DNA from: Spironucleus salmonicida
Taxonomy: Eukaryota
Direction of reading: 5' to 3'
Assembly: GCF_000497125.1 (NCBI RefSeq)
Contig: NC_090598.1
Coordinates: forward strand, 558,001-622,000
DNA: 64,000 nucleotides
Within the stretch, counting starts at the first letter, position 1; the number at the start of each line of letters is the position of its first letter. The notes beneath the pieces are model-generated. The model saw only the letters and a list, made by a program, of their open reading frames with translations. It made no database searches and was not told the origin of the DNA. Position numbers and translations under genes: made by a program. Below, one piece after another: positions 1 to 64,000 of the stretch.

Positions 1-47
1 CTTGACGAATTATCGTCCAAGGAAAATTCAGAAAAAGACGAAGTCAT
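1..47 (-). CDS. Possible 5' end of a gene running off the window (MTSSFSEFSLDDNSS...)
   Basis: ATG at 47 on the minus strand after an AT-rich stretch; only 15 codons visible. Confidence 0.3.
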   Translation of the reverse strand, partial: MTSSFSEFSLDDNSS

Positions 48-226
48 TTATAAAATTATTTTATTAGTTTTGCATAATTTAATGTATAAAAGATATATAA
101 TTAATATTCTATAGTATTGAGTCAAGTAAATAAATCAAATTTTATTATACAATTTATTTGCTATTTTCAACATATTGCCCAAGGAGTACCAAATTATATA
201 TATTGATCGAATTGAATTTCCCAAAA

Positions 227-547
227 ATGGGTTCTACGGCAACTTAACAATTACCAGATATAGGGATACCTCTTAATGAGCGAAAGCAGCACCATAGTTA
301 ATTTGTACTCAAAGAACTATACGAGCAGTCGATAGATGCTGCTAAAGTAAAGCAGTTTTAAACGAAACTGAAGCAAAGCGCGAGCTTCAACACCAGCGCA
401 GTTCTACCTCCACAGACCATAACTACGGTGTTCAGCGTTACTAACTTGGTTATGGTGAAGCAGAATAGCATTGCTGGAGCATAAAATTAAGATTTGGATG
501 AAGGAAATAAATTCGATTACAAGAAGTTAGTAGAGGCTGATCTTTGA
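227..547 (+). CDS. Hypothetical protein, 106 aa, possible N-myristoylation (MGSTAT)
   Basis: ATG..TGA open with TAA/TAG=Gln; AAAA before ATG. Confidence 0.6.
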
Positions 548-2154
548 GTTTTTTTACTTATTTACGTAAATTTTTGTATTTCACTCTATATTCTCAGTAA
601 AATGAACGTCTGTCAATGCCGTCAGTCATGTATGCTCACTTGGTGCGCTTCCAGTTGTAATTAGCGTCCAGAGACATTGAATTCTTATAGATTCCACTAA
701 ATTCTCAAGTTTTTGTACAGCTAAGATTTTCCTAGTCTCCTGCTTGGGCCGACTTGGTTATCAGTGTTCAATTATAATAAGGTTAAAGTTAGGCATGGGT
801 TTACCTGGATTAAAAATCTAGCGTCGGGTGTAGTTTTCTTGTGGATTGCACTGAGGTGTAAGATTGGGTGAAATAACATACTTCCACAATAAATTATTGA
901 AAGATAAACGCATTTGTTGATGAAAAGTAATGACAATACTTAGCATGTTTACCTATATACTAATATTTTAAATATTTGAATACTTCATTTGTTGATTTGA
1001 TAGAATCACTAACACCTAATAAAATATATTACTATCATTTTACCTTAAAATTATATAGTTTAATGCTAAAATAATAGTCAGATGTAGAGTTAAAAATTTA
1101 AACCTACACAGTTCTGGAATTTTATGATAATTTCCACAACTATATGGCAGGTTCATGTCATACAATTATTATTATCAATATGATTATGCCATATATTTGC
1201 TAAACTATTGGAAATATATTTATCAAGTGTGATATTAAGGATATGAAGACAATCTTCTATTCTCCTTTGTAGATATAGTTAAAAGTATTTCTAGTTCATG
1301 CCTCACAAAGGGATATAACAGTATAATCTCAAAAATAAAATTATAATGAAAATTAAACTTATATTTTTTCATTATAATAGTGACGTAGTTGTATCGCCAA
1401 TAATTTTTATACTTACTTATAATTAAAAAATTTAATCGATAATAATAAATTTTTATCATATAACAGGATTTTTTTCATTTGATCGGAATATTGATAAAAT
1501 TCAAATATAAATAGATGCATAATATTTCAAGAAGTGATTAATATTTTTGAATAATAGACTAGAAGATATTGCTATAATATTTTATTAATCAGAAGTAAAA
1601 ATACAAATCTTTTTTTAACAAGTTTATAGTATCGCATACTTTAAATATAAAAATACTTCATAATTAATGTTGAGACTATATATATTAATACTGAGTACAC
1701 TTACATTTAGAAAGTATATAACATAATACAGTATAATTATGTAAATTCTAATTTATTTTTAGAAAGCCTAATTTTAAGGACATAAGATAGCAAATTTAGT
1801 GTATTATACTAATATTGTTATTTTCCAATAGTAAAATTTAACTTATTGTTTTATGAACTATATACATCTAATAACATTGTATATAAGCTCATAATTTGAG
1901 TAAATAGAGTCAAAATAATTATTTTAGTATTCTAAGTAAATTAAAACTTAATTTTCTATATATTTCTATAAATGTATTCTATATATGGTATTTCATTTAT
2001 TTCCTGTGATTTACTCATAATATCTAACATAATTCAACACTAAAGTCGACGACTTACCAACTTATTATTTCACTTTTCTCATAAATAATTTTTCATTTTT
2101 AATAAATTTACTATTATTATATAAAAATATATATTATTAAATCATTTCTGCAAA

Positions 2155-4167
2155 ATGTTAGAACCAGCATATATTCTAGAAAAACAAAATAAACAAACAC
2201 CGCAACAAGTAGTTTCTATAAATATGCAAAATCATGCGTTATCTAATATCTAGTCCATTCGTATGTTCACTAGCCTAGTTTCAGTTAATTTTTCACACAA
2301 TGCCATTTCTCAAGCAAATGACTTATTATCCTTACTAAATCTAAGATCAATTGACCTCTCATACAATTAACTTTCCTCTTTCATCGCTATTCCATCATTA
2401 CCGTAACTAGAAGCACTAAATTTAAAGCGTAATAGTCTATTTCTGCTTCAGCTCAACGGTTGCGGGCAACTGCGTGAACTAGATGTTTCTGACAATTAGC
2501 TATCCGTATTAGATGGGATATAGACGTGTTAGAAGCTTGAAGTTCTCAATATTTAATGGAATCAGATTTAGGATTTGACTCAGTTCAATTTTTTATAAAA
2601 AACACAAATCAAAGAAATTTATACCAAGGGCAATACCGTCGAAGCAGAAGCTCTTTTTGAGGCTAAACTGAAGGAAATGATACATAGTTTGATTTTCGTT
2701 AACGGAAAAACGGTAAATTATTCGAATGTAAATCAGGAGCGAAAAGTTAAATTTAATACCGAATATGAAGATTCAAGAAATGAATCAAATAGTTATTAAG
2801 GGAATTAATAACAATTCCAGCACTAATATCAACAGCCGTATGCATAAGGATTTACGCCAAATTCATAAATTTCGAATTAGATATTACGTTTAGAAGATAG
2901 AATATTTATGTTAGAATAATAGAATATGCGTATGCAAGATTTAGTTATGTAATTGTTACAAAAATAGCAGCTTCAAGTTCAATATGTGCCTTAATAAGTT
3001 CAATATCAGCCATAATATTAGCCCTAATAACCGTAAGCTATAGATTTGAATTTAATTAATTAACTAATTTAGTAACAAATTTCTACGAGCAAACCAGTTT
3101 AAGAAATCTCTCAAACTATTGGTCTACCAATTTCACCTACAAAATAGTAAGTGCATCCTACAAACTAAACGCAATTAACTCAACAAACAATAGAAAATTC
3201 ATGCATTACAAGAGCCCCAATCTAGCAGATTCAGTAACAAGGAAATTTAAATACCGACGAAAAGATCATCAACTCCTTAGTGTCAACCATTCATATTGTA
3301 AAATCTGGGTCAGACTCCTCAATTAACGAGTAGAAACTGACTGAAAAATCAATGAGTCGTGAAGAAGTTAGTGAAAAATGCCCTAAAACAGCAGTTTAGC
3401 TGACGGAAAAAAGTGCTAGTCAACACGTCACAGATTATGAGCTTGAAGAAAATGAACAAAATATATCTTTAAATTAATCAACTTCTAGTGTAAAAGGCAT
3501 CAATTACATTTATTAAAAGGCATAACAGCAGCTAGAATAGCCTTAATAACATTTTTCAAAACCACCTGTAGTTATTTAAGACGAAGATAATACACTTAAT
3601 AACTCATCAATTTCATCACTTTACGTGAACAAAACTGACCAACATAAGGACAATGATTCCCCATCGTTTAACTCGCTAATTTCTAATGACGAACAACCCA
3701 TTTACGTCGTAAAACCGATAAAACCAGTCATGATAGAGTCCAGTTCAGGCCTATCAACGAAAATGACGCCTCCAAAACCTGCAAAAATCGTCAAAAATTA
3801 GCCAGAAAAGGCCTCCTCATCTTCTTTAGACCTAGACCAGATCTCCCTGGGCTCCATCGGGCGATCCTCCCTCTCCAAAAACACTCAAAAAATTCCAGTA
3901 AATCTCCTCTCAGACTCGGAAAGTGAAAAGCCCCGATAAGGAAATAACGAAAAATTTTAGGAGCGAAAAGTTGAATTATCAGATGATTTGAGCTTTAACA
4001 GCATGAGCAGCAAAAAACAAAATACGAAGCCAGCGCTGTCCTTCTTGAATTCTGCCAACTCAACGAATTCGACGGCATTCCGGCCCAAAACGGCAGGCCG
4101 ATTTAATCTGAACAAAGTCGAAGGCAGCGAGGACCTCGATTTGGACGACTGGACCGACGACGTTTGA
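2155..4167 (+). CDS. Leucine-rich repeat protein with long Q/S-rich tail, ~670 aa
   Basis: LRRs LVSVNFSHNAI, LRSIDLSYNQL, LEALNLKRNSL, LRELDVSDNQL, LEVLNIQWNQI; start and TGA in the same frame. Confidence 0.9.
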
Positions 4168-4217
4168 GAAGTGAAAAATATATATTAGAATATAATAATC
4201 GAATTATTTTTCTGACA

Positions 4218-4862
4218 ATGCAAACAGAAAAAACTAATTTTCAGAAAATGGTAGACGGGGACAAATATAACAGTTTTGACGAGAATCTTTGGGCTATTTA
4301 GGGTAAATGTTGGTAATTGTGCAAGAAATATAACGAATTTGATCCAACTACTATTTATACGGAAAAAGCACCGAGATTGCTTATTCAGCAGATTGTTGGG
4401 TCTATACGTGGTAGGTGTGTTCTAGCATAGAATATTAAGTTCGATTTTGGTGTAAATATTCACTTTGGGTACAACTTCTTCGGAAATTCAAATTTAACGA
4501 TCTTGGACTCCTGCCCTGTTACATTTGGTGACGATGTACTTGTGGGACCAAATACATCAATTTATACAGTTAACCATCCTATGTGTGCAGTATAGCGCTC
4601 TACTTCACGTCTTTTGCAAGGTAAACCAGTTAAAATTGGCAGCAGGGTTTGGATTGGTGGTAGCGTGGTTATCCTTCCAGGTGTTGTATTAGGGGATGGT
4701 TGCGTTGTTGCTGCAGGTAGTGTGGTCACAAAAAGCTTCGAAACTAACTCACTCATTGGTGGAAATCCGGCTAGATTAATTAGAACAATTGACTAGGAAG
4801 CAGAATATGATACTAGCTGGGATAACTTTGAATCAGGTAATCCTGAAATTGAGATAATATGA
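4218..4862 (+). CDS. Maltose/galactoside O-acetyltransferase family (hexapeptide repeat), 214 aa
   Basis: [12 protein letters not shown]-terminus; [65 protein letters not shown]. Confidence 0.92.
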
Positions 4863-4893
4863 TTTTTATATTTATTGAAGTATATAAAATAAA

Positions 4894-5775
4894 ATGGATC
4901 AGTTTATTTCTGTTTCTGACTCATTTCCACATATAGAAAACGGTGAAATTGTGGCATTTCGACCTCATTTAAAACGCCTATTTGAGCTTAGTGGCAATTT
5001 TAAGAGAGAACAAAAAGTTTCATTTCCACATTCATTTTGCGGTATGAATTTCGTTAAAAATCATTATTTTCCACCTTTAGCAGAGCGATATTATACGGGA
5101 AATTCACTGGAATTTTCATTTCCTGCTCCTTTAATTAAAAGCTTTGGGGTAACATTTTGGAACGAAAAGGTCATAATTTGTGATGCGAATCAGCTCAAAA
5201 TAATAGGCGTATCAGAGTTAAAGGACTTTACTGGCTACTTTCAAATTTTTGGAAGGGCAGAAAAACTTGTTTTCTGTGATGGAAATCTCGCTATTTTCGA
5301 TGGTGAAAACGTCGTAGAATTCGGAAAATTTGGAAAATTTTTATTATGTTATTAATAGTATATAATATTTGATAATAATAAAGTTTTAGATTTGGACAAT
5401 CTTGTAGTTGCAGTTTTAAACATTGATTTATAAACTCTTATTAATATTGTTATAGTTTAGGACCGAATTTATGCCCAAAATGAGGTATTTAGGGATATTT
5501 TTGACTATTTTTTAGTAGTGCATAGGATCGATTTTCACTCTCTCAAATTTCTTGAAATACAATCTCTGAAGACTATTAAAGTTGAAGCGGCTTCTGAAAC
5601 TGAAGGATGGTAGTGTTGTCTGGAGTGTTAAAAAGTACACAATTAGACACCGTTGTTAATAGAAGAAAAATCAGCAGTGTTGACTTCTTCCATAGTTTCT
5701 GAGAATATAAAATTCGTAGAAATTAATAGAAATAAAAAGCCGTCTAGAAAGGGGTGGTTCTGTCGCTGCTTCTGA
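4894..5775 (+). CDS. Hypothetical protein, 293 aa, basic/Cys C-terminus (RKGWFCRCF)
   Basis: Supplied ORF 4894-5355 continues through TAA/TAG to TGA at 5773. Confidence 0.75.
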
Positions 5776-5786
5776 ATATTTAATTG

Positions 5787-5915
5787 TCACTCCGGGAGCC
5801 GATCTAGATGGCTTTTGGGCGCGCTAGCCGCTTTGGACTCCTCTGGAAAAGGGGTTGTTATATGTTCATATCTGTCATCGTTATTTGCAGAATTTAATGT
5901 AAAAAGATTCTCCAT
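5787..5915 (-). CDS. Small ORF, 42 aa (MENLFTLNSANNDDRYEH...)
   Basis: TAAAATG start, GAG-TGA (AGTGA) end, higher GC than flanks. Confidence 0.4.
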   Translation of the reverse strand: MENLFTLNSANNDDRYEHITTPFPEESKAASAPKSHLDRLPE

Positions 5916-6128
5916 TTTAAGACGATTTAAAAAAATTGACTTAATAATTATATGGTTGTATACGTTTTATTTTTGTAGGGTCGTAAATCTTAATAAGGAT
6001 TTGGGCCCTATTTCCCACAATATTTAATTTGAATACATGTAAAATACGCTATTTTATTATAATTAAAAATACTATTTATCACGTTTTAATATAATATAAA
6101 TATTAAATAATAATAGTAGTTTCAATTT

Positions 6129-6638
6129 TCACCAACCCATATTTTCAATTTATCGCTCCCGTTAATATCTTCGGCCTTTGTGAAACTCTGCCGTGTGGTT
6201 TAGCCCAGTTTTTGGTCTCAAGCTCGACATTAATAAATTATGTTCTTAAACTTATCTTTACGGGGTTTAACAGGTTCTTACAGGGCTTGATGACATCTTC
6301 GATAGAGTCTACTTAAAGATTGAACTCTGATCTTGCAACTTTTGAATTCGCAAGAATTTACTATCGACTTTTTGGACGCTACTGTCCCACTCCTTAGAAG
6401 GAAGCTTGTGCCGTTTCGGCGTAAGCATCTGTACCTGATCCAACACGAATGGAGACTAATATAACGACCATTTATTACGTTGTTTCTAGTAGGATTATTA
6501 TATTTTTGTTTATTAGGATTCGTGGTCTTATAGGTTACTAAGAGTAATTTACCGTGTCTTTTAGTACGTTTTGAGAGGCGAATATGGTTAAATTAAAGGT
6601 CTTTAAGTTGTATTAGGGTTTCCTAATGAGTTGTGCAT
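6129..6638 (-). CDS. Hypothetical protein, 169 aa (MHNSLGNPNTTQRP...)
   Basis: Open frame under the Gln code; an overlapping frame 6145-6654 is also open. Confidence 0.55.
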
Positions 6639-6736
6639 TTTTGGCGGTTATCATTTTAAATAATATAATAACCATTATTCATTATTTTACAGAAACTGTA
6701 AATTAGTATTATATAAATATAATAATATTTATTAAA

Positions 6737-7351
6737 ATGTTCGCCCAGCTATTGGAAAAGACGAAGAAGGAGGAGGCGAACCTGGTGATCTTCAAGGCGA
6801 TGGTGGCGGAGCAGAAGAAGCAGAAGGACGAGGAGGACAAACGCCAGGAAACAGCGTTTTACGAGGACTTCGAGCTGGAGCTGTTCGATGCGGAGAAGCA
6901 GCAGAAGGAGCGCAAGACCTAGCTGGCAACGGGGACGGCATTCCACCGCATCCCGTCCCGCAACAAGCAGCGCACGCAGCGCCAGATCCAGTCCCTGGTG
7001 CCGCAGGAGCGCATCGTGAACAAGTGGTCGCCGGAGGACGTGGCGGCCCTGCGCGAGAACATCCGGCAGGTGGGGCTCAACATCAACTTCCTGCACATCC
7101 TGATGCCAGAGCGCACCCAGAATGCAATCAAGGCGCGCATACGCCTCGAGAACCCTCACGAGATCACCGAGCTGGCGCGCCAGTGCCGGGAGATCCCGGA
7201 GCACGTGCGCCAGGTGTACGCGCAGCTGGGCCGGCGGCACGGGGCGCTCGACCTGGACCTAGACCTTTCGGAGTACGAGCACCAGCGCGAGGAGCAGGCG
7301 GGAATGGCGGAGGAGGTGCGGGACCTGGTGGGAGAGTTCGAGGGCTGGTGA
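6737..7351 (+). CDS. Myb/SANT-domain protein resembling TFIIIB Bdp1 SANT, 204 aa (copy 1)
   Basis: Supplied ORFs 6737 and 6998 join through [47 protein letters not shown]. Confidence 0.75.
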
Positions 7352-7470
7352 GCGCGGCGTGAATTTTTAGATTTAAGGAGGGAAAGGGAAAAGCTAGTGG
7401 AAGGGGTGAAATACCCGTATATACACATATAAAGGATAATCCCCACCCGGCTGCGAACGCCCATTCCTCA

Positions 7471-7704
7471 ATGTAGATCTTCGTTAAAACTCTCACCGGA
7501 AAAAACATCACCCTCGACGTCGAGCCCACCGAAACCATCCAGTCGCTCAAGGCCAAGATCCAGGACAAGGAGGCCATCCCTCCTGACCAGCAACGTCTTA
7601 TCTTCGCGGGTAAGCAGCTCGAGGACAACCGCACGCTCTCCGACTACAACATCCAGAAGGAGTCCACCATCCACCTCGTACTCCGTCTCAGAGGAGGCCA
7701 GTGA
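7471..7704 (+). CDS. Ubiquitin monomer with one extra C-terminal Gln (copy 1)
   Basis: [77 protein letters not shown]; codon 2 is TAG. Confidence 0.99.
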
Positions 7705-7706
7705 AT
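7700..7706 (+). terminator. Polyadenylation signal AGTGAAT overlapping the ubiquitin stop codon (representative instance)
   Basis: Matches the diplomonad AGTRAAY-type signal; NAG-TGA ends recur in many genes here. Confidence 0.6.
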
Positions 7707-7765
7707 GACGGTAATTTTCTTAGCACAACTAGTATCATATGTATAGTATACAATTCGAATCACCC

Positions 7766-8030
7766 ATGCCTCTCCAAATGCAGGTTACCACGGCCGCATT
7801 CTTGGCCCAGCACCACACCACCGAGCAGGACGCCAGTGCGCTCTCCGTCTACGAGATGATGTTCCGGTTCAAATTCCCGCACCGCCTCGCCGTGAAGCTA
7901 CACACGCTCCTCAACCCTAGGATTCCCATCAACTCACCTACCGCCAAACCGTTTGCGGAGATCCTTCAGCCTCGGTTGCGCTCTGTGATCTCCGCCCCAG
8001 ATCTGGCGCTTCTCTCCCCGCTGCTGAAGT
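7766..8030 (+). pseudogene. 5' fragment of the 16800-17654 gene, cut at the IR1 boundary
   Basis: Identical to the first ~88 codons of the full copy, then runs into AT-rich intergenic DNA. Confidence 0.75.
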
Positions 8031-8268
8031 AGTTCAAAGTTTTTAATATTATATTTTAGTCTGTAAATTTATTTACCTATTACTGTATAAGAATAATAAG
8101 TTTATATCTTTTTAACGTATAACTGTACGACAATATTTTGATTAACGCTAAAATAAATTATTCATTTTATATTGACAAAAGATTAAAAAGTTATACTATT
8201 AACAACAAAACAACAAATATATATTTAAATCTATATTATTAAATAATTAGAAAATACATTTCTTAAAA

Positions 8269-9744
8269 ATGGAACGATAATACGTTGGGGAAACCAAGCT
8301 ACGTCATCTTATTTTATTCAATATCGTCTCGTAGCTTGCCTGGAAATTCGATGAATAATCTATTTCATAACAACTTCCATATATTTAAGAATACTATAAA
8401 ATAGAGCCAATTGTGTCTTAATGGTACTCAACTACATTCTTTCTAGCCTAAGCTGCAGCTGCCATCCCTCTTGCGAAGTTTGGCGAGCGATTTGGATAGC
8501 CGTTAGTTTTACGTATATGCTATGGTCTATTTAGTATAGTCCAAATTGCTTAATTTTTTATAACAAACTATCCTTTATTGATTGTTTTCAGAGTTTTTGC
8601 AGGTATTTTGATTGCTGGAGCAGTTAGTAACAAAAATGGTCTTGTCACTAAGTTTCCTAATTAGGCAGAAAGTGGTAAATCTATTTCCATTTCAATTTTG
8701 ATTACTAATATTAATGCTATTTTCATACCTTTTATTTCTGGTATTTTAATTGATAAGCTATTTTTCGGCTATATAAACTTAATAGCTGGTATTTTTGCTT
8801 TTATCTCAATGGTTGCAAGCTTCTAATTCATCAATAATCCTGTCAGGACAAGCAAACATTTTGACTTGTTGGGTGGACTTTTTATCACAGTAGCAATCGC
8901 TAGCACTTGTTCATTTTTCGTTATAATAGCAATGAACTAATATTATTATTTAATTTTAGTAACTTTTACTGGAATTCTTGGTGGATCTTTGTTTTATGTA
9001 GTAGAAAAGCGTGCTGAAGACCCTATTTTACCTTTAGATTTACTTAAAAATCCGGTTTCAGATTTGCTCATACTTTATGCATTAAATTATGTCAATTAAG
9101 GTGGAATTACTTTTATTTACCCTCAAGTTATGCGAAAACTCAATATTTCATCTGGAACTATTGGGATTGTAAATATGATCAGTGGAATTATATTAGTTAT
9201 TTTCAGTATTATCATACCAAAAGTTCAGACAAAAGTCGCCAATTGGACGTCTTTAGTTGTTCTTAATTCAGTAATTATTTTGTTAATTAGCTTGAATTGC
9301 TTTTTTATGACAATGTTTTACGGTCATTCAGTGCTTTATGGAACTTCTAATGTTGCATTTATGACAATCTAGATGATTTCATACAAAATGTTGTTGATGT
9401 CTGTAGAATAAGGGGACGCTTCAAAGGTCTCTGGATTTCCTACTGTGGCCAGATCTGTCGGAAATAGTATTTCTTTAGCCTTGTTTGCAAGCATTGAGAG
9501 CGTTGTCACATAAAATGTGCCGTAGTCTTAATAAGATTGGGGCTATAGGGGTGGGTTTATAGCAATTATATGCATCGTTTTTGTCGAAATTGGTATAACA
9601 ATTTGCAGAATTGGAAACAGAGAGCAAGAGAGGGGTAAATTTGGGTTTAAAGTAAAGCTTCTCCGAGAATTAAAGAAGTATAAAATCCTATAGGATAACG
9701 ATAACCATTAGGAAGATATATCTAGCCAGCATTTGTAATTGTGA
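8269..9744 (+). CDS. MFS transporter, DHA2/EmrB-QacA-like, 491 aa
   Basis: Motif-A-like PLAKFGERFG, FRVFAG, FDLLGGL, VEKRAEDPILPLDLLKN; many hydrophobic segments. Confidence 0.88.
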
Positions 9745-9825
9745 TATAGAACGTGAACATTCATTTACTAATAATATTATAAATAGTATATTATATTCAA
9801 TAAATTTCATTTCCATTCTATCTAA

Positions 9826-10485
9826 ATGAACTTTGCTGAATCTTCTGATACACCACCACCACCTACATATCTTACCTACTAAGATTTAAAAATTCGTCTT
9901 ATTCCTGATCATTCACTATGGGGACATGTATTATGGAACGCTTCAAAGTTTATTTGTGAAAAAATATAAAATAAAACAATCAATGTTTAAAACAAGACAG
10001 TATTAGAATTTGGTGCTGGTGCAGCTATTCCTTGTATTTATTCTGCAAAATATGGTGCTTAAAAAGTAGTCGCAACAGACTTTCCAGAATTTGAAATTTT
10101 AGAAAATATTTAATATAATATGAAAAATAACAATGTTACGGTTGAAGTATTACCATTATTATGGGGAGACACTATTAACTAATAATTTGATATAATATTT
10201 TTGTGTGACCTTATCTTTAACCATAATGAACATGATAATCTAGCAAAATCCACTTTTAAACTTCTAAAAGATAATGGCACTGCATATTGCACATTTTCTC
10301 ATCATTAACCAAATAAAACTTTAAATGATTTGAATTTTTTTGATATATGTAAAGTTAACAGGCTTAAGTGTGAGTATATCAGCCAAGAAAATTATGGGAG
10401 AATGTTCCCAGAAGATGATCTTAAGTACTAAAACTATGCTTAAGAAGGTAGAGAAAATGTTTATTTTTGGAAAATAACGAAATGA
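9826..10485 (+). CDS. EFM7/NNT1-like SAM-dependent protein methyltransferase, 219 aa
   Basis: HSLWGHVLWNAS, KTVLEFGAGAAIP, VVATDFP, LLWG, LCDLIFNHNEH. Confidence 0.9.
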
Positions 10486-10850
10486 GTTATTATTTAATTT
10501 TATTGTTTTATATAGATGCTTATATCTTTAAGAGTAAATTATTAGCCTATTTAAAAAGCATAGAGTCTATTTTACTTATAGTATAATACAACTTTATGTA
10601 TTAGTCAATTAATATTTACCCTTAAATTCTTATTTCATAATATATAATATTAGTGTCATTGAAATATGAGCATAGTATCACCCCCACCGTATAACTTGCA
10701 CCAGATATTAACAATTATACAAATGTAGTAAATAGTATAGCAGCTAGCATTATATTCAAAGTATGTTATATTTAAATATATTCTATAGTTTTTAATTATA
10801 ATTTAGTATACATAAATTTTATTATTATATTATTTATTAGTGACTTTATT

Positions 10851-10858
10851 TCATTCCT
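10851..10858 (+). promoter_or_regulatory. Initiator-like element TCATTCCT before the ATG (representative instance)
   Basis: Same or similar motif at 2142, 9807, 18731, 45357, 52460 and before several minus-strand ATGs. Confidence 0.55.
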
Positions 10859-10867
10859 AAAAAATAA

Positions 10868-11293
10868 ATGCAATCATACCCTTCTATTTGCCCATTTTGT
10901 GCTTATAGTTCACCATCACCACCCACATTCGATCTACATACCTGCTATATACCTACTTTAGAGTCATTTGCTTGTTCGCATTGTGATGCTGCATTTGCAC
11001 GTCGCTCAGATCTTGAATCACACATCTTGGGATCCCATTCAAATATTTTTACATGTGAAATATGTCAAAAGTAGTTCCGTTAACGTTGTCATTTATAGGC
11101 ACACATGGCATTGCATACTGGTGACAAGCGTTTTATCTGTTAAATATGTGAAAAAGCCTTCGCACGACGGGACACTTTAGATGTTCATATGAAAGTTCAT
11201 AGTGAAGAACGAGAATATGTTTGCAGTGTTTGTTGTGGAAAATTTAAATAGAAAGGCCATTTATAGAGGCATATGAGTGTGCATGAAAAGTGA
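10868..11293 (+). CDS. C2H2 zinc-finger protein, 4 canonical fingers, 141 aa
   Basis: CSHC..H..H, CEIC..HMALH-TGDKRF-ICQIC..HMKVH, CSVC..HMSVH. Confidence 0.93.
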
Positions 11294-11924
11294 GTTTGAC
11301 AAATAATGTAATAAAAATTACTGATAAAGATACACTTATATCTGAATTACTAAATATTATTATATGACTATATAAATAGATATATTTCAATTTAAGATAC
11401 TACAGAAAATTGCCAAAACAAGAGGTTTATTATAATATTCCGTCGTACATTATACTAAATTTATATTAAATCGAGTACTAATATCAGATTATTATTGGTA
11501 TATTGAAACATAAGTTATAGTTAATTCAAACATAACTTAAATCCTGACAAAGTAAAGTAAAATTCTTTATACTTAAGGAACTTATATAGTTTTAATGGAA
11601 TAATGGATAATAAATTAAAAATTATTTTTATGGTTTTTATAATATGAGGATTTATCATTCTGTTAGTAAGCAAATAATTAACATAGTTTTTTAACCATAT
11701 ATTTTTTATAAACAAAAAAAATAGTAAAGTTTTTGATATATAATAATGATATAAAAATAAATTTTATTATATCTTTTAAGTGGTATTTAAATAAACAACT
11801 AAACTGAAACATACAATATACATTATTATCATAATTCACGATCACAAGAAATTATAATTAATTCAATAATAAAATCAATTCATTTTTTAATATAATCATA
11901 TATAGCTTTTCGATATTGTGTAAA

Positions 11925-13493
11925 ATGACTTAAAATGAAATATAAATCTCAGAAGTAAAATATGATATTTAAAATCAACCTTTAGACAAATAACATACGA
12001 AAAAAGTTAAAATAATTAAGAAAGGTTAATGCAAAAAAGACGTCTCTTATCTTGGCGACGGACCAATTTTTAAGGTTTTAATTTATTAATCCTACAATAA
12101 TCTTGTTGGATATTTAGTTTTAACTTTATATATGATAGTAGGTTCAGTATTTATTGGGCAATATCTAGGTGAGGCTGGCCTAGCTTCATCATCAGTTGGC
12201 ACTTCGCTTGAACAATTGGTGTGCATAACTGTGATGCAATCACTTTCAGTTGGTGCCATATCACTTATTGGGCCTGCATTAGGTCAAAACAGAATTGAGG
12301 ATACTAGAAACTATGCAACTCAATTCTTCATGTTGGTACTGCTCTATAATATAGTAATGCCTATTATAATATTACCATTAAAAGATATAATCGCTAGAGG
12401 ATTGGGAGCAACAACAGAACCAGTATTTACATATTTATCTGATTATATGTGGATAATGTACTCGATCGGTGTTTTGGCATACACCATAAATGGAGCTTTA
12501 CTTCCTTTATTACGACAAGAAAATAAGGTAAAAGAGGCTATGATTTGCTTAATAGTTAGTTCATTTCTTAATATAATAATGGATTCAATTTTATTTAATT
12601 TTTTCCTAGATACATTTAAAATGTAATGTGCAGCAATTTCAACAGTAGTATCACAACTAGTAGTAGATATATGGATTCTTTTTAACTTCTTTGGGGGTAT
12701 AAAATCTACTATTATACGGTTTGATAAAAAATATATTAAATTTAGCTCGTTTTTTCTAAAAACAACTTTTAAATAATTTATTCCTGCAGCATTTAATACC
12801 ATTCCAGCTATTATTGCTTAAGCGCTAACAAGTTCATAAATATCAAAATATGCAGGTAGCAGAACTACATAATATTAAGCAGTATGGGGGATTTTTCTAA
12901 GAATCTCATAATTGATGGCTTAACCAAGAATGGGAATTTACTTTGGATTTTTGGCCATATTATCTTATAATTTAGGGTAAAGTAAATATTAGCGCATTTA
13001 AAAGCTTATATTGTATGCTGATTGGATGACACTAGGAATTTTATTTGTTGTATAAATGCTTATAATTGGATTAATGCCTTACCTAATTTCAATGTTTGAT
13101 TCTAATAAAAAATTTGTATCAGAGGCAACCCCACTACTTAGATTAAGTTATCTTGGCATGTTCGTTTAAGGCTCAATTATGTTTGCATCGGGCGTATTTT
13201 AGATGAGAAGACGAATTATTACAGCAACATGTTTGTAGATTTACAGACTTATTGTAAATGTTGTCACAATATATGTACTTCCTTTATTTTTAGATATAAA
13301 ATGGATTTTTATAATACCTACAGTAACAGAAATAAGTGGATTTATTGTTGCTCAATTTTTCTTATGGTAATAAACTTAATATTTTAGGAAGCTATCTCAA
13401 GATGAATAAATTGTTAATAAAACAAATGTATCATAGATGCATGCTGACTCTGGATTATCTGAAGTGAAATAAGTTTGTGAAATAGCATTCTGA
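11925..13493 (+). CDS. MATE family efflux transporter (MepA-like), 522 aa
   Basis: LGDGPIFKVLI, FIGQYLGEAGLAS, LNIIMDSILF, AAISTVVSQ, SYNLGQSKYQRI. Confidence 0.9.
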
Positions 13494-14111
13494 GAATCAA
13501 AATGAGTTTTTAATTTTATTGTTTAAATCATTAAATATTTTTAAGCAAAAATAAAGTTGACACAACATATCTACATAATAAAATTACAATATGGTTAATG
13601 CTGTATGATTTCTGATTATAAATACATAATCGTCATCAAAAGATGTATAAGGATGTAAAATAAATTAAATAATATGTGATTATTTTGAACCAAACAGGAC
13701 ATAACACATCGACTAATAAATAAAACTAAAACTTAATCTATCAAAAGTATTATCTAAAGATGTTTTGAATATTTATAAATATGCTAAATGTGATAATCAT
13801 TCTAATTATAGTTGACTAATAAATATATAATTATATATTAACAAATAACTGAATGCAGATGTAACACTATGGTAGTTACTATTGTCACTTATGATAGTTT
13901 GAGTAATGTAAAACATATAAATATTTGCTAGGGTACTTTATTTCTATTAATAAGATATGATTATTACTAAATATTTATAGATTTACAGTCAATGTTATCA
14001 TATCGGCATTAATATTATCTTGATAACGACTTATTATCATGTAATCACCCAGATAACAGTCGCAAATATAACTAATACAAATAATAAAACATCATATGTA
14101 TTTGTACTTAC

Positions 14112-14438
14112 TCATGCTTTGTTGCTGCTTTTCTTAGTTGCAATTTGTTCGTCAACTGCTTCGATATTATCATGATCATTTTCTAACAACGGCTATCTCT
14201 CTCTATTCGCTTTCTTATCATTCTTAATTTTGTTGAGGATGGCATAAATTAACATGCCGACTATGAATCCGATAAACACGATTCCCATCACAATACCAAT
14301 AATAACGTCAATTTTTTACTATTCAGGGTTGATTTCTACACATACATTGTACTCTAGCTGGTAACTATCGTTGCAGTGTTGACAGGTATTTATGTCGTCA
14401 GTGCACAAGTAACAGTTCTCTACGACGCATTGCTCCAT
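14112..14438 (-). CDS. Small cysteine-rich (CXXC) single-pass membrane protein, 108 aa
   Basis: CVVENCYLC..CQHC..C, TM VIIGIVMGIVFIGFIVGMLIYAIL, tail containing ERQPLL. Confidence 0.85.
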
Positions 14439-14769
14439 TTCTAGATATTTATATATTTTTGAGTAATATAATTGTAGAAAACTCGTCTCCTTAAAAATTT
14501 AATTAGGTTGTTCCTTATTGTTATATAAAAATTCAATATAAATATATCTAGTTATCGCCGTTTAACATGATAACTTATTTTAATTTTTTCGTGTAATTTT
14601 GGTTATAATTCACCTGACATGACAATAATTATTCAACATAAAAATTTATAATTCTATGCACCGAAATTCATACTGCAATGCATCTGTCAAAGTTGTTTCA
14701 TTAATACTATATTTATAAAAACAGTTATATAAGATAATTAATATAATATTTAAAATATTGTTTGTATAA

Positions 14770-15231
14770 ATGAATATATCCATATAAAATTCTGATTTTT
14801 GTACTAATGACCTTTTTGATTAAACACTGAATTCTTCTTGGCTTAACTAGTCCTTTATTGCAATTGATGATTTAGTAAATTAGTAACAATACCTTCTTGA
14901 CTTGAAAATGAGGTTAGAAGGAGAAAATTAGAATATTAAGCGAGAAAATTAGCTAATCACAGCAGAAAGGTATCAATTATAGCAAAATAAGACATAAAAA
15001 GTACGCTAACCTATAGTGGAAGTAGCAGAAATTGAGTCTCCGGAACTAAAAATAGATATGAAGAAGTTTCAATAAAATACTAATAAGGCTTTCCAAATTT
15101 AGGAAGAAAATACTTTAATAATGTAGCTTAACTTACTTATATAAGATAAGAATGAAATTATCGAACGAATCAATCAAAAATAAGCCAAAGTGGAATTTTA
15201 GAATAAATTAAAAACGTATAAAATTAAATGA
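14770..15231 (+). CDS. Hypothetical coiled-coil protein, 153 aa
   Basis: ATG..TGA in frame; Q/E/K-rich. Confidence 0.7.
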
Positions 15232-15320
15232 CTAAATAACATAAATATAATACAAAACAAGAAACTTAGTTTTATTAAACCTTGTTTTATGCAATTATTG
15301 AAAATAAACATTAGTAAAAA

Positions 15321-15785
15321 ATGAAGGCAGAATCCAATTGTTCAGAATAATATTCCTTATTCTTCTAGGCTCAATAAAAATCTCATACTGCATTTAGAAA
15401 GATAAACCATATAATGAAAAGTCATAAATAATCTCTAACAAAGATTTCAAACAAAGCGATCTAAGATATTTCAAGTTAAAACATGAAGAATATGAATATA
15501 CCTCATTATCTCTTAGATGAAGATCGAAATATCAAGTCAGTTATTGATATTTTTGAATATCTATTTCCAGATGTTGAAAAATATACTGAATTAGAAAAAC
15601 AATCAGAGCTAGTTAAACTTATTGGGGTAGAGTTCATTAAACCAGATTCTCAGATTTATACAACAAAAAGAGAAATACCATTATAATTGTAAATGTAAGA
15701 CTTGCGAATGAGTAAGCTGAAAGAGGAAAAAAAATTAAGAAGAGAAGAATTATTAGCCAAAGTGAAAGCATAAAATGAGTTTTGA
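15321..15785 (+). CDS. Hypothetical protein, 154 aa; paralog of 19666-20070
   Basis: Shares AFRK and FEYLFPxVEKYTELEK with the paralog. Confidence 0.85.
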
Positions 15786-15796
15786 AAATTTTATAA

Positions 15797-16666
15797 TCAA
15801 TCGAATTTTATACTTACATATTACTATTCTTCCATACGGCTAATTACGTCTATTCCACCTCCTAGAAAATCTACTTTTTTCCGCTTCCAGTTATCTCCAT
15901 TTACATCAACACCAACTTTTAAGGTTAACATACGTTCTACTTTAGATCGTATCCCATATTTCGTGATGTAATTCCAAATATCGCGACCCATTTCATCTAT
16001 GGACCCATGTAAATCAGCCCATAATTACAATACTACTTCTGGTCTTTTTCCCATAGCTGCATGATGGATACAGGATCGTCCTAAATTGTCTCTAAGATGG
16101 AGTTCTTGATGGAGTATTTTTATATTTTACGAATATCCTAAAAAACAACTTATCATAAGTGCAGAAATTCCATGATTATCCTAAATATTCATTAGTTTCA
16201 AAACAATTCTATTCTTAATACCTGATTCATCCAAAATAACACCTCCAGCTGCTGCATAATGTAATGGAGTCTTTCCGGATGAATCCCTATCTCTAAGAAG
16301 ATTAGCTAAAAAATATGCAGAAGAAAAAGTTCGACCTAATGTGAACAAATTATACATTAACCTGTTAATTCCAGCCTGCTATGCTTATTATCTATACATT
16401 AAGTCAAACTTTCTCACATTTCCATATCGCATTGATAAAATAATTGGAAAATCTTCTTTAATTAATTATTCAGGTTCCTCTATTTAAATAGGACGCTTCT
16501 ATGCATACATAGAACGGGTTCTATAAATGTTCCTTGATTACTCACGTGATAAGCGATCAATATCCCTATACATCTTATGTGATGTATGAGATGCTTAATT
16601 CTAAAATGGTGCCAACATAAGTGCATTTTGGTTCGTGAAAGTTATTCTATTCAGCGTTTAACGCAT
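15797..16666 (-). CDS. Ankyrin-repeat protein, 289 aa
   Basis: DSSGKTPLHYAA, DNHGISALMISC, DNLGRSCIHHAA. Confidence 0.88.
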
Positions 16667-16799
16667 TTTATAAGTATTAATATTTACTATATAATATAAT
16701 CAATTTTTAATTTTCTAAAAGTATATATTTAAAAATATACCTTGAGGGTTATATTACACTACTTCAAATATTTTTTCTTAAATAAAAATAAATTATTAT

Positions 16800-17654
16800 T
16801 CATTATTATTCATTATAATTATTATTTCTCTCTAATCCTTCAAAATTCAAAGAATAATAAACACGTCCTTTTATGTACAAAATATCCCTGAATTAAACTA
16901 CTTGAACACCAAAAATTCCACCCAATTTTCCTGCAAAACTACCACATATTAGTTATCCACTCAAACGAACACCAAAATGCTGAGATTTACAAAGGAGTGG
17001 CAATAACTAGTCTTAGTCAAGATCTAAAAATGGTGAAAAAATTGTATTCTCATTATTTTCTGGAATAGCCATTTCAGTTCCAGGAACAATCGATAAATTT
17101 GTAACTGAATTAAAACAAACCACGCAGCAAGAAACTTAATTTAAAAAATCTAATAATTCTAAATCTGAATTATTTAATATTTAAAATATATTATCTATAA
17201 TTAATAATTTAATTTATACATTATGTATTTTTTGTAAAATAGCTTCTTTATGCCGGAGGAGTGTAGGAGCGTCTGTTTTCAGAATATTAATTGATGTTAG
17301 ATATGGTTTTAGTTTTTAAATATGTTAAAATGTTGACTGCATAGTTTAAATGAGTAGTATTTCTGCAGTCTAATTTGTTGAGAAGAAGGACTTCAGCAGC
17401 GGGGAGAGAAGCGCCAGATCTGGGGCGGAGATCACAGAGCGCAACCGAGGCTGAAGGATCTCCGCAAACGGTTTGGCGGTAGGTGAGTTGATGGGAATCC
17501 TAGGGTTGAGGAGCGTGTGTAGCTTCACGGCGAGGCGGTGCGGGAATTTGAACCGGAACATCATCTCGTAGACGGAGAGCGCACTGGCGTCCTGCTCGGT
17601 GGTGTGGTGCTGGGCCAAGAATGCGGCCGTGGTAACCTGCATTTGGAGAGGCAT
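16800..17654 (-). CDS. Hypothetical protein, 284 aa, weak RecA/Rad51-paralog-like motifs; straddles the IR1 boundary
   Basis: Open frame checked to TGA at 16800; IKLLIIDNIF and VVCFNSVT. Confidence 0.75.
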
Positions 17655-17715
17655 GGGTGATTCGAATTGTATACTATACATATGATACTAGTTGTGCTAA
17701 GAAAATTACCGTCAT

Positions 17716-17949
17716 TCACTGGCCTCCTCTGAGACGGAGTACGAGGTGGATGGTGGACTCCTTCTGGATGTTGTAGTCGGAGAGCGTGCGGTTGTCCTCG
17801 AGCTGCTTACCCGCGAAGATAAGACGTTGCTGGTCAGGAGGGATGGCCTCCTTGTCCTGGATCTTGGCCTTGAGCGACTGGATGGTTTCGGTGGGCTCGA
17901 CGTCGAGGGTGATGTTTTTTCCGGTGAGAGTTTTAACGAAGATCTACAT
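17716..17949 (-). CDS. Ubiquitin monomer + Gln (copy 2)
   Basis: Reverse complement of 7471-7704. Confidence 0.99.
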
Positions 17950-18068
17950 TGAGGAATGGGCGTTCGCAGCCGGGTGGGGATTATCCTTTATATGTGTATA
18001 TACGGGTATTTCACCCCTTCCACTAGCTTTTCCCTTTCCCTCCTTAAATCTAAAAATTCACGCCGCGC

Positions 18069-18683
18069 TCACCAGCCCTCGAACTCTCCCACCAGGTCCC
18101 GCACCTCCTCCGCCATTCCCGCCTGCTCCTCGCGCTGGTGCTCGTACTCCGAAAGGTCTAGGTCCAGGTCGAGCGCCCCGTGCCGCCGGCCCAGCTGCGC
18201 GTACACCTGGCGCACGTGCTCCGGGATCTCCCGGCACTGGCGCGCCAGCTCGGTGATCTCGTGAGGGTTCTCGAGGCGTATGCGCGCCTTGATTGCATTC
18301 TGGGTGCGCTCTGGCATCAGGATGTGCAGGAAGTTGATGTTGAGCCCCACCTGCCGGATGTTCTCGCGCAGGGCCGCCACGTCCTCCGGCGACCACTTGT
18401 TCACGATGCGCTCCTGCGGCACCAGGGACTGGATCTGGCGCTGCGTGCGCTGCTTGTTGCGGGACGGGATGCGGTGGAATGCCGTCCCCGTTGCCAGCTA
18501 GGTCTTGCGCTCCTTCTGCTGCTTCTCCGCATCGAACAGCTCCAGCTCGAAGTCCTCGTAAAACGCTGTTTCCTGGCGTTTGTCCTCCTCGTCCTTCTGC
18601 TTCTTCTGCTCCGCCACCATCGCCTTGAAGATCACCAGGTTCGCCTCCTCCTTCTTCGTCTTTTCCAATAGCTGGGCGAACAT
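18069..18683 (-). CDS. Myb/SANT (Bdp1-like) protein (copy 2)
   Basis: Reverse complement of 6737-7351. Confidence 0.75.
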
Positions 18684-18745
18684 TTACAATAAGTGAATAA
18701 ATAGTACATATAAATTGAATGCTCCCTCTTTCATTCCTTTTATTA

Positions 18746-19210
18746 ATGGATGCTCCGATGAAATTTTCGGCTAATAGACCAATTTCATTACAGCCTAAAG
18801 AAAAAATTATAACATAGACAAAGCATCATGATCCCAGGTTTTCTGGTGAAAAATTAGATAAATCAAAAATTTATGAAAATTATTCTTTTATATCTGAGAT
18901 ACGATAAAAAGAATATACTGTACTCGCATAATAATCTAAATCTAAAAATGCTTCGGATGACTTAAAAAATGCGTTTAACAGAACTAAATAAAAGTTAGGA
19001 TAATATAAGGCCCATCAGGTCTAAATTGATTTTAAAAATCAACTTAAAGAAAAAGAATAAGAGGCTGTCGTTAATGGTAAATAACGATATTTCATGAATA
19101 AACGGGACGAACGAAAAATAACATAAGCTGTCAGTTTTAATTAATAAATGAAAAAAGGAAAAGGAATGCGTAAACTTGAGCGAAAAATGGAGGCAGTTGA
19201 TAAGAAGTGA
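18746..19210 (+). CDS. RRP36: rRNA biogenesis protein RRP36, 154 aa
   Basis: APMKFSANRPIS, DPRF, NYSFI, EQEAVVNGKQRYFMNK follow the RRP36/DUF947 pattern. Confidence 0.8.
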
Positions 19211-19219
19211 TATTCCAAT

Positions 19220-19567
19220 TCACTCATTTCTAATGATAAGCATTTTTTATATATCTTACAAAAATGTAATTTTGGAGTATGTTATATAACTACTTAGGAT
19301 AATTAAAATCAGCTGAACTAATCTTATAGTGAATGAAATTTTTTCTTTTATTTCTGGTAATGATAAAAATTCGGCTAAAATTACACAAATTTGAACCTTG
19401 TTTGGTGTAAACTTAATATTGGTTTTTCTAACTAATATTTTCACTATTAAGAATTAGATAACTGCTGTAAATGCTGTTATAATAAATGTATTATGAGAAG
19501 AAATAGAGCATACTGCGATATTCGCAACTTCAATCAATGAAATTGTTAATGAAATGATGACTAACAT
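19220..19567 (-). CDS. Small hydrophobic membrane protein, 115 aa
   Basis: Open frame with hydrophobic stretches; GAG-TGA end. Confidence 0.6.
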
Positions 19568-19665
19568 TATTGAATTATGAATAATTATTACACTAATATT
19601 ATATAATATTAAATTTATTTTAACTTGTGAAATAATACTTTATTTATATTATTACTTCGATTAAA

Positions 19666-20070
19666 ATGAAAAGGACTGATTACTCTGAATAGTTTTCTGT
19701 ATTTACTAATGCATAGTCTAAATCAATAACAGCATTCCGTAAATTGAATAATATATTTTAATAACATAGTATATTAGCATAAAAAACTTAAGATCGTAGT
19801 GTATGGCAATTAGCTGTTTCCAAACAAAAAAATATACATATTCCACGTAGACTTTTAGATAATAATGGAGAAATTAAAAATGTACTAGATACTTTCGAAT
19901 ATTTGTTTCCAGAAGTAGAAAAATATACTGAATTAGAAAAGGCATCAAACTTAGTTGAGTAAATTTAAAAGAAATCTGTTGATCCTTACTAAGATATTTA
20001 TATAAGTAAACGAAGGTTTAGTTAACTTCTTATTACTCAAGATGCAAGAATCAATGAAAACTAAGAATGA
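19666..20070 (+). CDS. Hypothetical protein, paralog of 15321-15785; 134 aa (154 aa if TGA at 20068 is a recent nonsense change)
   Basis: FEYLFPEVEKYTELEK; frame stays open to a second TGA at 20128-20130. Confidence 0.8.
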
Positions 20071-20248
20071 TTAGAAACTGATCGTTTTAATATCAAATTA
20101 AATTTATCACAAACGCATGACTTAATATGAAATGCATTTATTATATTAGCAGTTATAACTCTATTTTTTATAATATTTCATTTAATTCTGAAAAATTATA
20201 TTATTTTTATTCAAAAAATTATTTAAATATTCTAATTTATACTGAATA

Positions 20249-20623
20249 TCACTAGGTTACCTTCTCAATTAAAAATGTTTTCGTCTTTACTCTTTTAACT
20301 CTAATGTTATCAGCGTATTTGATTCCAATTCCTTTATATCCAATTCCAGTGAAAACAACTACACCTTCCAGTTATTTAAAAAAGAAATCTCCAATTGATA
20401 GTATTTCTAATTTTATTACAGAATTTGTTTCTTCTAACTCATATTGGATTTCGTTCTTTCTCTAAGCTGGCTTTTAATACGTTTATTGTTTATGCTTGGG
20501 GCTTATAAGGTGCAATTTATATTAATTTTCTGAATTATGTTTTGTTCTACACTATTCACAGATAAATTATCCTAGATTATTCTTTTTAATAACTTGGATT
20601 TTATTTTTTGTATCTTTATTCAT
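20249..20623 (-). CDS. SF3A2: Reduced SF3A2/Prp11-like protein with U1C/matrin-type zinc finger, 124 aa
   Basis: KNNLGQFICEQCRTKHNSENQYKLHLISPKH resembles SF3A2 KNHLGSYECKLCLTLHNNEGSYLAHTQGKKH. Confidence 0.72.
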
Positions 20624-20902
20624 ATTTTATTTCATTAATTTATATTTATTATTCATTATATACTATAGATATATACAACAATAATTTAAATGACAACTCA
20701 TATGTAAATTTAATTATTAAAGTCAGAGATTAAGCATGTTTCAATAGTTTATTCAGTCTAAGTACCACTATATTACTTCAACATATTATTTAATATATCG
20801 ATAATTTCTTATCGAATTAAATAATAAATTAATTTTATATAGTAAACATATTATAAGTTACCCTACTATCACTTTTACAATAACTAATGAAAATATAATA
20901 CA

Positions 20903-21400
20903 TCATTATCTTTCTTAACGATAAATAAGATTGTCTTTGTAATAAGCTAATTTCTTTTTCTTGGAAATAAAATAGAATATCAAGCTAACAATTATTCCTA
21001 AAATTACAAAAAGAGTTATAATGCTTCCTACAATTGCCCCGTTTGATAATTTTTGAATGGGAAAACAAAAACTATCAATTTGTTCGTATCCTTCATCACA
21101 TTAAGTACATAATCCATCATGAAATATATAACCTAACATGCAAGAGCCACACCGTGTTTAGTGCTCACCACTACATGTTTTACAATGATTTAAAGCAGAA
21201 TTACAGTTACAATCAGTTATCTATTACAAAGTTCCGCATATAACACTTTATCCATTAATACATGTATGGTTAAATTAGTTACTACATTTTTAAGCACATT
21301 CTTGTTTTATGGTAAATTCACTTTCAATGTTGCATTATAAGCATTTATAATTCGGGGAGCAAGAAGAGCAAAACTATGGACATATGTTTTACTAGCTCAT
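20903..21400 (-). CDS. Cysteine-rich membrane protein (CXXC repeats, C-terminal TM, basic tail), 165 aa
   Basis: CSSC, CLQC, CKTC, CGSC, CTQC; LSNGAIVGSIITLFVILGIIVSLIFYFI-SKKKK. Confidence 0.9.
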
Positions 21401-22916
21401 TACTGGAATGAGTAATAGATTATGTGATGTAATAATATATTATTCCACTTTATTATAATAGTTCTACAATTACTGATTTAGGTTATTATTTGAAAGTATG
21501 TTTTAAACTATTATTTGTATATAATAATGTAGATAATAAAATATTTTAAGCAAAACTTGTTTTTAATAATTAAAAAATCATTATTTACTTACTGTTTTAT
21601 CCGGATACTTTAAGCTACAGTTATTTTAAATAATCTTTAAAAAATTTTTTTTTTCTTATTTTGAAATTTTAGTAATATTGACTATTTTCAAGTTAGAGAA
21701 AAAGAAGCTAAGGTCTTTATTAAGTTTTTAAATATTACGTTTATATAAAAGTAATATATATTAATAACTAATTAATCTTTACATCTACTAATAATTTATT
21801 TGAAGTTTAAAAATATAAATCTAATTGCTTCAGTAGCTATTCTCCTTGAGTTTCCATATACATCATATTTTTACCGTAACTTATAATATAAATTAAAATA
21901 ATATCTCAAAATTATCTATCGATATTAAAATTTATAATATAATATCTAATAAAGAATGAAACCTAAATATTAATAAATTGAATTCTTAGTAAGATATACA
22001 TTGCAACTAACAAAATATATTTATTCATGAAAAGAAAAAATATTATATATAATAAATTTAAATAAAGAATGAAAAAAATTAACTAGTCTCTAATAATAAA
22101 TTGATATATTATATATTAACGAATAGTATTACTTTTACTTTTAATATAAACAAAAATAAATTAACTTTAAAATATACAAAATGCATTTGACTATGCATAA
22201 TAACTATTTCTTTGTCGAGCTTTGAATACCTAAAAATAGTTTCTAATAGAATTAGAAAATTTACTTTAAATAGCCATCTAACTATATTTGATCATCAAAT
22301 TTTTTAACGTTTAGTTTCTTTAATAACTAATTAAATTTACATATGTAACCATTAATTATTTTGCAATATTATAATTAGTAATTTATTAAAATTATTACAA
22401 ATATATAATATAAAGTATTATTTTTAAAAGAATAAAACCAATTATTTTATATCTAGATAAATTTTTCAGTAAATATGCTACATATATTATCAAAGATTGT
22501 TCAATCCTAACTATATTTATTTAATTTGAATACTTATACTTATAAAAAAGAGAACCTAGTTATTTCTACTTCAAAATTAATATTATTTAATAATTAATTA
22601 GCAAGTAACTTATAATAAAAGCGGATAAAGTATTATTTATAATAACATATTAATGAGTACGCTAATATATTTAGTTTAAAAATTCTAATATTACAAATAT
22701 TTATTAATAAAAATTAAAAAATCTTGTTAGCTTCTTCTTTTTATGATGATTGATAATTATATTATATAATTTAAAACCAATAAATCGTTTAAAACGAAAA
22801 ATGTATACGACTAAATTTAAATATTTGTGAAAATATATTCCATATTAAAAACACATTTCAGATAAAGTTTATTATCATCATTAGTTTTACATATTATAAA
22901 TATTTTATTTTAAAGA

Positions 22917-24497
22917 ATGATTATATTATTATTTTTTACATGCTAAATGCAGTCATCTAGAGTGATACTAAATCCTCTGACCAATAGAGTCATATTGATA
23001 ACAACGCCACAAGTGAATCTAAAACCAAATGAAAAAATAACTTGCTCATCATAAAGTAATTAAACAGCTATTTATGAGGTTTAAATAGGAGTTATTTTAT
23101 TTAGATCTAATTTTCAGTTTTATAATGCATTCTAAAATGCTGATGTTGAACTTTTCCCGTAAAATGGTGCTAAAACTGATGACGCTAAGAAATTTGTGAT
23201 TGCATCCTACTAAATAACATTTCTAGATAATAATTAAATTTAATAAGGAGTAGTTGGATAACTGTTAGAAACATATTATAATTATAATGAATGTATTTAT
23301 AATCCTACAATATAGTTTACAACTTATAAATCAATACTTCCGAAAATTGAAATAAATCCAAACTGTAATGTAAAGAGTACAGGAGATCCTTACTATATAT
23401 CTATTTTAAATGGTGATAAGTTATATACAAAAACAATCGAAAAGGACAAATTTGATTTCACGAAATTGGTACTATAAGGGATGGATTGTGCAAGTGGAAC
23501 AGATGCAGAAAAAAGGTTATGTAAAAATGCTAGCGTCACGATTTCTTCTAGCAACTTTTTAGATTACTAGCTTTACTTGGTAATTCCAAATAAGATTAAA
23601 GCTGAAAATGTGTATATCGATTCATACGGAAAAGAATAAAAGATATCAATTGAAATTCCATTTAACCTAGTATTTAGCATTCAGATATAAGATAGAGTTA
23701 CCGATGGTGATTGTATAAGCTCCTCCTAGCTATCATTTTCTGATAACGTTATTCACATAATTTAAACTAAAAAAACGGATTGCTCATTTTAAGAGTTTTT
23801 CGAAAAATAATATTGGATTGTAGCTCAAGATAATAGAGGGTACACATTCCAAATTTAATTTTATGTGAATACACCTTTTGAGTTAGATGATTATGTTACA
23901 TGCAGTGCGTGGGAGATATCGGATTACGACAGCATGGAGGACTGTTAAAATGCTCTAATGCAAGTATCTGAGCATATAAACCATGTTACATTAAGTGTTA
24001 TCTACAAAGCATATAGCTAAGACAAAACCTACGTTGGTTCTTACATATTTGCCTCGACGATAATACCGGGAGGAGAATGTGATATTGTACTAACAAGCAA
24101 GAGGGTTTGCATAGTATTACCACATACAATATCTACTAGTCGAACATTCGCAACAATTGAAATGAAGATTGGAAAAAGCATTGAAATGTATTAACAGAGA
24201 TAGATTGACATATCAATATTGGATAATTTTTAATATCCATCAGTAGACAATATTTATTGTTTTAATATAGATTTAAAAACATAAATATTAATAGATTAAA
24301 TCAGCTTTCAGCAATATTTTGGGTTAGTGTATATTCTTGGGAGCTAGTATTAGATTGAGAATATAAATCCTCTTATTTAAGCTGATATATTTTGGTAAGG
24401 ATGGTTATTTTTAGTTTCGGGTCTTTTTGTCTAAACAGCATGGGTCATATTAAAAAGTATCTGCAAAAGAAAAAAGTAATTAAAATATGAGCATTGA
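22917..24497 (+). CDS. Putative type I surface membrane protein, 526 aa
   Basis: Hydrophobic start MIILLFFTC; C-terminal TM followed by KRKK; frame spot-checked only. Confidence 0.75.
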
Positions 24498-25043
24498 AAA
24501 TTACAATAAAAATTATTTTTTAAAGTGTATACCTAATTTTTCGCTAAATTATTACAATTACTGTTCAGGTAATATTAGTCAATTGTTAATCAATAATAAA
24601 TAATTAAATTTTGTCCACAATCAGTGATATATCTATTTTAAAATACTAAATAATTTATACATACGTAGCTAGAATAATAAAAGAAGGTTTAGTATTTCCA
24701 CTTGTATTATTAAAATTATAAAGTTAGATTACAGTTTTTGTAGTGGTCATAATAAGGACTTTATTGAACATCTTTTCCCACTAAATATTTATTGAAAGTG
24801 TACTATTTTTAACTAAATTAACAATCAGATTATATTCTTAAATTTAAAAAGAAATAATCAAATAGATAAATATTACGAATGATTGCATATAGAAGCAAAT
24901 AAGATAGGGTATAATTATGCAATATTTGATTTATTTAAAATTTTAGACTATTTGATTGTAGAAATATAAATATTAAAAGTAAATTACTGAGATACTCAAA
25001 TAATATAATTGATATTTAAATTTCAAGTTATTATTAGTCGAAT

Positions 25044-26684
25044 TCATTGTAAACATCCTATAAATACTAGATTAACGTTAAATTTTCACACGGTAACTCA
25101 TCCTCTCCATGCAGAAAATACTATATTCCAGCGATCCTACCATTCAAATTATCCAACTACACCAACAATTTTCCCCATATCATCTGCATTCTTCTATAAC
25201 TATTTACCATACTTGATAAAATTTTCTATTTCAGCTTCATTTAAGTTTCCTACACCTTCTTTTAAAATCTTCATCCAACATATATCCCAAAATATCTAGT
25301 CTTTCTTTAACATGTCGATCCTTTTTCGATCAAATCCTCGAATAACATTTTCTAACTTTCCTTAATCCTATTCAGCAGTAACCAATATTCCCTAAAGAAG
25401 TGAAATTTATGCTATTTAATTAGATTTTTTATTACCTAGTTTAGCTTAAAAATCCCAAAAAAATCCTCTTACTGCATTTAAATTAGGAGCAGAAACTATT
25501 AGAAATTTAATAATCTCTACAAAAATAGGAGTAAAAGGTGAGATCTAGATATGAGTGAAAAGAAGTGAAAAGTAGTTTTAGAATTGAGTCTTATTTTCTT
25601 ATGATATGATATTTTAAAATCTAGAAAATAAAACGGAATTAGATATTTTTTGCTCATTAAATTCTTGAAGTGATGCATTTAAATAAATAACTGGATTTAT
25701 AACTTCAACTGTGGCATTTTTATCATTTTTTGATAAAATAAATTTTTACAAATCCATATTCACATAATCGTATTCACACTAAACTCGTAGGCCTTGTTTT
25801 GTTGCTGATTTTCGTATATTTTGATACTCAGTTTCTAAAATTGATAAAAATGACTATTTAAATAGGCTAATTTGTTTTTAGACTAACATATCATTTAAAA
25901 TTTGAACCCGAACCAGATCTATTATATCTACATACGTTTATTTCTCTATAATTTTTAGAACCTTTTTAACCAATTTATCGTTTTGAATTTATACTGAAGC
26001 GATTCGAACAGAATTCATAATTTATAAAAGATGTTGATTTTCAAGCAGATTAATTAAAATTTCTACTGGAAAACATCGCCAATGTGTACAAAATGATAAA
26101 AATTCTAGCATATTCAATGAAGGAGTAGACAATTAAAATTATATAAATGATTTTAGCATATTATTATAATTGCTTCTAGTTAGACTTACATAAAGTTAGT
26201 ATGTGAAAACTGCTAAAACTGCTGTAAGATTCTGATTTTAGTCAAAGGATAAAATAAAATCAAGAAGTGGTTAGTATAAATCTAGTGCTTAGAATTTTGT
26301 AAAAATTTATGCAGTTTCTGGAATATTAGACTCAGATAGACGGTTTAAAGCTTTAATTAGTTAGTTATAAGCATCTTTAGGAAGAGTAGAAGAATTTGGT
26401 TAATCAATTTAAAGGATAATTGGTGATACCTTTTGTGGCGGTTCAGCTATATGAAAATTAATTTATTCTGATTCTTGAAGTTCCTCTTCTTTCTCATATT
26501 TTTCTTCAACTGCTTATTTAGAGAAAAACTCATCGTCATCGATCATATTAATATCATCATTGTCAGCATTAAATATATCATCAATACCAAGAAATTTAAG
26601 AGCATCATCAACCGATTTCTTATTAGACAACAACATTTCGTCCATTTCTTGTTCGGCATACAGTTATTTAGACTTTTATTTCAT
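25044..26684 (-). CDS. Hypothetical protein with acidic N-terminus, 546 aa
   Basis: ATG after TCACTT; in-frame TGA at 25044. Confidence 0.75.
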
Positions 26685-27065
26685 TTAGAAGTGAAAATGG
26701 CTTATAAATTATTATTATTCATATTTTTTATATAATAATAAATATCATAATATTTATTTTTCTAAATGAAGAGAGTAAATGAGCTTTATAGCTTGTTAGT
26801 AAAATATATAATAACAGTTAGACTTATATAAATATTTACATAATTACTCGAATTCTAAATTTAATATAAATCTGAATTTTAGTTATGCCTATATAGCAAG
26901 CATTATTATTACTATTACGATTATTTATAATATTATTTTTAAAAATTGTAATATTATTGAAAATATTTTACATAATATCATAGTTAAGAAATATATTAAG
27001 TATTTAAACAAATTTTAACATAATTATATATATTTATTAAAACCGCGCATTTTGTTTTTATATAA

Positions 27066-27551
27066 ATGAATTAACCAGATTCTTAGTGTGTAAATACAAA
27101 CATGCACGAACTTATATCATAGTTTTAAGATACAGAAACTCCAGAGAATGAAATGTTGAATAACTCCTTAATAGATTTCTAAGAAACTGTAGTTTCCTCA
27201 TTTTCAGCTTTGAGTAAAAAGTTTGATCATGAGCGATCTATATTGACTTAAAATACAGCAAATGCAAATTAAGTTGCTCAATAGGTAAGTTTATTATAAA
27301 CAACTATTCATAATTATCTCAATAATACTGTGACGGATTCTACTAAAGCTAAACTATAATAATTGGAGAATTAAAACAATAAGCTTGGTGATAAATTAGA
27401 TCATTTGGAGATTTTGTTATTAAAGGCACGAGTACTACCAGTAAAGCTGGCAGAAGCGTATTTGCGTGAAGATTGGGCGGAAATAGAAAAATATTAAGGT
27501 GTATTTTCAGATGTTGAGTTGGAAATTCAAGACCTTGAGGATAAGATGTGA
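27066..27551 (+). CDS. Hypothetical coiled-coil protein, 161 aa
   Basis: Fully read open frame under the Gln code. Confidence 0.75.
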
Positions 27552-27607
27552 TATTTTAACATAATAGTCTACTGAATATTAGCAAATACACAAAACTCAA
27601 AGATCAT

Positions 27608-28186
27608 TCATTTTTACTAATTCTTCAACATTTTCTATAAAGTAGCTATCTGCTTCTTTGCGTCAATACTTTGCTGCATCAATATCTTATTTTTTTCTAC
27701 CAGTGCCCCTTTTTCAGTAATTAACTACTGGATCCGCTCGTATTGTTTTTCCACCTCTTTTTACAGTGAGTTTTGCTCTATCTGGCTGCTCATAAGCGCA
27801 CTAGACTGCACTGATTGGCTCAGACTCTTATTTTGCTGTTATATGAGGTTTAATTATTTATTTTATGATTCGATAATCTGCGCCTAAGAAACTAGTTGCT
27901 TCTTGGCGGTTTTATTTTCTTGAGATTCCTATTTAAGGCTGCTCTGCAGCATTACAAGCTGATCATTTATCACCTTTGGATTGCATTGCTAAAGTTAGGA
28001 CTATAAATATTAGTTTTCCAGTTTCAAATCAGTCGCGAACTGCATTTACTGTCTAATTTGCAGAAGCAGTTTTTCATGATCGGACGGTTGAGTTTGCTAT
28101 TTAATGCTGATAGCATCTACAAGTCTTAACTGGCATTCCACTAGCTGTGCTTTAAGCTGCTTGACCAATTGGGCACTATTGTCCAT
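27608..28186 (-). CDS. Hypothetical coiled-coil protein, 192 aa
   Basis: MDNSAQLVKQLKAQLVEC...KMLKNQQK; CATTCC upstream. Confidence 0.75.
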
Positions 28187-28246
28187 TTATTTTTAGGAAT
28201 GGAAGGTTCCTTATTATACGAGTTTTATATATTGATATGTAATTTT

Positions 28247-29080
28247 TCACTTTAGAAAACCAATAAAAACGCCAAAAAGCATAAAAAGCAAGCTAATTAG
28301 CAAAAAACACTCATAATTCGCGCTAATAGTTACTTTTCTTGAATTCTCCACGTTAGTGCTCTAAACAACTTGCGCAGCACTCTTTGTGGCGATAATCTGG
28401 GCCTCTAAAATTGCGATTCTGCTATGCAGAAGGCGCACCTGGTCCTGGCTCCCGCCCAAATTCTCGTTCAGCGATTCGTTTTATTGCGTCATTTTGAGCG
28501 TCTTCGCCCGTTCGACCTGAAGTGAATTTTCAGCATTTTTAAGCTTTTCCTGAAGCTCCAAAATTTCCTTTTCACGCACGTTATTATACGCTAAAACGTC
28601 CCTTTGCACTTGAAAATTATCAGGTGAACTCTTCTGCGAAAATGGCGATTTTTCTTACTAAACAGCTTGAATCTGATCGAATGGAGTGGTTTAAATGATA
28701 TTTGGCTGCTATTCTTTCGAGTTGTAGCCATTTGGAGTGGTTTTTAGCACTGGGCTGTTCTGAACGAACTGCGTGCCGGCAATTTTAGGGGTCTCCCGCT
28801 TCGGCTTCTGCTTCGGCAGATGCTCGTCGCAGATCTTGAGGCAGAGGCCAATTTCCGGCACGTTCGGGCAGTGCCTTTGGAGCTGCAAAAGGAGCTCCTT
28901 CAGGCGCTGGAACTGCGCCAAAAAGTCCTGCTGCTCCTCCAGTTTCGGCACCTCAGACGCCACGAAAAATCGCAAATTCTGGAGCTGCTGCTCGAAAAAG
29001 TCGTAGTTCTTCAGCGCCGTGAATCTTGTTAGGGGCATGTCAAAAAGCGTCGAAATCGCCTGAATGTAGGACAGCTGCAT
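28247..29080 (-). CDS. Tail-anchored coiled-coil membrane protein, 277 aa
   Basis: Extends supplied ORF 28709-29080; ends CFLLISLLFMLFGVFIGFLK. Confidence 0.8.
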
Positions 29081-29142
29081 TTTGAAAATTAATATATTAT
29101 GCTTGAATATGTATAATAATATGAAATAATTTTTTTGTAAAA

Positions 29143-31515
29143 ATGTCGCAGTGCTCGTGCTGTTTGCGGCCGTACCCGCAGGAGTGCTATGTGAAGGTTA
29201 TCGCACCTTAGCTGGAATAGTACGGAAAGGTTTAATAGCAGGCGCTGTAGGAGCATTCTAGCTCGGTCGTGCATTAGCAGATGTAGTCGTCTGAGTTGAT
29301 GTAGCGATGCGATTAGGTAGACATTTCTGTTCGCGAATTATGCTAATTGGTAGAAAGCTGTTAAGTTAAGTAGGCTAAATAGGGAAACAAGCTTAAGAGT
29401 GTTGAAAATGCTGTTAAATCGTAAGCTGATGATCTATGTTAGTAGAATTAATAAATATATATAAAGCTAGATGAAAGTTCTTCAAATTTACTAAATTTAA
29501 GCTCTGGTGTAAAGGATATATATCATAAGGTAGCGTCACTCGAGCATAAACAGCAAAATATTTCATCGAGTGTAGAATCTTTGGTTGCAAGATAAATTAT
29601 TTTTGATAAGAATGTAACTGAAATTTAACTAAAACATTAATAACTGGAAAAATATGTATATGATTAACAATCTTAATAATAATAATTTACATAATAAATT
29701 ATTGAATAATAAACGTCATAAGTTAATATGGTATTATAATAATTTTCATAATAGTTTTAATTATTAGGATAATAATAAGAATAAAATTAAAGAATTATTG
29801 AAAATCTTGTTAATTTAAAGTCAAATAATAATGAAAAAAATAACTAAGAAATGTAAACTTCTATCATTAATTATCCATAATAAATTGCAGATTTCCCTAT
29901 ACCATAGTAAATAAGAGAATCACAAGATGCTAATTCTTAGTAGTTAAGTAATATTGATTCATTGGTCAACTGTTTATCTGTATAAAATTCATCTTAAAAG
30001 TCTTCTAAAAATAGTACACATGATGTTGTTCTGTAGTAAACATAACAAATGAATTAATCTTAGTCTACATAATAGACACAGGTCTTAAATACCTCATTTT
30101 AATAATAAATATAGCCAGAAACTCGTTCCATTTCAACTTCACCGTATATTACAAATAATTAAGAATTTTTATAAAACTAAGGAAATTAATCTCATTAATA
30201 TAGTTCCTCAGGCCCTTTTGATTAAACAGTATCATCATAGACTATTATATATTCACCATAGCCAATAAAATAACGCAATTAGATAGAATCTGTTTAAAAT
30301 AATGTACAGAACAGCATCTATAATTAAACTAGTTAATCAGATAATAATTTTAAATAGGATAACTATAGCTAGAAACCAGATTAAACTATTACATCACCTA
30401 CATAATAGATACTAATTCTAGATTAAAACGCTTATAATTCTTATTTAAATTCTATATAAAAACCACCATAATATCATTCAACCTCACTATAAACATCATA
30501 AATCCCATAGCTTACAGCATATCCACTGACTGCCACGGACGAAGCTTTTAATCGTCTTAATGACGAGTTAGAGTAAAAATTTAAAGCTGTGGAATTGTCT
30601 GATTTTTCATAAGTAAAACACTCAATTTAACTTAAATCAAAGATTAACGATTCTCTGGTATCTTCTATTTAACATCCAATGAGTTAAAATGAAAGATAAT
30701 CATCACAAAGTTAAAATTCAACTGAATTTTATAAAAAGTCATCAAGCTCCGGAGGATCTAATAAAAGCTAAAATTAAATTTAAATATGCGATTTAACATC
30801 TAAAAAGAGTTAAATATCTCTTGCCAATACAACTCCCATGGAAGGTATATTATAAAGTTCATAATCAGCGTAGTAAGTATAAAGATATAAATAAATTGTT
30901 GAGCAGAGAGGATAATTTGGAACACCTGATGGTGTAGTTAGCGAAGTTTTTACTTCAGAAGTTGGCAATTAGTAAAGGGAAAATTAGGCATAATAGTAAA
31001 ATGATAGAGTTTATTCTGGAGGACACGCAGCAAACTATTTTCTACCGAAAGAATAAAGTGTTATCTCTATGATTTAAAACTAAAACCCTTAATCTGTCTC
31101 TTTAAATACATCATAATAGTAATATTAGGTTTCGGCACCACACAATAACTCTATGTTGCCATCGGCAGTCTCTCCAGCTAATGACTATGTGATTAGTTCC
31201 TAACATGAAGTGGAAATACCAACTAAGCCTATGTAAAATGTTTAACATATACCTCCTAATGTTAATTTAGAAGCACTTTTTGAAAATGTGTTATAAAACA
31301 ATAGAGAAAGTATTTCTTCATAAATGGAGGAAATCAACTCACTGACAACACAAGCATTAGCGGTAAGTGCAGGATCAGTGTAGACTGAGAAAAGATCGGC
31401 ATAATAAATTATGCCACTTAAAGAAAAACTACTGGATAAGGTAGATAGTGCATTAGATTACGTAAAGTAACTTAGAAGCGAAGGAAATAGTCTAAATTTC
31501 AGTGGTATGGAGTGA
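29143..31515 (+). CDS. Large Gln-rich coiled-coil/low-complexity protein, 790 aa
   Basis: ATG 29143 and GAG-TGA 31513 in frame; dense in-frame TAA/TAG. Confidence 0.8.
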
Positions 31516-32179
31516 AAATAAATATAATTTCTATATTTATTAATTTTCAATCTTAAATAGTTTTGTTCTAAATTTTACATCTTATACTAACCATACTTAT
31601 TAATATACATTTAATTATAATAATATAATATGTTACAAACCTTTAAAAATACTTGAGTATAATAAAATAAATCGAATAAATTTAGAAAATGAAATTAATT
31701 GTATATGGATATAATATTAAAGTAAAGTAAACCAAATAAAGTATTCATAGGCTTTAGTATAATTTCATACCTAAAAAAATATTAATATTATTGTAAGAAA
31801 CAAAAATTAACATTAATAATATTATTTTTATTAAAAATTTACTAATATAATAACTATATAAGCTAGTACTTATGTTGAATAATATCTAAATTTAGCTGAG
31901 TATGTATCAAATTCTAGTTATATAAAATTAGTATTAAAATCAATTAAAACCATGAATTCTATCTATTTTAAGAATAAATCTCTTATTAATTTCAATTATT
32001 CATATGGCAACCAGATTGCTTAAGAGATACTATACTATGAATTTTATTATAAGAATTATTAACTTTCCTGATCCTTTCACTAAATTATAGAATAAAATAT
32101 GCTTGTTATTTTAATTCCATATTTATTTAGCTTTAAGTTACATTATATTACTTTAATTACACGAACTAACCATATATAA

Positions 32180-32911
32180 TCACTACAACATTCCAAGTTC
32201 ATCAATTAATTTTCTTTATGTAGGCACTTCTCTAAAAAACTCTACCAAGAAGTCACGCTAAGTCAGCTTTGTTTTTTCTTCCTCGCTTAACAAGTTATAA
32301 TATCCCATTTAATATTGAATTTTTCCGTAATCAACAAAGTGCAAATTATCGAAAATTCGAGTTCGCATGACGTCCAAACTGATGAATTTTTTGTAGCTAC
32401 CAGCCCCACTACCACAAATAATAAAACTAACAGGAAAACTGCTGCATTTGACCAATTTGCTGTGCGTAAGGCTGGTAACTTCGCAAAAATCGCTAATTAA
32501 AACCATCATTATTAAATGCTGATTAGGCGATTATTCAGATTGCTCAATTGCATGATCTAAGACGCAATCGAGCGTGGACTCTTGTTTCCCAGAGATCGTT
32601 TTAACGGCATTTTCGACCTCTTCGATAACGCGATATTCGCCTGCAAACATGTAATTTTTGAAGTCTGGGAAGCGCAGGGGGTACACAGCGTCATCGAAGC
32701 GGAAAACGGGGTAGATTTGGTCAGCATCGAAAATGTGTAGAATTGCTGCCAAGTTTTGGATAATTTGCGTGTAAATATGCTACTTCGCGAAATTGTCAAT
32801 TCGGGCGAAATCCAGGTAGAAAACCGACTGGAAATCCTTCGATTTGATCTCCGTCAGAAGCTCCTCGAACGAGCCGTAGTTCATGTTAATTTTGGGCTAT
32901 CCGCAACCCAT
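32180..32911 (-). CDS. Copine/RGLG-type vWA-domain protein, N-acylation motif MGCG, 243 aa
   Basis: FDADQIYPVFRF, LVKCSSFPVSFIICGSG, RIFDNLHFVDY, FFREVPTQ. Confidence 0.85.
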
Positions 32912-33046
32912 TTTAATTTAGTTCATTTATATATATAAATAATATACTATTTTCGGTTTTTTGTTTATAGAATTCTTGGTTTTATCGCTAATATTATGTA
33001 AAATATTGTATATAGTTAAAAAAAGGCTCACAGTAATGACTGTTTT

Positions 33047-33421
33047 TCAGGGCTCTAGGTCGAGTTCGTCGTCATCTTAGTCGTCAATGATTTACTGGAC
33101 CATGAATCTGCTCGATTTCTGGCCGCCCTAGTCTTTGGATTCGGTCGCTTCACTGAAATTGCGGATTGTCTCAATCGAATTCGCCTTGCTCGAATCGAGG
33201 TTTTGGTAGTTCAGGTTTGGCCTAGTTTGGTGCTTCAAGTGGGAGTTGCTGAACTGGTCAGGCTGTTTTCCTGGTGAACACTGCGAGAAATTTCTAATGA
33301 CGTTAATCGAGTCGGCTTTGGACGAATCAAGATTTTCTTGCTAATGAAATCGGCTAATAGGCTTGCTTTCGGGATCAGACTCATCTGTTGAAATTACCAT
33401 AGGCAATTTTTTAGATTTCAT
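33047..33421 (-). CDS. Small hydrophilic protein with a two-copy 17-aa repeat, 124 aa
   Basis: NLDSSKADSINVIRNFS / NLDSSKANSIETIRNFS. Confidence 0.75.
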
Positions 33422-34367
33422 TAATTGTATGAAGTGTAATAATATTAATATATAAGGATATAATATTGTTATTATAAAAGAGAAAATTATGTAAATTAAA
33501 TTATATCTAAAATAAAGTAGAATAAGGATTTAACTTGCGAATAAAATCATGCTATTTAACTCAATAATATCTTGTATTTCTAAAATAAGCGATAGAAGTA
33601 ATTTTAAAATTATATATAGTTATTATATAGGAATTCAATGATTACTTTTATTCACTAGTTTAAGAATATTAACAAATTGAAGTCTTTGGTCTAAGCAAAT
33701 AGGGATAATACATATACGTTATTAATATGATAAAGTAGCATCAGTTAAAATCAACCGGATATAACACTTTTATAAAGTAAATTGTTTTCTAATATATATT
33801 TTTAGTGCATGATTTAATTAAATTATATATACGCTGTATCGTATTTTTCAAATGATTTATTTGCTTATTAGAAATTCGTAAAAAATAATTAAAAAGATGA
33901 TATATTTTATGTATGCAGTGATTAATTTGCATTTAAATTTATCGCAAATTATATATTAGGCGGTATAATCTTTTTATTTAAATTTTAAATTACTGTATAA
34001 TCAATATCGGAAATTAAACTTATAAATAATAACATAATATATAATTACTAGTTTAAAACGTATGCTTTATAAAATATACAAAATATATGAAAATTATATT
34101 ATATTACTACTGATTTATAATATACTATAGTTTTAGGGTAGACTAGAATCTATTATTAGATTCTAAATTTAATGTATATTGTTTTTAAATTTGAGCAATT
34201 CACAATATTTAAAACCACAAATCGATGTACTTATAGTAAGTTAGATAAAAATATACATTAAAACAGTAATTAGATATGAAATTTTTTAGAAGATTTGAAA
34301 AATCAGAAAAATATGTCTATATTGTAGCAAAGGTTAGAATTTTTATTTCTGCTATTCCTTTTTCCAA

Positions 34368-34763
34368 ATGCCGTATAACAAATGGCTACCCGCTGAGAAA
34401 GTTAAACTTATAGAGTTACTACAACTACAGAACAATAGAATAGATTGGGTCTCTATATCACAGTAGATATAAAGATCTCCACGACAATGCTATGATTTCT
34501 ATAGGACTTATCTTAAAAATGAAAAATTACCTATTAGCTGTGGTGATAAATAACATTTGTGGACAGAAGAAGATATTGATATTCTGATTAGAGAAATAAC
34601 ATTAAGAAATAAGTTTGATTTTGAAGGAATATAGAAGGACTTTTTCCCATAACTTAGCCCAAGTCAGCTTAAGGGAAAATGGTACCACCTCTAACGACAA
34701 GGAAAACAGAAGATTAACTAGCTATCATTGATTTTTTAGTAAGTTTGTCAATAGTAGATATGA
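34368..34763 (+). CDS. Two-repeat Myb-like DNA-binding protein, 131 aa
   Basis: NKWLPAEKVKL..IDWVSISQQIQRSPRQCYDFY; WTEEDIDIL..QLKGKW. Confidence 0.9.
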
Positions 34764-35518
34764 ATTAACATTTAAAATATTTATATAATATAATAATAAT
34801 TTATAAAATGATGATTAGATAAAGTCTTCAGAAAATCTGATACATTCCATAGCCATACCTGCCTCTTTTACGGATATATGTGGTATCACAGAATGCTCAT
34901 AGCGTCTACCGAAGTGATACCCTGCTCTAGACGAAGCACATTGTACTTTCTGCAGCAGTCACGGAGAGCATCAAAATCCAGCCAACTAAGTGTTAAAAAC
35001 CCTTTATAGCTTTAGTTTTAGCATGAGGTGACTGTTGCAGTTATCAAACATGATGGGTGTGTAACACCTTATTTTAAAAATTGATCAAAATAACGTGATC
35101 TAGTATGTTGAGGCTACTTATATTTACAGCCCAAATTAAACAGCTTGCCCTAAATTGGAGATACTTAATGTTGCTACAAATTCCAGCTCATTATGCTAGC
35201 GCAAAAAAAGTTTAGAATCGCCTGGTCCGCATTTCGCAACTAATTCCGTTGCCTGAAAGTACAGTTTCTGCTGAAATCATAATTTCAGTTGTCGGTATTT
35301 CAAGATTCAGAATGAGTGCTTTTGCCTTACTGGGAACGCCAAATTAAGAGACTTTCGTATCGTAAAATCAAAATTCGCATGGGCCTTGACGGTGGAACTT
35401 CCAGAAGCTGTCCGGTTGAATTTCGGTGCGATTGCTCCGAGCACCAAAAATTAGCGAAACGGGCCAAGTCCAAGCCATGCTAGAGGGAGTTCACACTCTC
35501 CATGCTCAGCTCCAAAGC

Positions 35519-36535
35519 TCACTGGCTGCTGGCGAGCTCCCCCATCGCCCGCTCCAGCGCGCGCTCCAGGTCGTCCCCTTCCCGGACCGGCCGCCCCAGA
35601 ATGCCCTCGCAGAAGGCCCGTGTGCGGCGCTCCAGCTCCTCCTGCTGCCGCTGGAGGGACTCTCCGCGCTCCTGTTCCTGCCGGATCTGGTGAGCGATGC
35701 GCGCCCTGGCATCTGCCTAGGAGTCGATCACCGCGCGCAGATCCTCGTTTTGGGCGACCTTCGCCTGGACCTCCTCGCAGACAGCGATATGCTCCAGCTG
35801 GCAGCGCTGGATCTGCTCCAGGGCGTGCTGCGTGCCGTTTTCGAGCATGATGGTCCGCACCTTGTCGTATGCCGCAAGCTCATCCATCTGGCGCAGCTAC
35901 GAGGCTGCATTAGTGCGTTCCCGCTCCACTGCGGTCTGGGTGTCCGTCACCTGCCGCGCTAGGACCTGCTGCCTGGCCACGAAGGCCGCGCGGCGTCGCT
36001 GGGCTGAGTGCAGGTCCTGGGCGATGCGGGAGGTCCGCTGTTGCAGCTCCTGGTTCTGGAGCAGTTCGTGCTCATGCTGCGTCTCGAACTCCGCGGACAG
36101 CTGCATGGTCTGCGCACTGGTCGCGGCGAGGGCCTCGATCTGGGTGTTCACGGTTTCCAGGATCGCTGAAGTGGCGCGGTACTCGGCACGCAGCGCCTCC
36201 AGCTCGGCGCACCCCTCCTCGTTTAGGGCCTCCAGACGGGCCTCGACGGCGGTCTCGAGAGCGAAGACCTCGCCCTGCTGGGCCTGGAGGAGGTGCATCT
36301 TCTCCTATACTTCGTATTCGCGCTGCTGATGGAGGATGGTCTGCCCCCGGAGCTGGCGCAGCGTGTCGCCCCGGGTCTGCTGCGGGCCGCCGCTGAGCCG
36401 CTGGATCTCTTGTCGCAGGTGCGCGTTCTAGCCAGCCGCCTGCTGGAGCGCACCTGCCGCGCTGCGGAGGAGGGCGTCTAGCTGCCGTGGGTCGTGCGGG
36501 GTGGGCTTGGTGCTAGCGGATAGGTTGCGCTTCAT
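35519..36535 (-). CDS. Coiled-coil protein, 338 aa (intact copy)
   Basis: MKRNLSASTKP...ELASSQ; open frame. Confidence 0.8.
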
Positions 36536-36891
36536 TCTGCGGTGCGGCGTATATTATATGCTAAGTGGTGTGATCGGCTGGAGGACCCTCGCATGCGTGG
36601 GCTGCCCCGCATACGCAGCCATTTAGCGTTTGAGCCTCTGGATATTTTACGACAAGCCGGCTGGGAATATGTACAGGCTACCGTATAGTATAGATATATT
36701 ATGTGGCGCAGTTTTAGTTTATTTAATCCCGCAGTATATAATACTATACCGCACACAATATTCATTCTACATGCTGCAGATAGAATAGCCAAGTATGTCC
36801 CCTTTTTTACTAGAATGATTAGCATAATCTGCAATGATAAATAAATAATCGCTGAATATAAGATGCGCTATAAGTAGGCCAATCCGAACTT

Positions 36892-37209
36892 ATGAATACG
36901 CCATAAGACCCTGGCTAGGGTTTGCCCCATAGGCGTATCAAACGAGGTAGTCGAAATCCAGAAGGTGCAGGAGTTTCATTCTATCTACGTGCACACATCG
37001 ACTGCAGATGCCTGGTACTCCAGTTCTACCCATGCCACAGATGCGCCGGATGCTGCACAGCTACCTTCCTGGGATTGGGTCTCTGTTGCGTCGCCCACTA
37101 CGGCCCGTAAGATAGACAAGTGCGACGTAAACCTCACTGGACAGCGATGTTATTCAGTGCCCTTCATTATAACTGTTTAACGGTCTGCCAGATGTGTTAC
37201 TGCTGGTGA
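36892..37209 (+). pseudogene. Degenerate paralog of the Cys-rich gene at 43692-44063
   Basis: CHRCAGCCTATFLGLGLCC matches CHKCVGCCTACFPGWGLCC; KIDKCDV lies in a shifted frame. Confidence 0.7.
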
Positions 37210-37246
37210 TCCGATTGTGGGCTTGGTTTAACTATAAAATGCGTAT

Positions 37247-37672
37247 TCACTATCTTCCAAAAATCTTCAAGTCTTATAGATTATCATAAGAATTTTTCCT
37301 TGCATTCTAGGATCTTACAATGGATGAGTATGAAGTGTTTCTCTTGAGACTAGAACGAGAGTTTAATAATCTATTTTACGTAAGTTTATGCGCAGCTTTT
37401 TCTACAGATATCAACTCTTTGTCTGATAATGGTTCGCACTAGTTTTATTGCAAAAATTGGTGAATTTGCTGTGTTTTAAGACGTTGAATCTTTACATTTT
37501 CAAGTTTATTCCGTATGGCCTGTTTCTCGATTTGAATTTCTTATATCGGAAATAGTACCAAGGGGTAGTCGCATGTGAATTTCGAAGTATCAATTTGGTG
37601 TATTTTTTAGATGTTGGCTATAAACTTTGACTCCTAGTTAAACGCATAATCTATTGCAGAGTTTTTCTTCAT
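37247..37672 (-). CDS. Hypothetical protein, 141 aa; paralog of 44097-44534
   Basis: YAFN, KFIA, YPxVxFP and LSDKExxSVEKAA shared with paralog. Confidence 0.85.
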
Positions 37673-38012
37673 TTCTGCAGATAAATATATTCATATCTTC
37701 TATTAGCTGTGCAATATTTTTTCATTATTAAAATGGAAATATAATTTTGCATATTAATGTCTAGTATTGTCTACTACACAAACTAGAAACCTAACATGTT
37801 TTTCCAAAAGACGGCGGGTGGTCTTTCAGCATAAATGCCCAACGACAGCCAAGAGCATGCGCCCGCAAGCCAGTAAAATCCTGGCACTGACCATCATACT
37901 TCTTCAAACTGACGTCCCTGTCGTGCGAAGATTCCATCCAGATATTTCATCCAGTCTGATCCTGAAAATTGTCTAAATGCACACTGAAAGCGCCCTTAAC
38001 CGCAAACAGGTC

Positions 38013-38768
38013 TCACTCCAGTAATGAAGCCTCCTCTTCATTGTCCGCACTGCGCCCGCTCTCGTCCGGGAACGCCTCGCGCTAAGTCTGCTCCGCGACG
38101 TCCCCGCGCGCAAGCTCCTCCGCCCGGCGGTACGGGCTGACGTCCTTCCACGCCACGTGCACGGCGTTCAGCTCGCTTACCACCTGCGCGAGGTAGTTCC
38201 CCGCAGTCAGTAACAGCACCAAATCGCGCGCTCGCGCCGCCGCCTGTAGCTGCACGACCACGCGTTGGTCCGTGAACTGCAGATGCTCGAACTGACGCCG
38301 CTGCAACAGCGTCTCCAAGTCCTTGCGGAGCTGCTGCGTGCGGATATCAAGAACTGAAAACTTGCCCTACACGGCAACCGCGACGGAGCACGGTAAGAAG
38401 GCAATGCGAGCTACCAGTTTCTACTGGATAAGAACGCCAGTTTCGATGCGGAAGAGGGCCTTGCGAACGGCCTGCTCGGTGCTCGCCAGCTGCCGGCGGT
38501 ACTTCTGCAGTACCGCCTCAGAGGTTCTGATAAAGTAGTCCAGATCCTTGTGGAACACAATAAGCTGCTGTGTGCTGATGTCGTTAAAGCAGAAAACTGC
38601 TTTCTGCACTCTGTAGGCTTCCTTATGCGATTTGATGTGAGGCTGCAGCGCAGAAATCGCCGACGAGAGGTTTTTCTAGCTGCTGATAATAACTTAGAGC
38701 AGTGCGGAGTCCTGACGCGATTTCTGCAAGAACTGTAGCGTTTTGAGCATGTCAGCCTCGTAGTCCAT
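38013..38768 (-). CDS. Hypothetical protein, 251 aa
   Basis: Supplied ORFs 38421 and 38082 join through TAG; mirror of 52477-53232. Confidence 0.75.
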
Positions 38769-38882
38769 TCTGATTTAAGAAATGAATAAAGCTAGGTTAT
38801 CACATATTATACAATAATATATATTTACTTTTTAAGACACAAATAACCCAATACGATCTAATCTCGCACAAACCAGTTAATT

Positions 38883-39962
38883 TCACTAATTGACCAGACC
38901 CACCACTCTCCTCATGACCTCAACGTCCCTCAGAAGCCCCCTACTCGTCTTGTTCAGCTGGCTCGCGCTCTCCATATATTTCAGGCCCTCTCTGACCTTC
39001 CCGCCGCCGCAGAGGCTCGCAGCGTGCATAGCGTGTATTTTGCTCTGCAGCTCCCGCGAAAAAGTGCTCGATTTGCCCTGTTCGAGCTGAATTTCGTGCT
39101 TATTTTCGACGATTTTCATCATCTGCGACGTCAGAATCAGCGAGTCGTCGAATTGGCCCTTCCGGAGGTAAATTTGGGACATGAAAACCGTCGCGTCCAT
39201 GAAAAGCGGCGCCTTTTGGATGATCTGCGCGCACAAATCGAGCGCGGACTCGAACTCCGGTGTCGGCCTGTTGGCGTAGTTCTTGGCCTGTTTGAGCATG
39301 ATCTGGACCGGCTGCGACTTGATATCCGGAATTATCGGCCCTGTTTGGTCGTCAAAGTACATGTCGCGATTGTCGCGCGCCGGGACGGCGTACTTGCGCT
39401 TCGTGAAGGTCGCCGTGAGGCTTACGGTGTTCGAATTTCGCGGCTCTGGGAGCTGCTATATAGCAGCAGTTTTGGGGTCGAAATTCGATGTCAGAATGCG
39501 CTTCGCGTCGTCGATTTGGCGCTACTTCAGGAGGCGCATTTCGTTGCGCTCCTGCTGCCTACCGAGCATCTGCTTCTCCTCGGCCTCGTGCTATGCCTGG
39601 GCCTTGATGTCGTTCGATTCGCGCGCCAGCTGCTGGTTCTGCAGCTGCAGGCGCTGGAACGCGGCGTTCCTGACCGCGAGCTGCTCGCTCTGCGCGAGGT
39701 GCCGGACGATTTCGCCCCAGCTCCCGTCCGCGCCCTTCTGGATCTCGAGCCTCAGTTGCTGCTTCTTGGCCCTGCATACCGAGTTTTGGGGCGAAACGCG
39801 GTGCGCGAAGTCCAGCACGAGCTGGTGCGAGGGCGCGATCAGCGAGAGGTAGGAGTCCGTGAGCGTGATCTCGATGTCCGTCGGCGGCAGCTGTGGGGGC
39901 AGCGCGACTACTACGAAAATCGCGGTGCTGGATTCTGAGATTTCGTATGCCAGGGAAAGCAT
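38883..39962 (-). CDS. DNAAF4: Dynein axonemal assembly factor 4 (DYX1C1/PF23)-like, 359 aa (copy 1)
   Basis: N-terminal CS/p23-like domain, coiled coil, LPEPRNSNTVSLTATFTKRKYAVPARD, TPR-like C-terminus. Confidence 0.75.
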
Positions 39963-40312
39963 TTTTAAAATGTGGAAGGGATGAAATACGCGTACGAATG
40001 CATAATCTCCACCAATTAGTGCTGTAGCATATAGCAAACGATATTTGGACGCATTGCACAAAATGAGTGCCTAGAAAGTCTCCAAAAGGGTAAAGCCCCC
40101 GCTAACGAATCTCTTAAAATACGCCGGCGGCGGGAGTGCGCCATAGCATGTCTGCGGGCCTTGTACGCGGCACAGGCGGCCAATCCTAGCCTAAACCCGG
40201 TGCTGGCGGAGCAGTTCTCAGCGAAATTTGGAGGCGTTGAGGGCAGTGAGCTATATGGAAAATGCCGTGCGCTGAATTGATTGAGAATGCAGTCAATTTG
40301 GTAAGTGACGGC

Positions 40313-40762
40313 TCATTCGTTCTCTTCTAGTGTCATTATAATCCTTTTCTTTGATTTCTTGTTTAGCCTGATAGATTCAGAGGTCACCACCTCTCGCTTC
40401 AGCAGCATAAAGTTCCGCCGAAAGGATCTCCCGAACCCTGGCTGCTCGTACTTGGCCTGCACTTGCTCTTTGGTAATATTCGTGTTGGCTAAATAGTATT
40501 CGTGGAGCGAACGGTACGACGGCTCCTGGGGAAACCCCAGCAAGGGATTGCCCTCTCGCGCTCGTATTTGCTCTAAAGAGTGTTTGGCCTGAATTCTTTT
40601 CTGCCTGTCGAGTTCCACTTGTTGCTTACAGAAGTATTCTTAGTCTCTCTCCTTGAGGAAAGGGGACTGAAGGTAATATTAGTACTCCGTCCTGCACACT
40701 TGCCTAAAGTATACCGGGCGCTGAAGTGCGGGTAAATGCGGACTGGTGAAGGAGAACGGCAT
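40313..40762 (-). CDS. Hypothetical protein, 149 aa
   Basis: Supplied ORF extended upstream through TAA to ATG. Confidence 0.65.
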
Positions 40763-41647
40763 TGTCCCTGCTTTTGAGCCTGCTAGTTTAGCACTACAAT
40801 AGATATAATATTAGTGTGGTGTCCTTTCCCTTAGGCGGATACAGTATAATAGAACCTATTGTTTACTATTTGCGTCACTGAGAGCTATGTAAAAACACGC
40901 AAAGACATGCGGTTCGGCTTAACCTACCCCTGCTGCCCATCAGTCCCGCAGCTACCATCATCCACCATTATGCATAGCTGGGAAATGCCACAGGCGCGGA
41001 ACGCCAACTAAACAATAATGGCGTAGTAATCGAGCGAATACTTACAAACGGCTGCCGCGCCTGCAGTGTAGGAGCTCCCATTATTAGTCCCGGATGGCTT
41101 TGCCACATTTAACCATCTGAACGCCGGCGCAAATGTTGCTTGTAGTTCCCATACCCTGGGCGCAGCCATAGCGTGCGCATCGGGAGGTACCTCCGCGGGG
41201 CCCGCACTAGCGTGCTTTGCAAGCGTCCCGGACGTTACCAAAGTATAGGCATGCGCGTAGTTGCTCTCCGCTGCATCAGACGCTAGTTGCGGACTAAACT
41301 CTAAGAATGCCGAGCCTGGGCGTATTAAATATATTTTGCAGGTTCTCTGGTGGCGCGCCGCCCCACAACGACACATCAACGAATATGGAGTGCCGTGTTT
41401 ATTATCAGCTTTGTACGCAGCCAGCTCACCAGCAGTCACGCCTACAAATAGTAGTTTATACCATACGCGACTTTGCCTTAATCGCATAATGCGAGCGTAT
41501 ACGCACACAAGGTCGCGATGAATGGATGCTGCACAGTTTCTATACACCGTGTTCAGCGCGTTTTGGAGGAAAACGGCTTCGAACCCCAATACTGCACAAA
41601 ATCAACAAATCAGGGATGCCAGTAAATACCTATTCTTGACTACGCCA

Positions 41648-43171
41648 TCACTCAACCGGCATCGCCCCCTAGTCGCACGCGTGTTTCCCACCGTCCTGCT
41701 AGCCGCCAGCCTCTTAACCCCCTTGCTGGTCGCCCCGCCAGCGCGCAACCTGCTCCCCGAACGCCCTGCTGCAGCTCCCAATCTGCGACACAATATCGAC
41801 CAAACAGACCCCCTTCAGATTCTTCATTCCCTGCAGGAAAATCAAGTTTCCAGCCTCATGCAAAAAGGTTTCAAACGCGAAAATTGAGCTCTCGGGGTCG
41901 ATTTTAATGCATTTGTCCAGTTTCATGCACTGGTTGCTGATCATCGCCTGCGCTTTGACGACCTCCGGGTGAATATTGGTCGTTTTCCCGGTCGTGATGT
42001 CCAAATAGCGCGTGAAGCGGCCGCAGGAGGTCAGAATCGGCGCGTAGCGCTCCGGGATCGGCCGCCGGCTCGCGATCTGCAGCACCCGCTCGCCCCAGTC
42101 GCTCAGCATCTGCTGCTGCTGCTGCGTGTTCTGGCGCTTGTGCTGCAGCGCCTCGCCCTTCTGGACAGCGCAAAACTCGCAGTTCAGCGCGCGCGCAATG
42201 GAGCCAATTTCGCCGCTTTCGAGCGCGGTCCAGCGGCCGAAATTCAGCAAATTCTCGCTAAATTGCAGCATTTCGATCTGCTCGATCTGCTCGATGTGGA
42301 GCGAAAAGATTTGCTACTCAAACTTGCTGCTGGCCAGTTTTTCGAGCGTAAGCACGCTGGCATTCGCTTGAAATTGGAATGGGGGTTCGATAACCGCGAA
42401 GGCGGTTATTTCGTCGATGGAGGGGGGCAGGGGGTAGATTTTTGACGGTTTGGGCTGGTGGTAGGTGGGGGTTGCCGTAAGCGGGGCCGCGAAGTGGTCA
42501 AAACTCGCCAATTTGAAGGACGTTGGGGCCTGGGCATTTTGAGCTGCATCCTACATATGCTAACCGATTTCTACGGCACCTTGCGACTCGGTTGCGGCGG
42601 TTTGGTCTTGTGGAATCTGCTTTTTCGCACCGGTTAGAGGCAGCTTCTAGCTCTGATAACTGCCCTTTACGTAGTCGCTGTAGCCGCCGTAGACGTTCTT
42701 ACGCACGCTTTTGCGTATTTCGTGCAATTCCTTCCCGCATTAAGTTGATTACTGCTCGTAAATTGAGCGAACTCTCGGCCTGTACTGGCTGCTTTTGGCG
42801 ACCTGGGCGTTGGCTTCTTTGCGGATTTTGATCTGTTTCTCCTCGCGCAGAAAGACGCTAATTTTCTCGAAATTGCTCATTTTGGACGCCCGGATCTCCA
42901 AATCGCTGTAGCAGGCGCGGATAAGGTCAAATTGCACCTGCTTGGTCGTCCCGCGCCTGAAAATTTTGCTGTGAAAGGTCTGCAGATTTTGAGAACTTTG
43001 GGACGTTTCAGCCTTGCACGCGCCCTGCTTTCCGCGGAAAAACACCTCCAGCAGGCCCTGAAACACCCTTAAAACGCTCTTGAACCGCACGGACTCGTAC
43101 TTCACGTACTTTGCCAGGTTGCGCGGAATTATGTAATGTTACTTTCTTTATATAGTGATAAGCCCGGACAT
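41648..43171 (-). CDS. 5'-truncated copy of the 47777-49597 gene with an 18-codon new N-terminus (chimeric ORF or pseudogene), 507 aa
   Basis: Homology stops at 43117; in-frame ATG at 43171 gives MSGLITIQRKQHYIIPRN-LAKYVKYES. Confidence 0.5.
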
Positions 43172-43691
43172 TATATATTAGAAACCGTGGATTATCGTGA
43201 GTAGTGTAGCTAGTCATCTGTGGAGAGTGTTAATCAATTTTCAAACAGACAATATATTGAAGCATAGAAATACTGATAAATAATAACTATATTAAGACAT
43301 TTAGAAGGGGTGTATTTGATATACGCTAATTTGCCGAAACTATTTGATGTAATGTTAGAGTATGAGATTGCTCATAAAATCAAAATTATATATTGTTATT
43401 ATATTAAATTTAAATATAAATTTCGATAGTAAATAGTATTGCTAATATATATTAAAGATATTTTGTTAGAATTACTATAAATTAAGATATCAATAAAATA
43501 TAATCTGTTAAGTATTACTTTTAAAATTAATTAAATAATTTTTTTAAAGTGTTATTTTTACCTTATTTCTCTATGGTAAAAGTTTGTTTTTATTATTAGT
43601 TTCTATAGTATTTTTATCTAAAATTATCTTAATGGAATTACTAAGAAGTATATACTTAAAAAAATATATACTAGTTTCTAAAGTTTTCAAA

Positions 43692-44063
43692 ATGACAAAC
43701 GTCGAAGTTTTACCAGACCTCCCTCTAATGAGTGATACATAACCACAGGCAGCCCCTTAAATAATTATGCCAGCCTAGTTAATAGCTGTATAACCAGTTC
43801 AAGGGTAATAACCGCTCACCATCTATGATATTTATTGCAAGTGTGTTACACCCTAGTTTGACTCCTGCCACAAATGCGTAGGGTGCTGCACAGCATGCTT
43901 CCCAGGATGGGGATTATGCTGTTGTATTTGTTCATATGGTGCCGATAAGATAGATAAATGTGACGTATGTCTTTCTGGTATTGTTATGTGGCTTACAGCT
44001 CAATTTGTAGTAGGTTATGTAATGGCCTGTATTGTAGGTTGTAAAATGTGTTATGGAGGCTGA
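43692..44063 (+). CDS. Small Cys-rich membrane protein, Spec3/Stum-like pattern, 123 aa
   Basis: P/Q-rich start; CFPGWGLCCC...GIVMWLTAQFVVGYVMACIVGCKM. Confidence 0.8.
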
Positions 44064-44096
44064 TTAATATTTATTGTATATTTATTTAATATATAT

Positions 44097-44534
44097 TCAC
44101 TTCCTTGTAATTACTTATAAATCTAGTAGATTTAATTTGGATGACTATTTCCTTTAAGGTGACTTAAGAATAGTAGAACTAGAGGTATTTCGTCTAATAC
44201 TGGATGTAGAATATAATTGTCGGATCGAACTTAGTTTTTATGCAGCTTTTTCTACAGATAATATCTCCTTATCTGATAATGCAGCAAACTATTTTAATTC
44301 CATTAATTCATGTACTTATTGTGTTTTCTGCCTCTTAATATATGTATCTTAACTTTTTTATCGTGATGTTTAGTGTTAAATTTAAACTTCTTATAAAGGA
44401 AAAACTACTTGAGGATAATTACAAGTATAATTCTTACTTTCTAAAGTATTTTCCAAAGTTCTTACTTTTTAAATACTTGCAATAAACTTTGTATCCATGT
44501 TAAATGCATAAGTCATAATTGCATTTTCATTCAT
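44097..44534 (-). CDS. Hypothetical protein, 145 aa; paralog of 37247-37672 and 53573-53998
   Basis: LSDKEILSVEKAAQKL; AAG-TGA end. Confidence 0.85.
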
Positions 44535-44686
44535 TTGAGGTTTGCTATATATGTATATTAAATAAAAAGTATCTAATTTGTTTTTAGTTTTTAATGCAAA
44601 AACGCATTACTTAACTTATTATATAGGCTAAATATAATAAAATATAGAAACCAATATTCAAAAATATTAATAACGAAATAAATGCT

Positions 44687-45139
44687 TCACATTGTGCGTC
44701 CTAAGAACATGCGGCCGTATGCCTAACTGAATCTATCGCTAGTCATCATAGTTCTCTAAATCTTCCCCTTGTTCTTTAAATTAATGATTCCTTAAGTAGA
44801 GTTTACTTTGCTATTATCTGGCGTCAGTGGTTGTAAATGATCTAAATAACTATCTTTATCTTTACGTAAAATAGTTATTTTAGTATCACGTAAACTAGAG
44901 CGGGTACGATATCTACCAGGGTCTAATTTATCTGAGTTTTATAATTAAACTAATTCAGTTGAGGTAAGTCTATTATGTTTGTTTTAAGTAAATGATGGAA
45001 TGGTTTTTTATAAAAATCTTTGGTTAGGCTCGTAGTAGTTAGGAGATATCGTATCTTGAATAAGAAAAGGTAAACGTGTTGAGGATAATGATTTTTCAAC
45101 TATTCCAGGAGAAGGAATAAAAGATGACTTATTAAACAT
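44687..45139 (-). CDS. Hypothetical protein with PG/PxxY-like motifs, 150 aa
   Basis: Open frame; SPNYYEP, DPGRYR. Confidence 0.7.
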
Positions 45140-45367
45140 TTAATAGAAAATCATTAAATTATTGTATGCTGATATTTAATTATTTATTTTTAAGTTTTTT
45201 AGGCGTAAGACAAAGAAATGTATTTATTATGAAATTTGATAATTTAATCATTATTATTACCATATTAAATATTATATGTAATATAAATTATTTATTATTG
45301 AGAATATTAATTTTTTAAATATAATATATTATTATTATATTATATCTTATAAATTTTCATTCCAGAA

Positions 45368-47668
45368 ATGACTTCTGATAAATTTTCTGAGCTTTTCTAA
45401 CATCAGCAAGAAACTGTTGAATTTGCAATATCAAAATTTTAGACTAAGCACGGAATTCTTATAGCGCATGCCCCGGGCCTCGGAAAAACTCCAATTTCTT
45501 GCGTTATCATAAAAGAGCTAATGCTGCAGAAAAAAGTGCGATTCTCGCTCGTAGTGGCCCCAAAATCAGTCCTATTGCAGTGGAAGCAACATCTCCAGGA
45601 ATGGGCTCAATCGAGCGTATGCTACTATCAGGGCGCGCAGCGCGCGGAAGCCTTTCGGCAGTTTCTGAAGGGCAGCTGCGGCATCTTCTTGACGACCTAC
45701 CAGACGCTAATTAACGACATCGAAATCATCAATTCCGCGGTTCTGAAGCGCCGCGCGGCGTTGGAAGTGCGCGAAATGGTCCCAGAGGCTCGTTTCGGCA
45801 ACGAAATTGTCGACGCAATCTACGCCGAAATCGGCTCTCAGTAGGCCGCTAAAGCTAGCTAGTAGCACTTTGAGCACCGCGATGGGACTGCGTTCGATTT
45901 GGCGATTTACGACGAAATCACAGAGCTCAAAAACAACAAATCCCAGCGCTTTTGCGCTCTGAAACCCCAGAAAATCCACTTCAAAATAGGCCTCACTGGA
46001 ACGCCGGTCATGAACAACATGGCTGAGCTGTTCAATATTGTCGAGTTTCTGGAGCCAGGCTTTCTGGGCTGTAGGCGGCGTTTTCTGAAGACTTTCGGAG
46101 ACAAAATCTCGTTGGCGAAGTTGCGGGATGCGTCTAGAGAGGAAAAGGCCGTCGGGCGCACTTTTGCGAAAAATTTGGTTAATGAGCTTAGTGATATCAT
46201 GATCCGATTCACAAAGGATAAACTGCAAGCAATAAAAGCCAATAAAGCAGAAATTCAGGTGTGGATCGATTTTTCGCCTTTATAAAAATTGTGCTACGAA
46301 CAGTATATTTCTAGCCCTCATTTTATCCACAGAAATATCGAAAAAGGCTCACTAAGTCATATGATTTCCTTAAGAAAAATTTGTGACCATTTGTATAAAG
46401 CACATGCAAATGATCTGCCTATTTAAAAGGAAGTTAGAGATTTTGTCATGTAAAATACACCTGAAAACATACGCAAATATATAGAATAGGAATCAGAAAA
46501 TACTGAACCTACGTATAATGATTAAAACTAATTTATTGGCGATCCTTCTGAAGTAGATATAAATTCTTCTTTTTCAGCAAAATTTGATATTTTGTTGTAG
46601 TTTCTTCATTCGTTTTAAGAACGTAGTTTAAAAACGATAGTTTTCTCTGAGTCGCTTACAACTCTCAATATAATAAAAGAATTACTTCCAGATACTTTAC
46701 CCCAGCCATTAGAGATTAATGGAAAAACCCTTACAACAGAAACTCGAACTAGAGTATGTGTTGCTTTTAATAAATCTAAATCCTTTTAAATTTTGTTAAT
46801 AACGACACGTGCTGGAGGTGTGGGGCTTAATATTTAGGGTGCATCTAGAATAATACTATTCTCACCTAATTTTAACCCATAATTAGAAGAATAAGCTATT
46901 AGTAGAGCCTGGAGAATTGGCTAAAAATCGGATGTTTTCATATACAAATTTCTTATGCGAAACTCTATTGAGGAGGTTATGGTTGCCCGTTAGTTACACA
47001 AAATATAAATAGCAAATGCAGCAACACAGGACATTTTAGCATAGATTAAGGTATAATACGATGATATTTAGAAGCTTTTTGATGTTCGATACGACGGGGA
47101 ACATTATAATAAAAAATTAATTACTAAAGTTGATGGAGTAGAAAAATTATTATCTTAAATGTTCAATTTTGATGAGTGGGAAGTTGGCAAGGACAAGGAG
47201 GAAATATAAATGCAAAAATCTATTTAAAAAGAAGGTAAATGTGATTTTGCTCTTTTTTACGACTAACAAGTAGAAGTAGTTTCAAGTGATGATGAATATT
47301 AAGACGATGTGGACTTAATTTAACAATTACGAGATGAATATTAAGAAGAAAACTATGTTAAAAGTGGACGTGTAAGAATAGTTACTAGCAAAAGCTCTCA
47401 AAGCGAATATGATTCTGCACATAGTAGCTAGTTCAGTGATGAGGGAAGTGGTACATTGATAAAATTTACCAATAATAATAATAAATCCATCTGTGATGAC
47501 ATAGACAAGGAAAACTCGTCATTAATTGTTATAGATGTCTGCGAGGACACTGTATCTATGCCAAAATAAACTGAAATTGAATATGTCGATATTTCAGATG
47601 ACTCTAGTATAACAGCAATTGAGCGTTCAATGAAACAACCAGAATCTAGCTATGATGACATAAGGTGA
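45368..47668 (+). CDS. SNF2-family ATPase, ERCC6/Rad26/PICH-like, 766 aa
   Basis: HAPGLGKT, VVAPKSVLLQW, DEITELKN, LTGTPVMNN, TTRAGGVGLNI, QAISRAWRIGQ. Confidence 0.93.
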
Positions 47669-47776
47669 ATATTAATGTAATTCTTCATTTTAAAACAATT
47701 TTATTTTTCGCTTATAAATTTTGGTGATATAACAATATAATAACATTAATTATTTCCGCTTCCAAAACCTACAAAA

Positions 47777-49597
47777 ATGCAACATGAACTCGCAGAGCTA
47801 CTAATAACGACATAAATTAGGCGCATTCACGCCATCCAGCACATGCATTCAATTGCACGATAGCTCGCCGCTCCACCCCATGTATCGACGCACAAGTCGG
47901 CTCTGCAGACAACACAGACGGATATAATTCAAATCTCGAATTCCGAAGCCAACCGCCTAGAACTCGAAGTTAAACTGATATAAGCATCTCTCCAAAGCGA
48001 ATTTGATCCGGACGAATTTCTGCCATTCGAGCTGAAAATGGAGCAGTTTTGCTCTGGGAACACGCTGCGGGACGTGTTTATGCTCGCCAATTTGTTACAG
48101 ATGGAATTTCTTGATGTGTTTTAGAATCTGGCAAAGTACGTGAAGTACGAGTCCGTGCGGTTCAAGAGCGTTTTAAGGGTGTTTCAGGGCCTGCTGGAGG
48201 TGTTTTTCCGCGGAAAGCAGGGCGCGTGCAAGGCTGAAACGTCCCAAAGTTCTCAAAATCTGCAGACCTTTCACAGCAAAATTTTCAGGCGCGGGACGAC
48301 CAAGCAGGTGCAATTTGACCTTATCCGCGCCTGCTACAGCGATTTGGAGATCCGGGCGTCCAAAATGAGCAATTTCGAGAAAATTAGCGTCTTTCTGCGC
48401 GAGGAGAAACAGATCAAAATCCGCAAAGAAGCCAACGCCCAGGTCGCCAAAAGCAGCCAGTACAGGCCGAGAGTTCGCTCAATTTACGAGCAGTAATCAA
48501 CTTAATGCGGGAAGGAATTGCACGAAATACGCAAAAGCGTGCGTAAGAACGTCTACGGCGGCTACAGCGACTACGTAAAGGGCAGTTATCAGAGCTAGAA
48601 GCTGCCTCTAACCGGTGCGAAAAAGCAGATTCCACAAGACCAAACCGCCGCAACCGAGTCGCAAGGTGCCGTAGAAATCGGTTAGCATATGTAGGATGCA
48701 GCTCAAAATGCCCAGGCCCCAACGTCCTTCAAATTGGCGAGTTTTGACCACTTCGCGGCCCCGCTTACGGCAACCCCCACCTACCACCAGCCCAAACCGT
48801 CAAAAATCTACCCCCTGCCCCCCTCCATCGACGAAATAACCGCCTTCGCGGTTATCGAACCCCCATTCCAATTTCAAGCGAATGCCAGCGTGCTTACGCT
48901 CGAAAAACTGGCCAGCAGCAAGTTTGAGTAGCAAATCTTTTCGCTCCACATCGAGCAGATCGAGCAGATCGAAATGCTGCAATTTAGCGAGAATTTGCTG
49001 AATTTCGGCCGCTGGACCGCGCTCGAAAGCGGCGAAATTGGCTCCATTGCGCGCGCGCTGAACTGCGAGTTTTGCGCTGTCCAGAAGGGCGAGGCGCTGC
49101 AGCACAAGCGCCAGAACACGCAGCAGCAGCAGCAGATGCTGAGCGACTGGGGCGAGCGGGTGCTGCAGATCGCGAGCCGGCGGCCGATCCCGGAGCGCTA
49201 CGCGCCGATTCTGACCTCCTGCGGCCGCTTCACGCGCTATTTGGACATCACGACCGGGAAAACGACCAATATTCACCCGGAGGTCGTCAAAGCGCAGGCG
49301 ATGATCAGCAACCAGTGCATGAAACTGGACAAATGCATTAAAATCGACCCCGAGAGCTCAATTTTCGCGTTTGAAACCTTTTTGCATGAGGCTGGAAACT
49401 TGATTTTCCTGCAGGGAATGAAGAATCTGAAGGGGGTCTGTTTGGTCGATATTGTGTCGCAGATTGGGAGCTGCAGCAGGGCGTTCGGGGAGCAGGTTGC
49501 GCGCTGGCGGGGCGACCAGCAAGGGGGTTAAGAGGCTGGCGGCTAGCAGGACGGTGGGAAACACGCGTGCGACTAGGGGGCGATGCCGGTTGAGTGA
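47777..49597 (+). CDS. Hypothetical protein, 606 aa (full-length copy; enters IR2 at 48128)
   Basis: Supplied ORFs 48140, 48734 and 48974 share one frame joined by TAA/TAG. Confidence 0.8.
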
Positions 49598-50483
49598 TGG
49601 CGTAGTCAAGAATAGGTATTTACTGGCATCCCTGATTTGTTGATTTTGTGCAGTATTGGGGTTCGAAGCCGTTTTCCTCCAAAACGCGCTGAACACGGTG
49701 TATAGAAACTGTGCAGCATCCATTCATCGCGACCTTGTGTGCGTATACGCTCGCATTATGCGATTAAGGCAAAGTCGCGTATGGTATAAACTACTATTTG
49801 TAGGCGTGACTGCTGGTGAGCTGGCTGCGTACAAAGCTGATAATAAACACGGCACTCCATATTCGTTGATGTGTCGTTGTGGGGCGGCGCGCCACCAGAG
49901 AACCTGCAAAATATATTTAATACGCCCAGGCTCGGCATTCTTAGAGTTTAGTCCGCAACTAGCGTCTGATGCAGCGGAGAGCAACTACGCGCATGCCTAT
50001 ACTTTGGTAACGTCCGGGACGCTTGCAAAGCACGCTAGTGCGGGCCCCGCGGAGGTACCTCCCGATGCGCACGCTATGGCTGCGCCCAGGGTATGGGAAC
50101 TACAAGCAACATTTGCGCCGGCGTTCAGATGGTTAAATGTGGCAAAGCCATCCGGGACTAATAATGGGAGCTCCTACACTGCAGGCGCGGCAGCCGTTTG
50201 TAAGTATTCGCTCGATTACTACGCCATTATTGTTTAGTTGGCGTTCCGCGCCTGTGGCATTTCCCAGCTATGCATAATGGTGGATGATGGTAGCTGCGGG
50301 ACTGATGGGCAGCAGGGGTAGGGTTAAGCCGAACCGCATGTCTTTGCGTGTTTTTACATAGCTCTCAGTGACGCAAATAGTAAACAATAGGTTCTATTAT
50401 ACTGTATCCGCCTAAGGGAAAGGACACCACACTAATATTATATCTATTGTAGTGCTAAACTAGCAGGCTCAAAAGCAGGGACA

Positions 50484-50933
50484 ATGCCGTTCTCCTTCAC
50501 CAGTCCGCATTTACCCGCACTTCAGCGCCCGGTATACTTTAGGCAAGTGTGCAGGACGGAGTACTAATATTACCTTCAGTCCCCTTTCCTCAAGGAGAGA
50601 GACTAAGAATACTTCTGTAAGCAACAAGTGGAACTCGACAGGCAGAAAAGAATTCAGGCCAAACACTCTTTAGAGCAAATACGAGCGCGAGAGGGCAATC
50701 CCTTGCTGGGGTTTCCCCAGGAGCCGTCGTACCGTTCGCTCCACGAATACTATTTAGCCAACACGAATATTACCAAAGAGCAAGTGCAGGCCAAGTACGA
50801 GCAGCCAGGGTTCGGGAGATCCTTTCGGCGGAACTTTATGCTGCTGAAGCGAGAGGTGGTGACATCTGAATCTATCAGGCTAAACAAGAAATCAAAGAAA
50901 AGGATTATAATGACACTAGAAGAGAACGAATGA
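50484..50933 (+). CDS. Hypothetical protein, 149 aa (mirror of 40313-40762)
   Basis: Open frame under the Gln code. Confidence 0.65.
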
Positions 50934-51283
50934 GCCGTCACTTACCAAATTGACTGCATTCTCAATCAATTCAGCGCACGGCATTTTCCATATAGCTCAC
51001 TGCCCTCAACGCCTCCAAATTTCGCTGAGAACTGCTCCGCCAGCACCGGGTTTAGGCTAGGATTGGCCGCCTGTGCCGCGTACAAGGCCCGCAGACATGC
51101 TATGGCGCACTCCCGCCGCCGGCGTATTTTAAGAGATTCGTTAGCGGGGGCTTTACCCTTTTGGAGACTTTCTAGGCACTCATTTTGTGCAATGCGTCCA
51201 AATATCGTTTGCTATATGCTACAGCACTAATTGGTGGAGATTATGCATTCGTACGCGTATTTCATCCCTTCCACATTTTAAAA

Positions 51284-52363
51284 ATGCTTTCCCTGGCATA
51301 CGAAATCTCAGAATCCAGCACCGCGATTTTCGTAGTAGTCGCGCTGCCCCCACAGCTGCCGCCGACGGACATCGAGATCACGCTCACGGACTCCTACCTC
51401 TCGCTGATCGCGCCCTCGCACCAGCTCGTGCTGGACTTCGCGCACCGCGTTTCGCCCCAAAACTCGGTATGCAGGGCCAAGAAGCAGCAACTGAGGCTCG
51501 AGATCCAGAAGGGCGCGGACGGGAGCTGGGGCGAAATCGTCCGGCACCTCGCGCAGAGCGAGCAGCTCGCGGTCAGGAACGCCGCGTTCCAGCGCCTGCA
51601 GCTGCAGAACCAGCAGCTGGCGCGCGAATCGAACGACATCAAGGCCCAGGCATAGCACGAGGCCGAGGAGAAGCAGATGCTCGGTAGGCAGCAGGAGCGC
51701 AACGAAATGCGCCTCCTGAAGTAGCGCCAAATCGACGACGCGAAGCGCATTCTGACATCGAATTTCGACCCCAAAACTGCTGCTATATAGCAGCTCCCAG
51801 AGCCGCGAAATTCGAACACCGTAAGCCTCACGGCGACCTTCACGAAGCGCAAGTACGCCGTCCCGGCGCGCGACAATCGCGACATGTACTTTGACGACCA
51901 AACAGGGCCGATAATTCCGGATATCAAGTCGCAGCCGGTCCAGATCATGCTCAAACAGGCCAAGAACTACGCCAACAGGCCGACACCGGAGTTCGAGTCC
52001 GCGCTCGATTTGTGCGCGCAGATCATCCAAAAGGCGCCGCTTTTCATGGACGCGACGGTTTTCATGTCCCAAATTTACCTCCGGAAGGGCCAATTCGACG
52101 ACTCGCTGATTCTGACGTCGCAGATGATGAAAATCGTCGAAAATAAGCACGAAATTCAGCTCGAACAGGGCAAATCGAGCACTTTTTCGCGGGAGCTGCA
52201 GAGCAAAATACACGCTATGCACGCTGCGAGCCTCTGCGGCGGCGGGAAGGTCAGAGAGGGCCTGAAATATATGGAGAGCGCGAGCCAGCTGAACAAGACG
52301 AGTAGGGGGCTTCTGAGGGACGTTGAGGTCATGAGGAGAGTGGTGGGTCTGGTCAATTAGTGA
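51284..52363 (+). CDS. DNAAF4: DNAAF4 (DYX1C1/PF23)-like (copy 2)
   Basis: Mirror of 38883-39962. Confidence 0.75.
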
Positions 52364-52476
52364 AATTAACTGGTTTGTGCGAGATTAGATCGTATTGGGT
52401 TATTTGTGTCTTAAAAAGTAAATATTATTATTGTATAATATGTGATAACCTAGCTTTATTCATTTCTTAAATCAGA

Positions 52477-53232
52477 ATGGACTACGAGGCTGACATGCTC
52501 AAAACGCTACAGTTCTTGCAGAAATCGCGTCAGGACTCCGCACTGCTCTAAGTTATTATCAGCAGCTAGAAAAACCTCTCGTCGGCGATTTCTGCGCTGC
52601 AGCCTCACATCAAATCGCATAAGGAAGCCTACAGAGTGCAGAAAGCAGTTTTCTGCTTTAACGACATCAGCACACAGCAGCTTATTGTGTTCCACAAGGA
52701 TCTGGACTACTTTATCAGAACCTCTGAGGCGGTACTGCAGAAGTACCGCCGGCAGCTGGCGAGCACCGAGCAGGCCGTTCGCAAGGCCCTCTTCCGCATC
52801 GAAACTGGCGTTCTTATCCAGTAGAAACTGGTAGCTCGCATTGCCTTCTTACCGTGCTCCGTCGCGGTTGCCGTGTAGGGCAAGTTTTCAGTTCTTGATA
52901 TCCGCACGCAGCAGCTCCGCAAGGACTTGGAGACGCTGTTGCAGCGGCGTCAGTTCGAGCATCTGCAGTTCACGGACCAACGCGTGGTCGTGCAGCTACA
53001 GGCGGCGGCGCGAGCGCGCGATTTGGTGCTGTTACTGACTGCGGGGAACTACCTCGCGCAGGTGGTAAGCGAGCTGAACGCCGTGCACGTGGCGTGGAAG
53101 GACGTCAGCCCGTACCGCCGGGCGGAGGAGCTTGCGCGCGGGGACGTCGCGGAGCAGACTTAGCGCGAGGCGTTCCCGGACGAGAGCGGGCGCAGTGCGG
53201 ACAATGAAGAGGAGGCTTCATTACTGGAGTGA
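52477..53232 (+). CDS. Hypothetical protein, 251 aa (mirror of 38013-38768)
   Basis: TCATTTC upstream; GAG-TGA end. Confidence 0.75.
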
Positions 53233-53572
53233 GACCTGTTTGCGGTTAAGGGCGCTTTCAGTGTGCATTTAGACAATTTTCAGGATCAGACTGGATGAAA
53301 TATCTGGATGGAATCTTCGCACGACAGGGACGTCAGTTTGAAGAAGTATGATGGTCAGTGCCAGGATTTTACTGGCTTGCGGGCGCATGCTCTTGGCTGT
53401 CGTTGGGCATTTATGCTGAAAGACCACCCGCCGTCTTTTGGAAAAACATGTTAGGTTTCTAGTTTGTGTAGTAGACAATACTAGACATTAATATGCAAAA
53501 TTATATTTCCATTTTAATAATGAAAAAATATTGCACAGCTAATAGAAGATATGAATATATTTATCTGCAGAA

Positions 53573-53998
53573 ATGAAGAAAAACTCTGCAATAGATTATG
53601 CGTTTAACTAGGAGTCAAAGTTTATAGCCAACATCTAAAAAATACACCAAATTGATACTTCGAAATTCACATGCGACTACCCCTTGGTACTATTTCCGAT
53701 ATAAGAAATTCAAATCGAGAAACAGGCCATACGGAATAAACTTGAAAATGTAAAGATTCAACGTCTTAAAACACAGCAAATTCACCAATTTTTGCAATAA
53801 AACTAGTGCGAACCATTATCAGACAAAGAGTTGATATCTGTAGAAAAAGCTGCGCATAAACTTACGTAAAATAGACTATTAAACTCTCATTCTAGTCTCA
53901 AGAGAAACACTTCATACTCATCCATTGTAAGATCCTAGAATGCAAGGAAAAATTCTTATGATAATCTATAAGACTTGAAGATTTTTGGAAGATAGTGA
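53573..53998 (+). CDS. Hypothetical protein, 141 aa (mirror of 37247-37672)
   Basis: Fully read open frame; TAG-TGA end. Confidence 0.85.
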
Positions 53999-54035
53999 AT
54001 ACGCATTTTATAGTTAAACCAAGCCCACAATCGGA

Positions 54036-54353
54036 TCACCAGCAGTAACACATCTGGCAGACCGTTAAACAGTTATAATGAAGGGCACTGAATAACATCG
54101 CTGTCCAGTGAGGTTTACGTCGCACTTGTCTATCTTACGGGCCGTAGTGGGCGACGCAACAGAGACCCAATCCCAGGAAGGTAGCTGTGCAGCATCCGGC
54201 GCATCTGTGGCATGGGTAGAACTGGAGTACCAGGCATCTGCAGTCGATGTGTGCACGTAGATAGAATGAAACTCCTGCACCTTCTGGATTTCGACTACCT
54301 CGTTTGATACGCCTATGGGGCAAACCCTAGCCAGGGTCTTATGGCGTATTCAT
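54036..54353 (-). pseudogene. Degenerate Cys-rich paralog (mirror of 36892-37209)
   Basis: Reverse complement of the left-arm copy. Confidence 0.7.
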
Positions 54354-54709
54354 AAGTTCGGATTGGCCTACTTATAGCGCATCTTATATTCAGCGATTAT
54401 TTATTTATCATTGCAGATTATGCTAATCATTCTAGTAAAAAAGGGGACATACTTGGCTATTCTATCTGCAGCATGTAGAATGAATATTGTGTGCGGTATA
54501 GTATTATATACTGCGGGATTAAATAAACTAAAACTGCGCCACATAATATATCTATACTATACGGTAGCCTGTACATATTCCCAGCCGGCTTGTCGTAAAA
54601 TATCCAGAGGCTCAAACGCTAAATGGCTGCGTATGCGGGGCAGCCCACGCATGCGAGGGTCCTCCAGCCGATCACACCACTTAGCATATAATATACGCCG
54701 CACCGCAGA

Positions 54710-55725
54710 ATGAAGCGCAACCTATCCGCTAGCACCAAGCCCACCCCGCACGACCCACGGCAGCTAGACGCCCTCCTCCGCAGCGCGGCAGGTGCGCTCC
54801 AGCAGGCGGCTGGCTAGAACGCGCACCTGCGACAAGAGATCCAGCGGCTCAGCGGCGGCCCGCAGCAGACCCGGGGCGACACGCTGCGCCAGCTCCGGGG
54901 GCAGACCATCCTCCATCAGCAGCGCGAATACGAAGTATAGGAGAAGATGCACCTCCTCCAGGCCCAGCAGGGCGAGGTCTTCGCTCTCGAGACCGCCGTC
55001 GAGGCCCGTCTGGAGGCCCTAAACGAGGAGGGGTGCGCCGAGCTGGAGGCGCTGCGTGCCGAGTACCGCGCCACTTCAGCGATCCTGGAAACCGTGAACA
55101 CCCAGATCGAGGCCCTCGCCGCGACCAGTGCGCAGACCATGCAGCTGTCCGCGGAGTTCGAGACGCAGCATGAGCACGAACTGCTCCAGAACCAGGAGCT
55201 GCAACAGCGGACCTCCCGCATCGCCCAGGACCTGCACTCAGCCCAGCGACGCCGCGCGGCCTTCGTGGCCAGGCAGCAGGTCCTAGCGCAGCAGGTGACG
55301 GACACCCAGACCGCAGTGGAGAAGGAACGCACTAATGCAGCCTCGTAGCTGCGCCAGATGGATGAGCTTGCGGCATACGACAAGGTGCGGACCATCATGC
55401 TCGAAAACGGCACGCAGCACGCCCTGGAGCAGATCCAGCGCTGCAGCTGGAGCATATCGCTGTCTGCGAGGAGGTCCAGGCGAAGGTCGCCCAAAACGAG
55501 GATCTGCGCGCGGTGATCGACTCCTAGGCAGATGCCAGGGCGCGCATCGCTCACCAGATCCGGCAGGAACAGGAGCGCGGAGAGTCCCTCCAGCGGCAGC
55601 AGGAGGAGCTGGAGCGCCGCACACGGGCCTTCTGCGAGGGCATTCTGGGGCGGCCGGTCCGGGAAGGGGACGACCTGGAGCGCGCGCTGGAGCAGGCGAT
55701 GGGGGAGCTCGCCAGCAGCCAGTGA
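54710..55725 (+). pseudogene. Frameshifted copy of the 338 aa coiled-coil gene
   Basis: 1-bp deletion near 55444 (CGC TGC AGC vs CGC TGC CAG) brings TGA 55514-55516 into frame. Confidence 0.65.
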
Positions 55726-56299
55726 GCTTTGGAGCTGAGCATGGAGAGTGTGAACTCCCTCTAGCATGGCTTGGACTTGGCCCGTTTCGCTCATTTTTGG
55801 TGCTCGGAGCAATCGCACCGAAATTCAACCGGACAGCTTCTGGAAGTTCCACCGTCAAGGCCCATGCGAATTTTGATTTTACGATACGAAAGTCTCTTAA
55901 TTTGGCGTTCCCAGTAAGGCAAAAGCACTCATTCTGAATCTTGAAATACCGACAACTGAAATTACGATTTCAGCAGAAACTGTACTTTCAGGCAACGGAA
56001 TTAGTTGCGAAATGCGGACCAGGCGATTCTAAACTTTTTTTGCGCTAGCATAACGAGCTGGAATTTGTAGCAACATTAAGTATCTCCAATTTAGGGCAAG
56101 CTGTTTAATGTTGATTTGTTAAATCTTCAGCAATATTCTTATAAACAATTAAAATTAATTAGAGGAAAATGATTGAATATTGTTACCTATTTAAAATATA
56201 TGAGATTATAATTATAATAAATAATAGTTCATTCGAGTAATTATAGTTTTTTAAATGTATGAATGGTAAAATATACTTAATTTTCGTATATTATTATGG

Positions 56300-56962
56300 T
56301 CACTAGATAACTTCGTATTCAAAACCTTATTCAACAAAATCAAACACTTTTCTTAGTAATAAAGCTAATATTACCTCCTCGCAACTCACTCCCTCAGGTT
56401 ACATTTTTAGGTCCATTTTGATTGATAAAAACTACATTTAAGATTCTAAATTTGTACAATAGCCTAACAAAATGGTAAGCAGTTTATATCTTTTTATAAC
56501 TTCTAAAACGTCCAATTATGGAAAATCATGATCCAAAAAAGGTTTATAAGCAAAACTTTAACTAGCAATAAGGCTTAGAAGTTATTTTAAGGGAGGTGAT
56601 GGAGTAAAATTTATATCATCAAAACGATTAGTAAATACCACGTCTGTAACATACATTTTATGTTTAATGCATTTTTAGACTGTTTTTTCTAATTTTTAAG
56701 ATCTGTCAAATTTAGCATTATTTCCTCGAATTTATAGCGTTGATGCTAAATTTTCTATACCTCTTGAAATTAAAAGATTAATTTGAGACAAAGGCAAATA
56801 ATTATCTTTTACCTCAAGAATAACAAATTTTATTTTATTTTCGAGGTATAAGTCATAAATAGCACATAGAGGTTAAATAAATGGATTAGGTGATAAATTG
56901 TAAAGGATCTACGTGAGTGATGGTATATTTTTAATTGGTAAGGCAGTATCAATGATGTTCAT
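56300..56962 (-). CDS. Hypothetical protein, 220 aa
   Basis: ATG..TAG-TGA in frame. Confidence 0.7.
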
Positions 56963-57073
56963 TTTATCATATTCTAAATATAATATTAAACAGATATTAT
57001 TAGATAAAAGGAAGAAAAAATATATATAATATATCATAATGAAAAACTATTATAAACAATTAATCGCCTAAAA

Positions 57074-58255
57074 ATGGATTATAATTCTATGTTAGATAAG
57101 TTCTCGAAATAATAGCTTGACGAGCGGCTAATTTATCTAAAAGATACAAAACCTGAAATAATAACTCCACAATTAAATTAACTTGACCAGTATGGCTTTA
57201 TTTAGTCTAATTCTAAATCGAAATAATCATAGATATATTATTCTACTTTAAATGTATAAGATATTCAATCTTCTCACAATAGTGATAAAAAGGTTTAGCA
57301 CTACTTGAATACATATAAAAAGCTATCTGCAAGTAAATAATATGATTTATTAAAACAAATCTGCAGAAATGGAATTCCAAATAACTATAGAAACTTTTTC
57401 TGGCAACAGGCTTTACATTCTTTTCCATCCGATAACGAAACTATAGAATCTAGGGAGTAGGTCTACTCTGAACTTTTAGGATAAGGAATTGAAGATATTG
57501 TTATAATATAAATCAATAAAGATATAGATAGAACTATGCCATCAATTCAATATTTTTACAATCCATCTATGTTATAAGCTCTTTTTAGGGTGTTAAAAGC
57601 ATATGCATCATATAATATATAGATTTCATATTGTTAGGGTATGGGTTTTATAGCTGCAATTTTTATTTATTATATGACTGAAATTGACTCATTTTATGCT
57701 TTTAAAGTTTTTATGGACAAATTTAATGATATGTATAGGAGAGATATGAAGGGGACACACATTAGATGCGAAGTATTTGAAAAGTTGATATAAAAATTAT
57801 TTCCTACCGCTTTCAAAGCAATATAGAAAAATTAGATAAATTTTTTATTTGCTGCCCCATGGTTTATGACTTTATTTTCATATTCTTTGCCTTTTCCTGT
57901 TCTTTTACGTGTGCTTGATATGATATTTTGTGAGGGGGAAAAAGCACTGTTTAGAGCAGCAATTGCATTAATTTAATAAGCTTCATATGGATTAGTTTTT
58001 CATCTACCGAAAAATGTTAGCTTTAATTCAGATAATCATTCAGAATTGTTTGACAAATTTCGAAAGAATGCGGGTCCTTAACACGATAATATTAGTATTA
58101 TTAATATGCCTGAAATAGATTGCAGACTTGCTTTGTAAGGTATAGGTTCTGGAATTAAAAATTAAAACTAGTTTATTTAATCTTGTTTAAAAATAAAATT
58201 TAAAAGTTGTTATCTATAATAATTAATAGATGAGGCAAAGCAAAATTTCAAGTGA
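57074..58255 (+). CDS. TBC-domain Rab GTPase-activating protein, 393 aa
   Basis: GIPNNYRNFFW, QINKDIDRT (R finger), YCQGMGFIAA (Q finger), APWFMTLF, LLRVLDMIFCEG. Confidence 0.94.
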
Positions 58256-58266
58256 TCAAATATAAT

Positions 58267-58920
58267 TCACATCTAATTATTATTTTCTTAATCTACTAGA
58301 AATTATTTAATAAACATTTCATTTTGCTGTAAAATTGCAATATTTTCTAAATGATCATCAATTAGCTAAGAAATATACTCTAATCGTTCTTCTTCATAAT
58401 TTAATTCTTCAATACTACTCTTTATCTTACATTTCTGGCTCATTGCTAATGCAAATGGCGCAACTGTAAATTCTGATGATTATCTTTATCGGTCAATTGT
58501 TTTACTTTTTCTTATAGATGACTTCCGTTCTGTAAAAGATGGAGCTTATAATAATTTTGTTATTTTACAATTGTTAGACTAATTTTAATCAGAATCACAA
58601 AGTATTAACCTCTCTTTTACAGGCAATTATTACTAGATTTAATCTGACGATTGGGGTTCAAACGTTTTATCAAACGTTAACAGCACGGTTGCTGGAATTG
58701 CAGAAACATTTGATTATGATAATTTTTTATCGCTAGATCGTGTTTCACAGTATGTATTTAAGGTTTATTAAAATAGTTAAAAATCGATGTTACGTCCTTA
58801 TTCATCATCTGAATAATCATATGAACTTTCCTTTGAAATAAGTATTTATGGTAACTTTTAGTTAATATCATATTTCTTTTGGCTTTTTACCACCCCTAAA
58901 ATACCTTAGTGCACTTTCAT
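58267..58920 (-). CDS. Hypothetical protein, 217 aa
   Basis: Open frame under the Gln code. Confidence 0.7.
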
Positions 58921-59438
58921 ATTGGAAAGTAGAATAATAATATTACATATATACTTTTTATTATTTTAATTCTACTGATGACAGTATACATGTAAAAATA
59001 TTTAATATCAGTTTTATTCTAAATAAATGGGTTTTAAACATATACAGGAAAATGTAAAACCTTACTTATTAGGTATTATAGATTTTAAGTAGATTAGTGA
59101 TATCTTTATCTTCCAACTTTTTAATACAATATATTAATTGCCGTAACCTAATTTAGAAAAATTATGTTAATGTTTTAAAAATGAAATATATAGTTTTATT
59201 AGATTGATTCGTATTGGTTTAGTAAAATCCTTCTATCTAGTAATATTATATTTAAATAATAATACTAAGAATGTATAAATTGTAGAATTTACATTACAAT
59301 TACAGTGTACTATTTTTGAACATTAAGTCATATATCAAAAATGAAACACATAGCCATCATATTTACTTAACAGTTAAACTGGTTATCAGGAAAAATTAGA
59401 TTTACTCAATCCTAAGCTAACCTTCCTTCGTTTTTATC

Positions 59439-59636
59439 ATGTCAAAGCAGAAAAATAATTTAAAGTTAAAAAGTATGCCACTATCTCCATCTGCTCAAGT
59501 AGGCAGACCAAAACTGGGCATGAATAAATCCAGAAATAGGAATTTAGTAAGATTATTACTGCTTTGTGAATTGAAATAACATAAATTAACAATAAAATAG
59601 TGCAAAATACAATCACTATTGTTGCAGATACTATGA
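59439..59636 (+). CDS. Possible small basic protein with GRPK (AT-hook-like) motif, 65 aa
   Basis: Short ORF after a pyrimidine-rich stretch; weak support. Confidence 0.3.
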
Positions 59637-60314
59637 AAATTAACTAATTATTTTAAGATTTTGCTCAAATATAGATTTTTTAAAATAATATGATATTAAT
59701 TAAATAAATACGAAATCTTTAGAAAAGTATGGCTATATAAATACTATTATTATATTTATTATTAAATATTTAATATAAGTTAAACAATAAATAGCATCAA
59801 ATACTAATTCAGACTTCTTAAATAAACTGTTTAAGTAGTGAAAACCAACTTAATTTTCAGAACATGTTATGACAGGCAATAGTAAAAATCATATTTTGAA
59901 TTTAATAAAAAATTTAAAATTCAACGAGAAGTAACATCGTATTTTGGATATGGCAGGATAGTTAAGAAAAATATTAAAAATTCGGTGACATATTGTATTT
60001 TACCTTATTTAGTAGTAATTGAATAAAACTTATTGATATTCAAACTAAATGAGAATTATATTTTTAAAATATTTTCATAGCTACTACCTCGGAGCATTAT
60101 CAAAACCTGTGAATAGTCAAAATTATTAATAATTTTATAATTCATATCAATACCGTCATACCATAATTAACATTTTCTCAGAACGCTAACTCATTACGCA
60201 TAGTCTTTGAATTTCGGCATCGAAATTTTTACCAATAATAATTATATGATATATAAGCCAACATTCAACACTTTGGAATTAGATTAAAATCTAGCTCCCA
60301 ACTCACTCGCCAGC

Positions 60315-61394
60315 TCATCCCATAATGTCCGCAAATCCATCGATTCCGACGATCCCAAATTCGCACACGATCCCACTGATATTTTGGTGCTCTAAAATTC
60401 CGAAAACGAAGTCCAAATTGCTGCCTTCAGAAACCGCATTTCGGACCGTCGAATCCAACAAAATTTGGCACGAAAATTTCAGTTTTTCGCACACCAAAAA
60501 TGAAGGAATTTTGTATTTTGCGCACATCTGCGATATGTACTGAATCTGTGAAGAAACCAGCGCATTTCCTGTGTTGGAAAGCTCGAAACAGTTGAAGAAA
60601 AACTTCGAAATTTGAGTAAAAGGAATGGAGTGAAGTTAGCATTATTATATAGTAATATTAGGAATATTTTGTAACAGCTACTTGGCCTGGTTCGGAATTT
60701 TATCGGTCAAAATAACGTTAAATGTGGTTTTCTTGGCTGCAACAATGATTGCGCGGAAGATGAGCTGGCTTTCGCTCGAAATGAGGATTGTGCAGTTTGG
60801 TTCAATCAGCTTGATCAAGTGCTTGTAAATCACATTTTCAGCGTCAATGATGTTAAAATTGATGTAGTTTCTGCAGAAATTTGTTAGCTGCGTTTGGTTT
60901 TCGAGCTTTTCGAGCTTAAAAAAATCGAGAAAATGCGAGAAACAGCGCGGGATGAAGCCGTAAAACTCTGAAATAATTTTGGTGTACAGTAGCGTTATCG
61001 ATGTGATGTCTATCTCGGTGAAAGAGTCCGATTCTGAACGAGAGGTATCTTCGTTGCGTTAAAACTATGAAAAATGCTCCTTAACGGCTCTGACAAGTTG
61101 AATAATTCGCAGATTGATACCTGCAGAGTTATTGGAAAGCATGTCGATGAAACGTCGGCCTTCCATGTTGAAAGGCTATAGGTTACCTTAATAAGGCAAG
61201 TACATCTGGTTTGGCTCTACCTAATATCCTAGGTAAACTGTATGTGGAATAGATGGGTTTTAAGATGCTATTAGATGTTCAAATCCGGGAATCTCACATT
61301 TTGGAAAATTAAATACTTTTTACGTTTTTGATATCTCAAATGAGTGTGTCTCAACTAAATTTACATCTTCTGTATTAAAGATAGAGTCGTCCAT
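60315..61394 (-). CDS. Translation initiation factor eIF2B regulatory subunit, most like delta, 359 aa
   Basis: LIEPNCTIL, YKIPSFLVCEKLKFSCQILLDSTVRN, ISGIVCEFG. Confidence 0.78.
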
Positions 61395-61483
61395 TTTAAT
61401 AAAGTGAAAACAAAGAAGCAATTATGTATAATTTATATAATAAAAAAGTAAAATAATTGGAATCTATTACATATAGGATAAAA

Positions 61484-61798
61484 TCATTCTAATATATTTG
61501 TGAGACTTCTATATCTCTTTTTCAATAAAACTCTTCTGTAATGTTAAGATACTTCAGGGCCAGTCCTCTTATGAACTAAAGTTTAATTATGCAATAATTT
61601 GGCAACTTATTCCCAAGAAATATTTGTATTATTTTAGAGAATACAAAGAATAATACTGTCTTCGTCCTATGTGAACTTCTTATACTTTTTAGAAGGTTCT
61701 ATTTGCTGAAAAGACTCTGATCTGTTCAACTATATGGATAAATTCTCTGAGGTAATGTCAACTTCGCAAAGAATCGACAGATATTCATAGTCTATCAT
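61484..61798 (-). CDS. Single Myb-domain protein, 104 aa
   Basis: KKFTQDEDSIIL..ISWEQVAKLL..KRTGPEVSQHYRRVL. Confidence 0.85.
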
Positions 61799-62306
61799 TT
61801 TCAATGAATAGTGATAATGATATACATAATAGTAAATAACTAAATTATGAAAAAAAATGATGTTTTTTATAAACTAACATATTAATTTTTAGTATATTAT
61901 ATTTATATTATAAGAAAGCTAGGAATCAAATCGTAAACACTTTAATTAATATATATCCATAATATTCAAAATATATATGAAGAACAATACAAATCTAGTA
62001 TTTACTGTTGTTTGTTATTTATTACGAAATTAACATAATTAATAATAGTTACGTAATTAGTATAAAAATGTAATTAATTACTTTAACTATTGCAGAAACT
62101 AGTACTACACATACCCATCTCTAAATTCATACTATAGTATATTTTGTACTTCGGAAAACTTTATATATATGATTTTTATTAATATATTATTACAATCTAT
62201 TTTTGGTTGTTGTAATAAATACCAGTATAATATTTTACTCTAATACTAATTATCATATGATTTTAAATAAATTTGAAATTGATATTATTTATTTCCTTTC
62301 CCCATA

Positions 62307-63215
62307 ATGACATTTTTTACGCCTGAAAAGATTTAGCAAGTTAACGACAGATTTGCAAAAACATTCACTGAAACCATCGTAATCGGGCCCTCACTTCTCA
62401 TCCAGCTCCCCGAGGAAGACAAGCTCTCCGTTCAGTACCAAATAATCAAATTTTATACGTCCAGAAATGTAGACAAACACTTGATTCGCGTCCTGGGCGA
62501 GCACGGGATCGTAGCAATCTACAGTTTCCCATACCTTTCGAAGCTGCAGCACTAAATCCCTTCCATAACACCAATTGTGCACGAGGACTACCCACACCGG
62601 CCCCCGTTTTCGACCGAGAACGCGCAGATCTTTGACAAACTGGACCTGGTGCGGCCGCTGCCAGTGAAAATCGACCCCCCGAACTCCGGGATGTCCCATG
62701 GCGCGTTCTTCGCAGAAATGCAGCACTCGATGAAGAACTTCGCCAGCGACGCCACAGTAATCGATTTCGAGGCGTTTGCGACCATGCCGCAGCCAATTCC
62801 GTCCGAAGTTGGCGCTGTGCGCATCAGAAACGGCGAAATAACGCGTTTCCACGGCTTTTTCGCGCCCCTGGAAAACGCAGCAGCCCACCCGCATGCCCAG
62901 GAAACTTTTGAGCTCACGTCCATTCCTCTCCTTATATCACCAAATTTGCCTTATATCACATGCTAATAATTGCTAAAATTTGTAGAAAATTCTACAATTT
63001 TTGCAAAAAATTTCGACCTCGAAAAGCGGCTTTTGACAAAGTTTTGCGGCCGGAAAGTCCGCGTTTTCGAGGTCCAGCCGCTCCTTTTCGCGCTGGATTT
63101 GGCGAAAGTGGAGGGGCAGCGCTGCGCGTTTCACAGCAGCGCACCGGGGCACTGCGCGCTGCAGGACGCGAGCGCGTGGGCGAACTTCGCCCCGTCGACG
63201 ACTGCGAGCGTCTGA
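62307..63215 (+). CDS. DEDDh-fold nuclease with Maelstrom-type ECHC motif, 302 aa
   Basis: VIDFEAF, PIPSEVGAVRI, FHGFFAP, LTSIP, AKNFDLE, CAFH-x5-HCALQDA; supplied ORFs 62577 and 62970 join via TAA TAA. Confidence 0.78.
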
Positions 63216-63652
63216 AAGGGACACGAGTTCGGCCGCTGGCGCCGAAACGCCACAGGAACTGACGATTTTGAGGGTTTTGAGGAAGATAATTTTGAGGGAG
63301 CGAAAAGTTGGTTTCGAATTCGAATTAATTCAAGTTTTTGGGCGTTTTCGGTTTTCCAGGACATAAAAAGTGCGTGCTGGTGCGCGTTGGCGGCAGCGGC
63401 GGCCTGGGACGTCAGCTCTGTTGGTTTGTAGAACTGGTGACTGGGTGGAGGCGCTTGGCTGCTTAAATGCATCGTTTAGCTGTTGGGTGTGGAAAACTGA
63501 TATTAATTTGCAATTTAGTCGATTATCGGGGCGATTTTCGGCTCCAGTGGAGGATGCTTTGCTGAAAGCGCTGCAGGTAATGCGATGAAGGATTTTCGCG
63601 GTTTCTGGGCAGTCAGAATCGCGAGTTTCGTGTTCGGCTGCGAGACGTTCAT
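63131..63652 (-). CDS. Hypothetical protein, 173 aa, overlapping the 3' end of the MAEL-like gene
   Basis: Supplied ORF 63131-63472 extends through TAA to ATG 63652. Confidence 0.6.
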
Positions 63653-64000
63653 TTGGGGTTAGGAAGTTAGCTATTTCTGATATAATAATGATGATGATGA
63701 GTTTCTTCAGTTTCTGTTTTTACGCGTTTCTGTAGTAATTTGGGAAGCATTCTTGGTTGTTGGGGTAGCGGATAGCAGTGTGAAGTAAGGGCGGGTAGTG
63801 CGTATGATAAATGCAGAGTAAAGAAAAATCATATGGACTGGAATTTAAATGGTATTATATGGTTTTTAGTGCAGATAGAACTTAGTTAAAAATGTTAAAT
63901 TTAATTTATAGGCACATGTTTCTAGCGCGATTAACTATAGCTATAGAAGCTACTGCTAGATTATTGTAATATTAATAGAATTAATTGATATATTTTCGCT

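What the first reader, a model, noticed from the sequence alone, without database searches (positions are those of the whole stretch)
16800..18685. GC content collapses at the inverted-repeat edge inside one gene: footprint of arm-to-arm GC-biased gene conversion
Seen: the 284 aa gene crosses the IR1 edge at 17390. By hand count, 17401-17460 (inside) is 38/60 G+C and 17581-17640 is 40/60, while 17281-17340 (same gene, outside) is 13/60. Gln codons switch from CAG/CAA to largely TAA/TAG. The intergenic DNA inside the arms is also GC-richer and matches between arms. Inference: expression-driven codon selection cannot explain a step inside one CDS, and a brand-new duplicate would inherit AT-rich sequence. 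The arms therefore look old but continually homogenised with a GC bias, which would also locally purge the reassigned TAA codon.
Basis: partly seen in the sequence, partly recalled or inferred. Interest (0 to 1): 0.78.

Follow-up and report, generated by a model that had tools for sequence, protein, structure and literature searches.

The report
GC-rich inverted repeats in AT-rich diplomonad DNA
In a very AT-rich protist chromosome, two pairs of near-identical inverted repeats are GC-rich islands, and at one repeat edge the base composition flips inside a single open reading frame, which fits (but does not prove) copy-to-copy DNA repair that favours G and C.

Summary
The window is AT-rich, intron-poor DNA read with TAA/TAG=Gln, best fitting a hexamitid diplomonad (most likely Spironucleus salmonicida, by inference). 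It holds two inverted repeats: 1.3 kb (100% identical) and 8 kb (99.8%). Arms are 53% GC against 29% outside. All four small-repeat edges lie within 8 nt of a GC change-point. The annotated 284-aa ORF crosses one edge: GC3 0.78 and no TAA/TAG inside, GC3 0.16 and 13 TAA/TAG outside.

The rise also affects non-coding DNA, codon positions 1 and 2 and amino-acid content, so codon selection is excluded. Repeat-resident genes are GC3-richer than their single-copy paralogs in the spacer.

Against a simple reading:
- 22% of GC-rich tract bases lie outside the repeats, including a block inside a single-copy SNF2 gene.
- Three of eight repeat edges do not coincide with a GC step.
- The ORF has no homologs, so its continuity is unproven.
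- No substitution could be polarised.

Published work on S. salmonicida already reports sharp unexplained GC shifts (2007), lower GC3 in S. barkhanus orthologs (2010) and GC-richer duplicated regions (2022). None of the passages I read names GC-biased conversion. Verdict: real, partly supported, a new member of a known kind.

The parts
17385..18685 (.). Small inverted repeat, arm 2 (exact identity from 17390). GC 0.58. Carries the Myb-like gene, a ubiquitin gene and the first 88-97 codons of the 284-aa ORF, all on the minus strand.
6735..8035 (.). Small inverted repeat, arm 1 (exact identity to 8030). GC 0.58. Same content on the plus strand.
16800..17654 (-). Annotated 284-aa ORF ('gene C') crossing the repeat edge at 17390. 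GC3 is 0.78 inside and 0.16 outside. No homologs found.
17716..17949 (-). Ubiquitin monomer gene (77 aa plus stop) with TAG=Gln at codon 2, inside arm 2. The arm 1 copy is 7471-7704 on the plus strand.
   Evidence: (PF00240, E=1.2e-32)
18069..18683 (-). Myb-like gene (204 aa). Its ATG lies 2 nt inside the outer repeat edge. The arm 1 copy is 6737-7351 on the plus strand.
   Evidence: (PF15963, E=1.3e-5, below the curated cut-off)
7766..8030 (+). Truncated copy of the first 88 codons of gene C in arm 1. The open frame runs on to 8581 through DNA with no coding signal, and overlaps the MFS gene out of frame.
35135..43120 (.). Large inverted repeat, left arm (7986 nt, GC 0.525). The GC-rich tract ends at 43126. 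The outermost 241 nt are not GC-rich.
48125..56109 (.). Large inverted repeat, right arm (7985 nt). It differs from the left arm by 11 substitutions and 3 one-base indels.
47777..49597 (+). 606-aa ORF crossing the inner edge of the right arm at 48125. The 116 codons outside the arm are still GC-rich (GC3 0.41-0.66). This is a counter-example to a strict collapse at the edge.
45464..46168 (+). GC-rich tract (GC 0.52; GC3 0.50-0.78) inside the single-copy SNF2 helicase gene 45368-47668. It lies outside any repeat in the window.
36856..37690 (.). Two-gene module X (plus strand, Cys-rich) and Y (minus strand) inside the large repeat. It is paralogous to the single-copy module at 43320-44657 in the spacer and serves as a matched composition control.

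Best explanation
The window is nuclear DNA of a hexamitid diplomonad. The organism is inferred, most likely Spironucleus salmonicida. Strong AT-biased mutation keeps single-copy DNA near 29% GC.

Sequence that has a near-identical partner, here the arms of two inverted repeats, is kept identical by repeated copy-to-copy repair (gene conversion). I propose that this repair resolves A:T/G:C mismatches in favour of G:C. Over many rounds everything inside the homology block is driven GC-ward: third codon positions most, but also non-coding DNA, first and second positions and hence amino acids. The reassigned TAA/TAG glutamine codons are replaced by CAG.

Because conversion needs a homologous partner, the effect stops at the homology boundary. 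That gives the knife-edge step at 17390 inside the 284-aa ORF, whose 3' two-thirds have no partner.

Shown: the repeats, the composition step, its coincidence with the homology edges of the small repeat, its presence in non-coding DNA, and the paralog contrast.

Inferred: that conversion is ongoing, that it is GC-biased, that the GC enrichment came after the duplication, and that the ORF is one gene.
For: 1. Arms are 0.533 GC (18,573 nt) against 0.293 outside (45,427 nt). Of 21,009 HMM GC-rich bases, 16,288 lie in the arms, which are 29% of the window.
2. In arm 2 the GC-rich tract (17388-18678) equals the duplicated segment (17390-18685) at both ends. Arm 2 is tightly packed among genes: the RRP36 ATG is 35 nt from the Myb ATG, and gene C abuts. 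In all, 5 of 8 repeat edges lie within 8 nt of a change-point. Broad ramps are disfavoured at 3 of the 4 small-repeat edges (dlnL 3.1-11.6).
3. The effect is not confined to synonymous sites. Genes in the arms (1,986 codons) have GC1/2/3 of 0.61/0.37/0.78 and GARP 0.25. Genes outside (4,542 codons) have 0.38/0.29/0.26 and GARP 0.15. Non-ORF stretches in the arms are 0.25-0.50 GC against 0.12-0.24 outside, including 885 nt at 0.50 GC with no codon periodicity.
4. Matched paralogs: X has GC3 0.60 in the repeat and 0.32 in the spacer; Y has 0.34 and 0.17. Third positions at identical residues are S/W 29 times against W/S 8 times, p=7.5e-4. A diverged AT-rich paralog pair outside the repeats gives 13 against 6, not significant.
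5. The genes in the arms use the host code: 27 in-frame TAA/TAG among 208 Gln codons, including ubiquitin codon 2. They are therefore native.
6. Arm differences cluster at the outer end, 8 of 14 in the outermost 821 of 7,986 nt, p=2e-5. That end is also the AT-richer part of the arm. This is as expected if the interior is homogenised more often.
7. Literature, if the organism is S. salmonicida. Duplicated regions (>=2 kb, >=95% identity) are 44.7% GC against 30.7% (PMC9509377, passages). The 14 genes with GC3s above 75% all have S. barkhanus orthologs below that value, with small dN (PMC2874811, section 7). Most high-GC3 genes show no sign of lateral transfer (PMC1805757, passages).
Against: 1. 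4,721 GC-rich tract bases lie outside the repeats. The clearest case is inside the single-copy SNF2 gene: GC3 0.50-0.78 over codons 41-280, then 0.17-0.35. Its edges are about as sharp as can be resolved. No protein of 421-1341 aa other than the gene's own product exceeds 50% identity to that part. A shorter or unannotated second copy was not excluded.
2. In the right arm of the large repeat the GC-rich tract starts 305 nt outside the homology edge, covering the 5' end of an intact 606-aa ORF. This is what a recent partial copy of an already GC-rich gene would give. My reading needs an extra assumption, that the arm shrank.
3. The outermost 241 nt of both large arms, and gene Y inside them (GC 0.32), are not GC-rich.
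4. Strength. In a two-copy model GC3 of 0.76-0.80 needs G/C to win 90-95% of mismatches; with 70% the arms would equilibrate at 0.31-0.44 GC. A population-scaled view (B about 2.4-2.9 by the standard formula GC*=1/(1+(u/v)e^-B), my inference) softens this but was not tested.
5. Gene C has no homolog and its structure model is unusable (pLDDT 37). The coding score of the 62 codons next to the edge is only +0.07 bits per codon. Two abutting genes in the same frame, with no TGA between them, remain possible.
6. No outgroup DNA, no second isolate and no reads were available, so bias and direction are unmeasured.
Confidence: 0.5

Rival explanations
1. Recent copy-and-paste of DNA that was already GC-rich for some other reason. 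The arms are young duplicates, or two insertions of one block. The 284-aa ORF is a chimera: a truncated GC-rich gene reads on into a neighbouring AT-rich gene because TGA is the only stop codon.
For: - The arms are 100% and 99.8% identical, as young duplicates would be.
- The same truncated ORF in arm 1 runs on for 183 codons through DNA with no coding signal, so long chance read-through happens here.
- The coding signal next to the edge is weak (+0.07), and an in-frame ATG lies 16 codons past the edge.
- At the large repeat's inner edge, the arm holding the intact 606-aa ORF stays GC-rich for 305 nt beyond the homology, as a source locus should.
- Flanks show no residual homology, z from -1.7 to 2.4.
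Against: - Neither small arm shows the expected GC-rich continuation of the truncated gene. A third copy carrying it is absent from 1.84 billion representative proteins, where only P0001 matched.
- If arm 2 is the source, a pre-existing GC tract would have to end within about 8 nt of both later breakpoints.
- It leaves the origin of the GC-rich DNA unexplained.
- It does not predict the paralog contrast or the published GC excess of duplicated regions (PMC9509377).
Confidence: 0.25
2. GC-rich tracts come from a regional process that does not depend on repeats. Candidates are local mutational bias, replication or chromatin domains, or allelic recombination hot spots with GC bias. Duplications merely arise or persist more often in such tracts.
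For: - GC-rich tracts exist without a partner in the window: SNF2 45464-46168, 28346-29335, 32561-33324, 3724-4771 and 62384-63658.
- There is an intragenic step in single-copy SNF2.
- The 2007 survey proposed regional mutational bias (PMC1805757, passages).
- The 2022 paper links higher GC with chromosome ends and cysteine-rich gene arrays that carry more allelic variation (PMC9509377, passage).
Against: - It does not explain why the tract in arm 2 matches the duplicated segment at both ends, nor why 5 of 8 homology edges are change-points.
- Partners of the 'single-copy' tracts may lie outside the window. This could not be checked.
Confidence: 0.15
3. [quoted passage not shown]
For: A ubiquitin gene lies in the small arm. 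GC3 is the most elevated class.
Against: - Non-coding DNA in the arms is elevated, to 0.50 over 885 non-periodic nt.
- GC1, GC2 and amino-acid content shift.
- The step falls inside an ORF.
- In S. salmonicida, highly expressed genes centre on GC3s of about 0.4, and the extreme-GC3 genes are weakly expressed (PMC1805757, passages).
Confidence: 0.02
4. The GC-rich arms are foreign DNA (lateral transfer or contamination) or an assembly artefact.
For: Composition differs sharply from the surroundings. The perfect identity of the arms could come from assembly or polishing.
Against: - Genes in the arms use TAA/TAG as Gln in frame, 27 codons.
- (A)GTGA stop contexts occur in genes of the arms as in the others.
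- Each arm has its own two unique junctions, and the spacers of 9.3 and 5 kb carry ordinary genes.
- The large arms differ at 14 sites, so they were assembled separately.
- The published assembly reports normal read coverage over the two largest duplications it examined (PMC9509377, passage). Reads for this locus were not available to me.
Confidence: 0.03

Closest known systems
[quoted passage not shown]
   Same: Near-identical inverted arms separated by a unique spacer. The arms are GC-richer than the flanks, also after genes are masked. Boundary shifts are invoked there to explain intermediate GC in spacers and flanks.
   Different: - Magnitude: 46.3% against 41.2% there, 53-58% against 29% here, with GC3 0.78 against 0.26.
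- Arms here are 1.3 and 8 kb in a compact, intron-poor protist genome.
- The primate case rests on polarised substitutions (bias about 0.70, GC* 60.9% against 39.9%). Here nothing is polarised.
- Here the shift rewrites amino-acid content and the use of a reassigned codon.
The unexplained GC-rich regions and extreme-GC3 genes of Spironucleus salmonicida (PMC1805757, 2007; PMC2874811, 2010; PMC9509377, 2022)
   Same: An AT-rich hexamitid genome with sharp shifts from about 30% to almost 70% GC. GC3 lies above the regional GC, non-coding DNA is also shifted, and the genes are native and weakly expressed. Duplicated regions are GC-richer. The window shows all of these features.
   Different: In the passages I read, those papers describe the pattern at contig or genome scale and call it hard to explain. 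None reports base-pair coincidence with repeat edges or names GC-biased conversion. No paper in the searched library holds both 'Spironucleus' and 'biased gene conversion'. That the window is from this species is my inference.
Plastid inverted repeats: genes moved into the repeat gain GC and evolve more slowly (PMC5010901, PMC4524490; search listing only, titles and starts of abstracts)
   Same: Residence in an inverted repeat that is kept identical goes with higher GC.
   Different: Organelle genomes with many copies per cell, much smaller shifts, and the main effect is slower substitution. This window is nuclear DNA.
GC enrichment of multi-copy families (ribosomal arrays, histone genes, human segmental duplications), as cited in the Discussion of PMC8981503
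   Same: Repeated DNA that exchanges sequence becomes GC-richer than single-copy DNA.
   Different: Those are families of many copies. Here two copies suffice, and the edge is resolved to a few bases.

Membership tests
Inverted-repeat or palindrome arms shaped by GC-biased gene conversion | Near-identical inverted arms with a unique spacer | tested here: met
   1301 nt at 100% identity with a 9,349-nt spacer. 7,986 nt at 99.8% with a 5,004-nt spacer.
Inverted-repeat or palindrome arms shaped by GC-biased gene conversion | Arms GC-richer than flanks, including non-coding DNA | tested here: met
   0.533 against 0.293 overall. Non-ORF stretches are 0.25-0.50 in the arms and 0.12-0.24 outside.
Inverted-repeat or palindrome arms shaped by GC-biased gene conversion | GC excess ends where homology ends | tested here: inconclusive
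   5 of 8 edges lie within 8 nt of a change-point. At 48125 the tract runs 305 nt beyond the arm. At 35135 and 56109 it stops 241 nt inside.
Inverted-repeat or palindrome arms shaped by GC-biased gene conversion | Excess of AT-to-GC over GC-to-AT substitutions in the arms, polarised with an outgroup | not testable with these tools
   No DNA of a related eukaryote was reachable. The only open genome collection holds bacteria and archaea. All 11 arm-to-arm substitutions are A/T against G/C, 4 at CpG, but they are unpolarised.
Inverted-repeat or palindrome arms shaped by GC-biased gene conversion | Evidence of ongoing arm-to-arm conversion | tested here: inconclusive
   8 of 14 arm differences lie in the outermost 821 nt, p=2e-5. 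This is suggestive of less frequent homogenisation at the edge. No isolates or reads were available.
Published GC-rich regions of Spironucleus salmonicida | Hexamitid code, intron-poor compact genes, AT-rich background of about 30%, (A)GTGA stop context | tested here: met
   Long ORFs appear only under table 6. Pfam domains sit in uninterrupted ORFs. Background is 0.293 GC. G precedes TGA in 16 of 32 ORF ends, and AGTGA occurs in 11 of 32, as described in PMC3916229.
Published GC-rich regions of Spironucleus salmonicida | Sharp shift to 55-70% GC, with GC3 above the regional GC and non-coding DNA also shifted | tested here: met
Published GC-rich regions of Spironucleus salmonicida | The window comes from that species | not testable with these tools
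   The window's own proteins are listed without names. A 1.8-Mb contig fits a chromosome-scale assembly. The species is inferred only.
Codon-usage selection in highly expressed genes | Bias confined to synonymous sites of whole genes | tested here: not met
   Non-coding DNA, GC1, GC2 and amino-acid content shift. The step falls inside an ORF.
Laterally acquired or contaminant DNA | Genes do not use the host's reassigned code | tested here: not met
   27 in-frame TAA/TAG codons in the genes of the arms, including ubiquitin codon 2.
DNA transposon with terminal inverted repeats | Transposase gene and target-site duplication | tested here: not met
   No transposase domain among the 30 ORFs scanned. 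The junctions show no duplicated target and no flank similarity.

The most novel reading that the evidence does not exclude
In this diplomonad, any sequence that acquires a second copy is driven by very frequent or very strongly GC-biased copy-to-copy repair from about 25% to 55-80% GC. This is fast enough to rewrite codon usage, amino-acid content and the use of reassigned TAA/TAG codons, and it stops within a few bases of the end of homology.

That would explain the 'peculiar' GC-rich regions reported as unexplained since 2007. It would also be the strongest footprint of GC-biased gene conversion known in any eukaryote, in a lineage with no observed sex. The single-copy GC tracts, such as the one in SNF2, would then be relics or would have partners elsewhere in the genome.
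Probability: 0.4. Interest if true: 0.75.

Novelty: new member of a known kind. Interest (0 to 1): 0.55.

Why it matters
GC-biased gene conversion is usually inferred from shifts of a few percent over megabases or millions of years. Here a 29-point jump in GC (GC3 0.16 to 0.78) sits at a homology boundary that is defined to the base.

If repeat-dependent conversion is the cause, this genome offers three things:
- A natural, high-contrast system to measure conversion bias, tract ends and the speed of compositional change.
- A case where a neutral repair bias overrides protein sequence and reshapes the use of a reassigned stop codon.
- A concrete, easily tested answer to why S. salmonicida has GC-rich islands, which its genome papers left open.

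If it is not the cause, the coincidence of repeat edges and GC steps still has to be explained.

Tried and rejected
**Homologs and structure of gene C**
- The word-index search and the full HMMER scan of 1.84 billion representatives found only the protein itself. Continuity of the ORF and the composition of orthologs could not be tested.
- The structure prediction without an alignment gave pLDDT 37 and is unusable. No fold search was run on it.
- The ESM Atlas listed Rad51-paralog clusters at 0.89, below the tool's own 0.9 bar. Pfam at E<=10 and PDB sequences at E<=10 gave no support, so this stays a lead only.

**Organism**
- A ubiquitin search meant to identify the organism returned only generic poly-ubiquitins and was uninformative.

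**Repeat flanks and edges**
- Residual homology beyond the repeat edges (eroded arms): none, z from -1.7 to 2.4.
- Sigmoid-width fits, meant to show that only repeat edges are sharp, did not discriminate. The SNF2 tract edges also fit best as sharp, weakly.

**RNA and second copies**
- Rfam on the whole window at gathering scores, and on 39900-41700 at E<=1: no match. tRNA scan: none.
- A search for a second copy of the SNF2 GC-rich part among proteins of 421-1341 aa found nothing above 50% identity except the gene's own product.

**Not checked**
- The rest of this genome.
- The metagenome and viral contig collections, which are closed.
- Supplementary files of the papers, which I did not open.
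Full report
**What the window is**

Long ORFs appear only when TAA and TAG are read as glutamine. Between 5000 and 21000 there are 65 ORFs of at least 100 aa under table 6, against 8 under the standard code. Pfam domains sit in uninterrupted ORFs: MFS, MatE, SNF2, RabGAP-TBC, RRP36, a lysine methyltransferase, ankyrin, LRR and ubiquitin. No tRNA gene and no Rfam family was found.

G precedes the TGA stop in 16 of 32 ORF ends, and AGTGA occurs in 11 of 32. This is the stop and polyadenylation context described for Spironucleus salmonicida (PMC3916229, passages). The background GC of 0.293 is close to the 30.7% given for the non-duplicated part of that genome (PMC9509377). The SNF2 protein is recorded on a 1.8-Mb contig.

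I therefore treat the window as a hexamitid diplomonad, most likely S. salmonicida. This is an inference.

**The observation**

- 38/60, 40/60 and 13/60 G+C at the three stated places.
- A repeat of 1301 nt, 6735-8035 against 17385-18685. It is exactly identical over 6735-8030 / 17390-18685.
- An annotated 284-aa ORF, 17654 down to 16800 on the minus strand, that crosses 17390.

Inside the arm the ORF's 88 codons have GC1/2/3 of 0.60/0.41/0.78 and use only CAA/CAG for Gln (5 codons). Outside, its 195 codons have 0.36/0.27/0.16 and use TAA 11, TAG 2, CAA 2, CAG 2.

Change-points estimated without reference to the repeat fall at 6742, 8027, 17388 and 18679. An HMM gives tracts 6742-8026 and 17388-18678. 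The contrast at 17390 is at the 99.4th percentile of all positions. The two-edge contrast of the small arms is matched by 0.02% and 0.2% of placements.

**Anatomy of the small repeat**

All three genes in arm 2 are on the minus strand.
- A Myb-like gene (18683 to 18069). Its ATG is 2 nt inside the outer repeat edge and 35 nt from the divergent RRP36 gene.
- A ubiquitin monomer (17949 to 17716) with TAG at codon 2.
- The 5' part of the 284-aa ORF.

Arm 1 carries the same block in a gene-poor gap. There the truncated ORF runs on for 183 codons through DNA with no coding signal in any frame, and into the MFS gene out of frame.

In arm 2 the AT-rich part scores +0.16 bits per codon in frame over 194 codons, the best of six frames (next best +0.01). 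Only 3.2% of frame scores of 62-codon intergenic windows exceed 0.10. The 62 codons next to the edge score only +0.07. The ORF has no homolog and no usable structure model. 'One gene' is therefore likely but unproven.

**A second, larger case in the same window**

Arms 35135-43120 and 48125-56109 (7,986 nt) are 0.525 GC. They differ by 11 substitutions and 3 one-base indels. All 11 substitutions are A/T against G/C, and 4 are at CpG. Eight of the 14 differences lie in the outermost 821 nt, p=2e-5.

The edges behave differently from one another.
- The left arm's inner edge is a sharp step (tract end 43126).
- At the partner edge, the GC-rich tract begins 305 nt outside the arm. It covers the 5' end of an intact 606-aa ORF whose outside codons have GC3 0.41-0.66.
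- The outermost 241 nt of both arms are not GC-rich.

**Not codon selection, not foreign DNA**

Genes in the arms (1,986 codons) have GC1/2/3 of 0.61/0.37/0.78, GARP 0.25 and FYMINK 0.22. Genes outside (4,542 codons) have 0.38/0.29/0.26, GARP 0.15 and FYMINK 0.35. Gln codons are CAA 31, CAG 150, TAA 7, TAG 20 in the arms, against 80, 34, 184, 70 outside.

Non-ORF stretches in the arms are 0.25-0.50 GC against 0.12-0.24 outside. They include 885 nt (40763-41647) at 0.50 GC with equal GC at all three codon phases and no Rfam match. In-frame TAA/TAG in the genes of the arms shows they are native.

**A matched control inside the window**

A two-gene module occurs both in the large repeat (36856-37690) and as a single copy in the spacer (43320-44657), with 40-45% amino-acid identity. 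The repeat copies are GC3-richer: X 0.60 against 0.32, Y 0.34 against 0.17.

At identical residues, third positions are G/C in the repeat and A/T in the spacer 29 times, against 8 the other way, p=7.5e-4. A diverged AT-rich paralog pair outside the repeats (15156-15782 / 19561-20067) gives 13 against 6, not significant.

**What speaks against a simple 'repeat equals GC' rule**

- Of 21,009 GC-rich tract bases, 4,721 lie outside the repeats.
- The SNF2 gene is single-copy in the window and one Pfam domain spans residues 12-343. It has GC3 0.50-0.78 over codons 41-280 and 0.17-0.35 from codon 321 on.
- The SNF2 tract edges fit best as sharp, weakly. No second protein of 421-1341 aa resembles that part closely.
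- Partners outside the window, or unannotated fragments, could not be looked for.

**Mechanism**

My best reading (confidence 0.5) is a repeat-dependent, GC-favouring homogenisation, most simply GC-biased gene conversion between arms, acting against strong AT-biased mutation.

Its main strength is that in arm 2 the GC-rich tract equals the duplicated segment at both ends. Arm 2 is the natively packed locus. A process that needs a homologous partner predicts this. A pre-existing tract would match by coincidence only.

Its main weakness is strength. A two-copy model needs G/C to win 90-95% of mismatches to hold GC3 at 0.76-0.80. At the ~70% bias reported for primates the arms would reach only 0.31-0.44 GC (PMC8981503). 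With population-level fixation a scaled bias B of about 2.4-2.9 would suffice. That figure is my inference from the standard equilibrium formula and was not tested.

The rivals are:
- a recent paste of already GC-rich DNA with a chimeric ORF (0.25);
- a repeat-independent regional process (0.15);
- codon selection (0.02);
- foreign DNA or an artefact (0.03).

**What is already in print**

- The 2007 survey of S. salmonicida reports shifts from about 30% to almost 70% GC within contigs. It also reports weakly expressed native genes with extreme GC3s, and says neither mutational nor selective scenarios easily explain them (PMC1805757, passages).
- The 2010 comparison finds that the 14 genes with GC3s above 75% all have S. 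barkhanus orthologs below that value, despite small dN (PMC2874811, section 7 read).
- The 2022 assembly paper states that duplicated regions average 44.7% GC against 30.7%. It mentions gene conversion only for cysteine-rich gene arrays (PMC9509377, passages).
- The 2014 genome paper does not contain the words 'gene conversion'.
- No paper in the searched library holds both 'Spironucleus' and 'biased gene conversion'.

The pattern is therefore known at coarse scale. Two things are new here: its coincidence with homology edges at base resolution, and the explicit conversion-bias explanation. GC-biased conversion in palindromes is itself a known kind (PMC8981503). Hence 'new member of a known kind', unusual for its size.

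Noticed in passing
window 45368-47668 (tract 45464-46168): The single-copy SNF2 helicase gene has an internal GC3 block (0.50-0.78, codons 41-280) followed by GC3 0.17-0.35. Its best non-self matches are SNF2 proteins at 22-30% identity over most of the region searched; among those that carry a name, all are bacterial.
   Followed up: partly
window 35800 / 55444: A one-base indel between the large arms shifts the frame of the coiled-coil-like ORF. It is 461 codons in the left arm (35519-36904, minus strand) and ends about 69 codons earlier in the right arm (54341-55516, plus strand). Either one copy is broken or there is a homopolymer error in the assembly.
   Followed up: partly
window 40763-41647 (mirror in the right arm): An 885-nt stretch at 0.50 GC with no codon periodicity in any frame and no Rfam match. 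It is GC-rich DNA of unknown role inside the large repeat.
   Followed up: partly
window 36856-37690 and 43320-44657: A two-gene module is present in each large arm and once in the spacer, at 40-45% amino-acid identity. It comprises a Cys-rich small protein on the plus strand and an unknown protein on the minus strand. This is an older duplication next to the repeat.
   Followed up: yes
window 15156-15782 and 19561-20067: A diverged pair of AT-rich paralogous ORFs (45% amino-acid identity, direct orientation) flanks arm 2 of the small repeat. The pair is not GC-enriched.
   Followed up: partly
window 62384-63658: GC-rich tracts (0.55) covering ORFs 62307-63215 (plus strand) and 63131-63652 (minus strand) at the end of the window. 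Any partner copy would lie outside the window.
   Followed up: no
window 16800-17654: By language-model features, the 284-aa ORF's nearest clusters are all Rad51 paralogs (score 0.89, below the tool's bar). Pfam and PDB sequence searches give no support.
   Followed up: yes
window 14112-14438 and 20903-21400: Two small cysteine-rich (CXXC) membrane proteins with a basic tail after the transmembrane helix. They resemble the cysteine-rich membrane protein families described for diplomonads.
   Followed up: no
window 29143-31515: A 790-aa ORF with 128 TAA/TAG codons, which makes an extremely glutamine-rich protein. It has no Pfam match.
   Followed up: no

What the first reader, a model, noticed from the sequence alone, without database searches (positions are those of the whole stretch)
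62307..63215. Maelstrom-like nuclease retaining both DEDDh catalytic residues and the ECHC zinc motif
Seen: under the Gln code two ORF fragments join into one 302 aa protein with D-F-E (first two acids), P-S-E-V-G, AKNFDLE (Glu where the third acid is expected) and C-A-F-H-x5-H-C-A-L-Q-D. Established: MAEL domains are DEDDh-fold RNases defined by an ECHC zinc site; animal piRNA-pathway MAELs lost the DEDD residues while protist forms such as the Entamoeba one keep both sets. Inference: this is a catalytically intact protist-type MAEL with a ~140 aa unassigned N-terminal region, and may mark an undescribed small-RNA or RNA-processing activity in hexamitids. Standard-code gene calling splits it in two.
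Basis: partly seen in the sequence, partly recalled or inferred. Interest (0 to 1): 0.8.

Follow-up and report, generated by a model that had tools for sequence, protein, structure and literature searches.

The report
Diplomonad exonuclease with Maelstrom-like zinc motif
This is a real gene for a 3'-5' nuclease found only in hexamitid protists; it keeps all its catalytic residues and carries a cysteine/histidine motif like that of Maelstrom proteins, but its fold and any link to small RNAs remain untested.

Summary
Window 62307-63215 (+) is a 302-aa ORF under code 6, with four in-frame TAA/TAG codons, and every quoted motif is present. Its relatives are hypothetical proteins of Spironucleus salmonicida and Hexamita inflata. 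Across 8 family members the catalytic set D153, E155, E239, H282 and D287 is invariant, and so are E167, C273, H276 and C283. E239 aligns with the ExoII Asp of a solved PolC-type exonuclease.

The C-x2-H...C-x3-D spacing in the S. salmonicida member equals that of the Bombyx Maelstrom zinc ligands. Two members give sub-threshold Pfam Maelstrom hits in a consistent register.

Membership in the Maelstrom family is not shown:
- No member reaches the Pfam Maelstrom cut-off, and the window protein gives no Maelstrom hit at all.
- RNase_T is the stronger Pfam match for most members.
- The only solved relative found by sequence is a bacterial PolC-type exonuclease.
- Both AlphaFold models failed (pLDDT 31-32), so neither fold ranking nor zinc-site geometry could be tested.

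The small-RNA inference is not supported. The S. salmonicida genome paper reports no Dicer, Argonaute or RdRP.

Verdict: a lineage-specific, probably active DEDDh-type exonuclease with a Maelstrom/arenavirus-like zinc motif. It is a new member of a known kind, of moderate interest.

The parts
62307..63215 (+). Whole coding sequence, 302 codons plus TGA stop, read with TAA/TAG = Gln
   Evidence: homology across the ORF's second half; protein already in the public collection
62307..62741 (+). N-terminal region, aa 1-145, with no assigned family; not detectably similar even to the S. salmonicida relative
   Evidence: 0 Pfam families at E<=1; homologue matches start at about aa 137-143
62742..63191 (+). 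DEDDh-type 3'-5' exonuclease domain, about aa 146-295
   Evidence: 2p1j_A PolC-type exonuclease E 0.0024, and 4.5e-5 / 8.6e-5 with family profiles; RNase_T 18.1 bits for the domain alone, below the cut-off of 24
62763..62771 (+). ExoI motif D153-F154-E155, the first two metal-binding acids
   Evidence: invariant in 8 of 8; aligned with DFE of 2p1j_A
62805..62807 (+). E167 in P-S-E-V-G-A-V (strand beta2), candidate zinc ligand; this Glu is also present in ordinary DnaQ/PolC-type enzymes
   Evidence: invariant; aligned with EIGAV of 2p1j_A
63003..63023 (+). ExoII motif A-K-N-F-D-L-E; E239 (63021-63023) takes the place of the third acid
   Evidence: E239 aligns with the Asp of HNANFD in 2p1j_A; K234, L238 and E239 invariant, D237 not
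63123..63167 (+). C273-x2-H276-x5-H282-C283-x3-D287: candidate zinc ligands C273, H276 and C283 interleaved with ExoIII (H282 general base, D287 fourth acid)
   Evidence: R272, C273, F275, H276, H282, C283, L285 and D287 invariant in 8 of 8; HCaLdDa aligned with HRALDDA of 2p1j_A; motif found in 7 of 7 members scanned
62334..62336 (+). In-frame TAG, Gln10
62553..62555 (+). In-frame TAA, Gln83
62964..62969 (+). In-frame TAA TAA, Gln220-Gln221, inside the exonuclease domain
   Evidence: homologue HSPs run across it
62937..63002 (+). AT-rich block inside the domain (aa 211-232; GC 0.24, GC3 0.18, against 0.57-0.62 beside it). It still aligns in frame with helix A and strand 4 of the PolC-type exonuclease.
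   Evidence: composition; alignment; no joint in contigs of 4 of 4 runs

Best explanation
The gene encodes a member of a small family seen so far only in Hexamitinae diplomonads. Its C-terminal ~150 residues form a DnaQ-like (DEDDh-type) 3'-5' exonuclease domain.

Inferred mechanism: D153, E155, E239 and D287 hold two Mg2+/Mn2+ ions. H282 activates the attacking water. Nucleotides are removed one at a time from a 3' end, most likely of RNA.

C273 and H276, in the loop before the last helix, together with C283, directly after the catalytic His, and E167 on strand beta2 are inferred to bind a structural Zn2+. This is the arrangement seen in Maelstrom domains and the arenavirus nucleoprotein exonuclease.

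On this reading it works like the active protist Maelstrom-type nucleases (Entamoeba EhMael, Trypanosoma RIF4). The lineage-specific N-terminal ~145 residues are inferred to supply partner or substrate choice.

Shown here: the gene, the family, residue conservation and motif register. Inferred: zinc binding, activity, RNA as substrate. Common descent with Maelstrom, as opposed to resemblance, is left open.
For: The gene is real and its relatives are limited to diplomonads. The exhaustive HMMER search found 6 proteins at E<=1e-3: the query itself, 3 true relatives (P0002, P0004, P0006) and 2 repetitive proteins that I set aside by eye. Source names are S. salmonicida and H. inflata hypothetical proteins.

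Catalytic residues are established:
- ExoI, ExoII and ExoIII align with the solved PolC-type exonuclease 2p1j_A.
- 25 columns are invariant in the 8-sequence alignment, including D153, E155, E167, E239, C273, H276, H282, C283 and D287. The 8 sequences include two near-identical pairs.

The motif resembles the Maelstrom zinc site:
- The motif C-x-F-H-x(5-16)-H-C-x-L-x-D is present in 7 of 7 members scanned.
- P0002 has C249, H252, C261 and D265. These offsets (+3, +12, +16) match Bombyx Maelstrom C290, H293, C302 and R306 (PMC4408791, passages).
- Pfam Maelstrom hits P0002 aa 245-273 = profile 163-191 (E 0.0052) and P0010 aa 32-230 = profile 5-194 (E 0.046). Both place the ExoIII Asp at profile position 183 if the hit ends are ungapped.

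ESM Atlas results for P0002 are leads only:
- Maelstrom clusters appear at ranks 12 and 30, and an arenavirus nucleoprotein cluster at rank 27, of the top 30 by features.
- The highest TM by query (0.52) is to a Maelstrom cluster.

From the literature:
- The ECHC zinc finger is reported for Maelstrom and arenaviral ExoN, and zinc fingers as lacking in cellular DnaQ-like exonucleases (PMC7968707, passages).
- A Glu at ExoII is listed as a normal variant (D/E) in the same paper.

Control: 3 of 3 phage exonuclease ORFs that carry HCALDDAL have no C-x2-H before it. So the full motif is more than the HC pair.
Against: - No Pfam Maelstrom hit for the window protein, whether whole, as the domain alone, or as C-terminal pieces. 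0 of 8 members reach the Maelstrom cut-off of 22 bits; the best is 16.9.
- RNase_T is the stronger Pfam match. 6 of 8 members hit it and 3 of 8 exceed its cut-off. The window's domain alone scores 18.1 bits.
- The only solved structure found by sequence, with 2 profiles and 3 single queries, is a bacterial PolC-type exonuclease. No Maelstrom or arenavirus chain appeared at E<=10.
- The Atlas neighbours of P0010 are generic exonuclease clusters with no Maelstrom among those shown.
- E167 is not diagnostic, because the same Glu occurs in the zinc-free PolC-type enzyme.
- No usable 3D model was obtained, so clustering of E, C, H and C is untested.
- No activity, metal or expression data exist.
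Confidence: 0.55

Rival explanations
1. It is an ordinary DnaQ/PolC/RNase T-type exonuclease, possibly taken from bacteria or a virus. On this reading it acts in DNA repair or general RNA 3' trimming. The conserved Cys/His are a lineage-specific feature unrelated to Maelstrom: either no zinc, or a convergent site.
For: - The best and only solved-structure match by sequence is the Thermotoga PolC-type exonuclease.
- RNase_T outscores Maelstrom in most members.
- Atlas structural neighbours of P0002 are mainly bacterial RNase_T clusters, 6 of the 10 rows shown by the family named for the aligned part.
- The top Atlas neighbours of P0010 are giant-virus, phage and archaeal exonuclease clusters.
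- HC at ExoIII also occurs in plain phage exonucleases.
Against: - C273, H276 and C283 are invariant across members only 26-34% identical to the window protein.
- The spacing is identical to the Bombyx zinc ligands in P0002.
- There are two register-consistent sub-threshold Maelstrom hits.
- An active Maelstrom-type enzyme would be expected to hit RNase_T through its ExoI-III motifs, so those hits do not discriminate.
- No bacterial, viral or metagenomic relative passed tblastn in 4 scans.
Confidence: 0.3
2. It is a component of an undescribed small-RNA pathway in hexamitids. It would act like Trypanosoma RIF4, which strips one strand from siRNA duplexes.
For: - RIF4 has the same layout: a long N-terminal region plus a C-terminal DEDDh domain. 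It was noted among Maelstrom-type proteins and prefers double-stranded RNA (PMC3359990, passages).
- The family has several paralogues in H. inflata.
Against: - Dicer, Argonaute and RdRP were not found in S. salmonicida, which holds a family member (PMC3916229). They were also not found in newly sequenced diplomonads (PMC11437800).
- RIF4 is kept only in RNAi-proficient trypanosomatids, the opposite pattern.
- Giardia, which is reported to use Dicer and Argonaute, gave no relative at E<=1e-3 in the exhaustive single-sequence search.
- I could not survey the window's own genome, because none is held.
Confidence: 0.08
3. It is a nuclease-dead RNA-binding or scaffolding protein, like animal Maelstrom.
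For: Animal Maelstrom keeps the fold and the zinc site but is inactive (PMC4408791). The third acid here is Glu, not Asp.
Against: - All five catalytic positions are occupied by competent residues and are invariant.
- Glu at ExoII is an accepted variant (PMC7968707).
- Animal Maelstrom lost these residues outright (N124 and R306 in Bombyx).
Confidence: 0.05

Closest known systems
Entamoeba histolytica MAEL-domain protein EHI_192630 (EhMael)
   Same: A protist protein reported to carry both the DEDD catalytic residues and the ECHC zinc motif. It is active as a Mg2+/Mn2+-dependent exoribonuclease on single-stranded RNA (PMC4408791, passages read). The window protein has both residue sets in the same order.
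   Different: No sequence-level match to the Maelstrom profile for the window protein. The third acid is Glu. The exonuclease core is compact, about 150 aa. The N-terminal 145 aa are unrelated. I could not align the two directly, because no Entamoeba sequence was obtainable through the tools.
Trypanosoma brucei RIF4
   Same: N-terminal region of unknown type plus a C-terminal DEDDh domain with H-x4-D (H472, D477). A 3'-5' exonuclease listed among protist Maelstrom-type proteins (PMC3359990; PMC2628886).
   Different: RIF4 is an RNAi factor kept only where Argonaute and Dicer are kept. The family here occurs in S. salmonicida, reported to lack them. RIF4 has Asp at ExoII (D392).
Animal Maelstrom MAEL domain (Bombyx, Drosophila; Pfam PF13017)
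   Same: The zinc ligands are E on beta2, C-x2-H in the loop before the last helix, and C four residues before the position of the last catalytic Asp. The offsets C, +3, +12, +16 are identical in P0002 and two residues shorter in the window protein. Two family members give sub-threshold PF13017 hits.
   Different: Animal Maelstrom lacks the DEDD residues, is inactive as a nuclease, carries an HMG box and works in the piRNA pathway. Here the catalytic set is complete and there is no HMG box.
Arenavirus nucleoprotein exonuclease domain (Lassa virus)
   Same: An active DEDDh exoribonuclease that also has the ECHC zinc site (note added in proof of PMC4408791; PMC7968707). From recall only, the zinc Cys directly follows the catalytic His, as H282-C283 does here. 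An arenavirus nucleoprotein cluster is rank 27 of 30 among the Atlas neighbours of P0002.
   Different: It is a viral protein fused to a nucleocapsid core domain. No sequence match was found here. The residue numbers of the Lassa site come from memory, not from any call.
Thermotoga maritima PolC-type DEDDh exonuclease (PDB 2P1J) / Pfam RNase_T PF00929
   Same: The only solved structure matched by sequence. ExoI, the beta2 E-I-G-A-V, ExoII and ExoIII all align.
   Different: 2P1J has Arg after the catalytic His and no C-x2-H in the aligned stretch. It has Asp at ExoII and His where the family has K234.

Membership tests
Maelstrom / MAEL domain (Pfam PF13017) | Score at or above the Pfam gathering cut-off (22 bits) | tested here: not met
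   The window protein gives no hit at E<=10, whether whole, as the domain alone, or as C-terminal pieces. Best family members: P0002 16.9 bits and P0010 13.8 bits. 0 of 8 reach 22.
Maelstrom / MAEL domain (Pfam PF13017) | Conserved E...C-x2-H...C residues in the order and places of the zinc ligands | tested here: met
   E167, C273, H276 and C283 are invariant in 8 of 8. P0002 offsets equal those of Bombyx C290, H293, C302, R306. This is at sequence level only.
Maelstrom / MAEL domain (Pfam PF13017) | The four residues converge on one Zn2+ in the folded protein | tested here: inconclusive
   The two AlphaFold2 models had mean pLDDT 32.3 and 31.1. No coordinates are given to the script machine. 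No fold search was run on such models.
Maelstrom / MAEL domain (Pfam PF13017) | Structure closer to solved MAEL domains than to other DEDD nucleases | not testable with these tools
   It needs a confident model. The only hint is the Atlas's own model of P0002 (pLDDT 0.58): TM 0.52 to a Maelstrom cluster against 0.42-0.50 for the other nine rows shown, which is a lead only.
DEDDh / DnaQ-like 3'-5' exonucleases (Pfam RNase_T PF00929) | ExoI D-x-E | tested here: met
   D153 and E155 align with 2p1j_A and are invariant.
DEDDh / DnaQ-like 3'-5' exonucleases (Pfam RNase_T PF00929) | ExoII acidic residue | tested here: met
   E239 aligns with the Asp of HNANFD and is invariant. It is Glu instead of Asp, a variant listed as D/E in PMC7968707.
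DEDDh / DnaQ-like 3'-5' exonucleases (Pfam RNase_T PF00929) | ExoIII H-x4-D (the 'h' subgroup) | tested here: met
   H282 and D287 align with HRALDDA of 2p1j_A and are invariant.
DEDDh / DnaQ-like 3'-5' exonucleases (Pfam RNase_T PF00929) | Score at or above the Pfam gathering cut-off (24 bits) | tested here: not met
   The window protein gives no hit when whole and 18.1 bits for the domain alone. Three of 8 family members pass: P0004 28.0, P0007 28.4, P0006 26.8.
DEDDh / DnaQ-like 3'-5' exonucleases (Pfam RNase_T PF00929) | Metal-dependent 3'-5' exonuclease activity | not testable with these tools
   It needs recombinant protein.

The most novel reading that the evidence does not exclude
The family is a true, catalytically live branch of the Maelstrom lineage that has been kept, and multiplied in Hexamita, in eukaryotes reported to lack Argonaute, Dicer and RdRP. 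That would mean the ancestral job of the Maelstrom nuclease was not tied to RNA silencing. One candidate job is general RNA 3' processing or decay; another is destruction of double-stranded RNA, as in the arenavirus enzyme. Its recruitment to piRNA/siRNA pathways would then have come later. A bolder sub-case is that hexamitids run a silencing-like pathway without the canonical proteins.
Probability: 0.3. Interest if true: 0.6.

Novelty: new member of a known kind. Interest (0 to 1): 0.4.

Why it matters
Active nucleases that combine the DEDD site with the Maelstrom zinc motif are known from few lineages. Entamoeba, trypanosomatids and arenaviruses are the ones named in the papers read here. 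They anchor the argument that animal Maelstrom is a nuclease turned RNA binder.

A diplomonad family with both residue sets, in organisms reported to lack the RNAi core, would give a test case. It could show what such nucleases do outside RNA silencing.

If the resemblance is only convergent, the gene is one more lineage-specific DnaQ-like exonuclease among hypothetical proteins of a fish parasite's relatives. That would be of local annotation value only.

Tried and rejected
**Structure.** AlphaFold2 on the window protein with 8 aligned sequences gave pLDDT 32.3. On the S. salmonicida member with 9 sequences it gave 31.1. Both are unusable, so I ran no fold search and measured no distances.

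**Deepening the family.**
- Three word-index protein searches returned only diplomonad proteins. They did not even list P0002 and P0006, so their blanks are weak.
- Related-locus scans found pattern matches but no tblastn-confirmed relative: metagenomes twice with 168 matches each, viral contigs with 8, and prokaryote genomes with 18.

**Genome survey.** A survey of the window's own genome for Argonaute, Dicer and RdRP was not possible, because no genome is held.

**Solved structures.** Single-sequence searches with P0002 gave 0 hits. With P0010 the only hit was 2p1j_A, at E 0.071.

**Profile-profile comparison.** I could not compare the family with a Maelstrom alignment, because no Maelstrom sequence could be obtained through the tools.

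**Sequencing runs.**
- No RNA holder is listed. Four runs of one study hold the stretch, and their kind is only guessed as RNA.
- Their contigs leave 61436-62254 almost uncovered and begin at 62315-62327, just inside the ORF. I draw no conclusion on expression or on the transcript start from this.

**Other blanks.**
- Rfam on 61000-64000 gave nothing meaningful; the best E was 0.71.
- Earlier findings of this scan: three look-ups, nothing.
- Papers linking Maelstrom with Giardia or diplomonads: the search 'maelstrom' + 'Giardia' gave 7 papers, none by title or abstract about a MAEL domain in Giardia. None of the 15 papers listed by the six-term search held 'maelstrom'. Supplements of the cited papers were not opened.

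**Rejected ideas.**
- The AT-rich block 62937-63002 is not an intron. It aligns in frame with the PolC-type exonuclease, and the contigs show no joint there.
- D237 is not the third acid, although I first thought so. The alignment and conservation point to E239.

Full report
**1. The observation**

Under the ciliate/Hexamita code (table 6), window 62307-63215 (+) is one ORF of 302 codons. It has four in-frame reassigned stops: Q10 TAG, Q83 TAA, and Q220-Q221 TAA TAA.

Under table 11 the second half falls into two fragments, 62577-62966 and 62970-63215.

All quoted motifs are present:
- D153-F-E155
- P-S-E167-V-G
- A-K-N-F-D-L-E239
- C273-A-F-H276-S-S-A-P-G-H282-C283-A-L-Q-D287

The window is a mosaic of AT-rich sequence (GC about 0.2-0.3) and GC-richer blocks. 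The ORF is GC 0.52, against 0.18 just upstream. It has 1 TGA in frame, its stop, against 2-6 in the other five frames.

**2. Is it a real gene?**

Yes.
- An exhaustive HMMER search of 1.84 billion representative proteins gave 6 proteins at E<=1e-3. These were the query itself, three real relatives (P0002 at 7.8e-8, P0004, P0006) and two long repetitive proteins (P0003, P0005). I set the last two aside after reading them.
- The collection names the relatives as hypothetical proteins of Spironucleus salmonicida (P0002, listed under two locus tags) and Hexamita inflata (P0004/P0007, P0006/P0009). Profile searches added P0010 and P0011 of H. inflata.
- The 302-aa protein itself is already in the public collection, on a 1.8-Mb contig. 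So the source annotation used the right code, and the gene is not split there.
- With code 6, 5 of 5 homologues gave a single tblastn HSP covering the domain and running across the TAATAA at 62964-62969, with E from 9.4e-13 to 6.5e-9. There is no second copy in the window; the next best E is >= 1.0.
- Contigs of 4 of 4 public runs cover the ORF from 62315-62327 onward, with 0 differences, 0 gaps and no joints. These runs come from one study and their kind is only guessed. So the reassigned codons and the AT-rich block 62937-63002 stand in those contigs as in the window.

**3. What the domain is**

The only solved structure matched by sequence is the PolC-type DEDDh exonuclease 2p1j_A. The E-values are 0.0024 for the single sequence and 4.5e-5 and 8.6e-5 for the family profiles.

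The alignments fix the register:
- D153/E155 = ExoI.
- S-E167-V-G-A-V = the beta2 E-I-G-A-V.
- E239 falls on the Asp of H-N-A-N-F-D (ExoII).
- H282-C-A-L-Q-D287 falls on H-R-A-L-D-D (ExoIII).

The protein is therefore of the DEDDh type, with Glu as the third acid.

In an 8-sequence alignment, 25 columns are invariant. The other members are 26-34% identical to the window protein, and the set includes two near-identical pairs. The invariant columns include D153, E155, E167, K234, E239, R272, C273, F275, H276, H282, C283 and D287. D237, which I first took for the third acid, is K or H in other members.

Pfam results:
- RNase_T matches 6 of 8 members, and 3 of them exceed the cut-off of 24 bits.
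- The window protein gives no Pfam hit when whole.
- Its domain alone scores 18.1 bits for RNase_T.

**4. The Maelstrom question**

From the papers (passages read):
- The Bombyx MAEL domain has a DEDD-nuclease fold with a structural Zn2+ held by E137 (beta2), C290, H293 and C302. N124 and R306 replace catalytic residues.
- Entamoeba EHI_192630 has both DEDD and ECHC and is an active Mg/Mn-dependent exoribonuclease.
- Lassa nucleoprotein also has both (PMC4408791).
- Protist MAEL-type proteins were reported from Entamoeba and trypanosomatids. Giardia is not mentioned (PMC2628886).
- A structural survey states that the ECHC finger is shared by Maelstrom and arenaviral ExoN, and that cellular DnaQ-like exonucleases lack zinc fingers (PMC7968707).

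Evidence for a Maelstrom-type site in this family:
- The family carries C-x-F-H-x(5-16)-H-C-x-L-x-D in 7 of 7 members scanned.
- In P0002 the offsets C249, H252, C261, D265 equal the Bombyx offsets C290, H293, C302, R306. In the window protein the loop is two residues shorter.
- Pfam Maelstrom gives sub-threshold hits to 2 of 8 members. P0002 aa 245-273 matches profile 163-191 (16.9 bits, E 0.0052). P0010 aa 32-230 matches profile 5-194 (13.8 bits, E 0.046).
- If the hit ends are ungapped, both put the ExoIII Asp at profile position 183. I could not see the alignments.
- Atlas look-ups are leads only. For P0002, Maelstrom clusters (ranks 12 and 30) and an arenavirus nucleoprotein cluster (rank 27) are among the 30 nearest by features. 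A Maelstrom cluster has the highest TM by query (0.52), against 0.42-0.50 for the other nine rows shown, most of them RNase_T clusters.
- For P0010 the nearest clusters are generic exonucleases from giant viruses, phages, archaea and bacteria.
- As a small control, 3 of 3 phage exonuclease ORFs carrying H-C-A-L-D-D-A-L have no C-x2-H before it. These came from 6 pattern matches in viral contigs, of which the other 3 are not exonuclease ORFs. So the HC pair alone is not diagnostic, and the full motif is more specific.

Evidence against membership:
- No member reaches the Maelstrom cut-off, and the window protein has no Maelstrom hit in any form.
- No Maelstrom or arenavirus chain appears in five searches of solved structures at E<=10.
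- E167 is shared with the zinc-free PolC-type enzyme.

The decisive structural test failed. AlphaFold2 gave pLDDT 32.3 for the window protein and 31.1 for P0002. The family is too shallow, and I could not deepen it. I therefore ran no fold search, and the zinc geometry is untested.

**5. Mechanism proposed**

Inferred from the DEDDh family chemistry:
- D153, E155, E239 and D287 bind two divalent ions.
- H282 is the general base.
- The enzyme removes 3' nucleotides.
- C273, H276, C283 and E167 tie the loop before the last helix to the sheet through a structural zinc, as in Maelstrom.

RNA is the more likely substrate, by analogy with EhMael, RIF4 and the arenavirus enzyme. Nothing here excludes DNA.

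The first 145 residues have no Pfam family. They are not detectably similar even to the S. salmonicida member, because matches begin at about aa 137. P0010 and P0011 lack such a region. It is probably a lineage-specific adaptor.

**6. The small-RNA inference**

Trypanosoma RIF4 is noted among the Maelstrom-type proteins. It is a DEDDh exonuclease with a long N-terminal region that converts siRNA duplexes to single strands, and it is kept only in RNAi-proficient species (PMC3359990).

The picture in diplomonads is the opposite:
- The S. salmonicida genome paper says Dicer, Argonaute and RdRP were not found (PMC3916229).
- A 2024 study found no Dicer or Argonaute in newly sequenced diplomonads (PMC11437800).
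- The H. inflata genome paper does not mention them.
- Giardia gave no relative of this protein.

The family's distribution therefore runs against a link to canonical RNA silencing. I could not survey the window's own genome.

**7. Verdict**

This is a probably active DEDDh-type exonuclease with a Maelstrom/arenavirus-like Cys/His motif, restricted so far to Hexamitinae.
- Membership in the Maelstrom family is unproven.
- The link to small RNAs is unsupported.
- It is a new member of a known kind, of moderate interest.
- Interest would rise if structure and phylogeny place it in the Maelstrom lineage, because it would then be a live Maelstrom-type nuclease in organisms without the RNAi core.

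Noticed in passing
window 35135-43120 and 48125-56109: A near-perfect inverted duplication of about 8.0 kb. Four adjoining segments of 666, 3019, 2104 and 2198 nt are 99-100% complementary. The 5.0-kb spacer holds an SNF2-family helicase-like ORF at 45368-47668 (+), a name given on reading its translation. The arms are the GC-rich blocks.
   Followed up: partly
window 62937-63002: A 66-nt AT-rich block (GC 0.24, GC3 0.18) lies inside an otherwise GC-rich exonuclease domain (0.57-0.62). It holds the TAATAA pair, is in frame and aligns with helix A and strand 4 of the PolC-type exonuclease. H. inflata members have about 60 more residues in this region. The cause of the composition break is unexplained.
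   Followed up: partly
window 63224-63930, ORF 63330-63917 (-): Separate contigs in runs X3 and X4 (63228-63930 and 63224-63879) cover a unit just past the exonuclease stop. In X1 and X2 one contig runs through both units. A convergent 195-aa code-6 ORF at 63330-63917 (-) fits the span. It has no Pfam family and no Rfam match.
   Followed up: partly
window 60315-61487 (-) and 61484-62401 (-): The upstream neighbours on the minus strand are an ORF with an eIF2B-family (IF-2B) hit at 25.1 bits, and a Myb-like DNA-binding domain at aa 243-299 of a long code-6 ORF whose true start is probably much further downstream.
   Followed up: no
L002, L003, L004 (IMG/VR viral contigs): These phage-type DEDDh exonuclease ORFs carry H-C-A-L-D-D-A-L at ExoIII but have no C-x2-H before it. 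A Cys after the catalytic His therefore occurs outside the Maelstrom-like set.
   Followed up: partly
P0002 (S. salmonicida relative): The same 274-aa sequence is listed under two locus tags and four accessions in the collection. This suggests two identical gene copies in that genome, perhaps in a duplication like the one seen in this window.
   Followed up: no
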